The notes beneath the pieces were generated by a model. It saw nothing but the letters and a program-made list of their open reading frames with translations, searched no databases and was not told the origin of the DNA. A program made the translations under genes and the position numbers. This document shows, piece after piece, positions 1-64,000 of a DNA stretch of 64,000 bases. The first letter of the stretch is position 1. Every line of letters starts with the position of its first letter. Origin of the DNA: Pseudomonadota bacterium (GTDB taxonomy: Bacteria; Bdellovibrionota_B; Oligoflexia; Silvanigrellales; Silvanigrellaceae); assembly GCA_009926615.1 (NCBI GenBank), contig RFOM01000014.1:74-64073 (forward strand). The letters run 5' to 3'.

Positions 1-1276
1 GGAATTTTTGCAGAACCGAATCCGCACTGACTGCATCAAGCTGACTGACGGCATACTTTGTCTGGATATAAGCACACGTCTGCTTCAGAGAGTCTGACAC
101 AAACTGACCGTTGAGGCAGGTTTGCAACGCAGCCTGATGCGCACGGGCTGCCTCGGGACGGCTGACCATGGCCGGCTCAAGCAGGCGAATTGCAGCGCCG
201 ATTCTGGCCGCCCAAGGAGACTTTTCTCCGGACGCAATTTGAGTCAGTTTTTCGGAAATCTCCGGACTTGATGTTCCGAGTTTCTCTGTTTTGAGATCCG
301 CGAGTCTGAGCTGACCGAGAGCCTGCAGTTCGTGCGAAGGAAATCTTCCGACAAGAGTCATCAGGTAGTCGTTGGAAAGATCCGCTTTGCCTTCGATGAA
401 TGCCGATTCACCGGCAATCCAAAGAAGCCTTGGGCTGTCCTGAAATCTTTTGGAATTGAGGTTGGCAAGGCGGCGCAGCAAAACCAGCGCCTGTCCTGAT
501 TGGCCTGATCTGTAAAGAGTCGTTGCCAACTTTTCGACCGAGTCAAATTCTCTCACACTGCCGGCATCTGCACCCGCCTGCCGCTCCAGTGAAGCAATTA
601 CCGCCGCTGTTGCAGGAATAATCGATTCGAGTCTTTCCCTGCGATCCTGCCTGCCGGCCTGAACCGCCTGAGATGTTGTTGTGTCGACGCGAGAGACGAC
701 AGTCTGACTTGCCGGCAACTCTGCCGGAAGATCTATTTCAACAGGCCGAACAGCCTGCGCTGTTGCCTGCGCTGAAGCTGCTGCAGATACGGAAGCAGTG
801 TCTCTGACCCTTCCGGATGCATCGTCTTGCCATTTCCATTCCTGATCGATGCTGCGCGGCTCGACGGGCTCGGTCTTCCAGACATCAACCACAAGCCGCC
901 AAGGACCGTCCTGATGCGCTACGACCCAAGCCAGCGGGGCGTTCTTGAGCTGGAACGAAAGAATCACATCGCCGTTCTTCTCTTCAACAACCACTCTGTG
1001 GATATATCGCGAGTCGTAATAGCGGCTGACATCGAACTCGGAGGCCCGTGCAGGACTGACCCTGATTTCCAGCGAACGACTGTCCTTCAGGTATCGGGTC
1101 GCATATCGTCTGGGGACTTCCAGATCAAAACTGGCACGGTAGCTGTCTTTGCCTGCCGCAAAAGGTTCACTTGAACGGATTTTGCCGTCGCTGTTTCCGG
1201 CGCCAAAAGCATTTGCAGTGGGCACGAGGCACCCGACCAGCAAAATTCGGCAGATGGTTTTGACGGAAACGAACAC
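1..1276 (-). CDS. Exported hypothetical protein with helical (TPR-like) C-terminal part; 3' end runs off the left edge
   Basis: Uninterrupted minus-strand frame from GTG at 1276 to position 1. It is absent from the ORF track because no stop is reached. N-terminus VFVSVKTICRILLVGCLVPTANA looks like a signal peptide. No catalytic motif recognised. Confidence 0.55.
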   Translation of the reverse strand, partial: MFVSVKTICRILLVGCLVPTANAFGAGNSDGKIRSSEPFAAGKDSYRASFDLEVPRRYATRYLKDSRSLEIRVSPARASEFDVSRYYDSRYIHRVVVEEKNGDVILSFQLKNAPLAWVVAHQDGPWRLVVDVWKTEPVEPRSIDQEWKWQDDASGRVRDTASVSAAASAQATAQAVRPVEIDLPAELPASQTVVSRVDTTTSQAVQAGRQDRRERLESIIPATAAVIASLERQAGADAGSVREFDSVEKLATTLYRSGQSGQALVLLRRLANLNSKRFQDSPRLLWIAGESAFIEGKADLSNDYLMTLVGRFPSHELQALGQLRLADLKTEKLGTSSPEISEKLTQIASGEKSPWAARIGAAIRLLEPAMVSRPEAARAHQAALQTCLNGQFVSDSLKQTCAYIQTKYAVSQLDAVSADSVLQKF

Positions 1277-1516
1277 GCAAACCCCCGATCGAAAGACCCC
1301 GCTGAAATGAGCGAAGCCTCACATTTCCGAGATTAGCGCACAGCCAAAAATTAAGTTCTGTCTGGTTTTTGACCTAATAATCCTTTTGACACAAACAAAA
1401 GTGCCGCAATTTTTTTCTCAATCATTCTCGTAATCAATTTTCCGACACCCACATAAAAACCGACACATGATGTTTTTTTTGACGGGTTATTTCCGTGCCT
1501 GCGGGGACTTCAATTC

Positions 1517-2005
1517 CTATTTCTCTACACTCACGCACGAGGGCGGTGTCAGCGGAGAGCAATCACGTTCAATCTGTCCGCCCGAAATCGCAAAGGACGC
1601 AACTATGCGATTTCCATTCCAGTCCCTGTGAATTCGGATTGAATTTCCAAGTAAGTGAAAATCTCCCAGCAGAGTCAGGTCACTCCATCCGGCGTAAACT
1701 GCGAAAGATCCATGCCAAGTCCTTATATTTCCGCAGGTTCTTTGCGCCACGCAAAATTGATTTTCCCTGCGCTCAAAAATGTGAAGGGTCGTAGGGATAC
1801 TTGCAGAACCTGCCGGCTGAGGCTCATCACAGGGGACGAGTGCGGTGATCTGCCTTTGCAGGGCCTGACTCTGAATCTGCGACCCGTCATCCGGCTCAGT
1901 GAATTGAATCAGCAAATCAGAGCACTTATCATCCGCAAGCGCAACGCCGCCCGCAATATTGAGAAAGCTGCACGCGAACATCAGTCGACGGGATGTGTTG
2001 GTCAT
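1517..2005 (-). CDS. Hypothetical exported protein
   Basis: 162-aa ORF. N-terminus MTNTSRRLMFACSFLNIAGGVALA is signal-peptide-like. Lies 15 nt downstream of ORF 2021..2530 on the same strand. No family recognised. Confidence 0.4.
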   Translation of the reverse strand: MTNTSRRLMFACSFLNIAGGVALADDKCSDLLIQFTEPDDGSQIQSQALQRQITALVPCDEPQPAGSASIPTTLHIFERRENQFCVAQRTCGNIRTWHGSFAVYAGWSDLTLLGDFHLLGNSIRIHRDWNGNRIVASFAISGGQIERDCSPLTPPSCVSVEK

Positions 2006-2020
2006 TTCTGTTTTCCTCTT

Positions 2021-2530
2021 TCATTGATGAATGTCTGTTTCATCCAGAATTTCATTGCATTGAATGCTGAATGACTGATTGCTGTAACCGAGCCAGAAGC
2101 TCACTGCAGTCCAGCCGACGGGAAAGGGAATACTGTTCACCAAAACCGAATAGCGCTGGTTTACATCGGTGCAGTATTTCCTGCTGCATGCGGCTGCCGG
2201 ACCGCTGCCCTTGGATTTCGGGTCCGAGGTCTGCGCTCCAAATTTGATGCCGGAGGGAAAGTCCGGATGCGCAGAAGCACGCGGCAACAGACAAAAGTCG
2301 ATCAGTGTAAGACCCGCATGAATTCCCCAGCGCGGCATCTTGCGCAGCGACACGTGAGCCACGTGATCGCCGCCTCCGGAATCAGTGTCTGTGCACACCA
2401 AAGCGGGCTCTGCACCCGCGGTCTGATGTTCACATTGAAATCCGCCGGCATGAGTCTCCGGCCTGAAAAACAACAATGCGGCCAAAACCGGTAAACGACG
2501 ATCCAAAACAAAAGCATGGCTCAACATCAC
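2021..2530 (-). CDS. Hypothetical exported protein
   Basis: 169-aa ORF with a hydrophobic N-terminus (LPVLAALLFF). Tandem with 1517..2005. No family recognised. Confidence 0.4.
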   Translation of the reverse strand: MMLSHAFVLDRRLPVLAALLFFRPETHAGGFQCEHQTAGAEPALVCTDTDSGGGDHVAHVSLRKMPRWGIHAGLTLIDFCLLPRASAHPDFPSGIKFGAQTSDPKSKGSGPAAACSRKYCTDVNQRYSVLVNSIPFPVGWTAVSFWLGYSNQSFSIQCNEILDETDIHQ

Positions 2531-2757
2531 AGGCCTCCTCAGATTGTGTCTTCAGAACAGCGGAGGTCAGAATAGATTTTGTCGTCGTGAACTCAAGGCA
2601 CGATTTTTACTTGCCCAAATACAGCATATTTTCGCAAAACAAAGAAAAGGCCGTCCGCGACCGCGGAATCACAGCCCAACCGGCCGCAAATATTTTCCTT
2701 TTCATACCGGACGGGTAATATCCCGAAGATCAATTGCTTCGGGGGAGAATCCCAATC

Positions 2758-3501
2758 ATGCTGCGAACGCTTTTTACATTCATCTTCTGGTCTTTTTTCA
2801 TGCTGTCCGGCCTCATCATGCAACTCATATTCAAGATCAAAACCATCGGTCTGACGGATGAAGCCGCAAGGCAGCGTTTGGCGCAGCACTTCAGACTCCG
2901 CTGGTCGGTGCGGACTTTGCGGATCTTTCTTGGTGTCCCTGACCTTGAAAACCTCAGGAAGAAAGTTGCTCATTTGCCCGAACAATTCATTCTCATATCC
3001 AATCACCGCAGCAATCTGGACCCTCTGCTGGTCTCGGTGATCGGCAGACCGTTGGTCTTTCTGTCAAAAAAATCTGTGCTCAAGACTCCCGTCGTCGGAC
3101 GCTGGATGCGCCTTTGCGGTGATGTTTCGGTTGAACGCGGAGAAAAAAGCAGCAGGGAGGAGAGCCTCAACCAGATGCGTCAGCGTCTGAAACGGGGAGA
3201 TTCACTGCTCATCTTTCCGGAGGGAACGCGTCAGACTGATCCCGAACGACCTTTGGGAGACTTTCGCGACGGTGCATTCAATCTCGCCTCCCAAAGCGGA
3301 GTGCCGATCGTTGCACTCGTATTGAAGGACACCGATTTCATCTGGAAGAAAGGAAGTCTGATACTCGACCTGAGGCCGCTTCAGTTCGCAGTCTCGGATC
3401 CCATAGCGTCAATGGGCCGCGAAGCCCGCGACCTCAAGGACGAATCTGTCAAAACAATGAAAAGCATGCTTGAATCACTTTCGATCTGTAAACAGTCATA
3501 A
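2758..3501 (+). CDS. plsC: 1-acyl-sn-glycerol-3-phosphate acyltransferase family (PlsC-like)
   Basis: HxxxxD acyltransferase motif (NHRSNLDP) and FPEGTR motif. N-terminal TM segment. ATG at 2758 preceded by GGGGGAG; the ORF track start 2734 is an upstream alternative. Confidence 0.8.
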   Translation: MLRTLFTFIFWSFFMLSGLIMQLIFKIKTIGLTDEAARQRLAQHFRLRWSVRTLRIFLGVPDLENLRKKVAHLPEQFILISNHRSNLDPLLVSVIGRPLVFLSKKSVLKTPVVGRWMRLCGDVSVERGEKSSREESLNQMRQRLKRGDSLLIFPEGTRQTDPERPLGDFRDGAFNLASQSGVPIVALVLKDTDFIWKKGSLILDLRPLQFAVSDPIASMGREARDLKDESVKTMKSMLESLSICKQS

Positions 3502-3516
3502 ACAGGAAAGACAGTC

Positions 3517-4503
3517 ATGGAATATCGTCGTCTTGGAAATTCCGGTCTCATGATCAGCGCCCTGTCCTACGGGTCGTGGCTCACGTTCGATGCCAAATCG
3601 GCAGAAGTTCAAAAACAGTGCATGCATGCTGCTTACGATGCGGGCGTAAATTTTTTCGACAACGCGGAAGTTTATGCGGGCGGAGAATCGGAAACCGTCA
3701 TGGGCGACATCCTCGCCAAAGCAGGCTGGGAGCGCGACAGTTACATAATCTCGAGCAAGGTTTTTTGGGGCGGCAACAAGCCCACTCAAAAGGGCCTTTC
3801 CCGCAAGCACATTGTAGATGCGTGCAATGCGGCTTTGAAACGACTGCGGGTCGATTACATCGATCTTTATTTTTGTCACCGTCCGGATGCCGGCACACCG
3901 GTAGAAGAAACCGTAAGGACAATGAATAACCTCATTGATCAGGGCAAAATCCTGTACTGGGGAACCAGCGAATGGCCTGCCGACCTCATCACGCAGGCTC
4001 ACGCCGTTGCAAAGGAAAACCGCCTCGTCGGGCCCACCATGGAACAACCGCAGTACAACATGATCCACCGTGAGCGCATGGAGAAGGAATATTTACGGCT
4101 GTTCAAGCATTTTGGAATGGGCACGACAATCTGGTCACCCCTTGCGTCCGGCATTCTGACCGGAAAGTATCTGAACGGAATTCCGGAGGGCAGCCGTTTT
4201 TCAAAGCAGGGTATGGAATGGCTCAAGGACATCTACCTCAACGAAAACGTCGATTCACTCAACCGGAAAGTCCTCAAACTGCAAAAACTGAGTCAGGAGC
4301 TCGGCATGTCACTTCCGCAGCTGGGCATATGCTGGTGCATGGAAAACTCCAACGTCAGCACTGTCATCCTCGGTGCCTCGCGGACGGAGCAGCTGACCGA
4401 AACTCTCAAAGCCGAGTCACTGCGGATAAAATTAAACAAAGACGTATTGACACAAATCGACTTGATACTTGAGAACGTACCTGCCCCCGAAAGAATCTTT
4501 TAA
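3517..4503 (+). CDS. Aldo/keto reductase (Kv-beta-subunit-like subfamily)
   Basis: N-terminus MEYRRLGNSGLMISALSYGSW and DLYFCHRPD are typical AKR signatures. 328 aa. Confidence 0.85.
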   Translation: MEYRRLGNSGLMISALSYGSWLTFDAKSAEVQKQCMHAAYDAGVNFFDNAEVYAGGESETVMGDILAKAGWERDSYIISSKVFWGGNKPTQKGLSRKHIVDACNAALKRLRVDYIDLYFCHRPDAGTPVEETVRTMNNLIDQGKILYWGTSEWPADLITQAHAVAKENRLVGPTMEQPQYNMIHRERMEKEYLRLFKHFGMGTTIWSPLASGILTGKYLNGIPEGSRFSKQGMEWLKDIYLNENVDSLNRKVLKLQKLSQELGMSLPQLGICWCMENSNVSTVILGASRTEQLTETLKAESLRIKLNKDVLTQIDLILENVPAPERIF

Positions 4504-4543
4504 AGATTGAATGATAAAGCGATTAATTTACTGAAGGACAACA

Positions 4544-5275
4544 ATGGAATCTTTTTTTACGACCGAATTGATGATGAGTCTTCTGACACTTACGGTGATG
4601 GAAATTGTGCTCGGGATCGACAACATCATATTCATTAGTCTGCTTGCCGGACGCTTGCCGCCCGAACAAAAGTCCAAAGCGCGGCAGCTCGGTCTTGCCC
4701 TTGCAGCAGTTATGCGTATTGGCCTGCTGATGGGAGTTTCATGGCTTGCCACGCTGACCACTCCGCTCTTTCAAATCGCCGGCAGCGACATTTCGGTCAA
4801 AAGCCTGATCCTGCTCCTCGGAGGCCTCTTTCTTCTCTACAAATCGACCAAAGAAATTCATCACAAAATTGAAATGTCAGAAGACGGCTCGCCAAAATCC
4901 GGATCGGGAGCAACTTTTACAAGCATAATCACTCAAATTGTTCTGATTGATTTGGTCTTCTCGCTGGATTCCATCATCACCGCCATAGGCATGACTCAGA
5001 ATGTTCCCGTCATGATTGTCGCAAACCTTCTCGCCTTGGGACTGATGATTGTTTACGGCGGAGTTATCGGCGATTACGTTGACAAACATCCGTCCATCAA
5101 GATGCTCGCCCTGAGTTTCCTTCTGATGATTGGCGTTCTGCTTGTAGCAGAAAGTTTCAGCTACAAGATTCCCAAAGGCTACCTGTATTTTGCAATGGCC
5201 TTCAGTGTGATTGTGGAGATGCTCAACCTGCGTGCCGGAGCGCGCAAGCACTCCGCACCGCCTCACTCGTCATAA
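4544..5275 (+). CDS. TerC family integral membrane protein
   Basis: Multi-TM protein with the GIDNIIFISLL and SLDSIITAIGM TerC-type repeats. Confidence 0.8.
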   Translation: MESFFTTELMMSLLTLTVMEIVLGIDNIIFISLLAGRLPPEQKSKARQLGLALAAVMRIGLLMGVSWLATLTTPLFQIAGSDISVKSLILLLGGLFLLYKSTKEIHHKIEMSEDGSPKSGSGATFTSIITQIVLIDLVFSLDSIITAIGMTQNVPVMIVANLLALGLMIVYGGVIGDYVDKHPSIKMLALSFLLMIGVLLVAESFSYKIPKGYLYFAMAFSVIVEMLNLRAGARKHSAPPHSS

Positions 5276-5799
5276 TGGTAATCGATCACCGTGAAGAGCA
5301 TTGGTCCGCGCGGTGTTTCGATTTCCACTTCATCTCCCTTTTGGGCTTTCAGCAGGCCTGCTCCGACAGGAGATTTCCAAGAAATTTTCTTTGAAGCCAA
5401 ATCAAATTCATCTTCTCCGACTATCTGCCAGATTCGGCGCTGACCGTTCTCATCCTCGACCGTAACCGTCGCTCCAAATCTCACACAGTCGGGATTCTGC
5501 TCCTTGGGATCGATGACGCGGGCCTGCTCGATGCGCCTGTTCAAGAAACGAACCCGCCTGTCGATTTCTCTCAGACGTTTTTTGCCGTACTGATACTCGG
5601 CATTTTCGGACCTGTCGCCCTGCAGAACGGCCTGACGTACTTCATCCACAACCTTTGGACGTTCTTTTCTCAATAAAAATTCGAGCTCATCTTTCAGCTT
5701 TTTGAAACCTGAAGGTGTAATGAGATTGTTGCGCTCAAGAGTCTGCGACGGTTGTCTGTCATTCGACCGGAACGACCTTCTTGGTGCCTTTTCGTTCAT
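5263..5799 (-). CDS. greB: Transcription elongation factor GreB
   Basis: [26 protein letters not shown] closely matches E. coli GreB [26 protein letters not shown]. Internal ATG at 5799 (MNEKAPRR) chosen to limit overlap with the clpA 3' end. Confidence 0.85.
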   Translation of the reverse strand: [178 protein letters not shown]

Positions 5800-8107
5800 G
5801 ACGTTCACTCCTCCCTTGGCCGCCTTCTGCAGGCTCATAGTTGAGGATCAACTGATTGTCAGCAACGTCAACGACACAAAGACCGCCTTTGACAAGCGGA
5901 CCAAAGAGTAATTCCTTAACAAGCCGCTGCTTGACCTCCCGATCAACCACCCGCTCCAGCGGCCGTGCACCCAGTGCAGGATCAAATCCTTTGTCCTTGA
6001 GCCAGTTCATTGCAGCGTCGGTCACCTTGAGTGTGACTTTTTTGGACTGCAGATTCCCGCGCAACGCAGTCAGCGATTTCTCAACGATTTTGAGCATGAT
6101 GTCTTCGCTCAGGCGATGAAAACTGACGACCGCATCCAGCCGGTTGAAAAACTCAGGAGAGAAATGCTTTTTAACCGCATCCATGGCGCGGCTTTCAGTG
6201 CTTTCAGGGACAAATCCCAATCCCTGACCGCTCAGCTCCCGCGCACCTGCATTGGAGGTCAGAATAAGAATTGCGTTGCGAAAATCTGCCGTTCTGCCGC
6301 TGGCATCGGTCAGCCGCCCGCTGTCCATAACTTGCAGAAGAATGTTGTGCACTTCGGGATGAGCTTTTTCAATTTCATCAAGAAGGATCACGCAATACGG
6401 TGTTTTGGTCACTGCCTCGGTCAGCAAACCGCCTTCGTCATAGCCGACGTATCCGGGAGGCGCTCCGACCAGTCGCGAAACGGTATGCCGTTCCATGTAT
6501 TCGCTCATGTCAAAACGATGCAGCGTGACACCCAGACTCTTGGCGAGCTGCTTGGTCAGCTCTGTTTTGCCGACACCCGTCGGACCGGCAAACAGGTAAC
6601 AGCCTACGGGTCTGTTCGGGTGCGAGAGACCCGAGCGCGACAAGTGAATGGCAGAAACAATCGTTTCAATCGCTGCATCCTGACCGAAAATGGCTTTCTT
6701 GAGGTCGGCATCCAAATTTTTGAGTTGCATCTTTTGGTCTGCACTGACGGATCGCTCGGGGATCTGCGCCATTGCAGCAACCACCTTTTCGATATCACGG
6801 AGCTGAACCGTCGGAATGTTTTTTGATGCAGAGGAATCTGTCCGAAGAGAAACCTTCGCTCCCGCTTCATCAATGACATCGAGTGCCTTGTCAGGCAGGA
6901 ATCTTCCGTGAATGTGCTGCACGGAAAGCTCAACGGCCCCCCTGATCGCATTCTTTGAATAAATGATGCCGTGATGTTCTTCGTAGCGGCCCTTCACACC
7001 CTCAAGAATCTGAATCGTTTCGTCGGCCGTCGGTTCGCGAACCTCAATTTTCTGAAAACGACGGCTCAGAGCGCGATCCTTTTCAATGTGAGTCCGGTAT
7101 TCTTTGAATGTTGTAGAGCCGATGCAACTCAGGCTGGCATCGGCAAGGCTTGGTTTGAGAAGATTGGATGCATCCATGGCACCGCCGCTTGTGGCACCGG
7201 CGCCGACCACCGTGTGGATTTCGTCGATGAACAAAATTCCGCGCGGGCGCGCACTGATTGCCTTGACCACTGCCTTGAGCCGTTCTTCGAAGTCGCCGCG
7301 ATAGCGCGTTCCGGCAAGCAGAGCACCCATATCCAAAGAGTAAATTTCAGCGGCCGCAAGGCGGGCCGGCACGCGCTTGTACACAATCCGTGCCGCCAGT
7401 CCGTCGACAACCGCCGTTTTTCCTACTCCGGGGTCTCCGACAAGAATTGGATTGTTCTTTGTCTTGCGGCAGAGGATCTCAATCATTCTTTCGATCAGGT
7501 CATCACGGCCAATGATCGGATCCACTCTGCCCTCGGTGACTTTTGTATTCAAAAGCACGCAGAATTTACTGAGGACATCTTCTTTTGCAGCGGAATTTTC
7601 CGAAGTACCTGCCGCTTGTTCGCGCGGCGCAGAATCTGTTCCGCCTCTTTGCGCTCCTGCCAGTGCGTGCGAATAAAACTGAATCAGTTCGAGCCGGTTG
7701 AGACCCTGATCTTCCAAAAACCACGCAGCATGACAATCAGGCTCATTGAAAATCTCAATCAGAATTTTGCCTGTATCCACCGTTTCACGACCGGCGCTGC
7801 GGACTCTGACCATCGTACGGTGGATAAGCCGCTCAAGTGCAAGAGTCATTGTCGGCGAATACTCGGTTTCGTCCGAATCCGAATCGGTATCCGGCAATTC
7901 AACGACAGGCGAATTCTCCCGTAAAAACTTCTTCAATTCATCACGCAACGGTTCAACTTTGGCGCCGCAGCCCTCGAGCAATTCGCGCACCGGCGCGTCG
8001 TCGAGAAGACTCAGCAGAAGATGCTCGATGGTCAGGTATTCATGACGCTGCTCTGTCGCGTACTGAAAAGCAGCCCTGATGCATTTTTCAAGTTGTGGGC
8101 TCAGCAC
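5759..8107 (-). CDS. clpA: ATP-dependent Clp protease ATP-binding subunit ClpA
   Basis: 782 aa with a Clp N-domain and two AAA+ modules: Walker A GDPGVGKT and GPTGVGKT, Walker B ILFIDEIH and ILLDEIEKAH. clpS lies immediately upstream. Confidence 0.95.
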   Translation of the reverse strand: MLSPQLEKCIRAAFQYATEQRHEYLTIEHLLLSLLDDAPVRELLEGCGAKVEPLRDELKKFLRENSPVVELPDTDSDSDETEYSPTMTLALERLIHRTMVRVRSAGRETVDTGKILIEIFNEPDCHAAWFLEDQGLNRLELIQFYSHALAGAQRGGTDSAPREQAAGTSENSAAKEDVLSKFCVLLNTKVTEGRVDPIIGRDDLIERMIEILCRKTKNNPILVGDPGVGKTAVVDGLAARIVYKRVPARLAAAEIYSLDMGALLAGTRYRGDFEERLKAVVKAISARPRGILFIDEIHTVVGAGATSGGAMDASNLLKPSLADASLSCIGSTTFKEYRTHIEKDRALSRRFQKIEVREPTADETIQILEGVKGRYEEHHGIIYSKNAIRGAVELSVQHIHGRFLPDKALDVIDEAGAKVSLRTDSSASKNIPTVQLRDIEKVVAAMAQIPERSVSADQKMQLKNLDADLKKAIFGQDAAIETIVSAIHLSRSGLSHPNRPVGCYLFAGPTGVGKTELTKQLAKSLGVTLHRFDMSEYMERHTVSRLVGAPPGYVGYDEGGLLTEAVTKTPYCVILLDEIEKAHPEVHNILLQVMDSGRLTDASGRTADFRNAILILTSNAGARELSGQGLGFVPESTESRAMDAVKKHFSPEFFNRLDAVVSFHRLSEDIMLKIVEKSLTALRGNLQSKKVTLKVTDAAMNWLKDKGFDPALGARPLERVVDREVKQRLVKELLFGPLVKGGLCVVDVADNQLILNYEPAEGGQGRSERHERKGTKKVVPVE

Positions 8108-8112
8108 TCGTG

Positions 8113-8451
8113 TTACTCCCGTTCCAGAGTTGTCAGCAGCGGAAACCCGTGCTGCTTGGAAAAGTCGTTCACCTGTCTCACCTTCGTTTCCGCGATCGAA
8201 AACGGAAAGATGCCGGCTATCCCCTTTCCGGTTTTATGGACGAGCAACATAATCTGCACCGCCTCCGTTTCATTTTTTCGGAAGAATTTCTGAAGCACAT
8301 GAATGACGAATTCCATGGGGGTATAGTCGTCATTGTTCAGGACCACTTTAAACAGCGGCGGTTTGGCAAGCTTTTGGTCCGGCAGAGTGAGAAGATCATT
8401 GCCCCATTCTTCATCCGGACGCGAATCCAAGGGTTTACTGTCACCCGACAT
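8113..8451 (-). CDS. clpS: ClpS adaptor protein
   Basis: [27 protein letters not shown] is the ClpS core motif. Sits 5 nt upstream of clpA. Confidence 0.95.
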
Positions 8452-8494
8452 TGCCGTTTGTCCCTTTCAGAAATTGATTCCGAAGCGTGCGCCT

Positions 8495-8938
8495 TTAAAG
8501 ATGCGAAATCAATGCATGATGGGCCGGAATCTCGAAAACCTCAACTCGCCCGACTCCGGCGGCCAAAAGGCCGATTTTTGCGGCAGCGGCCCGCGACAAA
8601 TCAATAATCCGGCCTTCAACAAAGGGTCCTCTGTCATTCACCCTGACAACCACATAACGGCCGGTAGCCACACGCCGGACAAGCAGCAATGTTCCGAAGG
8701 GAAAAGTCGGATGAGCGGCCGTCAGCCGGTCGTGGTCGTAGACCTCGCCGCTTGCGGTTCTGCGACCTGCAAACGAAGGGCCATAGAACGAGGCCAAGCC
8801 GCGCTCGGACAGGGCCCAGTCCTTCGGAACATTTTTCAATGTGAGTGCACGACCGAACGGGTCTAAGGTCTTGCAACCGCTGGATAAAAAGCAAAGGCAG
8901 GGAATTATTCGGAAAAATCTCGAAAATCTTTCAGTCAT
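8495..8938 (-). CDS. rlpA: RlpA-like lipoprotein (DPBB-fold septal-ring lytic transglycosylase family)
   Basis: ASFYGPSFAGRRTASGEVYD...VRVNDRGPFVEGRIIDLS is an RlpA/DPBB signature. Start moved to ATG 8938 (MTERFSRFFRIIPCLCFLSSGC, lipobox), which removes the overlap with 9036(+). Confidence 0.8.
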   Translation of the reverse strand: MTERFSRFFRIIPCLCFLSSGCKTLDPFGRALTLKNVPKDWALSERGLASFYGPSFAGRRTASGEVYDHDRLTAAHPTFPFGTLLLVRRVATGRYVVVRVNDRGPFVEGRIIDLSRAAAAKIGLLAAGVGRVEVFEIPAHHALISHL

Positions 8939-9035
8939 CCGCCTTTTTTTCTCCTTTACTTCAATCTGAAAGTCATTTACCGGTGACGGCCGTCCGGAAA
9001 TTATAACTGAGAGTTTCGGGCTAAGGGAGAAGAAC

Positions 9036-10259
9036 ATGGACCGCTCAATTGGATCGACTTTGGTACTGACCCTGTTGTCGCTCATGACACTGAACGCTGT
9101 CGGATGCAGCAAAACCTCCGACAAGCTGGCGGCCGGTTCTCAAAAACCGAACGTTCCTGCATCTTCCTCGTCTCTTGAAACCGTCAATCTTCCTCATACA
9201 TCCGTCAAATGGCAAAGCATCGGCAACTGCTGGGCATATGCAGCCCTTGGCTGGGTTGAATCGATGATGCTGCGCAACGAGGCCCTCGGTCAGCCCAACT
9301 TTTCCGAAACGTACATCACTTACCGTCACTATGAGCTTCAGCTGGCTGACTCGTCACTGCAAGAGCTGCAAACCGGAGGCTCCTTTCAGGAGGCTGCTGA
9401 AATCACCGCCCGTTACGGGCTCATCAAAGAAGGTGATTTTGCACCCGACGAAGCGAACGCATCAAAGAGCGAACGCCAAAAAAAGGCCACAAATTATCTG
9501 AACGCGAGTCTGAAAACGGGAATTCTTTCACAGACCCGCAACCCGAGCGCAATCAGAGCCGAACTCGACACAGCGTTCGGAGTTAATCTTGATCTCGTCA
9601 AGGATAAGATCATCTCTGCCTCGTCCATCAACGTCGGCGTGGGAAGAGGAGCTGTTGCACCGTTGGATGAAGTGATGCTGAGCTGGCGCGAAGTCTACTG
9701 GCCGATTGCCTATGAAGATTATCCGGACACCCGAATCAGCAAGCCCCGTCCGCAATGGAACGGTGAGATGACCGATGCACAGATGCGCGTGATGAGACGC
9801 GTGATGCGCGCCATGAATGCGAATTATCCGGTCGTCATCAACTGGTTTGTGGACTTCCGTGCCATGGATCAAAAAGGCGTTTTCGGGCTCAAAACACTCG
9901 CCGATTACCAAGGCTCCGGCCGTCAAGGCTACCACTCGACAGTCCTTGAAGATTATGTGGCAGAAGGCATTGACCCGATGACAAATCTTCCGTTCGAAAC
10001 GCCCGAAGGCGAAACGACCGATGAAGCCAAAGCTCTTGCGGCGCGCTTCGGCATGGTCAAATCACTGATCGTCAAGAACTCTTGGGGCGGGTCGGAGCGG
10101 CTTGATCGTCCCAGCTATCAGCGCGACGGTGAAAAAGGCTATCACAAACTCGGAATAGATTATCTTCTTGCGTTCCTTCCGCGTTACGAAGAAAACACGG
10201 ACGAGTTTCAGGGCTACACAACAGGCGTGAACGGATTTCTTCTTCCGCCCGGCTTTTAA
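9036..10259 (+). CDS. Papain-family (C1-like) cysteine peptidase lipoprotein
   Basis: Lipobox LNAVGC. Catalytic-Cys motif GNCWAYAALGW, His context GYHSTVLED, and KNSWG near the C-terminus. Confidence 0.7.
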   Translation: MDRSIGSTLVLTLLSLMTLNAVGCSKTSDKLAAGSQKPNVPASSSSLETVNLPHTSVKWQSIGNCWAYAALGWVESMMLRNEALGQPNFSETYITYRHYELQLADSSLQELQTGGSFQEAAEITARYGLIKEGDFAPDEANASKSERQKKATNYLNASLKTGILSQTRNPSAIRAELDTAFGVNLDLVKDKIISASSINVGVGRGAVAPLDEVMLSWREVYWPIAYEDYPDTRISKPRPQWNGEMTDAQMRVMRRVMRAMNANYPVVINWFVDFRAMDQKGVFGLKTLADYQGSGRQGYHSTVLEDYVAEGIDPMTNLPFETPEGETTDEAKALAARFGMVKSLIVKNSWGGSERLDRPSYQRDGEKGYHKLGIDYLLAFLPRYEENTDEFQGYTTGVNGFLLPPGF

Positions 10260-11488
10260 AGAATGTAGCCGAATCCGGCCTGAAAGAATGTGACGATGTC
10301 TTTTTGCTGCTGCTGACCGCTGTACGCAATTGTGTCCGAGTACTTATCCGAGCGCATCGTGTTGCCGACAAGCCCTTCGAAGACAAGCCGTTTTGAGCTT
10401 ATCAGCGGAATGCGGACACCTGCGCTGCCCGTCAAATGAAGACGGGTTGCCGTACCGGTTCCGGATAAATTTTCTCCGCTGCCCGACACATCCGAGACTT
10501 CCACCTTTTCCGAAAAAGACATCGTCATACGGCCCCCGAGAAAAAAATTCTCGGCAGGCTGAACTTCCAATTCAGCACCCGCCAGCAATCCCGACCGAAT
10601 AACGGTCTGAGTATTTTCAGGTGAACTTGCGCCGGCGGAGATTTTCAAAATTTCCGTTTGTTTGCTCACCGGCGAAACGAAAAATCCCAGTCGCGGCAGG
10701 ACACGAAAGCTGAAGGGGTATCTGAAAACAAGGTCTATCTGCATTCCGGAACCGGTTGCAGCCGCATCCTGAACCTCATTTGAAACAGGACGCTTGAAAC
10801 TGAATTTTGCAGCGCTCCAGCTGGTGATCACAGTTCTGACACCAATCATGTTGGTGAACGTTCCAACCTTCAGCCGAGGCACAAAAGTTTCCACGACGGC
10901 GCCAAATCCGCTGACAGGAATGTTGAGTGCAACACCCGAGCGGACGTTCGCAGCCTGATGCGCCGCATTCTGAATAACTAAAAATGAAGGAAGGATAAGA
11001 GCATTTTCAGCCGGCAGCACGTCTCCGCTGTCGGATCCTGAATTTGCAGGCGTCACCTGAGACGCAGCCACGATATTCAGATTAAGGGTTTTCTTTCCCG
11101 CATCGGAGCGCCGTGCGGGAACAAAGACCCAAACTCCGACTCCCTTCTTGTTTTTTTGTGCCTTCTGAAATGTGATCTCGGCCACAACATCGGTCTGGTT
11201 TTCCGCCAAAACAAAAAAACATTCGTTTGCCGCCGGCGAAGGGTCTGCAGCAGTCGCGGGAACACCGATGCTGTTGCCGCCTTTGTCCAGCTTTATTTTA
11301 AACTTCTTGATGGTCGGTGCGGGAGCTTGCGGCAAAACTCTGAGCCGTGCCGGACTTTCTTCAGAAGCAACCGGAGCAGGACAGCCGCCGGCTGCACCGG
11401 CAGCAGCACCCGCAGCTGCCGGTGGACTTGCCGGTTTTGCCTGTGCATAAACCGTCGAAGTCCAAGCCAAGGACATCGACGCAAGCAT
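10256..11488 (-). CDS. Outer-membrane beta-barrel-like protein with Ala/Pro-rich linker
   Basis: Signal peptide MLASMSLAWTSTVYAQA (ATG 11488 avoids overlap with phhA). Low-complexity AAGAAAGAAGG segment. C-terminal half shows alternating beta-strand pattern ending FQAGFGYIL. Architecture resembles 48665..49807. Confidence 0.55.
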   Translation of the reverse strand: MLASMSLAWTSTVYAQAKPASPPAAAGAAAGAAGGCPAPVASEESPARLRVLPQAPAPTIKKFKIKLDKGGNSIGVPATAADPSPAANECFFVLAENQTDVVAEITFQKAQKNKKGVGVWVFVPARRSDAGKKTLNLNIVAASQVTPANSGSDSGDVLPAENALILPSFLVIQNAAHQAANVRSGVALNIPVSGFGAVVETFVPRLKVGTFTNMIGVRTVITSWSAAKFSFKRPVSNEVQDAAATGSGMQIDLVFRYPFSFRVLPRLGFFVSPVSKQTEILKISAGASSPENTQTVIRSGLLAGAELEVQPAENFFLGGRMTMSFSEKVEVSDVSGSGENLSGTGTATRLHLTGSAGVRIPLISSKRLVFEGLVGNTMRSDKYSDTIAYSGQQQQKDIVTFFQAGFGYIL

Positions 11489-11490
11489 TC

Positions 11491-12360
11491 CTAAACTAGT
11501 AATCCCTTGTCGGATGCCCATTTGCGAAACTCGGACTCCAATTCATCAAACGATGCAATCTCAAACAGAGTATCCTGCATGTGGTGAATATCAAAGACCC
11601 TATTTGCCAGAACATGGGGATTGAACGGTTCTTTTTTGACTACGTCACTCAGGCTGTGCGTTATTTCACCCACCGATGAAACGATTCCTGCACCATAAAT
11701 CGTCGTCTCCTGACCGCGGCGCTTGGACGGATTATGTGCGTTGGGATTCATCAGTCCGAACTCAACGGTGAACCAATAAATTCGCCCCAACCAAGCGACC
11801 TGTTCCTCGGTCGTCGCCGCGTATCCCGCCAATCCGTATGCATGAAAAAACGATGCAAAGCGGGGATTGGTAATAAGCGGCAGGTGTCCCATCAAATCAT
11901 GAAACATGTCCGGTGCAGGAGTGTATTCAAGTTCTGTCGGATGCCTGATAAAGTCTGTGCACGGGAAGCATTTATTGGCGAGCAGCTTGAAAAAGATATT
12001 CTCCGGAACGTAACCTTCCACCCGAATAATCTGCCATCCGGTGGCTGTCTTGAGCCCCGCACTGAGCTCGGCGAGAGTAGGAACCCTGTCCGCCGGATAG
12101 TTTAAAAATGTGCGTCCGGCCAAATACTCGGCGCAGACCCGTCCCTGCAAAAGAGCACTTTGCCGCTTAAACAGCTCGGCCCAAGTGGAGTGTTGTTCCT
12201 GCGCATACACAGGAGGCTTGATGGCTTCGCCGATGGTTCCTTCGGCCGATGGACTCGGTGCAACGGGAGAAGAGGGACGCGCTTTGAACTCAACCTCAGT
12301 TGATAACTTTCCGGAAGGTATTTGAGGAAGAGTAATCACATTGAGTCCTCCGGACATCAT
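11491..12360 (-). CDS. phhA: Phenylalanine 4-monooxygenase (aromatic amino acid hydroxylase)
   Basis: Iron-ligand motif PDMFHDLMGHLPL plus YWFTVEFGL, typical of bacterial PhhA. Confidence 0.85.
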   Translation of the reverse strand: MMSGGLNVITLPQIPSGKLSTEVEFKARPSSPVAPSPSAEGTIGEAIKPPVYAQEQHSTWAELFKRQSALLQGRVCAEYLAGRTFLNYPADRVPTLAELSAGLKTATGWQIIRVEGYVPENIFFKLLANKCFPCTDFIRHPTELEYTPAPDMFHDLMGHLPLITNPRFASFFHAYGLAGYAATTEEQVAWLGRIYWFTVEFGLMNPNAHNPSKRRGQETTIYGAGIVSSVGEITHSLSDVVKKEPFNPHVLANRVFDIHHMQDTLFEIASFDELESEFRKWASDKGLLV

Positions 12361-12454
12361 TTCAGGCCTCCGATGCCGTAAATCAGCACATTACCCATGG
12401 CCCTGAAGTGTCCGATCACCACTCATTCATAATCGGAAAAAGGCGCAAAAACCT

Positions 12455-13420
12455 CTAACGCTTCAAAAGTACCAATGATTCATTGATCTTATAAAACCGA
12501 TCATGGCCTTCATAGCAGAGTGACGGACTCTGCGCAAAAGTCACCGGCGAACAATCATATAAACGCCCAAATCTGGAGCGAACCTCAGACAGTAAACTGT
12601 CATCCCTTCTGTACCCCGTTCTGTCATTGCGCAAAACCAAGACAGCTCGCGGTGAAAGCCTTTCAACTGCCAGCCAAAAGTCATCCCAAAAATGTTTGAG
12701 CACGCGCTGCTGTCCGCGTCCGGCGCCGAAGGCCGGAGGATCACACACCCACACATCAGGACAGTCAACTTTGCCTGCTGCAACGCGCCGCTCGAGTCGT
12801 GCAAGATACTTCTGAGCCAACTCGGGAATCACTGCGAAGTCTACGCCGTTAAGTTCAGCGTTGCGTTTCCCCCAAGAGAGCATCTCCGGACTGGCATCCA
12901 CGTTAATGGCAGACTTAATCCCTTGCCTGCAGGCAACGACCGCAAAACCGCAGGTGTACGAAAAAAGATTCAACAGCTGAGAATCCGGCTTAAGGATCTG
13001 ACGCAGCGCAAGTCGCGCGGGGCGTGCATCCGGAAACAAACCAAAATCATTTTTACTGTCTGCACGGACCTCATAAGAACAACCATCTTCGAGCGCCGTC
13101 CAGTGATGCCCAAGAATTTGATCGGGATCGAGAAATTTGAATTCTCCTTCCTCAGAGCGCACTTTTCCGACAAAAAATCGCTCTCCCTGCAACACCGCCC
13201 GCAGAGCGGAGATCATTTCATCCGCTTCTGAAGCAAAAGACGGGTTGTACACCGTCAGGACGACAAGCGGTCCAAAGGCATCAACCAACACCCCGTCCAT
13301 CCCGTCGGCTTCGCCGGCAAAATAGCGCCCAATCTCTGCAGGATTCTGCAACCGCGGTTCGACGGCGAACCTGCGGGCAAGCGCATTTTGAAACATTTTT
13401 TCCAGTGCAGAAGAAGTCAA
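12455..13420 (-). CDS. Class I SAM-dependent rRNA methyltransferase (RlmI/RlmK-like)
   Basis: LNLFSYTCGFAVVA (SAM-binding region) and VCDPPAF (DPPxF catalytic motif). Confidence 0.7.
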   Translation of the reverse strand: MTSSALEKMFQNALARRFAVEPRLQNPAEIGRYFAGEADGMDGVLVDAFGPLVVLTVYNPSFASEADEMISALRAVLQGERFFVGKVRSEEGEFKFLDPDQILGHHWTALEDGCSYEVRADSKNDFGLFPDARPARLALRQILKPDSQLLNLFSYTCGFAVVACRQGIKSAINVDASPEMLSWGKRNAELNGVDFAVIPELAQKYLARLERRVAAGKVDCPDVWVCDPPAFGAGRGQQRVLKHFWDDFWLAVERLSPRAVLVLRNDRTGYRRDDSLLSEVRSRFGRLYDCSPVTFAQSPSLCYEGHDRFYKINESLVLLKR

Positions 13421-13425
13421 ATCAA

Positions 13426-14253
13426 TTAGCCTTTCAGTGTTCGCGACATGGGCGTCCGGAACAAAGTCAGTATGTGAGCATTTAGTTTTGGAGGCAAGAC
13501 ACGTGCCGGCCCGACCATGGAAGATGCCGCAGAAATTTTTGGTGCAAAATGATCGGACGTGAAAAAATCAAATTCAGACAGAAGGGTTCCGCCGCTCGTC
13601 AGCACATCGTCAACCAACAGAACGCCTTTTTCTGAATCCACTTCATTTCCCTGCAGCAGGACCGGCTCGCCGCCTGCCGGAGGTCTTTTAAAACTAGGAT
13701 TAGAGCGCTGCGAGACCTTCTGCCTGCGCTCAGTTGAAGAAATATTCGCCCTTCGCCCTGCAGAACGGGGTGATGGCATGAAAATTTCAAATTTTTTGAC
13801 CGCGTTGAATTTTGACTTCACTTCCTCAAGCTGCTGCAGCCAGAAATCGGACGGATGCCAGTGCATACCCAGAATTCTTTTGAGACTCAGCCTTGGAATG
13901 ACGACTGTGCCAATATCTTCGCGGCTCAAAATGTCGTTCAGGGATTTGCCTGCAGCCTCGGAATAAAGTTCCGCAAAAGCTTCAACTGCAACAGGATCCT
14001 GAATGTCTTTTGCGCGCAAAAGCAAATCTCTGTGAAAGCCCGAATAGTTAAACAGTGACGTCACGGAGGAAAATTCGGACAGTGTTCCGCATTGACTTCC
14101 GCAATCGGCAACGCCGCAACGCGAACACGCGCACCAACGTCGTGACGCGGCGTCTTTCAGACAAGAAAAACACAGTCCGGACGATGACAACTTTGACGAG
14201 TTAAAAGAAAAACACAATTTACAGTCTGCGGGAGAGCGAAGACCTTTCAGCAA
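13426..14253 (-). CDS. comF: ComF family phosphoribosyltransferase-domain protein
   Basis: N-terminal Cys clusters (CKLCF...CFSC...CSRCG) and PRTase motif VLLVDDVLTSGGTL. Start uncertain: TTG 14253 proposed because the longer ORF (to 14460) overlaps rlmH. Confidence 0.7.
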   Translation of the reverse strand: MLKGLRSPADCKLCFSFNSSKLSSSGLCFSCLKDAASRRWCACSRCGVADCGSQCGTLSEFSSVTSLFNYSGFHRDLLLRAKDIQDPVAVEAFAELYSEAAGKSLNDILSREDIGTVVIPRLSLKRILGMHWHPSDFWLQQLEEVKSKFNAVKKFEIFMPSPRSAGRRANISSTERRQKVSQRSNPSFKRPPAGGEPVLLQGNEVDSEKGVLLVDDVLTSGGTLLSEFDFFTSDHFAPKISAASSMVGPARVLPPKLNAHILTLFRTPMSRTLKG

Positions 14254-14743
14254 ACGTTGCGGCCAACGGCGAGGCGCCGCCGTGATGGTAGGGATGCTTT
14301 GCACGAATCGTTTCACTCCGGTAAACCTGCTCAAGCAGAACCACCAGCGACAACTCATGCGCCATGGTTGCCTGCGAGAGAGACAACACTTTTGCATTGG
14401 CGGTGAACTGCTGCAGTGCCGCAGGCAATCCGTATGCACCGCCGAAAACAAATGCGACATTCCTCAAACCGCGGTCGCGGCAGTGCGACAACTCGTCAGA
14501 AAAACGCTCACTCGACCAGTTTTGTCCGCGCTCATCCAAAAAGAAAAGCAGACCGCGATCTTGCAGTATTTTTTCACATTCTTTGACTAAAAACTGTTCA
14601 ATTAATTTTTCAGAATCAAGAGAACGGGCAGGAGAAATAATCTGTGCGGGAGAAAAACGCGACACACGCTGCAGAAGCTCCTCAGCCCAGCTTTTTGCCG
14701 GACCGGATGCAAGCTTCCACGGAGTGATAAACTGGTATTGCAT
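14219..14743 (-). CDS. rlmH: 23S rRNA (pseudouridine1915-N3)-methyltransferase RlmH
   Basis: SPOUT/RlmH signatures LDERGQNWSSERF, FVFGGAYGLP and SLSQATMAHEL. ATG 14743 (MQYQFI) chosen. Confidence 0.85.
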   Translation of the reverse strand: MQYQFITPWKLASGPAKSWAEELLQRVSRFSPAQIISPARSLDSEKLIEQFLVKECEKILQDRGLLFFLDERGQNWSSERFSDELSHCRDRGLRNVAFVFGGAYGLPAALQQFTANAKVLSLSQATMAHELSLVVLLEQVYRSETIRAKHPYHHGGASPLAATFAERSSLSRRL

Positions 14744-14807
14744 AGATGAATGACTCGCCGCATCCGGCCCTGCCCGAGTGACTGCGGTCAGGGCTTTCGA
14801 ACCGCAA

Positions 14808-15296
14808 TTAAACCGTCGCGCCTGCGGAGTCATCGGCCGATGCCGATGAACTTTTTGGAAGTGCGGCTTTCACTTCTGCAAGAAGCTCGGCAAGCTCCTG
14901 ATCTGCAGGAGTAATGTATCTTCCCTTGCTCCAGAGTTTTTCGAGCGAATAAAGCTCGCGCGTCGGTTCCTGAAAGACGTGAACAAACAGAAAACCGTAG
15001 TCGAGAAGAATCCACGTGCGCTGTTCGCGGCCGTCGACGGCAACCGGCTGAAGGCCAAGTTCGTCGCGGAAAAACAGGCGAATTTCTTCAGCAACGGCAG
15101 CAACCTGACGGGCGTTGGTCGCACTCAGAATTGCAAAGTACTCAGTAAAGGCGCCCTGATTGCGCAGGTCAATGGCAAGGGGACGAGTTGCCTTTTTTTC
15201 CAGCCCGATGGCGAGAGCAAGCTTAACAAGCTCCTCGCGTTCAAGAATGCGCTCACCCGCGCGGATGATTGCTTGCCCGTTTGTGCTCTTTGCCAT
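14808..15296 (-). CDS. rsfS: Ribosome silencing factor RsfS
   Basis: FTEYFAILSATNARQVAAVAEEI...WILLDYGFLFVHVFQ is an RsfS/iojap signature. Conserved rsfS-rlmH order. Confidence 0.9.
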   Translation of the reverse strand: MAKSTNGQAIIRAGERILEREELVKLALAIGLEKKATRPLAIDLRNQGAFTEYFAILSATNARQVAAVAEEIRLFFRDELGLQPVAVDGREQRTWILLDYGFLFVHVFQEPTRELYSLEKLWSKGRYITPADQELAELLAEVKAALPKSSSASADDSAGATV

Positions 15297-15297
15297 T

Positions 15298-16335
15298 TCA
15301 GTGGCCCTCCTTCATTGCATCCAGCAGTCCGACAACTTTATCCAGCATGTTCGAAATACCCAGCCGGCGTGCAGAACTCAGTTCCAAAAATTCGACTTTT
15401 TTTGATTGCAGATACGATCGGAATCCGTTGATTGCCTCTTCGTTCTGAAAAACTTCTTCACCTTCAGCCTGAACCAAATCAAGCTTGGAAAGAACAGTCA
15501 GACGAGGTCGCAAGAGCAACTGCTGATCATAAAGTTCAAGTTCGTTCAAAATTCCTTCATAGTCGGAGATCATCGCATCGGCTGTCTCCTGACTCGCATC
15601 AATCAAATGAATTAGAATGCGTGTGCGTTCGATGTGGCGCAGAAAATCGTGACCCAGTCCCTTGCCTTCACTCGCTCCGGCAATCAATCCCGGTACGTCG
15701 GCAACAACAAACGGATCGGCGTCTTTGTGACTCACCACACCCAAATTCGGAATCAAAGTTGTAAACGGATAATCAGCCACCTTCGGGCGTGCCGCCGATA
15801 TCACGGTGATCAAAGTGCTCTTGCCGGCATTGGGTGCACCGATAATTCCCACATCCGCGAGCATCTTGAGTTCAAGGCGGATGCTTTTGCGCTCGCCGAG
15901 CTCAGGCGGAATAGTTTTGGTGGGCGCTTGGTTGCTTGAAGAAACAAACACGTGGTTTCCCACTCCGCCCTTGCCGCCGGTTGCGACAACGAGTTGTTGC
16001 TCGTGTTTCACAACTTCGCCGACCATTTCTCCCGAATCAGAATCGTAAACAACCGTACCGCAGGGAACCTTGAGGACGAGGTCCTCTCCCATTTTTCCCT
16101 GCCTGTTGTTTGTTCCGCCCTTTCCGCCGTGCTCGGCTTCGTGCAGGCGGTTGTATCGAAAGTCGAGAAGAGTATGCAGCCCTTCATCACCCTGAAAGAT
16201 AATACTTCCGCCGCGGCCGCCGTTGCCGCCGTCGGGTCCGCCGAACGCCACGTTCGCTTCTCTGCGGAAATGCGACATGCCGGTTCCGCCGTCGCCTGCT
16301 TTGACTTGAATTTCAGCCGTATCAATAAACTTCAT
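15298..16335 (-). CDS. obg: GTPase Obg/CgtA
   Basis: MKFIDTAEIQVKAGDGGTGMSHFRRE...GGPDGGNGGRGGSIIF is the Obg fold. G1 motif GAPNAGKST. ATG 16335 chosen. Confidence 0.95.
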   Translation of the reverse strand: MKFIDTAEIQVKAGDGGTGMSHFRREANVAFGGPDGGNGGRGGSIIFQGDEGLHTLLDFRYNRLHEAEHGGKGGTNNRQGKMGEDLVLKVPCGTVVYDSDSGEMVGEVVKHEQQLVVATGGKGGVGNHVFVSSSNQAPTKTIPPELGERKSIRLELKMLADVGIIGAPNAGKSTLITVISAARPKVADYPFTTLIPNLGVVSHKDADPFVVADVPGLIAGASEGKGLGHDFLRHIERTRILIHLIDASQETADAMISDYEGILNELELYDQQLLLRPRLTVLSKLDLVQAEGEEVFQNEEAINGFRSYLQSKKVEFLELSSARRLGISNMLDKVVGLLDAMKEGH

Positions 16336-16440
16336 TCCGTGGATACTCCGCGCCGCACATTGGTGCAGCTCTGACAATTGGACGCTAGCAAAAGGAAATC
16401 AGGAGGGAAATAAGAATTTCTCAAAGAAATCCCAAAACAC

Positions 16441-16480
16441 GAAAAAAGGGCCAGACACTCAGCCGAGGTCTGGCCCTTTG
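16441..16480 (-). terminator. Rho-independent terminator/attenuator between rpmA and obg
   Basis: 9-bp perfect stem GGGCCAGAC (16448-16456) / GTCTGGCCC (16468-16476). On the minus-strand transcript it is followed by a run of six U (plus-strand AAAAAA 16442-16447). Confidence 0.7.
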
Positions 16481-16501
16481 TTTCAGTCAGACAAAAAGCA
16501 A

Positions 16502-16768
16502 TTAAGCTTCTGCGCCTGCCGGATAAACGCTGACGCGCTGACGGGTGCGAGTCACAAACTCGAACTTCACGACGCCGTCGATTTTGCTGAACAGGGTGTA
16601 GTCGCGACCCATGCCGACGTTGTTGCCGGGGTGAATCTTCGTTCCAACCTGACGGATGATGATGTTGCCGGCGCGAACGCTTTCGCCGCCGTAGGTTTTT
16701 ACACCGCGAAACTTAGGATTACTGTCACGACCGTTTTTGGTACTACCACCGGCTTTTTTGGTTGCCAT
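16502..16768 (-). CDS. rpmA: 50S ribosomal protein L27
   Basis: [28 protein letters not shown] is canonical L27. Confidence 0.97.
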
Positions 16769-16812
16769 TGCAAATTCCTCGACTGTGTTAAGCGATCAAC
16801 GAACGCGCCTGA

Positions 16813-17133
16813 TTAGCCTTCAATCTTATCGATTGTCAGGACCGTGTAAGGCTGACGATGACCCTGTGTCTTCTTGAGATGGTTTTTGTTGAGATACTTG
16901 AAAACGAGAACTTTGTCGGCGCGTGTGTGCGCAGAAACAGTTGCCGTAACCTTTGCGCCTGCAACAGTCGGAGCGCCAACTTTGAAGTTGCTTCCGGTGT
17001 TGAGCATGTAGACGTCAGAGAAGGAAACCTTGGCGCCGACATCACTCGCATAGTAGTTGGCTTGGATCTTGTCGCCTTCTTTCACTTTGAACTGACGACC
17101 GAAAACATTAACGATAGCGTACTTCGTACTCAC
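16813..17133 (-). CDS. rplU: 50S ribosomal protein L21
   Basis: YAIVNVFGRQFKVKEGDKI is canonical L21. GTG 17133 preceded by AAGGAA. The longer 144-aa ORF N-terminus is not L21-like. Confidence 0.9.
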   Translation of the reverse strand: MSTKYAIVNVFGRQFKVKEGDKIQANYYASDVGAKVSFSDVYMLNTGSNFKVGAPTVAGAKVTATVSAHTRADKVLVFKYLNKNHLKKTQGHRQPYTVLTIDKIEG

Positions 17134-17385
17134 AGGCGTATTCCTTTGCAGAGCTAACGCGGACAGCTTCAGGGTTTCTCCCGCATGCGCGGATGAGTCC
17201 CGATGCAATGAGTTGTTCGACTTAGTGCAATCAGAGCCATCGGTCAAGACACTTTCGAAGGATTAATTTACTGCAGGAAAGACGGCCAATTGCCATAAAA
17301 ACACATCAGCCTGTTCCGCTCCGCAGGCTTGACTCGGAGCGCGGGACGGTCAATTTGTATCAATCCCCAAAAATGAGGTGACGGT

Positions 17386-18312
17386 TTGATCGGCAACGAA
17401 TTGCATATTCACGTGGCACATAGTCCCGATCCGGACGACCGTCTGATGTTCTGGCCGCTGGCCGATGGTCTTGTTGAAAGTGCCCGAAATGGCCGCTCTT
17501 ATCTGTTCAGCTTTGAGGAAGCAGACACTCAGGCTCTCAACAAGATAGCCTCAGAAGGACGTGCCGATGTGTGTGCGGTGTCTGCCATTCATGCGCTCCG
17601 GCTGATGGAGTCCCACCAGCCATTGATTATGGGTGCATCAGTCGGTGATGCCTACGGACCGGTTGTCGTCGCCCTCAGGGGCGGTTCGGGCGAAAAGCTT
17701 TGGATTGAAGGCGGGGCGGAGGCCCGAAGGTCCGGCCTCCATCTTCTTACCCCCGGCGAAACGACCACCGCCCACACCGTTGCCCAACTTGTAGGTCTGA
17801 CTTTCGCTGGCTGCGAGGCAGTTCCGATAGTCCCGCTCACCCGCGTCTTCGATCATTTGAAAGAGTGCGAAGCAGCAGGCAGACCCACCGTGGCCCTGCT
17901 GATTCACGAGGGGCGTCTGACGTTCGCAGACCACGGTTGCGTGCGGCTTATGGATATCGGTGAACTCTGGACACAGCAGACCGGCGTAAGTTTGCCCCTT
18001 GGGCTCAACGTCGTCAGCCGAAGTCTGCCGCTTCGGGTGAGGCAGGACATTTCCGATATTTTTGTAGAGAGCTGTTCTTATGCGGTGACTCACCGCGAAC
18101 AATTTGTGCGCATGGCTCAGATTCCGAATCACACCTACCACAGTGCGCTTTCAGGCCCGCAGCTCAGGCACTACCTCGACCTTTATGCCAACCAAACCAC
18201 GGTCTCGATTCTGGACCGCGACAAAAAGGGCTTTCAGGAATTGCTGCGCCGCGCTGCGGATTCGGGATATTTGAACCTGAAAAATAAATCTAAAAATATT
18301 GACTGGATTTGA
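17386..18312 (+). CDS. MqnA/MqnD-family protein (futalosine-pathway menaquinone biosynthesis fold)
   Basis: HSPDPDDRLMFWPL and LLIHEGRLTF resemble the MqnA/MqnD SPCPND and IHEGQ motifs. TTG start. Confidence 0.55.
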   Translation: MIGNELHIHVAHSPDPDDRLMFWPLADGLVESARNGRSYLFSFEEADTQALNKIASEGRADVCAVSAIHALRLMESHQPLIMGASVGDAYGPVVVALRGGSGEKLWIEGGAEARRSGLHLLTPGETTTAHTVAQLVGLTFAGCEAVPIVPLTRVFDHLKECEAAGRPTVALLIHEGRLTFADHGCVRLMDIGELWTQQTGVSLPLGLNVVSRSLPLRVRQDISDIFVESCSYAVTHREQFVRMAQIPNHTYHSALSGPQLRHYLDLYANQTTVSILDRDKKGFQELLRRAADSGYLNLKNKSKNIDWI

Positions 18313-18338
18313 AAAAGTCGACTGATAAAAAGCATGAG

Positions 18339-18686
18339 TCAGAACTTGCCCGACCATTCCTCTTCCTTGAAACCCACGCATCCGAAATTGTCGCCGAGCA
18401 AAAACGGACGCTTGACGAGCTTGCCGTGCGCTGCGAGCAACTCAAGGGCCTCGGCCTGCGCCATACTTGGAAGACGCTCGCTCATCTTCATTTCGCGGTA
18501 AAGCTCTCCGCTCGTGTTGAAGAGCTTTTTGAGGTCGCCGACGTGGTCAAGCATTCGGCGCAGCTCGGCCACAGACGGAGGTTGTTCGACAATCGGCAGC
18601 ACCTGAGCCTTCACACCGCGTTCTTTGAGCCAGTTCAAAGCCTTTTTGCAGGTTGAACACTTCTCATAACTGTAAATCTTAATCAT
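18339..18686 (-). CDS. ArsC/Spx-family thioredoxin-fold protein (YffB-like)
   Basis: MIKIYSYEKCSTCKKALNWL N-terminus with a CxxC-type motif. 115 aa. Confidence 0.75.
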   Translation of the reverse strand: MIKIYSYEKCSTCKKALNWLKERGVKAQVLPIVEQPPSVAELRRMLDHVGDLKKLFNTSGELYREMKMSERLPSMAQAEALELLAAHGKLVKRPFLLGDNFGCVGFKEEEWSGKF

Positions 18687-18786
18687 TTTCGGTCTCCTGA
18701 CAGTTCGGCAGAGCGTCGCGGCTGCATCCTACCCCGACTGTCTTGATATTCCAGCACGGCTGGTCTAGGACTCTGGGCAATCGTGC

Positions 18787-18876
18787 GGAGAGGTGTCCGA
18801 GTGGCTGAAGGAGCACGATTGGAAATCGTGTTACGGTTAACCCCGTACGAGGGTTCGAATCCCTCTCTCTCCGCCA
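18787..18876 (+). tRNA. tRNA-Ser (anticodon GGA)
   Basis: Hand-folded cloverleaf. Acceptor GGAGAGG/TCTCTCC. Anticodon stem CACGA/TCGTG with loop TTGGAAA. Long variable arm. T-arm GAGGG-TTCGAAT-CCCTC. Encoded CCA. Confidence 0.9.
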
Positions 18877-19012
18877 TAAGCGTCCAGCGACCTTGGGGTT
18901 TTTGTTTTTTAAAATCGATTTGCTACCAAATGCGACCACCGTGGGTGCGTGTCCAGTGATGTTGGTGGGTTTACGGTTATTATATTGGCGACGTGACAAT
19001 CCTGAGCGTTGC

Positions 19013-19381
19013 TCAGTCAATAAAAAAACTTTTTCTCAATTCCGACACTTTGCCTTGCGGGTTGAAAACGACCCAACGCTGATCGAAATCGTCCGTACCG
19101 GACATTTGCCAAGAATAAATCCAAATGCATTCACTATGAACATCACAATCTTTTCTGAGTGGCTTACCGAGCAATTGGGAAATCTCGAACTGATCCATTT
19201 GAAGTTTGGCTTGTTCGAAAGCGTCAATCGAAAAATCCGGCGCCCATCGAGTCGCCTCAAATCCGGCCAAGAGTGTTCTGAAAAAAGCATCTTTCCACTC
19301 GTAGTGAAATCGGATCTTGTTGACAATCAAAATGACAACCAATGACAAAACGAAAATGAAGAAAATTCTCCGTATTTTCAT
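19013..19381 (-). CDS. Membrane-anchored hypothetical protein, possible BamE/SmpA-OmlA-like fold
   Basis: N-terminal TM segment IFFIFVLSLVVILIV. The pattern FEISQLLGKP...IWIYSW...RWVVFNPQGKV resembles SmpA/OmlA domains. Overlaps the upstream gene by 4 nt. Confidence 0.45.
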   Translation of the reverse strand: MKIRRIFFIFVLSLVVILIVNKIRFHYEWKDAFFRTLLAGFEATRWAPDFSIDAFEQAKLQMDQFEISQLLGKPLRKDCDVHSECIWIYSWQMSGTDDFDQRWVVFNPQGKVSELRKSFFID

Positions 19382-19950
19382 GCCATCCCTTTGCCGGAGA
19401 GGTTGTTGAAAAACTCTTTGTCTTTCCTTGTCCTGATGTAAGGGCGACCGGAAACAGGAAAAACGGGACGAGCGTTATCGATTTCATGTTGGCACGTCAT
19501 TTTCAATGCATGGTCAAATTCAATCCAACCAACGTTAGTCACACAATATGCAACGATCCTTTTTTTCTCCCGTCTGACGTCGATAACCAGTTTCATGGGT
19601 GTACCCAAGCTCTCTTGGTTATAGAGTGTTTTACCGAAATGATTTTCGTCGACGGCTGTCTTCGAAATTGCAGACACTGTCAGATCTTGTCCGGCGTCGA
19701 AAATCTCTGCTGTAGAGAAGTCGTAAATCTTCCACCAATTGGGATGGCCGGCAACAGGGACGCCATCAAAACGTTTGAAACCATCAACGTCGATGTTTTG
19801 GGGTGTCTTGAGTCCCGATTCCAACCATCGGGCAATAGGCACACCCGAGTCGGTTTCAATAACCCAAAGCCTCTTTGAGGAAAAATTCTTGACTTGGCCT
19901 TTGATCCCCAACTCTTTCCAAAGCTTCTTCAGAGAATCATAAAGTTTCAT
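19378..19950 (-). CDS. Hypothetical protein, C-terminal DUF3892-like segment
   Basis: 190 aa, no signal peptide. The C-terminal GRPYIRTRKDKEFFNNL resembles, from memory, the DUF3892 Y-l-r-T..D...NNL pattern. Weak assignment. Confidence 0.4.
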   Translation of the reverse strand: MKLYDSLKKLWKELGIKGQVKNFSSKRLWVIETDSGVPIARWLESGLKTPQNIDVDGFKRFDGVPVAGHPNWWKIYDFSTAEIFDAGQDLTVSAISKTAVDENHFGKTLYNQESLGTPMKLVIDVRREKKRIVAYCVTNVGWIEFDHALKMTCQHEIDNARPVFPVSGRPYIRTRKDKEFFNNLSGKGMA

Positions 19951-19962
19951 TTATATGCCGAC

Positions 19963-20259
19963 CTATTCAACTTCAATCCGAACCCTCATTCCCGCCGTTT
20001 GCGCAATATGCGCAAGAGTTGCCAAAGTGATATTGCCGTCCCCGCGCTGAATCTTTGAAAACAAAGAAGGGCTGATGCCTAGACGACGCACCATTTCATT
20101 GAAGCCAATTTTCTCGCGCGCCATATACTGCGCAACGATTCTGGTGACATCATCCTGAAGCTGCTGAAGCTGAGACAACTCCTCTTGGGCTCGGGCACGA
20201 ATCTCTGCCGCCTCATCCTTGGAATAATTTTCCGCAAGAATCTCAATACTTTGAATCAA
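19963..20259 (-). CDS. XRE-family helix-turn-helix protein
   Basis: GFNEMVRRLGISPSLFSKIQRGDGNITLATLAHIA is a Cro/C1-type HTH. Lies 3 nt downstream of the ATPase gene. Confidence 0.75.
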   Translation of the reverse strand: MIQSIEILAENYSKDEAAEIRARAQEELSQLQQLQDDVTRIVAQYMAREKIGFNEMVRRLGISPSLFSKIQRGDGNITLATLAHIAQTAGMRVRIEVE

Positions 20260-20262
20260 ATT

Positions 20263-21564
20263 TCAATCGCGGCACAAAAGAAAATCTTCAAGTGTAACTC
20301 CACGACACCAATCCGTTTCAAAAGGTGTTGAACAAACAACAATCAACCGCGTTTTCGGGAAAGATTTGTGAAACCAGTAAAACTCTTCCGGAGAAGCAGA
20401 TCCCCGCTTGACCTCGTAGGCAACTCCTCCCGATAGAAAATCGACCTCTTTGTCCTTTAGTGAAAGAAACGGAAGCACTTCTTCCATGGATGCGCCTGCA
20501 ATCATATTGCGACGCCACAGCTCCTGTGCAACAAGCCATTCTATCCACTTGCCTTGTTCGTTCCGGGGTAGCGCCTTCCAATCCTCAATCGAATGAAGTC
20601 GGTAAGGCGAAAACGCGACAGCACACAGAAGGTTGATGAAATGAAATTTTGATTCCTTCCTCGAAATCACTTTTTTCTTTACAAAATCGAACGGAACCGA
20701 ACGATTCAAAACCAGACAAGATACGAAGAGTTCGATGTATCCCAACGCAACTGTATTGTTGGCCAGCCCGGTCTCTTTTGCAATTTTCAACAAGCTCGCA
20801 GGTGTGCCACCTCGTGCAAATATTTCGCGCAACGTTGCGAGCGCATGGGCGCGTGTCCGTCCAGAACGAGCGATTGCTCCCAAAATCCAGTCTCGCACCA
20901 GCTGCAGGACGTAAGGTTCCAGATGGCCTTGTTGAAGAAGTGAATTGCAAGCCAGCGGTGAGCCGCCCGAAAGCAGATAGAGAACGATTTTGTCTTGACC
21001 CTGTAAATCGGCAAATTTGGTAAAATTTAAATAAGAGACAGGCGTAAATATGAAGGCCGAACGCGCCAATTTCCCCTTGCGGCCAGGGAGCAATTCCGAA
21101 CCCGAGAGCAAATCGTCTGCATGCGAGCCAGTTGTGACAATCAAGACATCCCGGGAAATTCCTTTGTCCCAAAGCCTTTTGATTGCATTCTGCCAAGAAT
21201 CGACCGCAGATATCTCATCGATGAAAAGTCGCTTGACTGTTCCTACCTGGAGAAGCGATATGAGCATCGAACAATGTTCAAAAAGCTCACGCTCATTGCT
21301 TACGTCATCGCAATTCAGGTGAAAGCAGGAGGCCCGCCCATGCGCCTCGTAGGATTTCTTGAGTTCGGATTCAAGCCATGTGCTTTTGCCATACTGCCTC
21401 GCCCCGCGCACAACAATAAGACCGGGCTCTGTTGGCAGCGTGTCGAGACCGAATTCAATATCAAACCTGTGACGATGCAATTTCGAAGAGGCAAGCGCTG
21501 GAAGATCAGCTGACTGCAGCACCTCTCCTGACAGGATTTTTTTATTAACTAACGAAATTTCCAA
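20263..21564 (-). CDS. AAA+ ATPase with C-terminal DUF4143 (AAA_14/DUF4143 family)
   Basis: Walker A GARQYGKST and Walker B RLFIDEIS, then TTGSHADDLL...LPGR. C-terminal EVDFLSGGVAYEVK nuclease-like fold motif. TTG start at 21564 preceded by AAGAGGAAA. Confidence 0.8.
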   Translation of the reverse strand: MEISLVNKKILSGEVLQSADLPALASSKLHRHRFDIEFGLDTLPTEPGLIVVRGARQYGKSTWLESELKKSYEAHGRASCFHLNCDDVSNERELFEHCSMLISLLQVGTVKRLFIDEISAVDSWQNAIKRLWDKGISRDVLIVTTGSHADDLLSGSELLPGRKGKLARSAFIFTPVSYLNFTKFADLQGQDKIVLYLLSGGSPLACNSLLQQGHLEPYVLQLVRDWILGAIARSGRTRAHALATLREIFARGGTPASLLKIAKETGLANNTVALGYIELFVSCLVLNRSVPFDFVKKKVISRKESKFHFINLLCAVAFSPYRLHSIEDWKALPRNEQGKWIEWLVAQELWRRNMIAGASMEEVLPFLSLKDKEVDFLSGGVAYEVKRGSASPEEFYWFHKSFPKTRLIVVCSTPFETDWCRGVTLEDFLLCRD

Positions 21565-21575
21565 AAATTTTTCCT

Positions 21576-21619
21576 CTTAACGATCACGGCGTTAAGATTA
21601 TAACGTTCAGAGCGTTAAG
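21576..21619. promoter_or_regulatory. Two tandem 7-N7-7 palindromes (candidate operators) upstream of the ATPase-HTH operon
   Basis: CTTAACG-atcacgg-CGTTAAG (21576-21596, perfect). tATAACG-ttcagag-CGTTAag (21599-21619, imperfect). Centres are 23 bp apart and the first overlaps the RBS region of 20263..21564. Confidence 0.5.
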
Positions 21620-22350
21620 ACTCAAGCGAAAATAGCTTTCACCGACAAAACCGCCATTCCGTTGGCCGGAAGGAAGCTGGTGGTTGAAGGGCCCTTGTCT
21701 TCTTGAATCATCTCATATTGAAACTTTATGATCAGATTCTTCATCTTTGCTCTGCTAAAAATAAGTGCGTAATAAACTGTCTCCACCGGCTCGATAATTT
21801 TCGCGCAACACAAGGCCCACACGGGACGCGCAGCGAAGGCAGCTGACGCGAGACGAGCGGAGGTCTCAGGGGGCATAACCTTATCATTAAGTGGAATGAT
21901 TTGATCTCCCTAAAAACAGATGGTGCGTTATCCAGCCCAAAGCGACCACTGATTCCACATCGACGAACAGCCGGTCGAAATCACTGAAATACGCACAGAA
22001 TGAAAACCAACGCCGTAATTCGGGATAAATTGGAAAAGTCTTATCGAAAATAGGCTTTCTCATCTGTACCTTGGCTGAATGGATCGCCTACAAAGACCTC
22101 TCGGCGGCGCGGTCATTTGAACGAAAACCAGTCCGATTTGCGTTCAATTGCAGACGCAGAAAATCCCGTGAGTAAGTTCAGACTTCTTTCCAAATCACAA
22201 GATTTGTTTGTCAGATGAACGAGCTGCCAGCGACCCAAATACAACGTAAGCGCCACGCCGACTGCAGGTTGCAGCCGGCATGGCGCTTACCCTTCTACCC
22301 GGATTCTTAAGGCATGACCATTCCGACAATCCTGAATACAAATTCTACCT

Positions 22351-23370
22351 TCAATCTGCCGTATCCCTCTCTTTCAGCGGGATACGGAGCGGCATGAGCT
22401 TGCAAAAGGACGCTCCCGACGGGAACGGAATCGCCTGAGAATTTAAAGGTCCGTGAAGTTTGAATTGAACCAAAGCTCGTCCAAAAAAATCCTTCCAAGG
22501 CATGATCAAAATTCCATTGTCGATTCGACGCGCCGGCTCACGGCAAACCAAATTGAACTTGGAAACAAGACCTTCTTCTTTCAGAGCCTTCAGGCCTTCA
22601 GGTCAGAATGTGAAGCTCTCTTGGTCGCCTTGACTTCGATTGCCAACTTTCCATTGAGAACAAAATCAACTTCCATGTTGGAGGTGCTGCGCCAATAACA
22701 AAGTGAGGCACTCGGCATAACGTAATCCACAAACGCACGTAGCTCACAAAAAACGAAATGCTTGAAGAATTGGCCAAAGTCGGCAGAGGCATCGCTGATT
22801 TGCGTTAAACCCCGCAGAGCAGCAACGACTCCCATATCAAAAAAGTAGAACTTGGGCGTCATTATCGCCTTGCGCTTTTTTATCTTGGTATATGGAAGAA
22901 GGTCGAAACCAAGCAGTGTGTCCTTCAAGATCTGAAAATAGTTCACCACTGCATGCCGACTGACTTGCGCATCGGCGGCAACGGCTGAGTAGTTGATCAT
23001 CTGAGCGTTACATACTGCCGCAACCTCAAGGAATCGGGAAAACGCCGGAATATTGCGTGCAATACCCTCTGCGGCAATTTCTTCCGTAAGGTATCTCCCG
23101 ACACAGGCTCGCAGGTCTTCTTCCGGTGCGTCAGAAAAATAATAAAACGGAATAACACCACGATTCTTGCTTTTTAAGAGGTAAAAACCACCTTCCCGAA
23201 GTTCCGCATAAGTCAAAGGATGCATCACACGGTCGCGAGCTCGACCTCCCAAGAGGTTTGTTCCTGCGCGTCTCAGCGCCCGTGCGCCTGATCCCGTGAG
23301 CAAAAAAGGATGTGACGTTGTTCTATGAGTAAATGGACTTCATCCAAAAGAATAGCCTGTCGAATTTTGC
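22351..23370 (-). pseudogene. Decayed AAA_14/DUF4143 ATPase gene (5'-truncated, frameshifted)
   Basis: LLTGSGARAL...LLGGRA, a DUF4143 core and EVDFVLNGKLAIEVK are present. No P-loop region remains; only an out-of-frame ILLDEV relic at about 23350. An 8-bp tandem duplication GCCTTCAG/GCCTTCAG (22586-22601) shifts the frame. Removing one copy extends the reading frame through LKALKEEGLVSKFNLV...DNGILIMPWKDFF to 22351. Confidence 0.7.
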
Positions 23371-23533
23371 GCCCATGTCTACTCAACCGGCCTCTGATGA
23401 GACTTTGCACATCGTGAACAAAGCGTAGACGGGCAGATTTTGTAAAAATCCAATAATTTCATTCGAAAGTTCTTGGCATACGACGTGCTTTACCGTGTGC
23501 AGGTCCATTTGCATGAGCTTGGAGGAGCACACA

Positions 23534-24676
23534 ATGAAAAATCTCTCTTTGGTATTTGCCGGTTTGTTCGCAATCACAGCAGTCGCGTGCGGAAAGGTAA
23601 ACCAGTCTCAGTCGGACGCGTTGAGTCAGGCTGGGGCAAAGAAGTTGTGCCGTGACACAATGCCTGTGACGGGTTCACAGGAACTCAGTGCCTTCCTCGA
23701 CGTCATTGCCTACGTCCACGGAACAAACGATCAATACAACAAAATGTTTAACGGAACAGAATTCACCAGCTATGCTGACCATCCCAGACAAAAGGTGTGC
23801 ACGAACGCAAATCGCTGTTCCGATGCCGCCGGTCGCTACATGATTCCGTCGACAGTTTGGGACGAGCTGCGAGTAAGCCTGAAACTGAAGGACTTTTCAC
23901 CTGAAAGCCAAGACAAAGCTTTAACCGAGATCCTCTACAGGAACAGTTTTAATCTCACAGCAGCCGGCGTCTCGGACAAAGCAACGTTTAGTGGAGCGCT
24001 TGGCATTTTGAACGCCCTTGTTTTGACGGATGAACTGCGGATCATGGGTTACAAGGACCTGTCACCCAACAGATATTCTGTGGATCATTTGTGGAAAAAA
24101 TATACCGAATTTTGGAACCTCGAATGTTCTTATGATTCGTCATCATCTGACAAGCCATCGCCTGACGGGTCATGGTATAATCCGATGGGAAGCATAACCG
24201 ATCCGGAAGTCGAGTATCCAATCACTCAAATGAAGCCGAAAGCCGGTTCATCGCTCCCAGTGATCGTCTACTCCATGCCGCTCAAAGATTTGATGGGATT
24301 CTATCCTTCGATTACCAAGCTGGAGCCTCTCAAGTTATTTCAGATTCGCTCTTACAAGCTACGCGGACAACCGTGGCAGAATTTGGAAAGGGTAACAACT
24401 TATCCTAACAGTATGCAGAAGTGCATTCTTTGTGGCTCTGTCGAACCCAAGGGCCTGCACCTGCAGACCACTCGCCGAAATCCGAGCAAAGAAGAGGCGG
24501 CGAAAAGCGGCTCCGGTCAAGACGTACTCGACCTTGAAGTTGTCTTCGACCAAGCTCAGTTCTCACACTCGGTGTCAACGGCAGGTACCGCTCCCGTCCT
24601 TGAGGCGATATTGATACAAACGCCCACCCTGAACGACTCATTGGTTAAGATTCGGGAAATCCGGATTGGTGAATAA
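23534..24676 (+). CDS. Lipoprotein with N-terminal phage-lambda-R-like (GH104) lytic transglycosylase domain and unknown C-terminal extension
   Basis: Lipobox FAITAVAC. AFLDVIAYVHGT...YADHPRQKV...AAGRYMIPSTVWDEL...LKDFSPESQD aligns with lambda R AFLDMLAWSEGT...YSDHPRKLV...GAGRYQLLSRWWDAY...LKDFSPKSQD. Confidence 0.7.
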   Translation: MKNLSLVFAGLFAITAVACGKVNQSQSDALSQAGAKKLCRDTMPVTGSQELSAFLDVIAYVHGTNDQYNKMFNGTEFTSYADHPRQKVCTNANRCSDAAGRYMIPSTVWDELRVSLKLKDFSPESQDKALTEILYRNSFNLTAAGVSDKATFSGALGILNALVLTDELRIMGYKDLSPNRYSVDHLWKKYTEFWNLECSYDSSSSDKPSPDGSWYNPMGSITDPEVEYPITQMKPKAGSSLPVIVYSMPLKDLMGFYPSITKLEPLKLFQIRSYKLRGQPWQNLERVTTYPNSMQKCILCGSVEPKGLHLQTTRRNPSKEEAAKSGSGQDVLDLEVVFDQAQFSHSVSTAGTAPVLEAILIQTPTLNDSLVKIREIRIGE

Positions 24677-24729
24677 TCGCATCAAAACACTCTGAAATTT
24701 TGGAACCTTGGGAAAAGTGAATTTCGGGC

Positions 24730-24760
24730 CTCTGTGCATACAAGTGCACAGAGCCTGTTT
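24730..24760. terminator. Hairpin between convergent genes (possible terminator)
   Basis: 9-bp stem CTCTGTGCA (24730-24738) / TGCACAGAG (24745-24753), followed by ccTGTTT. Confidence 0.45.
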
Positions 24761-24836
24761 CGTGATCCGGTAACGAGACAAGTTCCTGAAACCAAGTCAA
24801 CTCAAAACTACAATTGAAATTGAACCATGAGAAAAC

Positions 24837-25214
24837 TCAGCGAGGTTTCAAAATTTCAACATAGCTTTTGCGATAGGCCCACCCGAGAAAAAGTCCCATC
24901 ACCAGAAGAGTCACTGCAAGCGAAACCGGTGGCGACAGAAAAAAGTGAAACAGATTAATCTGCACAATGACGGGCGCAATCACAACCAGCGCCAGTGGAA
25001 CAAAGAATCCCGTCACCAGAGCTATGCCACACGAAATTTCACAGACCTTGAGCACAGGAAAAAAATAGCCCGTCTTGAGAAGAGCTGAAATGTATTCGCC
25101 GGCGATTCCCTGCGGTGGCGGCTGCGGGGGCAGAAATTCGTAAAAATAGTTGATGCCGAAAACCACAAAAATCAATCCGAGGATGATTCTGACTGCTTTA
25201 GTTGCTTTTACCAT
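24837..25214 (-). CDS. Small 4-TM membrane protein, DoxX-like
   Basis: 125 aa with four hydrophobic segments (IILGLIFVVFG, GIALVTGFFVPLALVVIAPVIV). Resemblance to the DoxX family is tentative. Confidence 0.5.
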   Translation of the reverse strand: MVKATKAVRIILGLIFVVFGINYFYEFLPPQPPPQGIAGEYISALLKTGYFFPVLKVCEISCGIALVTGFFVPLALVVIAPVIVQINLFHFFLSPPVSLAVTLLVMGLFLGWAYRKSYVEILKPR

Positions 25215-25270
25215 TTTCGCCTCAATAAAAGGTGACGGAACGTGTCCGAAAACATCCCGCCAAGGGTTTT

Positions 25271-26449
25271 TCAGAATTCGACGGTCAATTCAACCTTGCC
25301 GAAAACGTTGTCGGAAAATCCAACATCGCTTGTATTGTTCTGGGCAAGTGTTGCGTCGATGGATGTGTTTCCAAACTTGAGACCTGCACCCAAAAGCGGA
25401 GCGCCGAGACCTTTAACGAAATTCGTCTTCGACGTCGTGTTTGAAATCGATGCTCCCGACTGATTGACATCAGAGTAAACCGTCGTTGTTGCTTTAATGT
25501 TGTCGTAAAGCATCGCCTGAAATCCTGCCCGCAAAACCGACCATGATGAGGATGAATATTCGAGCCCGTTGGACCAACCGACGTTGACGTCAGTGGTCTC
25601 TTTCTTCTGCTTGCTTACGTTGTCAGTTGTTTTGCTCCATCCAACCCATGCTCTGCTGAAGAGAGTTGCGGCGTCGGTGAGTTTGTCGTCACGTTGGGCG
25701 CCGGTGTAAACTGAAATCAATTTGTTGAGATTGTCTTGTTTTGTGGTTGCAGCAGCCTTCTTGTCCCAGAAGCCTGCTTTGGTTTTGCTCTGTGCAATCG
25801 CAACAAACCAACGGTTTTTTTCAATTTTGTGAATAACAGAAAGGTTCAATTGATCGGTGGTCTGATCCGACATTCCATCATCGAGCGTGACGGTTGCATC
25901 TCCGGCAAGGCCACGCTGCGTGGATGTGGTTGCAAGCTTCCAGTCATTGCGATTAAAATTCAGTGAGACTTGCGTCGGTCCACTGATTATACCCCACCCC
26001 AATCCTAATTTTCTAAAGCTGAACCCAAAAGGAAAAACGCCGTCCGGACCCGAAATCTTGCTGTCCTGATAGTTGACTCTTAAACCATACTTGTCATCAC
26101 CAAAGAGCGTTCCCAGAGTCAGTCGCAATGGAAATCCCGACGCTGCCAGAGCAGTGTTTGCAGAAGTAATGTCTTTGCTGCTTCCATCCAGAGGAACGAC
26201 AAGTGTCGACTTCAGTGTGTTCACCTGCACAGCAAGGCCGTAGCTACCTGTATTTGCGATGGCCTGCAGACTTCCCTCTTTGCCGATTCGCAAGTAGCTT
26301 TTGTTCTCGCGCGTGTTCACAAAAGCCGGATTTTCATCCATGTTGTCGAAAATGTCACGGGTTGAATCTGCAAGCGGGCTTGTTGCGGTAGATGCAAATG
26401 CCGTTGTTGGAAATAAAATAAGAGCGACGTAGCCGATGACTTTTTTCAT
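25271..26449 (-). CDS. Outer-membrane beta-barrel protein (porin-like)
   Basis: Signal peptide MKKVIGYVALILFPTTAFA (ATG 26449). Amphipathic beta-strand pattern throughout. C-terminal ...GKVELTVEF with a terminal Phe. Confidence 0.65.
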   Translation of the reverse strand: MKKVIGYVALILFPTTAFASTATSPLADSTRDIFDNMDENPAFVNTRENKSYLRIGKEGSLQAIANTGSYGLAVQVNTLKSTLVVPLDGSSKDITSANTALAASGFPLRLTLGTLFGDDKYGLRVNYQDSKISGPDGVFPFGFSFRKLGLGWGIISGPTQVSLNFNRNDWKLATTSTQRGLAGDATVTLDDGMSDQTTDQLNLSVIHKIEKNRWFVAIAQSKTKAGFWDKKAAATTKQDNLNKLISVYTGAQRDDKLTDAATLFSRAWVGWSKTTDNVSKQKKETTDVNVGWSNGLEYSSSSWSVLRAGFQAMLYDNIKATTTVYSDVNQSGASISNTTSKTNFVKGLGAPLLGAGLKFGNTSIDATLAQNNTSDVGFSDNVFGKVELTVEF

Positions 26450-26508
26450 GATTCGATCCTGTTTGTTTGCGTGCGAAAAGAAAAACGCATTCAAAAATCC
26501 GTCGGGCC

Positions 26509-26540
26509 AAAAAAAATGGGACAGGCGTCAATCCTGTCCC
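26509..26540 (-). terminator. Rho-independent terminator downstream of the cupin gene
   Basis: Stem GGGACAGG (26518-26525) / CCTGTCCC (26533-26540). The minus-strand transcript is followed by AUUUUUUUU (plus-strand A8 at 26509-26516). Confidence 0.7.
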
Positions 26541-26565
26541 TCATTGGATTCAGAAGAAATCCATC

Positions 26566-27003
26566 TTATTTCTTGGCCGTTTTTCCGGGAATGTAGTCAG
26601 TCTTGGCGTCGGAAACAGTCAGAATAACGCAGTCAGCGCCTTCCTTGCACTTGTCGTTGTGGTCGTTCTTACCCGGCTGCATCACGTAGGAGCCGGCAGG
26701 GAGTTCGACGGGAGTTTGGCCGTTTTCCCAGTGAATCCATGTGCCCGAGATCAAAACACCATGGTAAGCAGCTGTGTGAGAGTGCATGCCAGCCTCGAAT
26801 CCGGCAGGAAGCTTAAGGTAACGGCCGTGAGCGCCCTTGTATTGGTCACCCCAAAGATTCACTGTCTTGAGGGGAGTGCCTTGAACATCTTGCCACTTGA
26901 GATCGGCGAAAGATGTCACTTGCAGTTTCTTGTCTTTTGCAAAAGCAGAGGCGGAAGCGACAATCGAAACAGCTGCGGCGCAAACGAAAAGCTTCGAGAA
27001 CAT
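26566..27003 (-). CDS. Exported cupin-domain protein (DUF4437-like)
   Basis: Signal peptide MFSKLFVCAAAVSIVASASAFA. Cupin-type GMHSHTAAYHGVLISG...VELPAGSY. Confidence 0.6.
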   Translation of the reverse strand: MFSKLFVCAAAVSIVASASAFAKDKKLQVTSFADLKWQDVQGTPLKTVNLWGDQYKGAHGRYLKLPAGFEAGMHSHTAAYHGVLISGTWIHWENGQTPVELPAGSYVMQPGKNDHNDKCKEGADCVILTVSDAKTDYIPGKTAKK

Positions 27004-27309
27004 GTAGAACCTCCATGAAACGTTTGACTGTGAAAAAATCCCTTATACGTTTGGTAAATTCGGATTCAAGATCAAGTTTATGGTGTCAACTAAGTGACGC
27101 GAATCAGGTGAAGAAGATTTTTAAACTCTTTCTTGTGCCTTCGAAGAGCGAACAGGTGTTTATTTTACGTTTCTGAGTGAAGAGTCATGACACACCCCGC
27201 GATCCTGCTTCGTGTGCCGCCGGAATGATGTTGTCGCGCAATTTTTCAATCATAATGCCGCCAAGACATCGCTGTTTTAACTGCATTTTACCTAATCAAT
27301 TCAGTATCT

Positions 27310-27326
27310 TTACAAAACATTACAAA
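27310..27326 (+). promoter_or_regulatory. Direct repeat TTACAAA-N3-TTACAAA (candidate OmpR-family response-regulator site)
   Basis: Two TTACAAA heptamers start exactly 10 nt apart (27310 and 27320), about 115 nt upstream of the CpxP-like/RR/HK genes. Confidence 0.3.
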
Positions 27327-27440
27327 GCATCACCGTGTGGTAATTCTATTTTTCCCGGAATCGACGAAGAGAACAACAGGAAGGCTGATTCGGACGCAGC
27401 ATCCGGCCTTTAAAAACCTCGTCCGAGTTTGGGAGTCTCT

Positions 27441-27887
27441 ATGTTTGCGAGAAGATCAATTCGTCGTCTTGTTGCCTGCCTCGGTATCGCGTTGGGAAGT
27501 ACGGGAATGGTGGCCTGTAATCACCACGGAAAGAACCATGGCGAACGTGCCGATTGGGTTGCAAAACGAGTTTCCGGCTATCTGGATTTCACCGCAACTC
27601 AAAATCAAAAGCTCGATGTTGTGAAAACCAAGGTCAAAGATCTGTTTCAGGCGCTCGATTCGAAGCGCGACGCTGCAAGATCCATTTTGCGTGAGGAGGT
27701 GGCAAAAGAAAAAATGGATTCGGCCCGACTAAATCAGAGCCTGCAGGCGAATTTGTCGGTCCTGAGTGAAAAATTGCCGGCAATCGTTGATGCTGTTGTT
27801 GAGTTGCACTCTTCGTTGAACCCTGCGCAACGCTCCAAGGTTGCCGAGAAGGTGCAGAAGTTTGAAGGCCGTCATAAGGGCAAATGA
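27441..27887 (+). CDS. Periplasmic CpxP/Spy-family (LTxxQ-type) protein, lipoprotein
   Basis: Signal sequence with GMVAC lipobox. Helical protein with FTATQ and LNPAQ (LTxxQ-like) motifs. Sits immediately upstream of a two-component pair. GGGAG RBS before ATG 27441. Confidence 0.6.
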   Translation: MFARRSIRRLVACLGIALGSTGMVACNHHGKNHGERADWVAKRVSGYLDFTATQNQKLDVVKTKVKDLFQALDSKRDAARSILREEVAKEKMDSARLNQSLQANLSVLSEKLPAIVDAVVELHSSLNPAQRSKVAEKVQKFEGRHKGK

Positions 27888-27900
27888 ACAGGGAGATGCG

Positions 27901-28641
27901 ATGAACAAGGGAGGCGCGCCGGAGACTTCAGCTCAGGTCGTGTGGATCGTTGATGATGACCCGAAGCTCGGCGCACTTCTTTGCGAATATCTGGCGAATT
28001 TCAATTTCAAGACTGTCTATTTTTCAGATCCCGCGGCTGCACTGTCGGCATTCGAGGCAGGAGACGGCAAGTCTAGGCAACCCGATCTCATTGTGTCGGA
28101 CGTCATGATGCCAGTCATGGATGGATTGGCGTTGATGAAGAGAATCCGCGCAGGCAGCTCAGTTCCCATTGTCTTGCTGACGGCCAGAGGCGACCTGACG
28201 GACAAGGTCCTCGGTTTGGAGATGGGTGCCGATGACTATCTTGCGAAACCGTTTGAACCGCGTGAACTGGTCGCACGGGTTCAGTCCATTCTGCGCAGGG
28301 CTGCCGATTTGACTCAACGCAAACGGATCTTCCGGTTTAGCGACATCGAGATCGATATTTCGACGCATGGCGTTGTCGTGGACGGAAGCTCTGTATTGTT
28401 GACCTCTACGGAATTCGAGGTTCTCGCGCAGCTTGTCACAAACGCAGGACATATTGTCAGCAGGGATACTTTGATAGAGCAGACGCGCGGCATTGAATGG
28501 GAGAGCTACAATCGCTCGATCGATGTCATGATCTCCAAGCTCCGGACCAAATTGAAATGTGATCCTCAAAATCCCCGCTTTATAAAAACAATTCGTGGTG
28601 CGGGTTACATGTTCATTGCGCAGCGGCGCGAGGGACAATGA
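27901..28641 (+). CDS. OmpR/PhoB-family response regulator
   Basis: REC domain (VWIVDDD, DLIVSDVMMP, LLTARGD). Winged-helix output (LTSTEFEVLAQL...TIRGAGYMF). Confidence 0.9.
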   Translation: MNKGGAPETSAQVVWIVDDDPKLGALLCEYLANFNFKTVYFSDPAAALSAFEAGDGKSRQPDLIVSDVMMPVMDGLALMKRIRAGSSVPIVLLTARGDLTDKVLGLEMGADDYLAKPFEPRELVARVQSILRRAADLTQRKRIFRFSDIEIDISTHGVVVDGSSVLLTSTEFEVLAQLVTNAGHIVSRDTLIEQTRGIEWESYNRSIDVMISKLRTKLKCDPQNPRFIKTIRGAGYMFIAQRREGQ

Positions 28642-28642
28642 G

Positions 28643-30011
28643 ATGTCAGAACCCTTGAAAAGCAAATCTTTTGTCATCCGGCAGAGTCTTTTTCGACGCA
28701 TCCTTATCCTGATGACTCTTGCAGCCGTCGCAATCGGTGTCATCGTGGTCGGTCTTTTCAGGATGTCCACACAACGTCGGCTTGAATCACGATACAACAT
28801 TGCTCTCAGGAACATTGGCATCTACGCGAAGGGAGTCAGTGCAGAGCTGGATCATTTCAAAGATTCTGAACTTCAAGATGCTGTCGAACGACTTTTGCAG
28901 GAGCGTGGATTCCTGACACGTGTGCGGCTTCCGGATGGTAGGTATGTCGAGTCGAAAGTTCAGCGAACCGACGATATTTTCAGTAACGCTGAAACGATTG
29001 ATTCATGGCTCTGGCGAAAAGAAGGAACCAAGTTTGCTTTCGTCAAAGGTCGACCCGTGCTGTCGGTCGCAGGTCAATCTTTTCACGGCAATCGCGAATA
29101 TCTATTCACGATGGAGCGTCCCGACTCCATCGATTTCGACGAGCGCATCCTCGTTCTGGGGATTGCCCTGCCTCTTCTTGTCATAGGATTGCTCTATCAG
29201 GGAGTTCGCCGGATGCTCCTCCCGCTCAAGACTCTCCAACAGGGTGTGGAGAGTGTTTCACAGGGGAACCTCGCAGTCCAACTGGATGACTCGGGCCATG
29301 ATGAGCTGGCCGTGCTGGCAAATTCATTCAACCGGATGACTTTTGAATTGAAGCGCATGATGGCCTCCCGTGAAGAATTGCTTCTGGGTGTGAGTCACGA
29401 ATTGCGAACACCGCTCACACGTGCCCCGCAAACTGCAGCTCGGTGAAGATTTTCGCGAAATGTCTTTGCTTGTCGATGAACTTCTTGAATTTGGAAGGTT
29501 GCGCGGCGGTTTGAAGCTCGATACCGAAGTGATTTCAGTTCGTGAAGTATTGCGATGGTCGCAGGAGATTGCAGGGGCTCTGCCCGAGTTCCAGTCTGAA
29601 AATGGAATTATTGCAGTTGTCGGGCATGGAGAGATCCTCGAAAAGTCTTTGAAGGTGGACAGATTGCGTGTTGTTCGCATCATCCGCAATCTGCTTGAAA
29701 ATGCAGCTCGCTATGCAACAAGGCCTGAAGATCAACTTCGAATGGACGTTGGCGCACAGATAGAGGCTGAGCAGGTTGTTTTTTTCTTTCGCGACAATGG
29801 CAAGGGAATTCCGGAATCCGACTGCGAACGAATTTTTGAGCCTTTTTCACGCATAGAGTCATCGCGTTCACGCAAGTATGGAGGGCTGGGGTTGGGATTG
29901 TCGTTGGCCCGCTCCATTGCCGAAGCCCACGGCGGCTCGCTCATGCTCACACGCTATTCACCCGCAGGAGCCGAATTCAGGCTGAGCCTTCCGCTCGCAA
30001 GCCAAGATTGA
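28643..30011 (+). pseudogene. Sensor histidine kinase interrupted by a +1 frameshift just after the H-box
   Basis: ORF 28643..29446 carries TM, HAMP and the H-box SHELRTPLTR, then stops after 8 aa. ORF 29421..30011 in the +1 frame continues with LQLGEDF... and the HATPase_c N/G boxes (RNLLENAARYA, DNGKGIPE, GGLGLGLS). The switch lies at GTGCCCCGC (29421-29429). Confidence 0.75.
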
Positions 30012-30134
30012 TGCTTCACATATTCAGTCTTGCAGGGAAATGAAATGAAAATTTGACTGTCATTCTCTCGGGCTGTTTCAATTTTCAATATTGGGTTGTT
30101 AGAATCCACGCATGCCAAATTCAGGGAGCATTTC

Positions 30135-30686
30135 ATGTCCGAGCGCAAGATTGTCGTCCTGTTTTTTCATCCCAATTTGAAGACCTCCAAAGTCGGAAGT
30201 GCGCTGAGCGAGACCGCTGCAAGAATTCCGGGGGTTTTGTTCAGAGATATGTACGGGATCTATCCTGATTACTTGATTGACGTCAAACGGGAACAGCAGA
30301 TTGCCGAAGCACATGATCTGATCGTTTTTCAGCATCCTGTCTACTGGTATTCGTGTCCGCCGCTGATGAAATTGTGGATTGATGAAGTTCTCGAATACGG
30401 CTGGGCATACGGCAGCGGCGGAAACAAATTACACGGCAAACAGATGCTGAATGCGGTCAGTGCCGGCGGTTCGAGTGAGGCATACAGCAGCGCAGGAAGC
30501 AACCGTTTTGAAATCTCGACGTTCTTTACTCCATTCAATCAAACTGCGCATTTGTGTGGAATGAAATATGCCAATCCGCACGTTCTCTTTGGTGCGCGCG
30601 GACTCTCGCAAGCTGAAATTGAAAGCGAATGTCATTCCTACGAAAACCTTCTTCAAAACTACATCCGCACGGGAGAGCTGCCATGA
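30135..30686 (+). CDS. KefF/KefG-type flavodoxin-like NAD(P)H oxidoreductase (K+ efflux ancillary protein)
   Basis: KIVVLFFHPNLKTSKV...DLIVFQHPVYWYSCPPLMKLWIDEV is typical of KefF/KefG. The stop overlaps the kefC-like start (ATGA). Confidence 0.8.
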   Translation: MSERKIVVLFFHPNLKTSKVGSALSETAARIPGVLFRDMYGIYPDYLIDVKREQQIAEAHDLIVFQHPVYWYSCPPLMKLWIDEVLEYGWAYGSGGNKLHGKQMLNAVSAGGSSEAYSSAGSNRFEISTFFTPFNQTAHLCGMKYANPHVLFGARGLSQAEIESECHSYENLLQNYIRTGELP

Positions 30687-32512
30687 GTGGAGTGAATTTG
30701 CTTGGAACCATTGCAGCTCTTTTGGCGGCGGGCGTGGTCAGTGTTCCGGTGGCAAAGCGTCTTGGCTTGGGAAGTGTTCTCGGCTATCTCGTGGCAGGAG
30801 CGGTGATTGGACCATACTGTCTCAAGCTGCTGACAAACTCAGACGACGTTTTGCATGTTGCCGAGTTCGGCGTCGTGATGTTGCTCTTTTTAGTGGGCCT
30901 TGAACTCGAACCAAAGCGCTTGTGGTCATTGCGCAAAAGCATTTTTGGCCTCGGCACACTGCAGGTGATTTTGTGTGCGGCTGTGATCGCTCTTGTCACG
31001 AGATCATACACCGGATGGAATCTTTCAGCTGCGACTGTGGCGGGTCTGGGTTTCGCCATGAGTTCGACTGCCATTGTCTTGCAGATACTTGCGGAGCGCG
31101 GCCTGACGCAGACAGCGTTGGGCAAGGATTCATTTGCTGTACTTCTTTTTCAGGATTTGGCAGTCATCCCGATTTTGGCCATCCTTCCTTTGCTTGGCAC
31201 CGAGCAACAGAATTCCGTAACTGGTCCTGCAGCCATGTCTCCAGTCTTACGCTCGATAGCGGCGGTCGGCATCATTCTGGGTTTGATTTTGTTCAGTCGA
31301 ACACTTGTCCGTCCGCTCTTTCACTGGGTCGCCAAAACGCGTCAAAAGGAAATCTTCACCGCTCTGTCCTTGTTGATAGTCGTGGGGATCGCCATTCTCA
31401 TGGACAGCATTGGTTTGTCGATGGCATTGGGAACATTCCTTGCCGGAGTCGTACTCGCGGAGTCCGAATACCGGCATGAACTTCAAAGCAATGTCGAACC
31501 GTTCAAAGGGCTTCTACTCGGGATATTTTTTACGGCTGTCGGCAGCTCGATGAATTTTTCGATTTTTTCGGCAAAGCCGCTTCAAATTCTGATGACCGTC
31601 TTTTTGCTGCTGATCAGCAAAATTATCATTCTGAAAATATGTGCAAAGTTGTTTAACCACCAGTCGCGCAATTCTTGGTTGTTTTCGTTGTTGCTGTCGC
31701 AGGGCGGTGAGTTTGCCTTTGTGTTGTTCACCACAGCCCGTGGTTTGGGTGCGCTCAGCGCCGACCAGTCCGCCGAATTGACGTTGGTCGTTGCACTATC
31801 GATGTTCACTACACCCTTTTTGTTGAAGGCGACTGAACGATGGTTGCGGGAGAAACCGGCCGGCAAGAGGAAGGAAGCTGACGCGTTTGACTCCGCGCAT
31901 GATCCGGTAATTATTGCGGGAATGGGACGGTTCGGACAAATTGTGGTTCGACTGCTTCATTCTCAGTCGATCCGCGCCACGGTCATTGATTTCAGTCCCG
32001 ATCTTCTGGAACTTGTCCGTCCGTTTGGACTCAAGGTTTATTACGGAGATGCAACTGATTTGGCAGTCCTTGAAGCTGCCGGCATTGAGCACGCAAAGGT
32101 TCTGGTTCTTGCTATCGATGATGTGAAGGGTTGTTTGCGTGCAGCCGAGCAAGTGCGCAAACACTACCCGCATGTTCGGGTCTTGGTTCGCGCCCGCGAT
32201 ATGACTCATCTGCACGAGATCCATAAATTGGGGATCACCGACACCGAGCGGGAGACTTTCAGTGCGGCACTTGCGCTGGGTGAGAAAGCTCTTTTGGCGC
32301 TGGGATTTCACCCCCATACGGCACGAAAGAGGAGCAAGATTTTTCATCAATATGATTTGGAGGTCATTAGTAAAATGCAGCATCTTTGGGATGACAGGGC
32401 TACATATGCCTCGTCGGCCAAAAAGGCTCGCGAAGAACTGGAGCGTATTTTTGCGGAGGATCAAAAGAATCTTAATCACGGTGGTGCTGACACTGCATGG
32501 GTGGTCAAATAA
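30683..32512 (+). CDS. kefC: Glutathione-regulated K+ efflux system protein KefC/KefB (CPA2 antiporter plus RCK/TrkA-N domain)
   Basis: About 12 TM segments in the CPA2 domain (GSVLGYLVAGAVIGP). C-terminal Rossmann VIIAGMGRFGQ. Coupled to the KefF/G-like gene. Confidence 0.85.
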   Translation: MSGVNLLGTIAALLAAGVVSVPVAKRLGLGSVLGYLVAGAVIGPYCLKLLTNSDDVLHVAEFGVVMLLFLVGLELEPKRLWSLRKSIFGLGTLQVILCAAVIALVTRSYTGWNLSAATVAGLGFAMSSTAIVLQILAERGLTQTALGKDSFAVLLFQDLAVIPILAILPLLGTEQQNSVTGPAAMSPVLRSIAAVGIILGLILFSRTLVRPLFHWVAKTRQKEIFTALSLLIVVGIAILMDSIGLSMALGTFLAGVVLAESEYRHELQSNVEPFKGLLLGIFFTAVGSSMNFSIFSAKPLQILMTVFLLLISKIIILKICAKLFNHQSRNSWLFSLLLSQGGEFAFVLFTTARGLGALSADQSAELTLVVALSMFTTPFLLKATERWLREKPAGKRKEADAFDSAHDPVIIAGMGRFGQIVVRLLHSQSIRATVIDFSPDLLELVRPFGLKVYYGDATDLAVLEAAGIEHAKVLVLAIDDVKGCLRAAEQVRKHYPHVRVLVRARDMTHLHEIHKLGITDTERETFSAALALGEKALLALGFHPHTARKRSKIFHQYDLEVISKMQHLWDDRATYASSAKKAREELERIFAEDQKNLNHGGADTAWVVK

Positions 32513-32577
32513 CCAATACGACCGCTCAATGGCAGCGATGCGGGAAAAAAAGCACGCAGAATAAATCTCAGTCGTTC

Positions 32578-32817
32578 TTACTTCAACTTCCATCTGCAAA
32601 TGTATTCAATTCGCGGAAAGCAAAATCCAATGGCCTCGTTCTTTGTCGTCTTCACAACCGATCCGCAACCGCTTAAGACGTATTTTTTGTTATTTGCCGT
32701 CACTTCGCATTTTCCGTTCTTTCCTTTTATAACGGGGTTCGCATCAGCCTCGGGCGCATAAGCAACCAGCGCCATGTTTACAAAAAAAATTGACACAAAA
32801 AACGCAGTAATCTTCAT
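32578..32817 (-). CDS. Small exported Cys-containing protein
   Basis: ATG 32817 gives MKITAFFVSIFFVNMALVAYA, a signal peptide, followed by a ~55-aa mature part with 4 Cys. Lies 119 nt downstream of the rhodopsin gene on the same strand. Confidence 0.4.
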   Translation of the reverse strand: MKITAFFVSIFFVNMALVAYAPEADANPVIKGKNGKCEVTANNKKYVLSGCGSVVKTTKNEAIGFCFPRIEYICRWKLK

Positions 32818-32936
32818 AAAAAAACCCCTGTTGCTGTGAACTGCGAAACTCCGGACTACCGAAACCTGAGGCGAACGAACGTGAAACAGACGAAAGTCCG
32901 AGCGCGCGGCATTCAGACTTTCCGTGGATGACAACT

Positions 32937-33653
32937 TCACTCATCACTTCGGGACAATGAGTAGATCACAAGACCGAAGCCAATTTTGTTGATGGCATCA
33001 GCGATGTTGTAAACTATATCCATCGCTTTTCCCGCAGCTGCAGCATCTGAAACAAGCTGCATTCCCAACAATCCACCCGGAGTGCCAAGAATGTAACCGA
33101 GCGGATAAACAGCCCATCCCACCAACACAAACCACGCCAGAATTCTCGTCGCTTTGGCAACCTGCGGGCCGGCCGACTGCGCCAGATTCGCAACTTCGCC
33201 GAACCATATGAGATATACAATGTAGAAGTACGCAATCGATGACAGCACTCCCCACAGCACACTGCTGCTCCGGTACACCGTTTCACCCAGGTACCCCGTG
33301 ACAAGCATGACGACTGAAGCTGCAATGAGTCGCCACAACAATCCTATCTTCGCACCGGCCTTCTTGGTGATCAGATAGAACTCGACGCACATGAGCGGCA
33401 CTGTCAACAACCAATCCACATAACGAAAGAAAGTCGGAGAATCTCCGGTCTGAAGATTGTAGCCGCGCATGTAGTAGTAATGCACCGCGGCAATAAACGT
33501 GATCAATCCGGAAACCAGCACGGACGTTTGCCACTTCTTCGGCGTGTTTCCGACCTCGAAAAAGAAAAAGACTGAAGCAGCCATCATGGCCATCGTACCA
33601 ATGAAAAATGTAAACGCGACGTAATTGTCGCTGGCAATCTTTAACGCTTCCAT
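32937..33653 (-). CDS. Proteorhodopsin-type microbial rhodopsin (DTE motif, predicted outward H+ pump)
   Basis: 7-TM protein. HYYYMRGYNLQTGDSPTFFRYVDWLLTVPLMCVEFYLI aligns with green PR HYMYMRGVWIETGDSPTVFRYIDWLLTVPLLICEFYLI. YNIADAINKIGFGL carries the Schiff-base Lys (PR YNLADFVNKILFGL). Confidence 0.9.
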   Translation of the reverse strand: MEALKIASDNYVAFTFFIGTMAMMAASVFFFFEVGNTPKKWQTSVLVSGLITFIAAVHYYYMRGYNLQTGDSPTFFRYVDWLLTVPLMCVEFYLITKKAGAKIGLLWRLIAASVVMLVTGYLGETVYRSSSVLWGVLSSIAYFYIVYLIWFGEVANLAQSAGPQVAKATRILAWFVLVGWAVYPLGYILGTPGGLLGMQLVSDAAAAGKAMDIVYNIADAINKIGFGLVIYSLSRSDE

Positions 33654-33975
33654 CCGTCACCCCCTGTTTTGGTCTTATTGATGGTGGTCGACGTATGCTG
33701 TGCAAACTTGAGTTATATCGAAAATTGATTCAATTATCATATATTATCGACTAATTAGGCGCGCCACGATTCTACAGCTTTAAACTAAGGTTGTTGGCAA
33801 AATAATAGTTTTCGCCGCTTTTTCGCCAGTCAAACGGAGAATGCCGGCCGTGAAGGGAGCATTCTCAAGTCGGGTATTTTTTGCATGAAAGCAGCTTTCA
33901 GAACGATTTATCACAAATTTTCTATTGAAGCTGATGAAAATCAAGGCTAGCCGAGTTTTCAGAGAGGGCCGGAAT

Positions 33976-35004
33976 ATGAAAAAGTCATTCTTCACAAACA
34001 ATGCTTTAAAAATTTTAATCGCCACGCTTCTGATTCAAAACTCAGTCCACCCGTGCGCAACAGCAAGTCTGATTGAAAATCTTTCCCTGCAAAGCCGGCA
34101 GTCGAACCAATACACACGGTCAATAGCAGACCTCGCGGCCGATGCGAAGACTGTCGTGGATGCGGGAATCAAAGAGTTTAACGCTGAAACCCTTCCGCAT
34201 GAGGCTAAAGATCTCCGCAAACAAATTGTCCGCATGCGCGATATTATGGATATATTTTCTCACAATTTTGCGCACGAAACTGACCTTTGGGACGATGTCC
34301 GCGACGGTTTGGATGACGGATATACCGTCGTTGGAGATTTTAAGGACCTCTTTGACACAAATCCGCAAGCTGTCGAAAGTTTATCCGCCGGAAAAGAACC
34401 CAAGTATAAGGATGAAAAGAAACTGAAGGAGCGGCGAAAGAAGGTCCTCCGTTGGAAGAGTCATTATTTTGCAGAGGGCGGATTGTCTGAAAAAATATGG
34501 GCCGCTTTCTTCGAAATACGACCGTTAGACTCATCAAATATCGTTCAGTCCAAGAAGTATTCCGACTTCTTTTGGGGCGGCGTAAATCAGCTGCCTCTTG
34601 CTCTGAATTCACCTGCACAGAACGCCCGCATTCTTGTGAATGCACAATCTGATTTGGCTGACGCGGAACACCCTGTCGTGCTTGCGATAAAGGATCCGGG
34701 CACACATGAAAATGAAATTCTCTTCCATAATCACCGCAAACGCCTTCGTACAATTGCAAAGGTCTGCCATGTTGCGAACGCCATGACCAAGCACACCTGT
34801 CGGGGCGATTCGATGAAGGAAATTGAAAACTTGGTTACCGCTTTGGGAGAGATCGAGGATTTGATCATTACCGGCCGGCACCTCGAGGAAGACAAAAAAG
34901 AATCGAAGGCAGAAGTAGCCTACGAAGAAGCGAAGAAAAAATTTAAAAAACTGAAAAAAGAATTCGAAGGAAAAAACATGCTGGAGGCGCTGGATTCTCT
35001 TTAA
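33976..35004 (+). CDS. Exported helical hypothetical protein with Lys/Glu-rich C-terminus
   Basis: Signal-like N-terminus MKKSFFTNNALKILIATLLIQNS. Predicted helical. No confident family; a weak CHAD-like HNHRKRLRTIAKV segment is only an impression. Confidence 0.45.
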   Translation: MKKSFFTNNALKILIATLLIQNSVHPCATASLIENLSLQSRQSNQYTRSIADLAADAKTVVDAGIKEFNAETLPHEAKDLRKQIVRMRDIMDIFSHNFAHETDLWDDVRDGLDDGYTVVGDFKDLFDTNPQAVESLSAGKEPKYKDEKKLKERRKKVLRWKSHYFAEGGLSEKIWAAFFEIRPLDSSNIVQSKKYSDFFWGGVNQLPLALNSPAQNARILVNAQSDLADAEHPVVLAIKDPGTHENEILFHNHRKRLRTIAKVCHVANAMTKHTCRGDSMKEIENLVTALGEIEDLIITGRHLEEDKKESKAEVAYEEAKKKFKKLKKEFEGKNMLEALDSL

Positions 35005-35013
35005 GAGAGCTGC

Positions 35014-35784
35014 TTGCTTTGCTGCACCGTCGTGAAGGAGTTTATTGCATTGAGCTTTCGTCCGACTTTTACCTTTCTCGTGGTTGTTGCGGGTTCCGTA
35101 TGTTTTCCTCTCGCTTCGGGCGCGGCTGCGCAGAACTCATGCACCGCGTCGCGTTGCCGCTCTGAGGCCTCCGACCTCCTATGGTTCGAAGAGAATTCGA
35201 GAGCAGAGGCGGTGTGGTCTCCTTTCGGAGTTTCACACCGCGGTGCGAAACAACTTAGAAATTGGATTCAGACAGCAAAGCAGGGGCAAAAAATTCCGGA
35301 TTTCACAAACTCTTTGAGTCTGAACTGTTGGGAGTACGTTCTCTACACGGGACTGCGACTTGGCGAGCTTGATCTGGAAGCTGTTAATGCTTTGTACCGC
35401 AAGAGAGCCGCTGGCGAAAAGCTCTCGGAAAATTTCGGTCAGCCAGTTGGCAGCGCACGCTATATAATCAGAAGTTCGTCTGTCAAAGTCACATGGCCTC
35501 GCGAGATCGAAGCCGGCGACGCAGTTTTTATGGATGAAACAAGCCACGTGGTACAGCTTCTGGGTTCACGCGATGAAATTGGCAGAGAACGTGTCGTCAG
35601 CTTCAGTCCCCGCCCGATTTGGGGTGACGGCTCGCAGGAAGTGCCTGTTCCGAACATGCGCCCCGAAGTCACAACGGTCGAGTCTCTCGTTGAGGAAATG
35701 ATTAGACTATACCCTGATGTTCCGACAGACTGGCAAGACATTGAACTCAAAATTGTTCGGCCACCGGCGAAGAAACATAAGTAA
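35014..35784 (+). CDS. Exported hypothetical protein, possible papain-like Cys/His hydrolase fold
   Basis: Hydrophobic N-terminus FTFLVVVAGSVCFPLASGAAA. Candidate nucleophile context LNCWEYVLY and downstream His SHVVQLLG. Speculative. Confidence 0.4.
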   Translation: MLCCTVVKEFIALSFRPTFTFLVVVAGSVCFPLASGAAAQNSCTASRCRSEASDLLWFEENSRAEAVWSPFGVSHRGAKQLRNWIQTAKQGQKIPDFTNSLSLNCWEYVLYTGLRLGELDLEAVNALYRKRAAGEKLSENFGQPVGSARYIIRSSSVKVTWPREIEAGDAVFMDETSHVVQLLGSRDEIGRERVVSFSPRPIWGDGSQEVPVPNMRPEVTTVESLVEEMIRLYPDVPTDWQDIELKIVRPPAKKHK

Positions 35785-35885
35785 AAAAGAATTTTCAACT
35801 TCATCCATGTCTGCGCGGTTTTCAAGAAAGCAATTGCAGTTTCCCTCGAGGCCTGACACTTCTGAATGGCCGTTCCGGAAGATTC

Positions 35886-37574
35886 TCACCGAGAGAATCG
35901 CTCTTTTTTTCCATCGACGGGCAGGATGCAAACAACAGTACTGACAGGCTTCGCCTCTCCACCGTCCGGCCAATGGCTGGTCAGTCCAATGCCAGCTTTG
36001 GCATATGAACCTTCACCGGGATGCTGCACACTTAACAGCAGTCCAGAGCCGTCAGGCAGGAAGGTGGGACCCGTCAGTTCGGCATCACGCGGCGCCTGAA
36101 TAAAATGTCTGGCAAAAACACTGCCTGCAATGTCAGTCTCAAGCCGAAACATCGAGTTTCGGCCAAACGAACTCAATGCCCCCTTGCCCATCGCCGGAGC
36201 GCTCATGTCTGTGCAGGCCCAAAGCAAATTGCCCGGGCCGAACGTCAGATTGTCGGGACATGACATTCCGGTCCGTATACCTCCTGTCGCAAAAGTCTGG
36301 AAAGAAAATCTTTTCTCTCCGGCATCACCATTGTTCTCACGCAGCAAGTTCACAGACCCGTAAATATCTCCCGCATCCGCATTGTTTGTGAGCGCAAAAT
36401 AAACATCACCATTGGAAGGATCGATCTTAATGTCTTCCGGCCTGTTCAATTTGGTACCGCCCGCAAGCTTTGCCGCCTCACGCGTGTTGATCAAAATTCC
36501 AGACAGATTTTTAAATCTGTCATCTTTTGCCAAGTTCGGATTTTCCGGACTGAGGTGAATCCATTCCCCTTTGCTGAAGTTGGCAACATAAAGATCTCCA
36601 TCAACGAGCAAATCTGTGTCTCTCACCGGATCGCCTGTGACTCTTCCCTTTGATACGAATTTGTAAATGCACTGACCTTTTGCATCGTCGCCAAGATAGA
36701 CAACAACATTGCCGGCCTTTGATTTCGTCAGGGTTGCGCCCTCGTGGGCAAACCGTCCAAGTGCAGTCAATTTGCGCGCACTCTGTGTTGCCGGATTCAC
36801 TTCAACGACCCAGCCGTAATCCTCCTCGGAGCGCGGATATTGAATTCCCCAGCCGTAGTATGAATGAAACGTGCCCTCGTTTTCTTTGAAATAAACATCA
36901 TAGTTTTCCTCAGCGGTCAGAATTGTTCCCCAAGGCGTAAAACCGCCGGAGCAATTGGCGAGGGTTCCAAGAACAGTTCTCCCGCCCGCAGGCCCGACAA
37001 GCGGAATTGGAGTGTTTGCATCCAGCCGAAAGGCAAGCTGAGAATCTGATTTGACCTGCCAACGCTGACTGCCGTCCTTTTGTTTTACCTTTAAAAGCTC
37101 AACGTAACTTCCACCGACAAGCTTCATTTCTGCATCAATTTGTTCTTTACTTTTCTCGGTGGGACTCAGAATTTTTCCGTAGAGAACGTTGTCCAAGAGA
37201 TATTCATGATTGACCCAGAGAAATGCCTGACCCGAGGTTTGACCGCGCATGAAATGAAGAAAATCACAGCAGTCACCCGCTCTGTCGCCCCGTGAGTTGA
37301 TAACATCACCTGTTCTCAGCAAAGGATACCATGTGAATCCCTCGGCCACTGAAAGCTCATCCCGAGCTGAGTAACCCAGCGGGCGAAACGCCTTTTTGCG
37401 CCGCGGATCGCCGAATCCCATTCTCATTTCTTCGGACATCAGATTTGCTGCATGAGCACGAGGGTCATCCGAAAGGCTTTTACTTCCTGCTGCAAATGCC
37501 TCAGAGCGTTCGATAGCTGAAGCGAACGTGGCCAAAATGCCTGATGTGATAAAATTTCTGCGGTTAATTGTCAT
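35886..37574 (-). CDS. phoX: PhoX-family alkaline phosphatase (DUF839), Tat-exported
   Basis: Twin-arginine leader MTINRRNFITSGILATFASA. PhoX-like blocks NRPEDIKIDPSNGDVYFALTNN and TFLPDGSGLLLSVQHPGEG. Confidence 0.8.
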   Translation of the reverse strand: MTINRRNFITSGILATFASAIERSEAFAAGSKSLSDDPRAHAANLMSEEMRMGFGDPRRKKAFRPLGYSARDELSVAEGFTWYPLLRTGDVINSRGDRAGDCCDFLHFMRGQTSGQAFLWVNHEYLLDNVLYGKILSPTEKSKEQIDAEMKLVGGSYVELLKVKQKDGSQRWQVKSDSQLAFRLDANTPIPLVGPAGGRTVLGTLANCSGGFTPWGTILTAEENYDVYFKENEGTFHSYYGWGIQYPRSEEDYGWVVEVNPATQSARKLTALGRFAHEGATLTKSKAGNVVVYLGDDAKGQCIYKFVSKGRVTGDPVRDTDLLVDGDLYVANFSKGEWIHLSPENPNLAKDDRFKNLSGILINTREAAKLAGGTKLNRPEDIKIDPSNGDVYFALTNNADAGDIYGSVNLLRENNGDAGEKRFSFQTFATGGIRTGMSCPDNLTFGPGNLLWACTDMSAPAMGKGALSSFGRNSMFRLETDIAGSVFARHFIQAPRDAELTGPTFLPDGSGLLLSVQHPGEGSYAKAGIGLTSHWPDGGEAKPVSTVVCILPVDGKKERFSR

Positions 37575-37630
37575 CGCCTGATCCCTCCAGAGTGCGATTA
37601 TCAGGGCGTAAATCGCTAAATTCGCGATTG

Positions 37631-37661
37631 TTGTGAATTGGATATTGTGATGAATTTGTGA
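37631..37661. promoter_or_regulatory. Three direct TTGTGA hexamers in the phoX / 37777(+) divergent intergenic region
   Basis: TTGTGA at 37631, 37645 and 37656 (start-to-start spacing 14 and 11 nt). Reads TCACAA toward phoX. Confidence 0.3.
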
Positions 37662-37776
37662 GGTTTCAATGGATCACATGAAGGCCGGCTCCAAGTCGTG
37701 CGGCCCCCTTTGCGACATTCACCTTATTATGCTAAACACATAAGCAAATTCAGTCCAACTTTGAGGGATACCCGAA

Positions 37777-38520
37777 ATGTTTAGGCCATCAGCGACTTCA
37801 ATTTGTGCAGGAGTGGCTCTGAGCTTTTCAACCGTTCCCTTGCCGGCAAACGCCGGCGAAAATTCCATCTTCGTATCAAAAGATCAAGTGCTGAGACGAA
37901 GCTTTGATCTTCCGCAAGGAAACTTCGTTGTTGAAACCATGTGGACAACTGCTGCGCAAACAGCGGGTGAGGTTGACGTGCTCTCGGGGCGTGTAAGCTT
38001 TAGGGCAAAACTTGGCAATCCATCCGGCATCTGCACGAATATCAGTTTTATTCAGACTGCGCGCATTCTCGACAACAAAGGAAACGACTACCAGTGGCCG
38101 GCAGGGCAGTCGGTCCGAAATCAAATCAGAACAAAGCGCACTGCGAATAATGTTGAACAGGGATATTTTGTTGACCACGATGCAACACAATGCGCGGAAC
38201 GAAGTTCCGAATGTTCGCCCTTCTTCCGCGATCACTGGCCCAATTCAGATTTGGGATCCCAAGACGGCTCCCTTGAGGCAGAGAAACAAAAAGCAGCGGT
38301 CTTGGTCGATTTCCCTTATGGTTGGGAACTCATAACTTCGGCGGAACTTGAAACCTGTGCGGTATGCCGTGATACGAAAAAGACATTCGGATGCGTCACT
38401 TGGGGAGGCACTTGGCCACTGACGGGAGAGCGCTTTCTTCACGGTCCGAAGGCGACAAACAGCCCGACTACGACGTTTGAAAAAGCACTCTCCCTGTTCC
38501 AATCGTTTTATTCCGAATAG
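37777..38520 (+). CDS. Exported hypothetical protein
   Basis: Signal peptide MFRPSATSICAGVALSFSTVPLPANA. Several Cys pairs. No family recognised. Confidence 0.5.
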   Translation: MFRPSATSICAGVALSFSTVPLPANAGENSIFVSKDQVLRRSFDLPQGNFVVETMWTTAAQTAGEVDVLSGRVSFRAKLGNPSGICTNISFIQTARILDNKGNDYQWPAGQSVRNQIRTKRTANNVEQGYFVDHDATQCAERSSECSPFFRDHWPNSDLGSQDGSLEAEKQKAAVLVDFPYGWELITSAELETCAVCRDTKKTFGCVTWGGTWPLTGERFLHGPKATNSPTTTFEKALSLFQSFYSE

Positions 38521-38527
38521 GCTGGAA

Positions 38528-40312
38528 TTACCGCTCAATATTGCCAAGATCCGAGTTTACCGAGACACTTGAGGTTGCATTCGTGAAGCGAACAAGCAAA
38601 AAGTGCCTTGTCGCTTTGTCCCACGTGTTTTCCGTGCTGGCGCGGGACAACCAAATCTCCCGCATTTGTGTTGCATTCCTTGGCCATCTTCTCCAAACAT
38701 TGACCGACGGTCGCAGTGCTTTCAACTCAACTGCATTGTTCAGTTTCATCCATGTCCAAAAGGAATCCAAATCCTGCTGAGAGGTGAAAACAAGCCATTG
38801 CCCCTTCAAACCCGCTGCCATTAAATCTGCATGAGTGTTTGAGAAATGGGTAGAAACTCCCAACATGTACGCCATCATCCCCCATTCGTTGAAGTTTTCC
38901 CTCCTCGTGTTGTCGTAATTGAGCGGCGCCCTGTGCTCGGACAATAATTCCCGAGCGTCACTCAGCTCTGACTCACCCAAGGTCGCTGTCAGGCCAAGAG
39001 TCCCGAACCAAAAAAATACCAAGCCGGACAACATTGCAGTCGCACGGCTGACCAAACGACCTCTGGAAATAACTGACTCAAAAGAAACAACTGACAAAAT
39101 AAACGAAGTCAGAAGAGCCAACGTATGGCCTGAAGTCCACCATGGGGCGCCACCGAAGAACGCAAAATGGCAGCCGGCAACCGCCAAAATCATCAGCATC
39201 GAAAATGGCAAAACAACTTTGGCGAAAATTCCGGCATACCCGCGAATCGCCTGCAGCTGACCAACCAGCAATACAATGATTGCAGGAATCATCGGTAAAC
39301 CGTACCACGGCGCCCTGTAGCCCAACCCGAAAAAAAACAGAAACGTCGGCAACAAAAATGCGAGAGACAATGCCGAGCTGCGGTCGAACTGCAGTATTCC
39401 CTTGCGCATGCGCCGGTAGGCAATAAGGCAGCAAGGAACTACCAGAAAGCTCCACGGCGCCAAGTTCACGAAAAAATTATTAAACAAAAAAACGAAGGCG
39501 GAATCTGAAAAGCGCGGCCGATCAAACTGTTCTCTGAAGATATAAGTCTTAAACCAATTTTCACGGTCCAAAAAAAACGGCAAAACATATCCTGCGGCGG
39601 TCAGACACACTCCCGCGAACAAGGAGAGAATTTTCCGAGAGGAACCGAACAGACTCCTGATTGACGGCTTTCCGAATGAGAAATATGCAACAACCGATAT
39701 CCCAAGCAAACAACTGTGCAATGGCGATTTAAGAGTTCCGGCGAAACCAACCGTGAGCCAGAGCAACAAAAAATATCCGGTTGCTCCGGTGTATCGCGCC
39801 GCAACGGCAAGCGACATTGTAATTGCGTAAAGGCTTGTCAGAGCGCTGTCCATCTGACTTGAAAAGGTAAACATGACGAGCGCGCCTGAGGTTGCGAAAA
39901 GCAGTCCGGCGAGTCCCATCAACCGGCTCTGTGCAGGAAGCAAAAATTCCGATGACAACCTGAGTGCAGTCACTGCGCAGGCACCGAGAATCAGGTTCAT
40001 ATAAGTGATCGATAAGGGTGAGAATCCAAAAAGATGATGTCCGATGATCAGCAGTAGATAATGACTCGGGCCTTTTATGTAATTGACGTCCCCAAACTGA
40101 AGCTGTTGCCACAAATGACCGGCCCGAACCATTTCCAAAGCCTGTGCGACATAGACCTTTTCGTCGCCGTGAATTCTAATATGCCGCCAGAATGCGAATG
40201 GCAGTGTCAGCAGGAAAAACACGATTCCGTGCTGCCAGAAATTCAGCTTTCGCCATATATCTCCGGCTTCCGGGAACTTCACTGAATAAAGTGCAGAATT
40301 TTTGCCGAGCAT
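38528..40312 (-). CDS. GT39/ArnT-like (PMT_2) membrane glycosyltransferase
   Basis: Polytopic 594-aa protein. First-loop acidic motif HGDEKVYVAQALEM. Many TM segments and a soluble C-terminal domain. Confidence 0.7.
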   Translation of the reverse strand: MLGKNSALYSVKFPEAGDIWRKLNFWQHGIVFFLLTLPFAFWRHIRIHGDEKVYVAQALEMVRAGHLWQQLQFGDVNYIKGPSHYLLLIIGHHLFGFSPLSITYMNLILGACAVTALRLSSEFLLPAQSRLMGLAGLLFATSGALVMFTFSSQMDSALTSLYAITMSLAVAARYTGATGYFLLLWLTVGFAGTLKSPLHSCLLGISVVAYFSFGKPSIRSLFGSSRKILSLFAGVCLTAAGYVLPFFLDRENWFKTYIFREQFDRPRFSDSAFVFLFNNFFVNLAPWSFLVVPCCLIAYRRMRKGILQFDRSSALSLAFLLPTFLFFFGLGYRAPWYGLPMIPAIIVLLVGQLQAIRGYAGIFAKVVLPFSMLMILAVAGCHFAFFGGAPWWTSGHTLALLTSFILSVVSFESVISRGRLVSRATAMLSGLVFFWFGTLGLTATLGESELSDARELLSEHRAPLNYDNTRRENFNEWGMMAYMLGVSTHFSNTHADLMAAGLKGQWLVFTSQQDLDSFWTWMKLNNAVELKALRPSVNVWRRWPRNATQMREIWLSRASTENTWDKATRHFLLVRFTNATSSVSVNSDLGNIER

Positions 40313-40321
40313 AACGTCTCC

Positions 40322-40573
40322 CTACGGAGGACCAAACTCATCAACCACCGTAAAAATATCCAGAAATCGGGTGTCAATCCTGTGAAAACCTAATGAGAGC
40401 AAAGACTCACTTTTGACCCAAAAAATTTTCAAAAGTTTCGAAATGAAATGGTTTGCGGACATCTGGCGATAAAATTGCTCCAAAAGACGTTCCACTTCAC
40501 GCCTGAGTGACTGGCGCATAATTGGACTATGGCAAAACCCAATACCCTCCGGACTTTCCAAAGTTTTGTTCAT
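40322..40573 (-). CDS. Small hypothetical protein (uncertain)
   Basis: 83-aa ORF ending 9 nt upstream of the GT39 start. No motif. May be non-coding. Confidence 0.25.
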   Translation of the reverse strand: MNKTLESPEGIGFCHSPIMRQSLRREVERLLEQFYRQMSANHFISKLLKIFWVKSESLLSLGFHRIDTRFLDIFTVVDEFGPP

Positions 40574-40654
40574 CTAATTGAACGCTTACGAATTATACTC
40601 ATCTTTGAGAACGGCATTCCGATCTCCGATCTGCACGAAGGAGAAGGAGTCAGT

Positions 40655-43600
40655 ATGGCCGCGGGAAGAAAGTATTTTCCGACAGCGCTATTGGCGCTCG
40701 CTGCATTGTCATGTGGCCGAAATGACTCATCTGTTTCTGAGGTCGATTTTTTTGACGTGTCCTTCAACCTTGAAGCGGGCTCCGATGCCATGGGGCTCAC
40801 AGGGTCAGGAGGCGGTTCGATTGCAAGTTTCGGCCTGCTTGAGGGCGACAGCGTATCGGTGAAGGCGAGTCTTTCAGGTTGTACGTCGGGATACAAAAAA
40901 GATGTCGGTGACTACAAACCCGTCTCAGGGCTGTCGTTCAAACTCTACAAAAACGACAAAGGCTGCACTGTTAAGGTTCACTCTGTGAAGCTTCAGGGAC
41001 ATGGAGCTTCAAAGGGCGTTGAATACGCGATAGCCGCCGGTAGTCCGGAATCGTCATTCGCCACTGCGGGACTTACCCCTTCCTCAACTCCGAAAGTCTA
41101 TGTGGACGTTTCAAATCCGAAGCAGCGTCTTTACATTCGAGACATCAAGTTTGATTCTGCCAGTCCCACAAAAATTAATTTTCTCTTTCAGTCGATTGGT
41201 GCAGACACGGAAGTCAAAAGTGTCGTCGGAGTCGCCAACAGCCAGTCACTGGGTTCATCGGTGCTCGAAGCACCCAACTTTGAAATTCCGTTTGATGCAA
41301 AAATTCCGGAGAGCCCCAACAGCGGGATTCGTTTTTCATCCTACGGCACGGTTTACAGTGGCGGTGCCTCGGGAACTGCATTGGCAAACGGCGGATTTTT
41401 GCTTGACCTGAAAATGCGCTGTGCGGGCAATGTGAGTCTCGGCAACGTTGGTGCTGTAGGCGCTTCCACGAGTTGTCCGACCTCTGCCGGCGATGCAATG
41501 ACTGTTTCAGATATTCAGGCTGCGGTTGTGATGTGCCGCAAAGATGACGTGCCAATCTCGATTGACGAAGCTGATGCTTTGTTCGCTTCAGTGCCTGCAG
41601 GCAGAGTTGCAACGGCTCCGACCGGGTTGGCACCTGTCATTAAGAACGGCGTGAGTCTCAAAACAACTGCAGCGGGCGACTTTATAACGGGCCTTCAGTT
41701 CAAGGGAGTTAAAACTCATTTTCCGGCAGCGGCGATCGAGGGAAGTTCCGTGAGCAGCGGCTGCAAGATGGATTTCAAAACCGCCAACAAAGGCTGGTTG
41801 ATTCTCCGTAAGACGGCAAAGAGCGGTGATTCGAAAATATCCTCTATGCTCGTCACAAACGTCGAACTGAGTTTTACCATGGCTTCCGTCGGACCCTCGG
41901 ACGGAATGTCTGCGTCGAACTACCTCGACGGAGAACATGGTGTCGTTCTTTACAAAAGCGTTGCAAACACCAAAGGCACCGCAGCCGTCGATGCCGAAAA
42001 TACTCGAAAGTTCTTTAACATTCCTTACGGTGAGCGGTTCAAAAATAAAGGTGATTGCTCCAAAGGCAACTGCTACATGCCAAATCTGTATTTATCCTAT
42101 CCGGGAAAGAAACTGAAAATCACCGACACGGTCACGGATGCAAGCGGAAAGGAAAGCGTTCTCTTTGTTGCAACGATCGGCGGAATAAACAAAGAGACGA
42201 TGGCCGTTTTGGATCCTGTTTTTGTCAGCGGCAATCAGTCGATTTACACGAATCAGCTTGCATCGGGATGGGCATCGAAAGACTACGATGCCGATACATG
42301 GAGCAGCAATTGTGCGGAATATTATTCCGGTACAACCCAACACTACGGCGCCTGCTGGGTTTACAACCTTGGATCAGACGCCGACGGAGCTTTGGATGAT
42401 TCTGACTGGGGTCCCCATGTTCACCGTCCGAATCTTCCCTCGGGCGCTACGGGGATGGCCGACGACACATCGACTTACGTTCGCGTGAAAGGAATTACCC
42501 GCTACATCAAAGTTCTTGATGAACAGACTCCTTCATTTTTGACCGAAGATGCACCGATGTGGATACCTCAAACCACCGAATACGGCACGGTCGCTTACCG
42601 GAGCGTTGCAAATACATCAGGCTCAACGGCATCCGATGCCCAGAATCCGCGCAAGTTTTTCAGAATTCCCTACACGGAACGACTCAGTGACAAGGGCGAT
42701 TGCTCTGCGGGAAATTGTTATAAACCAAGTGCATATGATCTTGCCCCCGGCAAAAAACTGATCGTGACTGATACGGTGATGGGCGGCGACGGCGTTGAGC
42801 GGGTCATTTTTACCGCAAAAATCGGCGGCATTGACAAATTCAATATGAAAATTCTGGATCCTGAGTTCACTTCGGGAATCCGTGCGGTCTATGACGCGCA
42901 GCTTGCGGCGGGTTGGTCGTCGTTTGACTCGGATTCGGATACATGGAGCAACAATTGCGCACAGTATTATGGTGAAATTACGCAACACTACTCTGCATGC
43001 TGGGTCTACAACATTGGTACCGATGCCGACGGCGGTTCTGTGAACGGAATGGTTTCACAGGATCAGGAAAGCAACTGGGGCCCGCACGTTCACACTTCGG
43101 GACTCCCTTCCGGTTCCAAGGCCGACAGAAGTGACAGCAGTTCGTACGTGCGTGTGCGCATGATTACCCGATACATTAAAGCGACAAATGATGTCTCTCC
43201 TTCTTTTCTCACCGAGCTTGCCTCAACTCAAATTCCGACGAATGCAGACCATGGTGAAATTCTTTACCGCAGTGTCGCCAACACAAACAGATCGTCAGCG
43301 AGTGACGCAACCAACCCTCTTAAATTCTTTTCAATCCCCTATGCAGCACGGCTGACCGACAAAGGTGACTGCAAGAACGGATCGATGTGTTACCGTCCGA
43401 CTCTCTACAATTCCAATCTTGGCAAGAAGCTTTTGGTGACAGATACGATCGTCGGTTCCGACGGCGTTGAACGTATCATTTTCAAGGCCAAAATCGGTGG
43501 CATCGATCCGAACACAATGAAAGTTCGCGGTGCGGAGTATATTGAGGGAGTGCGCTCGGTCTTTGATAACCAACTCGCCGCGGGTTGGGCGGCCAAAGAT

Positions 43601-45145
43601 TACGACGCAGATACGTGGAGCAACAATTGCGCAGTTTATTATTCTGACATTAGCCAGCATTACGGCGCATGCTGGGTCTACAACTTAGGCTCCGATGCCG
43701 ACGGTGCGCTCGATGACGAGAAATGGGGCCCGCATATTCATCGCGATCACGCACCGTCCGGATTCCTGCCCGAGCGGGCAGATGCGAGCAGCTACGTGCG
43801 GGCGCGGGCCATCACCCGATACGTCAAAAAACTTGATGAAGTGGCGCAGACTTTCTACACGGAAAAAGCCAAAGAGATGATTCCGACGAATGCCGCGTAT
43901 GGTTCGATCCTTTATCGCAGCGTGGGCAACACTTACGGTCCGTCTGTCGCTGAAAAGGATGATCCGGTCAAATTCTTCACTATTGCATATGCTGATCGGC
44001 TGAAAGACAAGGGTGATTGTGCCGACGGGACAATGTGCTACCGGCCAAGTCTTTATGATGCTCCGTTCAACAAAAAGATTCAGGTTACAGACACTGTCGT
44101 CGGTTCCGACGGGGTTGAACGCGTGATGTTCGTGGCGCGTATTGCGGGAATCGATAAGACCACAATGAAGGTCAATTCTCCGGAGTTTGTGGAAGGCAAT
44201 CAGAGCATTTATTTGAACCAATTGGCATACGGTTGGGCCTCCAAGGATTATGATGCCGACACGTGGAGCAATAACTGCGCGACTTACTATTCCGGCATCA
44301 CGCAGCATTACGGAGCCTGCTGGGTTTACAATCTGGGTTCGGATGCCGACGGCGATTTGATTGATCAACGCTGGGGGCCGCATGTTCACGCAGCCAACCT
44401 GCCGTCCGGAGCGCTGGCTGAAGACGGCGATTCGTCCGGATATGTGAAGGTGCGCGCGATTACCCGTTACGTCAAACAAATTGACGATCCGACGATGGGC
44501 GCTGCAACCTTGTTCGTTGATGCAGAGCAGGCGGCACCGGTTGAGCGAATTTCGAGTGCTTCCGTTTCAATGTCAGGCGAAGCGTCGCGTGATACGTCGA
44601 CCTTTGCTGCCGGTGCGGCATCGCTCTCATTCAAAAACGGCGGTTACGGAAAATTGAATTTACCTCGCGGATTAGGCAACGGCGAGTGGACGATTGAAGG
44701 ATGGTTCCGTGTGCGGGCGTTTAACGACACCTATCAAATGATGATGTCCTCGTTCGACGTTGGTGCGTTCGCGATAGGAATCAACGGCGGTGAACTGGTC
44801 ATGGGTGTCAATGCACCTGCGGGCGGCGACAAAAACAAAGAGTGGTACAGCCCGGGATGGCAGCCGCTGACCCAAACGAAAATCGGAGCAAAGCCGGAGC
44901 TGAACAAATGGCACCACTTTGCGCTGGTCTTTGATGGCAGCGCGTACATGTGCTTCTTTGACGGAAAAATGAGACGGCTCGAATCCTCAAGCGATATTGT
45001 CGCGCCGTTCAAAGTCATCAATTTGGGTGCCGGCTGGGGCTACTGGCAAACCAACGATTCTTATCCGTCAAACATTAACCTCGACAATATTGCGGTGACG
45101 GTCGGAAAAGCAAAATACTCGGGTAGCTTCACACCCGCGAAATGA
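40655..45145 (+). CDS. Giant lipoprotein A: shared N-terminal module, 4 tandem ~215-223-aa repeats, C-terminal LamG/concanavalin-like domain
   Basis: ATG 40655 preceded by GGAGAAGGAG. Lipobox LAALSC. N-terminal module paralogous to 45270, 50053 and 51206. C-terminal WTIEGWFRV...WHHFALVFDGSAYMCFFDG resembles Laminin_G_3. Confidence 0.85.
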   Translation: MAAGRKYFPTALLALAALSCGRNDSSVSEVDFFDVSFNLEAGSDAMGLTGSGGGSIASFGLLEGDSVSVKASLSGCTSGYKKDVGDYKPVSGLSFKLYKNDKGCTVKVHSVKLQGHGASKGVEYAIAAGSPESSFATAGLTPSSTPKVYVDVSNPKQRLYIRDIKFDSASPTKINFLFQSIGADTEVKSVVGVANSQSLGSSVLEAPNFEIPFDAKIPESPNSGIRFSSYGTVYSGGASGTALANGGFLLDLKMRCAGNVSLGNVGAVGASTSCPTSAGDAMTVSDIQAAVVMCRKDDVPISIDEADALFASVPAGRVATAPTGLAPVIKNGVSLKTTAAGDFITGLQFKGVKTHFPAAAIEGSSVSSGCKMDFKTANKGWLILRKTAKSGDSKISSMLVTNVELSFTMASVGPSDGMSASNYLDGEHGVVLYKSVANTKGTAAVDAENTRKFFNIPYGERFKNKGDCSKGNCYMPNLYLSYPGKKLKITDTVTDASGKESVLFVATIGGINKETMAVLDPVFVSGNQSIYTNQLASGWASKDYDADTWSSNCAEYYSGTTQHYGACWVYNLGSDADGALDDSDWGPHVHRPNLPSGATGMADDTSTYVRVKGITRYIKVLDEQTPSFLTEDAPMWIPQTTEYGTVAYRSVANTSGSTASDAQNPRKFFRIPYTERLSDKGDCSAGNCYKPSAYDLAPGKKLIVTDTVMGGDGVERVIFTAKIGGIDKFNMKILDPEFTSGIRAVYDAQLAAGWSSFDSDSDTWSNNCAQYYGEITQHYSACWVYNIGTDADGGSVNGMVSQDQESNWGPHVHTSGLPSGSKADRSDSSSYVRVRMITRYIKATNDVSPSFLTELASTQIPTNADHGEILYRSVANTNRSSASDATNPLKFFSIPYAARLTDKGDCKNGSMCYRPTLYNSNLGKKLLVTDTIVGSDGVERIIFKAKIGGIDPNTMKVRGAEYIEGVRSVFDNQLAAGWAAKDYDADTWSNNCAVYYSDISQHYGACWVYNLGSDADGALDDEKWGPHIHRDHAPSGFLPERADASSYVRARAITRYVKKLDEVAQTFYTEKAKEMIPTNAAYGSILYRSVGNTYGPSVAEKDDPVKFFTIAYADRLKDKGDCADGTMCYRPSLYDAPFNKKIQVTDTVVGSDGVERVMFVARIAGIDKTTMKVNSPEFVEGNQSIYLNQLAYGWASKDYDADTWSNNCATYYSGITQHYGACWVYNLGSDADGDLIDQRWGPHVHAANLPSGALAEDGDSSGYVKVRAITRYVKQIDDPTMGAATLFVDAEQAAPVERISSASVSMSGEASRDTSTFAAGAASLSFKNGGYGKLNLPRGLGNGEWTIEGWFRVRAFNDTYQMMMSSFDVGAFAIGINGGELVMGVNAPAGGDKNKEWYSPGWQPLTQTKIGAKPELNKWHHFALVFDGSAYMCFFDGKMRRLESSSDIVAPFKVINLGAGWGYWQTNDSYPSNINLDNIAVTVGKAKYSGSFTPAK
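41936..44530 (+). repeat. Four in-frame tandem coding repeats (units start 41936, 42581, 43250, 43898)
   Basis: Each unit contains LYRSVANT, KFF.IPY, KGDC...CY.P, GKKL.VTDTV, DGVERV.F.A.IGGID, DADTWSNNCA.YYS..TQHYGACWVYNLGSDADG, WGPHVH and ITRY.K. Unit offsets are 645, 669 and 648 nt. Confidence 0.9.
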
Positions 45146-45269
45146 TGCGATTTCAGAAAGGACGGGATTCTATTTTTATCCAAGGAATCCGGTGTTTTAC
45201 CATTTATCTAAAGTCAGGCCTTCGTTCGACCGATCCTCCTTAGGTACGCGTAGCCACTGGGGGACGTCC

Positions 45270-48200
45270 ATGCGTTTTTTGTCAGTGCCTTATCTTCTGC
45301 CTTTGGTGTTGCTGTCATCGTGCGGTGAAAAGAACCAGAATGCAGTCGAACTTGAAGGTCTGGACGACGACTCGGTCAGCGTCCGGCTGGGCATGGTTTC
45401 AAACAGCGGCGTGCGCATGGGCGGCGGCGATCAAGACGGAATGGGGTTGCTCAGCGGAAACAGCGTTTCTGTCAAGGTTGCCGTCAGCGGTTGCAAATCC
45501 GGATACAGCAGCACCATTGACACCTTCACGGCCATTGACCAGCTTAAAATCAAGTTTTACAAAAATGATACCGGTTGCAAAATCAAATTGAACGCAGTGA
45601 GACTGAAAGCCGCAGGAAGTTCAACTTCAGCGGACTATCAAATGCCTTCGGGCACTGCGGAAAGTGCTTATGCATTTGCGGGACCATCTCCGTCTGCACA
45701 GGCCAAGGTTTATTCTGCGACGGTTGGCACAACACGGAAGCTGCTGGTCAAAGACGCACTCTTGGATTTGAAATCAAACACCACACCGGACTTCAGGTTT
45801 CAGGCGATTGACGGTGATGTGACAACACGCTCGGTCAAGAACGTTAGCCAAACGCAGTCACTCGGTTCGGCCGCGCTCGAAGCTCCCAATTTTGAAATTC
45901 CTTTTGATGCTAAATTTCCCGAGAGTGCAAACAACGGCTTGGGTCTTTCTAGCATGGGTGCAGTGTATTCGGCCGGAGCAGCAGGAAGTACCGAGGCCAA
46001 CGGCGGCTTTCAGCTCGACGTGTTGTTGCGGTGTGCCAACAATGTGAGTTTGGGAACTGCCGGCGCAGTGAACACCACGGCAGCGTGCCCCACGCCCGCA
46101 GGCGATCAAATGAAAATTCACGATCTGCAGATTGCAGCCGTGATGTGCCGCAGCACTGACGACAAACTGACCTTCGAACAGGTCGCCGCGCTGTTTGCGG
46201 CCGTTCCCAGCTCAAGAGTGATGAACAGTCCGACATCACTTGTGCCCGTTATCAAAAGCGGAGCAACATTCAATTCAACTGCGACCGCCGATTACATTAC
46301 CGGCTTGCGGTTCAAGGGAGTCAAGGCGCATTTTCCCACGGCGGCGATTGCAGGCACGTCAATCAGCAAAGGTTGTGCATTCGATCAGTCCGAGGCCGCC
46401 AAAGGCTGGTTGATTCTGCGCAAAAGCGAAGGCACAGGGTCTTCGGCTGCAACGTCGTACCTTGTGACAAATCTTGAGCTCAGTGCAGCTTCAACAGCTG
46501 CAATGATTGCAACATCAATGAAAGAAGAAGTCAGAATTTTCAACTACACGGGCGGTCTTGAATCCTTCAAGGTTCCCAATGGCGTCACTTCAATCAGCAT
46601 CAAAGCGTGGGGTGCCGGCGGTTGTGTTTTCGACGAAACCCCGAACTACGCCGCTTCACACAATGCCGAGTTCGGAGGTGCCGGCGGATACTCTGCGGCA
46701 ACCGTTTCGGTGAAGGCCGGCGAGACAGTGTACGTTGAAGTTGGGCAGGGCGGACGTGATGTTTCAGCTCCGGCCAGCTATCCCAACGGTGGAGCCGGTT
46801 ATAACGGCGGCTGTGATGGTGGCGGTTCTTCCAATGTGTACATCGACGGTTACGGCAAACAGGACAAACTCATCCTCGTTGCCGGCGGCGGCGGGGGAGC
46901 AGGCTGGTACACACCATCCGGTTCGCAAAAACAGGGCAATGGTGCAGCAGGCGGCGGACTCACCGCTCAAAACGGCGGAGCGAATGCCGGCTCCGGCGGT
47001 TCCCAAACAGCAGGTGGCCAAACGGGCAACGGTAAAGGAGCTGCTCTTCAGGGCGGTGCTTCAAGCGGTAACGGTGGAACAGGCGGACCGGGTGGCGGCG
47101 GCGGCGGCTATTTCGGTGGCGCATCGGGTGTCGGCGGAAACAACAACACCAACGGCGGCGGTGGCGGCGGAAGCTGCTACGTTGGCCCTTCAGCGAACGG
47201 CGGAGTTCTCGCAAGCAATGCAGGCAGCACTGGAATCAATGATTATGTTGATCCGGCGGGAAGCGTTCGTAAGTTTGCAGATCGCTCTTTCAGTGCGGCG
47301 GAGTGCACCAGCGGCACTGGCAAGACACCTCCCAAAACAACTGACCCTGACTACGTCGCCGGTATTGCAGCAGGCGGTGCAATTGCCGATGCCAAGCAAA
47401 TTCCGGGAGCATCAACGAACTGGAAGTCTGCAGCGGGCGGCAACGGACGGGTCGTTATCCGGTACCTCATGCCGGCGACACAGGTTCAGACGACAATCAC
47501 CGCTTCGTGCGGAACATCACAGGGCGAGGTTTCACAGTTGGGTTGCCTGCACAAAGACGGCGAGCGTTACTTGATTGGCGTTATCAAACAGAATGTTCTT
47601 AGTCCAACTCAGGTCGCCGGAGTGATCAACCTGACGGACGAATCGAAGGTGATCGACGACACGCGTTGGCTGTCGATTTGGAACCGTGCAAATGCAACGA
47701 CTGACGGCAACTGGCGTCTGGTCGCACAAATAGAAACAGCTGCCAATACGTGGGAGACAATCAGCGCTCCTGCGGCAAACAATATTCACCTGATGAAAAA
47801 TGCAAACAGGCTTCCACTGGTCAAATCGCTTTCAGCTCCGGTTCTCACTGCCTACGTGTATTCCCTGTTCCATCACGAAGACAACGGCAATGATTGGATG
47901 GGCGGTGACTATTCTGGAATTATTTATGGCGGCACCAACGGCTACTCGACATTCGGCTGGTACAATCAGGCGAAGACGAATAATTTCTTCGGTGGCCAGT
48001 ACAACTATGCCTCTCTTAAAATGCGGCTGTGGCTGTATCCTCCAGCAAGCGCGATTACTGCGACAGCGTCAGGCAGCTCGGCATCGTTCATTGGTTTTAC
48101 GACCGGAGGAAAATACAAGTATGCGATTTTGTCTGACCTCGATACATGCGCTTTCGGAACGATGGCAGCGCCCGACGGCATTGTGAAGCTGCAGGCTCAG

Positions 48201-48602
48201 GAGAGCGACAATCTTGGAGTTGTCATAGAGTCGACAAGAAATTTCGCATCCAAATATCCGGTCGGCAGCAAAATAACATTAAATGAACTTGCAAAGTCAT
48301 TTACCATCACTGCGAGTGACAGTGCAAAATGGCTATGGGTTGATGCGAACTGTGGAAATCCAACAGGAGAAAAGGTGCGAATTGAATTGAGCAACGATTT
48401 GAACGCAGCCGGAAACACAACTGCCAATTCACTTTCCGGAACATATACGCAGTCCTGCGACAGCGTCACTTTGACAACCGCGAAACTCACTGCGCGCTGC
48501 AGAGCAATAAACGGAAGCATGAACAATACGGTGTTGGCACTTCCATTTGAATGCGTCGGCGATATTTGGAATAACAATGGTTCTCTCACATGTAACAGAT
48601 AA
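45270..48602 (+). CDS. Lipoprotein B: shared N-terminal module, glycine-rich (PF12810-like) domain, unknown domain, C-terminal CVNH-like half-domain
   Basis: ATG 45270. Lipobox LLSSC. The module is collinear with A (LEAPNFEIPFDAK, TGLRFKGVKAHFPTAAIAG, KGWLILRK, YLVTNLEL). Gly-rich domain lies at about 46530-47469 and the CVNH-like tail at about 48435-48599. Confidence 0.85.
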   Translation: MRFLSVPYLLPLVLLSSCGEKNQNAVELEGLDDDSVSVRLGMVSNSGVRMGGGDQDGMGLLSGNSVSVKVAVSGCKSGYSSTIDTFTAIDQLKIKFYKNDTGCKIKLNAVRLKAAGSSTSADYQMPSGTAESAYAFAGPSPSAQAKVYSATVGTTRKLLVKDALLDLKSNTTPDFRFQAIDGDVTTRSVKNVSQTQSLGSAALEAPNFEIPFDAKFPESANNGLGLSSMGAVYSAGAAGSTEANGGFQLDVLLRCANNVSLGTAGAVNTTAACPTPAGDQMKIHDLQIAAVMCRSTDDKLTFEQVAALFAAVPSSRVMNSPTSLVPVIKSGATFNSTATADYITGLRFKGVKAHFPTAAIAGTSISKGCAFDQSEAAKGWLILRKSEGTGSSAATSYLVTNLELSAASTAAMIATSMKEEVRIFNYTGGLESFKVPNGVTSISIKAWGAGGCVFDETPNYAASHNAEFGGAGGYSAATVSVKAGETVYVEVGQGGRDVSAPASYPNGGAGYNGGCDGGGSSNVYIDGYGKQDKLILVAGGGGGAGWYTPSGSQKQGNGAAGGGLTAQNGGANAGSGGSQTAGGQTGNGKGAALQGGASSGNGGTGGPGGGGGGYFGGASGVGGNNNTNGGGGGGSCYVGPSANGGVLASNAGSTGINDYVDPAGSVRKFADRSFSAAECTSGTGKTPPKTTDPDYVAGIAAGGAIADAKQIPGASTNWKSAAGGNGRVVIRYLMPATQVQTTITASCGTSQGEVSQLGCLHKDGERYLIGVIKQNVLSPTQVAGVINLTDESKVIDDTRWLSIWNRANATTDGNWRLVAQIETAANTWETISAPAANNIHLMKNANRLPLVKSLSAPVLTAYVYSLFHHEDNGNDWMGGDYSGIIYGGTNGYSTFGWYNQAKTNNFFGGQYNYASLKMRLWLYPPASAITATASGSSASFIGFTTGGKYKYAILSDLDTCAFGTMAAPDGIVKLQAQESDNLGVVIESTRNFASKYPVGSKITLNELAKSFTITASDSAKWLWVDANCGNPTGEKVRIELSNDLNAAGNTTANSLSGTYTQSCDSVTLTTAKLTARCRAINGSMNNTVLALPFECVGDIWNNNGSLTCNR

Positions 48603-48664
48603 GCGATCAGCTGCGGACAAACTGGCTTTTTATTTTTCGTGAAGACTATGTAATTTCCTGACTT

Positions 48665-49807
48665 TCAAAGCGCAAAATTTATCCCGCCGGCAGCAACAAT
48701 GAAGCCGGGGGTGATTGCAAAGGTTTTTTCCGTGTCGCCCCGCACGAGCGTTGCGCTCGATGTCGTTCCCTCAAAATCGGCGTATGCAGAGAATCCCTCA
48801 AAAAGTTTGAATCTGAGCATCGCTCCGCCGCCAAATCTCATGTAACTGAATTTGCCTGCGGGAGGGGAATCAGCCGCGCCGATTTTGATTTCCGTGGAAT
48901 TCGACTTGCCGACAACTCCGGCGACGGCACATGAAAAACCGAGACCAAAACAAGTAGGAAGCTCGAATGCGGGCTTGGCGACAAGTTCACTGACTTTTAC
49001 AGAATACTTGAACGAGGGTGAACCCGCGCCAAGTTCAACAACCTTAGACGCCGAGTACATCGCATAACGTCCGCCGATTAAAATATTGCCGGCAGAAATC
49101 GGAAAGCTGGCCTGCAATCCTCCGTAATAAAGCAATCCCGCGATGGATGATATTTTTTCTTTCTTGGCCTCTTCGATGAATGGATTTGAAGCTGAAATCA
49201 CCTGATTCATAATCAGATAGCCTGCGCCTGCGTCAATCCGGTATTCTTTCTTGCTTTCGGGCGGCTTGGCTTTGGCTGCATCCTGAGAGGCCTGCTCCTC
49301 GCCACCTTCCGTCTTTCCGGATTTTTTAGCCTTGGCATCTTTCTTTGATTTTTTATCCTTCTTCGCATCTTTTTTTGCCGCAGCAGGTTTGGCTTTCTCA
49401 GCCTCTTCACCGGAGGCATCTTCCTCGGATGCAGCCTCGGCCGCCTCGGCAGCCGCAGGCTTGGGCGTTTTGCCTGCCCAGTCGGGACAAGCTTTACCGC
49501 CTGTTGCTTTAAAGGCAATCGTTGCTTTGTCGTCTGTGGCCTTTTTTACCGTGCCTTTGAAGACCTTGTCATCGCCGAAAGTGAAGCTCTGAGTGCTCCC
49601 GACTTTGAGTTTGGATGGGGTCTTCATCGCAACCATGCATCCCTTTTGCTTCAGGACACTGTATTCAGCAGCTGCAGCATCATCACCTTCTTCTTCCTTC
49701 TCCTGTGCCAGTCCCACACCCTGCAGAGAAACTGCAAAGAGAAACGAGAGCAAACAAAAGAACAAACGCAAAGACGTGGACGAAAAACCGGTTTGCAAAC
49801 GATTCAT
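48665..49807 (-). CDS. Outer-membrane beta-barrel-like protein with N-terminal small domain and Lys/Ala/Glu-rich linker
   Basis: Signal peptide LRLFFCLLSFLFAVSLQGVGLA. Low-complexity AAKKDAKKDKKSKKDAKAKK segment. C-terminal ~200 aa show a beta-strand pattern ending AAGGINFAL. Same architecture as 10256..11488. Confidence 0.6.
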   Translation of the reverse strand: MNRLQTGFSSTSLRLFFCLLSFLFAVSLQGVGLAQEKEEEGDDAAAAEYSVLKQKGCMVAMKTPSKLKVGSTQSFTFGDDKVFKGTVKKATDDKATIAFKATGGKACPDWAGKTPKPAAAEAAEAASEEDASGEEAEKAKPAAAKKDAKKDKKSKKDAKAKKSGKTEGGEEQASQDAAKAKPPESKKEYRIDAGAGYLIMNQVISASNPFIEEAKKEKISSIAGLLYYGGLQASFPISAGNILIGGRYAMYSASKVVELGAGSPSFKYSVKVSELVAKPAFELPTCFGLGFSCAVAGVVGKSNSTEIKIGAADSPPAGKFSYMRFGGGAMLRFKLFEGFSAYADFEGTTSSATLVRGDTEKTFAITPGFIVAAGGINFAL

Positions 49808-50052
49808 AGGGTCTATGACTCCAATCGGTCTGGTTGGGCCCGAAATCCCGAAACGACTGCTCTTGCGGGGTGGCCGTACGCGTCAATTATCTGCCCTCGA
49901 CAGCCTCAGAGCAATTTAAATAGTGTAATATTTTTGGCGATTTGGAGAGAAGGTGGAAGGTTGCGCGATTTTTGATGACAGCCTTTCACGCGAGCTAAAC
50001 ATTTTGAGTGTCCGCTCCGATCTTCCTTTCAGGCGACTCGAGGGAAACCCAA

Positions 50053-51063
50053 ATGAAAATTGTCTTCCGCAGGGTACTGAGGCTGATTTACCTCTCAACG
50101 CTCTTGATTGCGGGCTGCGGGAGAATTGCCGTTGACTCCGGATCGGGAAACCTTGACCTGACTGCGATTCCCTTTGAGGGTTTTCAGTTTACCGTAACCA
50201 CCTCGCCGGACTCGGTCGGTGGCATAAAACAAGATTCGGGTGAGCTGGGATACACCCTCAAGGGCTGTGAAATGCGGGTCAACCAAAGTCCCAGTTTGCC
50301 TTTTTCGTTTGCCCGCGCGGCACCAGTCGTCAAACTTAAATCCGCAAGCCGACTCAAAGACTGCACCGTTCAACTCGATTCACTCAATTTCGACGGCAAG
50401 CGTTTTGTACCCATAAAAATTGATGCGCCCTCGTACATCGGCAAAAAAACCGGAATCGGAATTTACATTTCGGACACAGAACCCGGAACGAGCTACGCTC
50501 TGATTCCGTCCAAGAATGTTTCCAAGGACGAATCCCAAAATGTCATGTCCATCACCCTTTTGCTCGTCAAACAAATCAGCCTTCAAACATCGGTGGCCGG
50601 CGAAATGCCTCCTGTCATTACGCTGTCCGACAGCGCTCCGCTGTTTTTTGAAGGTGTTGATCCGGACAGCGGTGTGGGGCGGTTCCGGATCAGATTCAAG
50701 TGCATGAGTGCAAGCGATACTCTAATGGGGCAGGCTTCAGGCATCAGTGACGACAGATGTATTGTCGAGGGCATGGCAAATCACAAAATTGCCGATTATG
50801 AAGTTTTGATTTCGCGCCGGACCACAGACGATGTCGCATTGCTGCCCGACGAAGCCGAAGCATTCTTCTCCGCAGGCAGTGCGAGAGCAAAAAAATTCAC
50901 CGTGCCCGCCAATCCCAATTTGCCGTATCTCGAAGTCCCCTCTTTGGCGGGTGAGGACAAAATGATTGACACGGGAAAATTGTGGCTCCTCGTCAGGTAC
51001 ACAAGTTCTGACTCGGGCATGAAGTCTTATGCCGCGTGGCAGATTGAGTCGGAAAAATTGTGA
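50053..51063 (+). CDS. Lipoprotein C: divergent stand-alone copy of the shared N-terminal module
   Basis: ATG 50053. Lipobox LLIAGC. Contains YTLKGCEMRV...RLKDCTVQLDSLNFDG and terminal GKLWLLVRY...YAAWQIESEKL, positionally equivalent to blocks in A, B and D. Confidence 0.65.
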   Translation: MKIVFRRVLRLIYLSTLLIAGCGRIAVDSGSGNLDLTAIPFEGFQFTVTTSPDSVGGIKQDSGELGYTLKGCEMRVNQSPSLPFSFARAAPVVKLKSASRLKDCTVQLDSLNFDGKRFVPIKIDAPSYIGKKTGIGIYISDTEPGTSYALIPSKNVSKDESQNVMSITLLLVKQISLQTSVAGEMPPVITLSDSAPLFFEGVDPDSGVGRFRIRFKCMSASDTLMGQASGISDDRCIVEGMANHKIADYEVLISRRTTDDVALLPDEAEAFFSAGSARAKKFTVPANPNLPYLEVPSLAGEDKMIDTGKLWLLVRYTSSDSGMKSYAAWQIESEKL

Positions 51064-51205
51064 GAGCACGGGTTTGAACAGTTGGAATTTATTTGCAGGC
51101 TCAACAGGTTGGCTCGGTTCGGTAAAGTTCTCGGACAGGTGTGCGATATCTCTTACGGGTCTACAGACGTTTAAGTAATTCCAGTGATGTACCAAGGAGG
51201 AGTTT

Positions 51206-52408
51206 ATGAAGAAGTTAGTTACAGGTTTTTCTCCGGCGCTCTGCGCTCTGATGCTGGTGTCCTGCGGTGGCAAGGATGTCGGTTCGGATTCGGAAACAGT
51301 AGATATGGCAGTTTCCGTCGAACCGGGAACAGTTGCATCGAGTCTTGCAGGCGATGATGATGCGCTGGGGCTTATTGATTTGAAGAACGTTGCCTTCAAA
51401 TATGTAATCAAAGGATGCAAGTCCGGTTACAAAAAAAATGCAACATCCGAATGGGTAACGGAAAAGACCTCAATTAAGTTGTTCAAAAACGACACCGGAT
51501 GCATTGCGGAGCTCGCCGGCATTAAGATGAACGGAAGTGAATTCACAAAGATTTATAAAAAAGATAACACAACTAAAGTGGAGGTTTCAGTTGATGGAGC
51601 AAAAGCGGCCTCGGGCTCGGTAAATTGCGCACAAAAGGATAATTGCACCGCTGCGGAACTCTCATACTTTTATTACAAACCCGGAACAGACCCCGCTGTT
51701 GGCCAAGTGCAATTCGTACTCAAGGTTCCTGACACTGGAACTTTTGACACAACAAAAGCCAACAGTCTGAAGTGGACGTTCGAGTCAATTCGAAGTGACC
51801 TGACGACGAGGAAGGTTTCGGATGCCGGCTTTTCGCAGGGTATGAGCGTCGGAGCTCTCGAGGCTCCCAACCTGACAATGCAGGGTTCAAACAATACGGC
51901 AGGGACTTTAAATTTTGTTGGTACTTTGAGCCCGCTAACCGTAGGAACGGGCGCGTCTGCAAAGACTTACAGTGGTTGGGAAATAGACGTAACGTTCGTG
52001 TGCAACGATGATGCAACCACCAACACCGCAAAGACTACAGGAACCGGTGCCAACGCAACATGCCGCACTCCCGGTGGCGACCAACAGAAATTGTCGAACA
52101 TGAAAGCTGTCATTGTGGATGGACGTGCAGATGACACATCTGCGCTGTCCTTCGATCAAGCAGCAGACAAATTTGCTATTGCAGATAAGATAACAGCGAC
52201 AGGGGCTTCAGGAGCGTCAAAGGCAGGAGCAGAAGCCAGTACCAAGGTAATATTCGCAAATGTCGCTTGGCAGATTACTGAGATGGTTGATCCAAACAAG
52301 ACCTACAAGGGCTGGCTGATCGTCCGCATGGAAGACACTGATTCATCGAACAACAAATTCTACTCATACTCGGTAACCAACGTTGAATTGGGTGTCCAAT
52401 CTCCATGA
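51206..52408 (+). CDS. Lipoprotein D: stand-alone copy of the shared N-terminal module
   Basis: Lipobox LMLVSC. Contains FKYVIKGCKSGYKK, IKLFKNDTGCIAELAGIKMNG, GALEAPNLT and YKGWLIVRMED...YSYSVTNVELG. Confidence 0.75.
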   Translation: MKKLVTGFSPALCALMLVSCGGKDVGSDSETVDMAVSVEPGTVASSLAGDDDALGLIDLKNVAFKYVIKGCKSGYKKNATSEWVTEKTSIKLFKNDTGCIAELAGIKMNGSEFTKIYKKDNTTKVEVSVDGAKAASGSVNCAQKDNCTAAELSYFYYKPGTDPAVGQVQFVLKVPDTGTFDTTKANSLKWTFESIRSDLTTRKVSDAGFSQGMSVGALEAPNLTMQGSNNTAGTLNFVGTLSPLTVGTGASAKTYSGWEIDVTFVCNDDATTNTAKTTGTGANATCRTPGGDQQKLSNMKAVIVDGRADDTSALSFDQAADKFAIADKITATGASGASKAGAEASTKVIFANVAWQITEMVDPNKTYKGWLIVRMEDTDSSNNKFYSYSVTNVELGVQSP

Positions 52409-52466
52409 GTGAATCAATCAAATCTCACGTGGATTTTTTTGAACCACGGCGCTGACTCAACCAAGA

Positions 52467-52496
52467 GGGGGCGGGCATCCGCCCCCTTTCTTTATT
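52467..52496 (+). terminator. Rho-independent terminator after lipoprotein D
   Basis: Stem GGGGGCGG (52467-52474) / CCGCCCCC (52479-52486), loop GCAT, followed by TTTCTTTATT. Confidence 0.75.
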
Positions 52497-52572
52497 CCGC
52501 ATTTCGAAATCGTCATTCATCCGCAGCAAGAAAATCAGAAGTCACTCACCCGAGCTCATATGAACCTGACTC

Positions 52573-53721
52573 TCACAGTGGCGTGAGAAGAGCTTCATCA
52601 TCGGACCATTCTGAAACCAGCTGATGCTCAGTTCCCGATTTTGTTTCCAGATTCGAAACGCTCAATCCGAGGAGCCGGATTTTTTTGCGGCCCGCCTCGG
52701 TCTTTTCGAGAAGGAGCAACTTCGCAGCTGCAATAAACTCAGCGCTGTCATCCGAGGCCCGTGACAACGTCCTGCTGCGGGTGATTTGGCTGAAGTCGTG
52801 GTACTTGACCTTGAGGGTCAGGGTGCGTCCCCGCAATTGTTTCCGTTGAAGATCTCTGCCGACAAGTTCCGCCAGCGATTCAAGTTCCTGCAGTAGTCGA
52901 GGGACAAGAATTAAATCTTGGGAAAAGGTTTCTTCACGCCCCAATGAACGCCGCTCGCGATGCACGGTCACCGACCTGTCGTCCAAGCCTTGCGCAGCCA
53001 TATGAATCCAATGAGCAAATGATCCCAATTGGGCTTCCAGCTGAACGAAAGGAAAACGAAGCACATCGTCACATGTTTTTATTCCTGCATGATTCAGCCT
53101 TTTTTCCGTTGCGGGACCAACTCCGAATATTTTTCGCACCGGAAGCTCTCTCATAAACGAGGCCACCTTTTCGGGGGGAACAACCGTCAAACCGGCAGGC
53201 TTTCTGAAATCCGAGGCGATCTTGGCAACAAGTTTGTTGGGCGCAACACCCACCGAGCATGTCAGCAGGAGTTCGCGCGAAACATCGGACTGAATCATTT
53301 TTCCAATCTGCGACGCATATAGGTCTTGCTGATTGGCAGTGACGTCAAGAAAGGCTTCATCAAGAGACAGAGGTTCAATGATTGAAGTATAGCGCGCGAA
53401 AATTTCGCGTATTTGTCGGGACACCTGCGTATATTTGGCAAAATCCGGCGGCAGAAACACTGTCTGCGGACACAGTCGGAATGCATGGGCACACGACATA
53501 GCAGAGCGTATTCCAAACTTCCGCGCTTCATAGTTTGATGTACAAACAACCGCGCGGGACTGAGGCGATCCGCCAATCACAACGGGCTTGCCGTGCAGTT
53601 CGGGATTGTCCCGCATCTCGACTGCTGCATAAAAGGCATCCATGTCGACATGGATGATCTTTCGTTTGAGCAGTGAAGGATGTACAGCGTCCAAACTGAA
53701 ACTCCCGTTGTGCGGGCGCAA
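52573..53721 (-). CDS. dinB: DNA polymerase IV (Y-family)
   Basis: IIHVDMDAFYAAVEMRDNPELHGKPVVIGG and SLDEAFLDV are canonical DinB motifs. Confidence 0.92.
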   Translation of the reverse strand: MRPHNGSFSLDAVHPSLLKRKIIHVDMDAFYAAVEMRDNPELHGKPVVIGGSPQSRAVVCTSNYEARKFGIRSAMSCAHAFRLCPQTVFLPPDFAKYTQVSRQIREIFARYTSIIEPLSLDEAFLDVTANQQDLYASQIGKMIQSDVSRELLLTCSVGVAPNKLVAKIASDFRKPAGLTVVPPEKVASFMRELPVRKIFGVGPATEKRLNHAGIKTCDDVLRFPFVQLEAQLGSFAHWIHMAAQGLDDRSVTVHRERRSLGREETFSQDLILVPRLLQELESLAELVGRDLQRKQLRGRTLTLKVKYHDFSQITRSRTLSRASDDSAEFIAAAKLLLLEKTEAGRKKIRLLGLSVSNLETKSGTEHQLVSEWSDDEALLTPL

Positions 53722-53733
53722 CTTTCCGCCTGC

Positions 53734-54798
53734 TCAGTTGCTTCCTGCAGGCACCGGAGACGCGTTATCAGCCTGCAGTTCAGAACCGAACAGAGTTCTT
53801 GTCTCACCAATTTCCATGCAGGTAAAATCATCCGGCTGAAGTGTTTTTGCTTTGGCTGAAGCAGACAGGAGCCGGCAGGGTTCATCTATCGGTTCATCGG
53901 TCAGCTGAAAAGTCCCAAAGTGCATGCCGACACTCTTCTTGGACCTGACGTCTTTGTGAAGCTCAACTGCGTCGTCGGGATCAATGTGCTGATCGCGAAC
54001 AAAATCCCGCGGTGCGTAGGCACCGACCGGAATAAATGCAAAATCAACTGCGCCTGCCCGCTCGTGAATCTCCTTGAACAGCTTAGGATGGTATCCGGTG
54101 TCTCCGACAAAATACAAAGTTTTGCTTCTGAACTTCAAATAATAACCACCCCACAGACGCATATTTCGAACAAAGGGAACGCGCATCGACCAGTGTTGGG
54201 CCGGTACAAATGTCACGTCCGTGTCCTTGTTCAGAGTGTGTTTGCTCCACCAGTCCAGCTCAACAATGTTCTTGAATCCGGCATCCTCAAGAATAGGTTT
54301 TGAACCCAAACCGGCTATCACAAGCGGATTGTCACGCTTTGCAAAAAACTCAAGAGACGGCAGATCCATGTGATCAAAATGGTCGTGACTGACAAGAATC
54401 AGATCGACCTTGGGAGTTTGCTCCAAGGTCACCGCGGGAGGAACAACCCGATCAACGGACAGCCATGACGTAAAACCAATCCATTGTGAATAAACCGGAT
54501 CGGTCAGCACCCTGAAATTTTCAAACTCGAGCAAAAACGTAGAATGGCCAATCCACGTGATTGACGCTTCGTTGCCCTTGAGAATTCGGTTCACCGAAGG
54601 TTGGCGGGTCACCGGCAGGGATTCGGGCCACTTGGCAGGATTGCGTGTGAACCGAAACTTCATTGCATCCCAAAAAGACTTCATCGGAAAGGGATAGACG
54701 TTTTCAAACTTGCGATCCGCCGCCACGGCGACTGTATTGGCAGAAACCGTCAATGCTGAAAGCCAGACAGCCGCAAGCCGCAACAACATTCTCTTCAT
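53734..54798 (-). CDS. Exported MBL-fold metallo-hydrolase (NAPE-PLD-like subgroup)
   Basis: Signal peptide MKRMLLRLAAVWLSALTVSA. HxHxDH motif in LVSHDHFDHMD. Confidence 0.75.
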   Translation of the reverse strand: MKRMLLRLAAVWLSALTVSANTVAVAADRKFENVYPFPMKSFWDAMKFRFTRNPAKWPESLPVTRQPSVNRILKGNEASITWIGHSTFLLEFENFRVLTDPVYSQWIGFTSWLSVDRVVPPAVTLEQTPKVDLILVSHDHFDHMDLPSLEFFAKRDNPLVIAGLGSKPILEDAGFKNIVELDWWSKHTLNKDTDVTFVPAQHWSMRVPFVRNMRLWGGYYLKFRSKTLYFVGDTGYHPKLFKEIHERAGAVDFAFIPVGAYAPRDFVRDQHIDPDDAVELHKDVRSKKSVGMHFGTFQLTDEPIDEPCRLLSASAKAKTLQPDDFTCMEIGETRTLFGSELQADNASPVPAGSN

Positions 54799-54903
54799 CT
54801 TCCCGTCCCCTCATTCAGATTTGTGCGAGAATATCAGAAGCCCGCCTGCGGACAAGCAATCCTGCCAAAGCCGAGACTCAATCACACCGGCGGCGCAGAA
54901 GAA

Positions 54904-55476
54904 TCAGTTTTTGCAGCCAATTAAAGTGCAGGGGTTTATAAATGCACCCTTGTAAGTCGTTTGAAGATGAAGATGCGGACCCGTAGACGAACCGGTATTT
55001 CCAAGCAGCTGAATACTTTGTCCGCGCTTGATCAGTTCACCGGCCTTCACCAAATTCTGATCCCCATGTCCATAAAGTGATTCAACCCCGCTCTCGGGAT
55101 GAAAAATCACCACAGTTTTTCCGGTCAGCCGCTGTTGTCCGGAATACCTCACCACGCCGTCGGCAATCGCAGTCACAGGAGTACCCAGCAAGTCCACAAG
55201 ATCAATTGCCCCGTGGAAGGCTCCAGAACGGCATTCAAACCCTCCGGTGATAAGAATTTTAGACAAGGGAGGCTTGTATTCAACAGAGGGCAATTTTTTA
55301 ACCGAAGAGTCCAAGACAACTTTCACGGTTTCTCCGCCTTGCGATCCCTGACAGAATTTGGAGTAGGTCTCGACCTCCTGCATCTCTTCTTCCGACAGCA
55401 GAACTGCCATTTCATTTATTGATGATCCGCATGAGGACGCACCAAACACAAGCAGAATCGTCATCCAAATATTCAT
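54904..55476 (-). CDS. M23-family metallopeptidase lipoprotein
   Basis: ATG 55476 gives MNIWMTILLVFGASSC, a lipobox. HGAIDL (HxxxD) and GNTGSSTGPHLHLQ (HxH) are M23 motifs. Confidence 0.8.
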   Translation of the reverse strand: MNIWMTILLVFGASSCGSSINEMAVLLSEEEMQEVETYSKFCQGSQGGETVKVVLDSSVKKLPSVEYKPPLSKILITGGFECRSGAFHGAIDLVDLLGTPVTAIADGVVRYSGQQRLTGKTVVIFHPESGVESLYGHGDQNLVKAGELIKRGQSIQLLGNTGSSTGPHLHLQTTYKGAFINPCTLIGCKN

Positions 55477-55593
55477 TACGAATTCCCCTGACGGTATAAA
55501 AACACCGTGACACCTTATCATCGTATTCCTTAAAAAGCTCGGCAACAGCGGAGTCGGGGCTGCGCACAAACTAAAAAACAGACGATGATTTTG

Positions 55594-55626
55594 TTGACAG
55601 TCTTCAGACCGGATATAAGATCCGGT
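55594..55626 (+). promoter_or_regulatory. Candidate promoter (TTGACA-N16-TAAGAT) overlapped by palindrome ACCGGAT-N5-ATCCGGT upstream of the zinc cluster
   Basis: -35 TTGACA at 55594-55599 and -10-like TAAGAT at 55616-55621. A perfect 7-bp inverted repeat at 55608-55626 spans the -10. Lies 27 nt upstream of ATG 55653. Confidence 0.4.
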
Positions 55627-55652
55627 TAAGCTTATATAAACCGAGGCATGCC

Positions 55653-56225
55653 ATGAAATTTTTTTCAAATAACATTGTTCTCTTCGCTCTGACAATATGC
55701 CTGTTTCCGCAGATTGTTCTTCACAACTTCGCTGCTGCTGGCGGAAAAGGCCACAGCGCCCACCAGCACGGAGTCGCCAAGGTCAACGTGGTCGCCGAAG
55801 GCAACAACCTGACAATCCAACTCGAAGCGCCGTCAGAAAGTATTTACGGCTTCGAGCATGAAGCAAAAAAGCCGGCTGACATTAAAAAGCGCGACGATGC
55901 AGTCACCAAATTGAAATCAAATGCCGACAAGATGTTTCTGACCGACCCTGCTTTGGGCTGCAAGTTGACAACCTCTGACGTCAAACCTTTTGTCACAGAA
56001 GAAAAGCACGAAGAAAAATCCGACAAAAAACATAAAGCAGGAACGCACAGTGAAGTACATGCTGTCTTTAAATTTGAGTGCACAAAACCTCCGGCAGGCA
56101 GCATTCTCAAATTTGCGGCCCGCAGTCAGTTCAAATCATTACAGACACTGATCGTCCAATTGCTTTCCGGCGACAAACAGGGCGGAAGCACCATAAAGAA
56201 CGACAAAGGCATAATACAACTATAA
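55653..56225 (+). CDS. DUF2796 / ZrgA-like exported metal-binding protein
   Basis: Signal peptide, then a His-rich HSAHQHG segment. Pattern [20 protein letters not shown] resembles the ZrgA/DUF2796 repeat. Adjacent to COG0523 and Zur genes. Confidence 0.55.
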
Positions 56226-56241
56226 TTCAGGACCACGATAC

Positions 56242-57984
<1,743 letters not shown>

Positions 57985-57997
57985 AACCGGAGCAGCA

Positions 57998-58384
57998 ATG
58001 TTCACTGAGAAAAAGGACAAGCGAAAGACACAACAGCAGCTGCTCATCAAAGGCCTGTTCCAACACACGGACAGACCACTTTCCGCGCAGGAGCTGCTCG
58101 ATGCCGCATCTGACATCCAGCCTAACTTGGGCATCGCAACTGTATATCGCGGTATAAAGTCGCTCTTGGAAGAAGGATTCATCACACACGTTGAAATTCC
58201 GGGAACAAGTCCGCGCTATGAAAAGACCGGCACGCACCATCATCATCATTTTCTCTGCATGAAGTGTGATCGCGTTTTCGCCGTCGCCGGATGTTCAGGT
58301 CATCTGGAAAAACTTGTACCCCCCGGTTTCAAAATGAAATCTCACCGGATTGTGCTTGAAGGAAACTGTGTCTCGTGTACTTAG
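57998..58384 (+). CDS. zur: Fur-family transcriptional regulator, probably Zur
   Basis: Winged-helix ATVYRGIKSLLEEG. His run GTHHHHHFLCMKCDRVF with CxxC, plus C-terminal CVSC. Context is a zinc cluster. Confidence 0.7.
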   Translation: MFTEKKDKRKTQQQLLIKGLFQHTDRPLSAQELLDAASDIQPNLGIATVYRGIKSLLEEGFITHVEIPGTSPRYEKTGTHHHHHFLCMKCDRVFAVAGCSGHLEKLVPPGFKMKSHRIVLEGNCVSCT

Positions 58385-58410
58385 GTGCACTGAACAAGGG
58401 AGATTGCACA

Positions 58411-58863
58411 ATGAAACAGTTTGCGCTTTTGATGACTTCGGTTTTTTCTGTTTTCGCCTGCGGATGCAGCGGGAAGGCTCATGGCGACCATACGAGTCCT
58501 GCCACTGGTCGCAACACTGCGGCTGAGATAAAAGGTCGCTATTTTAACGCTAAAATCCTGAGCTGGAGTGTCGGGCCTGAAGTGAGCGGTGATTCTCTTC
58601 AGGAAATCAGGAACTCATGCGAAATTGAAATCACAACTGCCTCGGGTGAAATTCCGGCGACGCTTTCTGTCCAAAAAGTTTTTCCATTTATGAAAGTGCA
58701 TGGTCATGGTGCACCCGATGAACAAATTTTGACTGAAGTATCGGGCAACCGTGTCAAAGTTTCGAAGATTTCGTTTATCATGAGCGGCCCGTGGGAATTG
58801 CACATTCAGGCGACCGTCAACGGCCAATCTGAAGAAATTGAAATTCCGGTCGTTGTACCTTGA
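58411..58863 (+). CDS. Lipoprotein, YtkA/FixH-like domain (tentative)
   Basis: Lipobox VFACGC. Contains FMKVHGHGAP and WELHIQATVNGQSEEIEIPV, resembling YtkA-like Ig-fold metal-associated lipoproteins. Confidence 0.4.
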   Translation: MKQFALLMTSVFSVFACGCSGKAHGDHTSPATGRNTAAEIKGRYFNAKILSWSVGPEVSGDSLQEIRNSCEIEITTASGEIPATLSVQKVFPFMKVHGHGAPDEQILTEVSGNRVKVSKISFIMSGPWELHIQATVNGQSEEIEIPVVVP

Positions 58864-59774
58864 AAATTCAAAAGGAGCCGCGCGTGATTCAGGCTGTTGT
58901 GGTTCTTGCGGTTACACTCGCATTTGCGCTGATTCCATTGCGCGGACTGGCATGCGCATCCTGCGGCAGCGGCAGCGATGATCCACTTATTCTTTGGCCA
59001 AACGAACAGTTGAAAACCTACGTCGGCTTTTCCACAAGTTCGCGTTTTGAAACTGTCGATCCGCAGGGAAAGTTTGGAAAGGAATCGGGCCCCAAATCGC
59101 GGGATGCACTCACGCTGGCTGTCGGCAAGGCGCTGCGCAACGACGTCTTTTTCACTGTTACTCTGCCTGTGCAACAGAACCGGCTGGAAGGCTCATCTTT
59201 CCGTTCTTTGGGTGACCCCATGATTGCAGTACGATGGTCGTGGTGGCTGCCGGATTTCACTGAACCACTGCGGCCGCAGCTTCAATTGATGACTTCATAT
59301 AAACTCGCACACTCAAAGTCACTGCAGGAAACAACACGGACTGATTTGCTTGATGCTTTCGGCACAGGGATTCCTGAGTTAAAACTGGGAGTCGATGCAT
59401 TTTGGGGAATGAGTACGATCAAAGGCGGTCTTGCGCTTGCAGGCCTTTTTCCTGAAGAAAGGAGGCTCGGCCGAACGGCTGTGTTCCCGGGCAACGGCCT
59501 GCGTTCCACTTCCACCGTGGGATACTCGTTGGGTGGGGACAACAAGATCCTCGCGGGCCTCGTGCGCGAAATGCGGGAACAGCGACGCAGCGACGGTCAA
59601 CGCGTTGTTCAGAGCGAAGTGTTGGCTCATTCCATCTTTGTGACACTCGACTGGTCACCCGCGCCACACAACATGATAAGGTTTTCGCTGAGCGACAAAG
59701 GCCGCGTTCTGGAGAACAAGAACATGATCGCAGCCTCGTCATTGAGTCTTGCATGGCTGGCCGCGTGGGAATGA
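58860..59774 (+). CDS. Exported hypothetical protein (possible OM protein) with CASCGSGSD motif at the mature N-terminus
   Basis: Signal-like AVVVLAVTLAFALIPLRGLA. Translationally coupled to its neighbours (4-nt overlaps at both ends). Family not recognised. Confidence 0.45.
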   Translation: MKIQKEPRVIQAVVVLAVTLAFALIPLRGLACASCGSGSDDPLILWPNEQLKTYVGFSTSSRFETVDPQGKFGKESGPKSRDALTLAVGKALRNDVFFTVTLPVQQNRLEGSSFRSLGDPMIAVRWSWWLPDFTEPLRPQLQLMTSYKLAHSKSLQETTRTDLLDAFGTGIPELKLGVDAFWGMSTIKGGLALAGLFPEERRLGRTAVFPGNGLRSTSTVGYSLGGDNKILAGLVREMREQRRSDGQRVVQSEVLAHSIFVTLDWSPAPHNMIRFSLSDKGRVLENKNMIAASSLSLAWLAAWE

Positions 59775-60202
59775 TGAACCTCGAATTTCAACCGCCAAAA
59801 ATAGAAAATCGAAATTGGATTGTTGTTGCTGTTGTGGCAGTCTGCGTTGGACTCCTGCCCGGAAAATCGATCGCGAGTCACGACATCACAAAGCCTGCGG
59901 CAACTTGCCCCCCATTAGATAATGAAAAACTCAAAGACCTTGTGGATCACAGCGAGAGCAAAAAAGTTGAGCTGGTGTTCTTCTCAAGCTGGTGCAGCGA
60001 CTGTGGCAATCACCTCAAAAAACTCGAGGGCCCAAAAAAAATCTTGGTTGGAACATTCGACAAACAACCCCGCATTGAGAGGCTTGTGGCAAAGCTCAAG
60101 CTGGCAAACCGTTGCTTTACGGACGCCGGTATTGCCAAAAAACTCAAGGTTACAACGGTTCCGGCGGAACTTAGCGTGACATCTTCATTTTTCGCTGAAT
60201 AA
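59771..60202 (+). CDS. Thioredoxin-fold thiol:disulfide oxidoreductase (TlpA/redoxin-like)
   Basis: N-terminal TM anchor. Active-site WCSDC in VELVFFSSWCSDCGNHLKKL. ATG 59771 overlaps the upstream stop (ATGATGA). Confidence 0.65.
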   Translation: MMNLEFQPPKIENRNWIVVAVVAVCVGLLPGKSIASHDITKPAATCPPLDNEKLKDLVDHSESKKVELVFFSSWCSDCGNHLKKLEGPKKILVGTFDKQPRIERLVAKLKLANRCFTDAGIAKKLKVTTVPAELSVTSSFFAE

Positions 60203-60303
60203 GACAGCATCAGACGCAACAAGGTGCTGCGTTACGAACTTTTTTGGCTTGGTGTAGCTTCTTCGGAGCTGAGATAATTTACACCAACCCATCGGAAAAT
60301 ATC

Positions 60304-61536
60304 ATGTCAATCGACGATCGAAGTCTGCGGATCATTCTGAATTTAAGGTGGATTGCAATTTTAGGCCAAATTGCCGTTCTTTTTCCGGCATTCAAATCAG
60401 GCTGGTTGACAACGAGTTCACTTGTACCTGCTTCATTTCTGATTGCGTTCCTCGCTGCAATTAATGGATCAAGTATTTTTGCCCGCAAAAAAAATCTGGT
60501 TCAGGCGAATCAAAGCTTTCTTCTCTTCCAACTTTGCATGGACGTTTTTTCATTAACTGGACTACTGTGGCTCTCCGGCGGTGCATGGAATCCGTTTATT
60601 ATTCTCCTGTTGTTTCACGCGTCACTCGGTGCTCTTTTCCTTAACGGCGTGCATCTGGTTGGATACATCGTTCTCACATTGTGGTCCTCCACAGCTCTTT
60701 ATTCCAATCCTGTTGTTCCAATTCCGGCACAAGGCCAATCCCTTCCGCCGCTTATCCTTTATCCGGTTCACATGACGGCTTTGCTTTGCCATGTAGCACT
60801 GATTGCATGGGTGTCAGGCCGCCTTGAGGCTAAGCGGAATGAAATTGAGACATCAAAAGAGCAATTGCGCAAACTCGATCATCTGCGGGCCTTCGGACTT
60901 ATCGCAGGCGGCTTTTCACACGAATTTGCAACACCGCTGTCAACTATTCAAATTCGCCTCAAAAGACTTCAACGTCTGGTGCCGGAACTGTCAGACAACA
61001 CGGATTTTCAAGCTGCCGTCGAGGCAGGCGACAGATGCGAAAAGTCACTGAAACTGCTATTAGCCCGACGCAAAAATCCAAATGCCTGCGAATTCAGGCT
61101 CCTGAATCTGGCTACCGAACTTGAGCAATGGCAGAGAGAATGGAGCACAGGCGGAGAACGTATTTCTTCCCATATTTCTGACGAAACTCTCAATATCCGA
61201 ACTCATGAAATTTCACTTAAACAAGTGATTTTTGATCTTTTGGACAACGCGATAAAGGCTTGTCCCCATGGAAACGTCAAACTCAGCGCACTTTCCGGAC
61301 AAGGCGGATTCGCAGAAGTAGTAATCGAGGACAATGGTTCAGGTTTGCCAATGTTCGTTCGTGAACATTTGGGAGAGCCCTTTTTAACAACAAGAGAAGA
61401 CGGAGTTGGTCTCGGACTTTACAACGCGGTTATGTTTTCACGGGCGATGGACGGGCGCCTGCACATTGTTGACCGCGCCGAGGGCGGGACAAAGGTCACA
61501 CTTCAAATTCCTTTGGTTGAAACCTCATTTGCCTGA
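60304..61536 (+). CDS. Membrane sensor histidine kinase, RegB/PrrB/ActS-like
   Basis: About 6 N-terminal TM segments. H-box FSHEFATPLSTI. HATPase_c blocks LLDNAIKA, DNGSGLP and GVGLGLY. Confidence 0.75.
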   Translation: MSIDDRSLRIILNLRWIAILGQIAVLFPAFKSGWLTTSSLVPASFLIAFLAAINGSSIFARKKNLVQANQSFLLFQLCMDVFSLTGLLWLSGGAWNPFIILLLFHASLGALFLNGVHLVGYIVLTLWSSTALYSNPVVPIPAQGQSLPPLILYPVHMTALLCHVALIAWVSGRLEAKRNEIETSKEQLRKLDHLRAFGLIAGGFSHEFATPLSTIQIRLKRLQRLVPELSDNTDFQAAVEAGDRCEKSLKLLLARRKNPNACEFRLLNLATELEQWQREWSTGGERISSHISDETLNIRTHEISLKQVIFDLLDNAIKACPHGNVKLSALSGQGGFAEVVIEDNGSGLPMFVREHLGEPFLTTREDGVGLGLYNAVMFSRAMDGRLHIVDRAEGGTKVTLQIPLVETSFA

Positions 61537-61547
61537 GCTCATGAAAC

Positions 61548-62093
61548 ATGAAGAAACGCTTGCTTATAGTTGATGACGACGAAGGCTTTCGCAACACACT
61601 CAAAATCGAATTCGCAGAACGAGGATACTTTGTCTTCTGCGCCGAAAGTATTTCATCTGCCCAAAGGCTTCTTGATGTTGAGCAAAATTTCGACTTTGCA
61701 ATCGTCGATTTGAGATTAAAAAGCGAATTCAGCCTGAATTTCCTGAAGGAGCTTACCGCAACAAACCGTTGCTGCCGGACTGTTGTTTTGACTGGATACC
61801 CTTCCACCGCGAGCACCGTTCAAGCTATAAAAAACGGAGCGGTGAACTATCTTCTGAAACCTTCCTCAGTCGAATTGATTGAACAGGCACTTTGGCTGGA
61901 CAACATCGGGACAAATTTTAACTTTGAAGTATCGGACGAAAATCTTGCCACACTGGCACAATATGAATATGAATTAATCGAGTTCATTTTAATGCAATGC
62001 AACGGAAATATCACCCATGCGGCTCAGCGGCTTGGACTGCACAGACAAAGCTTGCAACGGAAAATCAGAAAAGGACCGCCCAAAAGACAGTGA
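61548..62093 (+). CDS. Response regulator, RegA/PrrA/ActR-like (REC plus short Fis-type HTH)
   Basis: REC motifs (LLIVDDDE, AIVDLRL, VVLTGY). C-terminal NITHAAQRLGLHRQSLQRKIRK. 181 aa. Confidence 0.8.
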   Translation: MKKRLLIVDDDEGFRNTLKIEFAERGYFVFCAESISSAQRLLDVEQNFDFAIVDLRLKSEFSLNFLKELTATNRCCRTVVLTGYPSTASTVQAIKNGAVNYLLKPSSVELIEQALWLDNIGTNFNFEVSDENLATLAQYEYELIEFILMQCNGNITHAAQRLGLHRQSLQRKIRKGPPKRQ

Positions 62094-62101
62094 GGTGTTT
62101 C

Positions 62102-63595
62102 ATGTCGATTAAAAAAAGATCGCTTATTCTTGCCTTATGCTTTGCTTCAGCAGTCATTTCTGTGCTGGCCTGCGGAAAAACAGGCGAAAAAGGCGGGGCA
62201 ACCGGTTCCGATGAACAGGTTGTGGAAATCCCGTTCCGCGCCACAGTGGGCGAACAAGACTTCGACTGCAACAAGAGCTACACGCTCGGTGCAGACAACA
62301 GTTCGGTGCAGCCCAAGGACTTCCGGTATTTCGTTTCAGACATCAAATTTGTGAAGGCTGACGGCAGCAAGGAAGCCCTCAAACTTGAACAGGACGGTCA
62401 ATGGCAAACCGGCAACGTGGCTCTGTTGGACTATGCCACCATTGACTCAAACTGCGCAAAATCGAGTTCTCCTGATGCATCCACACGAAAAATCGTGCGC
62501 GGCATTATCAAAAAGGGTGAGTACACCGCAATCGAGTTTGCACTTGGACTCGACGACAAGACCAATCATCTGGACTCAGCAACAGCGCAAGCACCGCTCA
62601 ACAACCCCGGAATGTGGTGGTCATGGAAGGGTGGTTACAAAGAGGTACGGCTGGAGTTGACGGTCACGTCCGATGGCTCAGCCAAGGACAAGGATTACCT
62701 GTTTCACCACGGTGCCACGAGTTGCACTGGCGCAACTCCAGAAACCTTCGCCTGCACACACGAAAACAACACAACCATCAGCTTGAGCGGTAATCCATTG
62801 CAATCGGGCGTTAAGTTCGACATCGCAAAGCTCCTCGAGGGAGAAAAGATTCAGGAAGAGCTCACACAAAATTTGTCGTCCACCAAACAAATGGGCGTTG
62901 TTCTGAACCCTTCGTCATGGGGCTGCATGGCCTTTCCGGGAGACGGCGATTGCGAATATCTGTTTGCCAATCTGGGTCTTGTGTTCAAAGACTCGGTTGC
63001 AGGACTCACGCCGGTGCAGAAAGTCTTCACTTTATTTGCCAATGTTTCAACAACCCAATCAACAGACCCGTCGGGGATCAAAACGGACGCGAGCTTGTGC
63101 ACAGACGCAAAAAAAGCAACGGTTGGCGACAACTGCTTTGTGAGGAACTCTGCCTTGAATGTGACGCAGGAAGTGGGCGACGCTGAGCATGCATCGGGTA
63201 CGGCGGGATTTGCGAGCCACAACGCCGGCCAGACCTGTGTGACTTGCCACCAGAGCAAAGGACCCGGAAAAGGCCTTCACACATTTTCAGGGACCGTTTT
63301 CAAAAAAGATCTCACTTCGCCGGCGGCGGGTGCGATTGTGAAAATCTTCAACGAAAGGCCTCCGGCAACGGGAGCCGACACGCGGGTTCCGTTGAAGCAG
63401 TTTGTTGCTGACAAGAGCGGAAATTTCTACACAACGACTGACTACCTTGCGCAGATAACCAATGCCAACAAGGAATATTGGGTGAGCGTGACCGATACCG
63501 ACGGCAGCGGCGGGAAGAGAATGAACTCCTCCAAGGTCACAGGGCAATGCAGCCAATGTCATGTGGGCGGTCAGAGAATCTGGATCGACAAGTGA
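62102..63595 (+). CDS. MbnP-like (metallo-mystery pair) lipoprotein with C-terminal extension bearing two CxxCH motifs
   Basis: Lipobox VLAC. MbnP-like blocks DFRYFVSDIKFVKADG, VALLDYATIDSNC, ALGLDDKTNH and PGMWWSWKGGYKEVRLE. C-terminal CVTCH and CSQCH flank a ~100-aa beta-rich segment. Confidence 0.65.
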   Translation: MSIKKRSLILALCFASAVISVLACGKTGEKGGATGSDEQVVEIPFRATVGEQDFDCNKSYTLGADNSSVQPKDFRYFVSDIKFVKADGSKEALKLEQDGQWQTGNVALLDYATIDSNCAKSSSPDASTRKIVRGIIKKGEYTAIEFALGLDDKTNHLDSATAQAPLNNPGMWWSWKGGYKEVRLELTVTSDGSAKDKDYLFHHGATSCTGATPETFACTHENNTTISLSGNPLQSGVKFDIAKLLEGEKIQEELTQNLSSTKQMGVVLNPSSWGCMAFPGDGDCEYLFANLGLVFKDSVAGLTPVQKVFTLFANVSTTQSTDPSGIKTDASLCTDAKKATVGDNCFVRNSALNVTQEVGDAEHASGTAGFASHNAGQTCVTCHQSKGPGKGLHTFSGTVFKKDLTSPAAGAIVKIFNERPPATGADTRVPLKQFVADKSGNFYTTTDYLAQITNANKEYWVSVTDTDGSGGKRMNSSKVTGQCSQCHVGGQRIWIDK

Positions 63596-64000
63596 GCATT
63601 CAGCGCACTCTCGCCGTTCCGGCAATTTTCCTTCTTTCGACAATTCGAACGATTGCGTATTGCGGCGTCGATGAAAACAGGGCGATCTGGGGCAAAGCAC
63701 TTTTCTTCGAAACCCGACTTTCAGCCAACGGAAAAATTTCCTGCGCCAGCTGCCACGATCCCCAACGCGCATTCACTGAAAACAAGGCAAGCTCGTCGGA
63801 TATCGAGGGACGCCCCGTCCATCGGAATTCACCGACACTCATCAACGCAGCTCACATGGACGTTTTGACATGGGCCAACCCGCTGCTGCGCAAGTTGGAA
63901 AACCAAATCATCGTCCCCTTGTTTCTGGACACTCCCGGAGAAATGGCGCTCATCCGTGTATGGCCAAAAGTGCGTTCCGAGGTTCTCGCCCAACCGCCGC
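63592..64000 (+). CDS. MbnH-like di-haem cytochrome c peroxidase family protein (5' part; runs off the right edge)
   Basis: GTG 63592 overlaps the upstream stop (GTGA). Has a signal-like N-terminus, then GKALFFETRLSANGKISCASCHDPQRAF, typical of the CCP/MauG/MbnH family. The frame is open to the window end. Confidence 0.7.
   Translation, partial: MSIQRTLAVPAIFLLSTIRTIAYCGVDENRAIWGKALFFETRLSANGKISCASCHDPQRAFTENKASSSDIEGRPVHRNSPTLINAAHMDVLTWANPLLRKLENQIIVPLFLDTPGEMALIRVWPKVRSEVLAQPP

Follow-up and report, generated by a model that had tools for sequence, protein, structure and literature searches.

What is a solitary proteorhodopsin-type gene doing on the chromosome of a Silvanigrellaceae bacterium, how would it have come to be there, and could it still work as a light-driven pump? 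The window considered here is the whole stretch of DNA that was analyzed, 64,000 nucleotides in length. The explanation favored below, at a probability of roughly 80%, is that the window carries a green, proton-pumping proteorhodopsin of the Bacteroidota type that was acquired horizontally by a Silvanigrellaceae chromosome, became adapted to its host, stands as the opsin alone at its locus and has been kept under purifying selection. The gene is of a familiar kind, though its host is an uncommon one, and both rhodopsins in Bdellovibrionota and rhodopsins in genomes without known retinal genes are already documented.

The locus and its neighbors

The rhodopsin gene and the features that bound it are as follows:

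30096..32512, plus strand: kefF (Flavodoxin_2) and kefC (CPA2 K+/H+ antiporter), convergent with the rhodopsin gene and serving as the anchor for the host lineage
32578..32817, minus strand: small ORF of 79 aa, 119 nt downstream of the rhodopsin gene and called as a gene in the related loci L001 and L002
32937..33653, minus strand: rhodopsin CDS of 238 aa plus stop, with an ATG start, taken from the six-frame ORF list
33977..35004, plus strand: hypothetical protein of 342 aa (as called in L001), divergent from the rhodopsin gene and bounding its 323-nt upstream intergenic region, with no Pfam family

Read onward from kefC, the window holds the small ORF, the rhodopsin gene, a series of proteins without a Pfam family, PhoX, and a pair of very large proteins of LamG and glycine-rich type. 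The first-pass annotation had named kefC and hypothetical proteins as the neighbors, and this description agrees with the kefF and kefC genes found at 30096-32512 and with flanking ORFs that have no Pfam match. The 79-aa ORF, for which no Pfam match was found either, has a signal-peptide-like N-terminus and several cysteines, and may be co-transcribed with the rhodopsin gene. It was also considered as a remnant of crtY-blh, the fusion that in related loci joins a lycopene cyclase and a beta-carotene 15,15'-dioxygenase in one ORF (Lycopene_cycl plus BCD, ~655-670 aa), and was rejected as such because it has no tblastn similarity to crtY-blh.

In four Silvanigrellaceae relatives, whose KefC proteins are 72-87% identical to that of the window, the kefF-kefC pair is followed by sucD-sucC, either directly or one gene later, and groEL-groES comes next where the contig reaches that far (L091 and L092). 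Homology between the window and the Silvanigrellaceae relatives stops exactly at the kefC stop codon, at position 32512. This break in synteny places the opsin in a lineage-specific region and fits a solitary insertion, which was how the gene had first been interpreted. The absence of the crtY-blh partner, present in about two-thirds of related loci, lends that interpretation further support.

No integrase or transposase Pfam match occurred among the scanned ORFs of the window, and its single tRNA lies 14 kb from the rhodopsin gene. An insertion borne by a transposon or an integrase was considered and rejected on both of these grounds; the short flanking repeats are too weak to point to a mechanism. 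Consensus scans for promoters and terminators around the rhodopsin gene performed no better than on shuffled sequence and yielded no minus-strand promoter.

The host lineage

The Obg protein encoded in the window is 99, 95 and 90% identical to proteins of freshwater metagenome-assembled genomes (MAGs), 72-73% identical to those of Fluviispira multicolorata and F. vulneris, 71% to that of Pigmentibacter and 67% to that of a 'Bdellovibrionota bacterium' MAG. Outside Bdellovibrionota, its identity to proteins of named bacteria is at most 57% (Nostoc, ~56%). The 99% match lies on a 254-kb contig, and other contigs of the lineage are available in JGI 3300035703 and SRR11566518. KefC is 76% identical to its counterpart in a MAG labeled 'Silvanigrellaceae bacterium' at NCBI, and the same kefF-kefC pair occurs there. 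A lineage look-up places Silvanigrellaceae in Silvanigrellales, Oligoflexia, Bdellovibrionota. Going by Obg, KefC and the kefF-kefC order, the host is a freshwater Silvanigrellaceae bacterium. An early, low-confidence impression that the host belonged to a predator-like lineage holds at the level of the phylum, as Obg and KefC indicate, but the family is not known as one of obligate predators. It is known for freshwater isolates that are pigmented and for members that are pathogens or associates of animals (PMC12321486, PMC7308576).

The rhodopsin and its family

Against the Bac_rhodopsin profile (PF01036), the window protein scores 147 bits (E 6.8e-43; cutoff 24.6) over profile positions 4-220 of 224; no matching model was found in NCBIfam. 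When all PDB chains were searched, the solved rhodopsin chains aligned with the window protein over its full length, and the top match was 9JOV/9JOU (E 1e-85), that is, NM-R1, the proteorhodopsin of Nonlabens marinus S1-08, with myxol or zeaxanthin (bioRxiv 10.1101/2024.11.08.622755). This was followed by 4JQ6 (E 3e-51), the green proteorhodopsins 7B03, 8CNK and 2L6X (E ~1e-49) and the blue proteorhodopsins 4KLY and 4KNF (E ~2e-44). Chains from outside the proteorhodopsins, including flotillin-associated rhodopsins, ESR, xanthorhodopsins and others, reached 1e-36 or weaker, with xanthorhodopsins, Kin4B8, ESR, chloride pumps and bacteriorhodopsins falling between 1e-32 and 1e-13.

Conservation tells the same story at the level of single residues. 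The window protein conforms at 160 of the 161 columns that are conserved at 95% or more among 119 homologs, and the sole mismatch is Q42, a loop residue. Judged by profile, structure matches and conservation, the gene is a real and intact microbial (type I) rhodopsin of the proteorhodopsin family, within a Bacteroidota-type clade. The close alignment to green proteorhodopsin claimed in the first-pass annotation holds for the motifs described below, but overall identity to the green proteorhodopsin GPR is only 43% (45% to 4JQ6), and the claim understated an affinity to Bacteroidota that amounts to 62% with NM-R1 (over 226 residues) and 82-93% with freshwater sequences.

Functional residues and the predicted pump

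Residues were registered in a MAFFT alignment of the window protein with NM-R1, GPR, 4JQ6 and the best 119 database homologs, and the codon coordinates of the key residues were checked separately. The features concerned are these:

33381..33425, minus strand: helix C motif RYVDWLLTVPLMCVE, carrying R77, D80, T84, M88 and E91, from the alignments
33480..33482, minus strand: His58, equivalent to His75 of proteorhodopsin (PR), a His in 118 of the 119 homologs
32985..32999, minus strand: helix G motif DAINK, with D219 equivalent to D227 and the Schiff-base lysine K223 equivalent to K231

In helix C, R77 corresponds to PR R94, D80 to D97 (the acceptor), T84 to T101 and E91 to E108 (the donor). K223 is invariant across the 119 homologs. 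M88 aligns with PR position 105, the spectral-tuning site, which is Met in NM-R1 and in all 119 homologs, Leu in GPR and Gln in 4JQ6. Flavobacterial proteorhodopsins with Met at position 105 absorb green light. Apart from that of R77, these assignments had been proposed from the letters of the gene, and all were recovered in the alignment: the DTE proton-pump motif as D80, T84 and E91, the tuning-site Met as M88 at position 105, and the equivalents of His75, D227 and K231 as H58, D219 and K223. The alignment check for misregistered Asp, Thr, Glu or Lys, which had been set beforehand, found the register to be correct.

Taken together, the complete set of DTE, His, Arg, Asp and Lys residues, the Met at the tuning site and the 62% identity to the proton pump NM-R1 point to a green-absorbing, outward proton pump. 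In such a pump, all-trans-retinal would bind Lys223, and light would drive the Schiff-base proton to Asp80, which would be paired with His58; the Schiff base would then be reprotonated from Glu91. The predicted pumping would supplement the proton-motive force of a heterotroph.

It is extremely unlikely that the protein has a different function, be it that of a sensory rhodopsin, of a pump for Na+ or Cl-, or of a Kin4B8-like pump from the xanthorhodopsin family. Helix C carries a DTE motif, in which the donor is a carboxylate, rather than NDQ, NTQ or the donor-less sensory type, and no transducer-like gene is found among the neighbors of the rhodopsin (kefC, the small secreted ORF and the Pfam-less proteins). 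It is true that several homologs bear the JGI name 'sensory rhodopsin' and that Kin4B8, the one characterized rhodopsin of Bdellovibrionota, is a xanthorhodopsin; proteorhodopsins, however, match the window protein at 1e-85 to ~1e-44, compared with 2.5e-21 for Kin4B8 (7YTB), 1.9e-24 for xanthorhodopsin (3DDL) and ~1e-16 for chloride pumps. The sensory candidate was rejected on the presence of the Glu91 donor and the absence of an adjacent transducer gene, and the Na+ or Cl- pump on the motif being DTE and not NDQ or NTQ. Membership in the xanthorhodopsin family was rejected on the E-values of 7YTB and 3DDL, together with 4.9e-27 for 6NWD, against 1e-85 for proteorhodopsin.

A putative carotenoid window

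A further feature of the protein concerns a possible antenna pigment:

33249..33251, minus strand: Gly135, equivalent to NM-R1 Gly142 and to the 'fenestration' residue Gly156 of xanthorhodopsin (XR), from the alignment

The site is Gly in NM-R1 and in all 119 homologs, Phe in GPR and Trp in 4JQ6. According to two preprints, the fenestration at XR Gly156 admits the carotenoid ring to the retinal ring (bioRxiv 10.1101/2022.08.24.505090, 10.1101/2024.11.08.622755). The first of these, the Kin4B8 study, also describes carotenoid-binding assays with fenestrated proteorhodopsins of a freshwater flavobacterium and of Dokdonia (bioRxiv 10.1101/2022.08.24.505090), and NM-R1 binds zeaxanthin and myxol (bioRxiv 10.1101/2024.11.08.622755). 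In the window protein, four of the contacts that NM-R1 makes with the carotenoid ring are changed (W139V, L143V, M195I and W201G/Y202L). Gly135 would appear to keep the putative carotenoid window open, though several of the NM-R1 ring contacts differ. M88 and G135, the two hallmarks of the fenestrated, Bacteroidota-type proteorhodopsin clade, are both present.

Adaptation to the host and maintenance of the gene

Upstream of the start codon lies a candidate ribosome-binding site:

33657..33666, minus strand: Shine-Dalgarno (SD)-like leader CAGGGGGTGA, 4-13 nt before the ATG

In the form AAACAGG(A/G)GG, this leader is common to the window and to the related loci L088 and L084. Among ~166 related loci, an SD-like leader precedes the rhodopsin gene only in the subclade of the window and in L115 and L135. 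Counted contig-wide, as a coarse way of telling Bacteroidota from other bacteria, SD use reaches 11 of 20 genes in L084 and 6 of 8 in L086, 16 of 18 and 17 of 19 in the Silvanigrellaceae loci L091 and L092, and 0 of 11 in the Bacteroidota-like L089. The GC content of the rhodopsin gene (50.3%) is that of the window (50.5%), and donor-type loci mostly lie at 30-45%.

An identical protein is encoded in three other assemblies, one from JGI and two from Logan. In L001 (JGI) and L002 (Logan), the identical rhodopsin has the same neighbors on both flanks; the third copy, L003, sits on a 1-kb Logan contig without flanks. L001 matches positions 29932-43650 of the window at 96.1% DNA identity over 13.7 kb, a divergence that marks it out as a separate assembly, from a sister strain. 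Within the rhodopsin gene, the window and L001 differ at 34 nucleotides, 33 of them synonymous and one in the start codon; no amino acid is changed (dS 0.23, dN ~0). By this measure, the gene is maintained under strong purifying selection.

These observations bear directly on whether the locus is what it seems. That a Bacteroidota rhodopsin was joined to a Silvanigrellaceae contig during assembly or binning would be suggested by its named close relatives, which are Bacteroidota without exception, and by implausible MAG labels on such genes (Bifidobacterium, Synechococcus, Methylotenera), which indicate that they do get mis-binned or mislabeled. Such a chimera is nevertheless exceedingly improbable: both junctions recur, with an identical protein, in JGI and Logan assemblies of other samples; strain L001 differs by ~4% in DNA across the 13.7 kb spanning the gene; and the window copy has the GC content of the host and an SD-like leader that Bacteroidota copies do not have.

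The gene might instead be a relic in decay, an opsin that arrived without crtY-blh, has no retinal and persists as an inert apoprotein. That no retinal genes turned up in the 64 kb, that the crtY-blh partner is missing and that neighboring genes show decay (a histidine kinase split over two frames and a split AAA_14/DUF4143 gene) would all be in keeping with that history. The gene itself argues otherwise, with 33 synonymous and 0 amino-acid changes relative to the sister strain (if changes landed at random on synonymous and non-synonymous sites, the probability of such a pattern would be ~1e-22 on a crude estimate), agreement at 160 of the 161 conserved columns, and an intact ORF, start codon and SD-like leader. 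Moreover, there are precedents for rhodopsins that function in bacteria without known retinal genes (PMC7734400), as well as for Rhodoluna lacicola with external retinal. In sum, the shared junctions, the divergence from the sister strain, the GC content and a dN of ~0 rule out a chimera and make a decaying relic very unlikely.

Probable donor pool and direction of transfer

Thousands of relatives of the rhodopsin exist at 82-93% protein identity, almost all of them from freshwater Bacteroidota. The best 80 loci among GTDB species representatives are 82-88% identical and nearly all labeled Bacteroidota, including Flavobacteriales, Chitinophagaceae, Sphingobacteriales, Saprospiraceae, Crocinitomicaceae and others. 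Among the matches listed in a metagenome scan, relatives were at most 87% identical, and no further contigs of the host lineage appeared.

In a neighbor-joining (NJ) tree of 95 sequences (Kimura distances, support out of 200), built from closely similar sequences and weak at its deep nodes, 92 sequences including the window form one clade, with NM-R1, GPR and 4JQ6 outside it. The window falls in a subclade of six (the window, P0002, P0003/L088, P0004, P0005/L086 and P0006/L084) whose nested supports are 179, 175 and 159 of 200. L084 is a 743-kb contig (JAIYBN010000004.1, assembly GCA_027488515.1) with a GC content of 54%. By tblastx of L084, L086 and L088 against the window and the Silvanigrellaceae loci, the rhodopsin alone was in common.

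Transfer of rhodopsins between phyla is commonplace. Here, we infer a horizontal transfer from the Bacteroidota gene pool to an SD-using lineage, the direction of which is read from the taxa counted among relatives, from SD usage and from an NJ tree whose deep nodes are weakly supported. The opsin would have entered the SD-using lineage from a pool in which the crtY-blh fusion normally travels with it. Since L084 carries the whole cassette, opsin and crtY-blh probably left the Bacteroidota pool together and passed into SD-using bacteria, and the lineage of the window would later have retained, or received, the opsin alone. After transfer, the gene presumably adapted to the GC content of its host and to the host's ribosome-binding site; its host-like GC content and host-type SD leader argue that the transfer was not recent.

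The source of retinal

From the window, 60 non-overlapping ORFs were chosen, and the 50 largest plus the rhodopsin were scanned against Pfam. Among the 50 largest ORFs, no match was found to BCD (Blh/Brp), Lycopene_cycl, SQS_PSY, phytoene-desaturase-type Amino_oxidase, polyprenyl_synt or RPE65. A six-frame tblastn search of the 64 kb with CrtE, CrtI, CrtB and two CrtY-Blh proteins from related loci gave a best E-value of 0.64. A cassette of proteorhodopsin and crtY-blh was not found, in that a PF15461 dioxygenase neither adjoins the opsin nor occurs anywhere in the 64-kb window. The original observation that the window holds no retinal-synthesis genes thus stands, on the Pfam scan of the 50 largest ORFs and on the six-frame search. 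Among related loci, the fused crtY-blh directly adjoins the rhodopsin gene in 54 of 86, with partial matches in nine more, and in 49 of 80 metagenome loci. In the subclade member L084, both crtE-crtI-crtB and crtY-blh adjoin the opsin.

Either crtY and blh at another place in the genome could supply the retinal, or the cell could take it up from its surroundings; the former is slightly more likely. The first possibility, that of a self-sufficient photosystem, supposes that crtY and blh (or their fusion) and crtE, crtB and crtI lie elsewhere in the genome and that their apparent absence is an effect of window size. We rate this at even odds. Lycopene synthesis is reported in Silvanigrellales, whose genomes encode phytoene synthase and desaturase, but the pathway as published goes no further than lycopene, and neither a cyclase nor a cleavage enzyme is reported (PMC12321486). 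The gene set beside the rhodopsin of L084 speaks for self-sufficiency, as does the fact that adjacent crtY-blh is missing from about one-third of related loci too; strong purifying selection also implies a dependable supply of chromophore. On the other side stands the failure to find retinal genes in 64 kb. Self-sufficiency is compatible with the favored explanation, that of a horizontally acquired and host-adapted proton pump, and differs from it solely on the source of retinal.

The second possibility is a form of chromophore piracy, in which a Silvanigrellaceae lineage without lycopene cyclase or a beta-carotene cleavage enzyme would scavenge retinal from prey, hosts or lake water. Stated in this specific form, it is unlikely. 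The same reading includes the possible uptake of a xanthophyll antenna pigment. Internal and external supply both have precedents: Aurantimicrobium minutum produces retinal although it has no gene known to do so (PMC7734400), and Rhodoluna lacicola pumps only with added retinal.

Whatever the source of its chromophore, the acquired proteorhodopsin provides a documented, non-chimeric case of the potential for proteorhodopsin phototrophy in Silvanigrellaceae. It would also be an example of a photosystem cassette split in cross-phylum transfer, the opsin having been retained and tuned to the host and crtY-blh being absent from its side. Should crtY and blh be missing from the rest of the genome as well, the lineage would offer a tractable freshwater case for studying chromophore supply in opsin-only bacteria, since cultured relatives exist; if these genes lie elsewhere in the genome, the case becomes one of routine horizontal transfer of a rhodopsin.

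Comparison with known systems

Light-driven energy supplementation had at first been called noteworthy should the host be a non-phototrophic, predator-like lineage. The host is indeed uncommon, but precedents in the form of Kin4B8, opsins in Bdellovibrionota MAGs from a lake survey and functional rhodopsins without known retinal genes temper that view. The survey reported 'a very small number' of opsins in such MAGs, and the freshwater Bdellovibrionota xanthorhodopsin Kin4B8 has been characterized in depth (bioRxiv 10.1101/2022.08.24.505090). In the library searched, no literature linking Silvanigrellaceae or Silvanigrellales to rhodopsin was found.

Among characterized proteins, NM-R1 shares with the window protein the DTE motif, the His, the tuning-site Met, the fenestration Gly and the equivalents of Tyr194 and Ala188. 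It differs in that the F-G loop of the window protein is seven residues longer and that the window gene resides in Silvanigrellaceae, not Bacteroidota, behind an SD-type leader. GPR (SAR86; 7B03, 2L6X) belongs to the same family and has the same H75/D97/T101/E108/D227/K231 motif, but at 43% identity it carries Leu at position 105 and Phe at the fenestration site, and so has no carotenoid window.

Rhodoluna lacicola and Aurantimicrobium minutum KNC resemble the window in having an opsin with no blh found nearby, and theirs works through external retinal or an unknown pathway. Unlike the window's host, they belong to the Actinobacteria, their proteins are actino- or xanthorhodopsin-like, and whole genomes were examined there as against 64 kb here. 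Kin4B8 (7YTB/8I2Z), from an uncultured freshwater bacterium of Bdellovibrionota, is alike in being a proton-pumping rhodopsin with a fenestration Gly and in phylum and habitat. It is unlike the window protein in belonging to the xanthorhodopsin family (E 2.5e-21, versus 1e-85 for proteorhodopsins). Because the window opsin is of the proteorhodopsin and not the xanthorhodopsin family, its acquisition would have been independent of that of Kin4B8.

The nearest counterpart is the freshwater Bacteroidota cassette of proteorhodopsin and fused crtY-blh (L011, L016, L089), in which the opsin is 82-88% identical and all functional residues are the same. The window differs from it in having no adjacent crtY-blh and in a GC content, a leader and neighbors that are those of its Silvanigrellaceae host.

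Fused carotenoid genes beside related rhodopsins

In about two-thirds of the database loci carrying related rhodopsins (L004–L173), a single ORF of approximately 655–670 aa that directly adjoins the rhodopsin gene encodes a lycopene cyclase fused to the β-carotene dioxygenase Blh. This fused crtY-blh gene was counted at 54 of the 86 loci in one set and at 49 of the 80 in another, with the Pfam domains Lycopene_cycl and BCD both falling on the one product. No description of a lycopene cyclase-Blh fusion was found in the literature searched. Examples include the following:

10817–12802 of locus L011, fused crtY-blh
7846–9810 of L084 (GCA_027488515.1), a member of the rhodopsin subclade, fused crtY-blh
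10785–12794 of L089, a Bacteroidota-like locus, fused crtY-blh

There is also a hint that the rhodopsin-crtY-blh cassette moves on mobile islands, since the product of the crtE-like ORF in L084 (4218–5540) begins with an integrase arm-type DNA-binding domain (Arm-DNA-bind_3), and the ORFs immediately upstream of the rhodopsin-crtY-blh pair in L089 (1196–8797) include a resolvase and a phage integrase as well as DNA methylases.

Public metagenome-assembled genomes with the Bacteroidota-type rhodopsin include some labelled Bifidobacterium, Synechococcus, Methylotenera, Competibacteraceae or Polynucleobacter (L008, L023, L029, L038 and L065). Because their rhodopsin leaders lack a Shine-Dalgarno sequence, these contigs are probably mis-binned or mislabelled.

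Repeats and possible recombination around the rhodopsin gene

Divergence between the window and the sister-strain contig L001 is mosaic across 29932–43650. The dS reaches 0.23 for the rhodopsin gene and 0.18 for kefC, and is only 0–0.05 in five genes on the other side of the rhodopsin gene (hyp359, hyp256, PhoX, hyp247 and hyp594), a pattern that suggests recombination nearby. Two adjacent imperfect direct repeats, matching at 20/25 and 14/16 positions and kept in order, bracket the rhodopsin gene together with a small ORF:

32511–32552, first repeat copy, beginning at the kefC stop codon
34105–34174, second repeat copy, within the hyp359 coding region

These repeats could be the product of chance or the scar of an insertion.

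Other regions of the window

Past a lone tRNA-Ser(GGA) gene (18787–18876) the GC content drops to 47.7–48.4%, against ~52% upstream, for 10 kb in which many ORFs are without a Pfam match, and this region (18000–28000) may be a tRNA-associated island. AAA_14 (20263–21564) and DUF4143 (22590–23303) occur as separate ORFs with ~1 kb between them; elsewhere they are joined in one protein, as in the 472-aa product adjoining a rhodopsin in subclade member L086, and the window gene may be disrupted. The histidine kinase gene adjoining kefF (28595–30011) is divided over two reading frames:

28595–29446, ORF with the HAMP domain
29421–30011, ORF with the HATPase_c domain

In the sister strain L001 (13668–14399) the interval ~27393–29284 of the window is wholly missing. 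The arrangement looks like a decaying two-component system or a sequencing frameshift.

Finally, two huge neighbouring ORFs of 1538 and 1136 aa occupy 40529–48602. The former, with a C-terminal Laminin_G_3 domain, also occurs in the sister strain (L001/L002), whose contigs stop short of the latter; the 1136-aa product bears an ALK/LTK glycine-rich domain, which is uncommon in bacteria.
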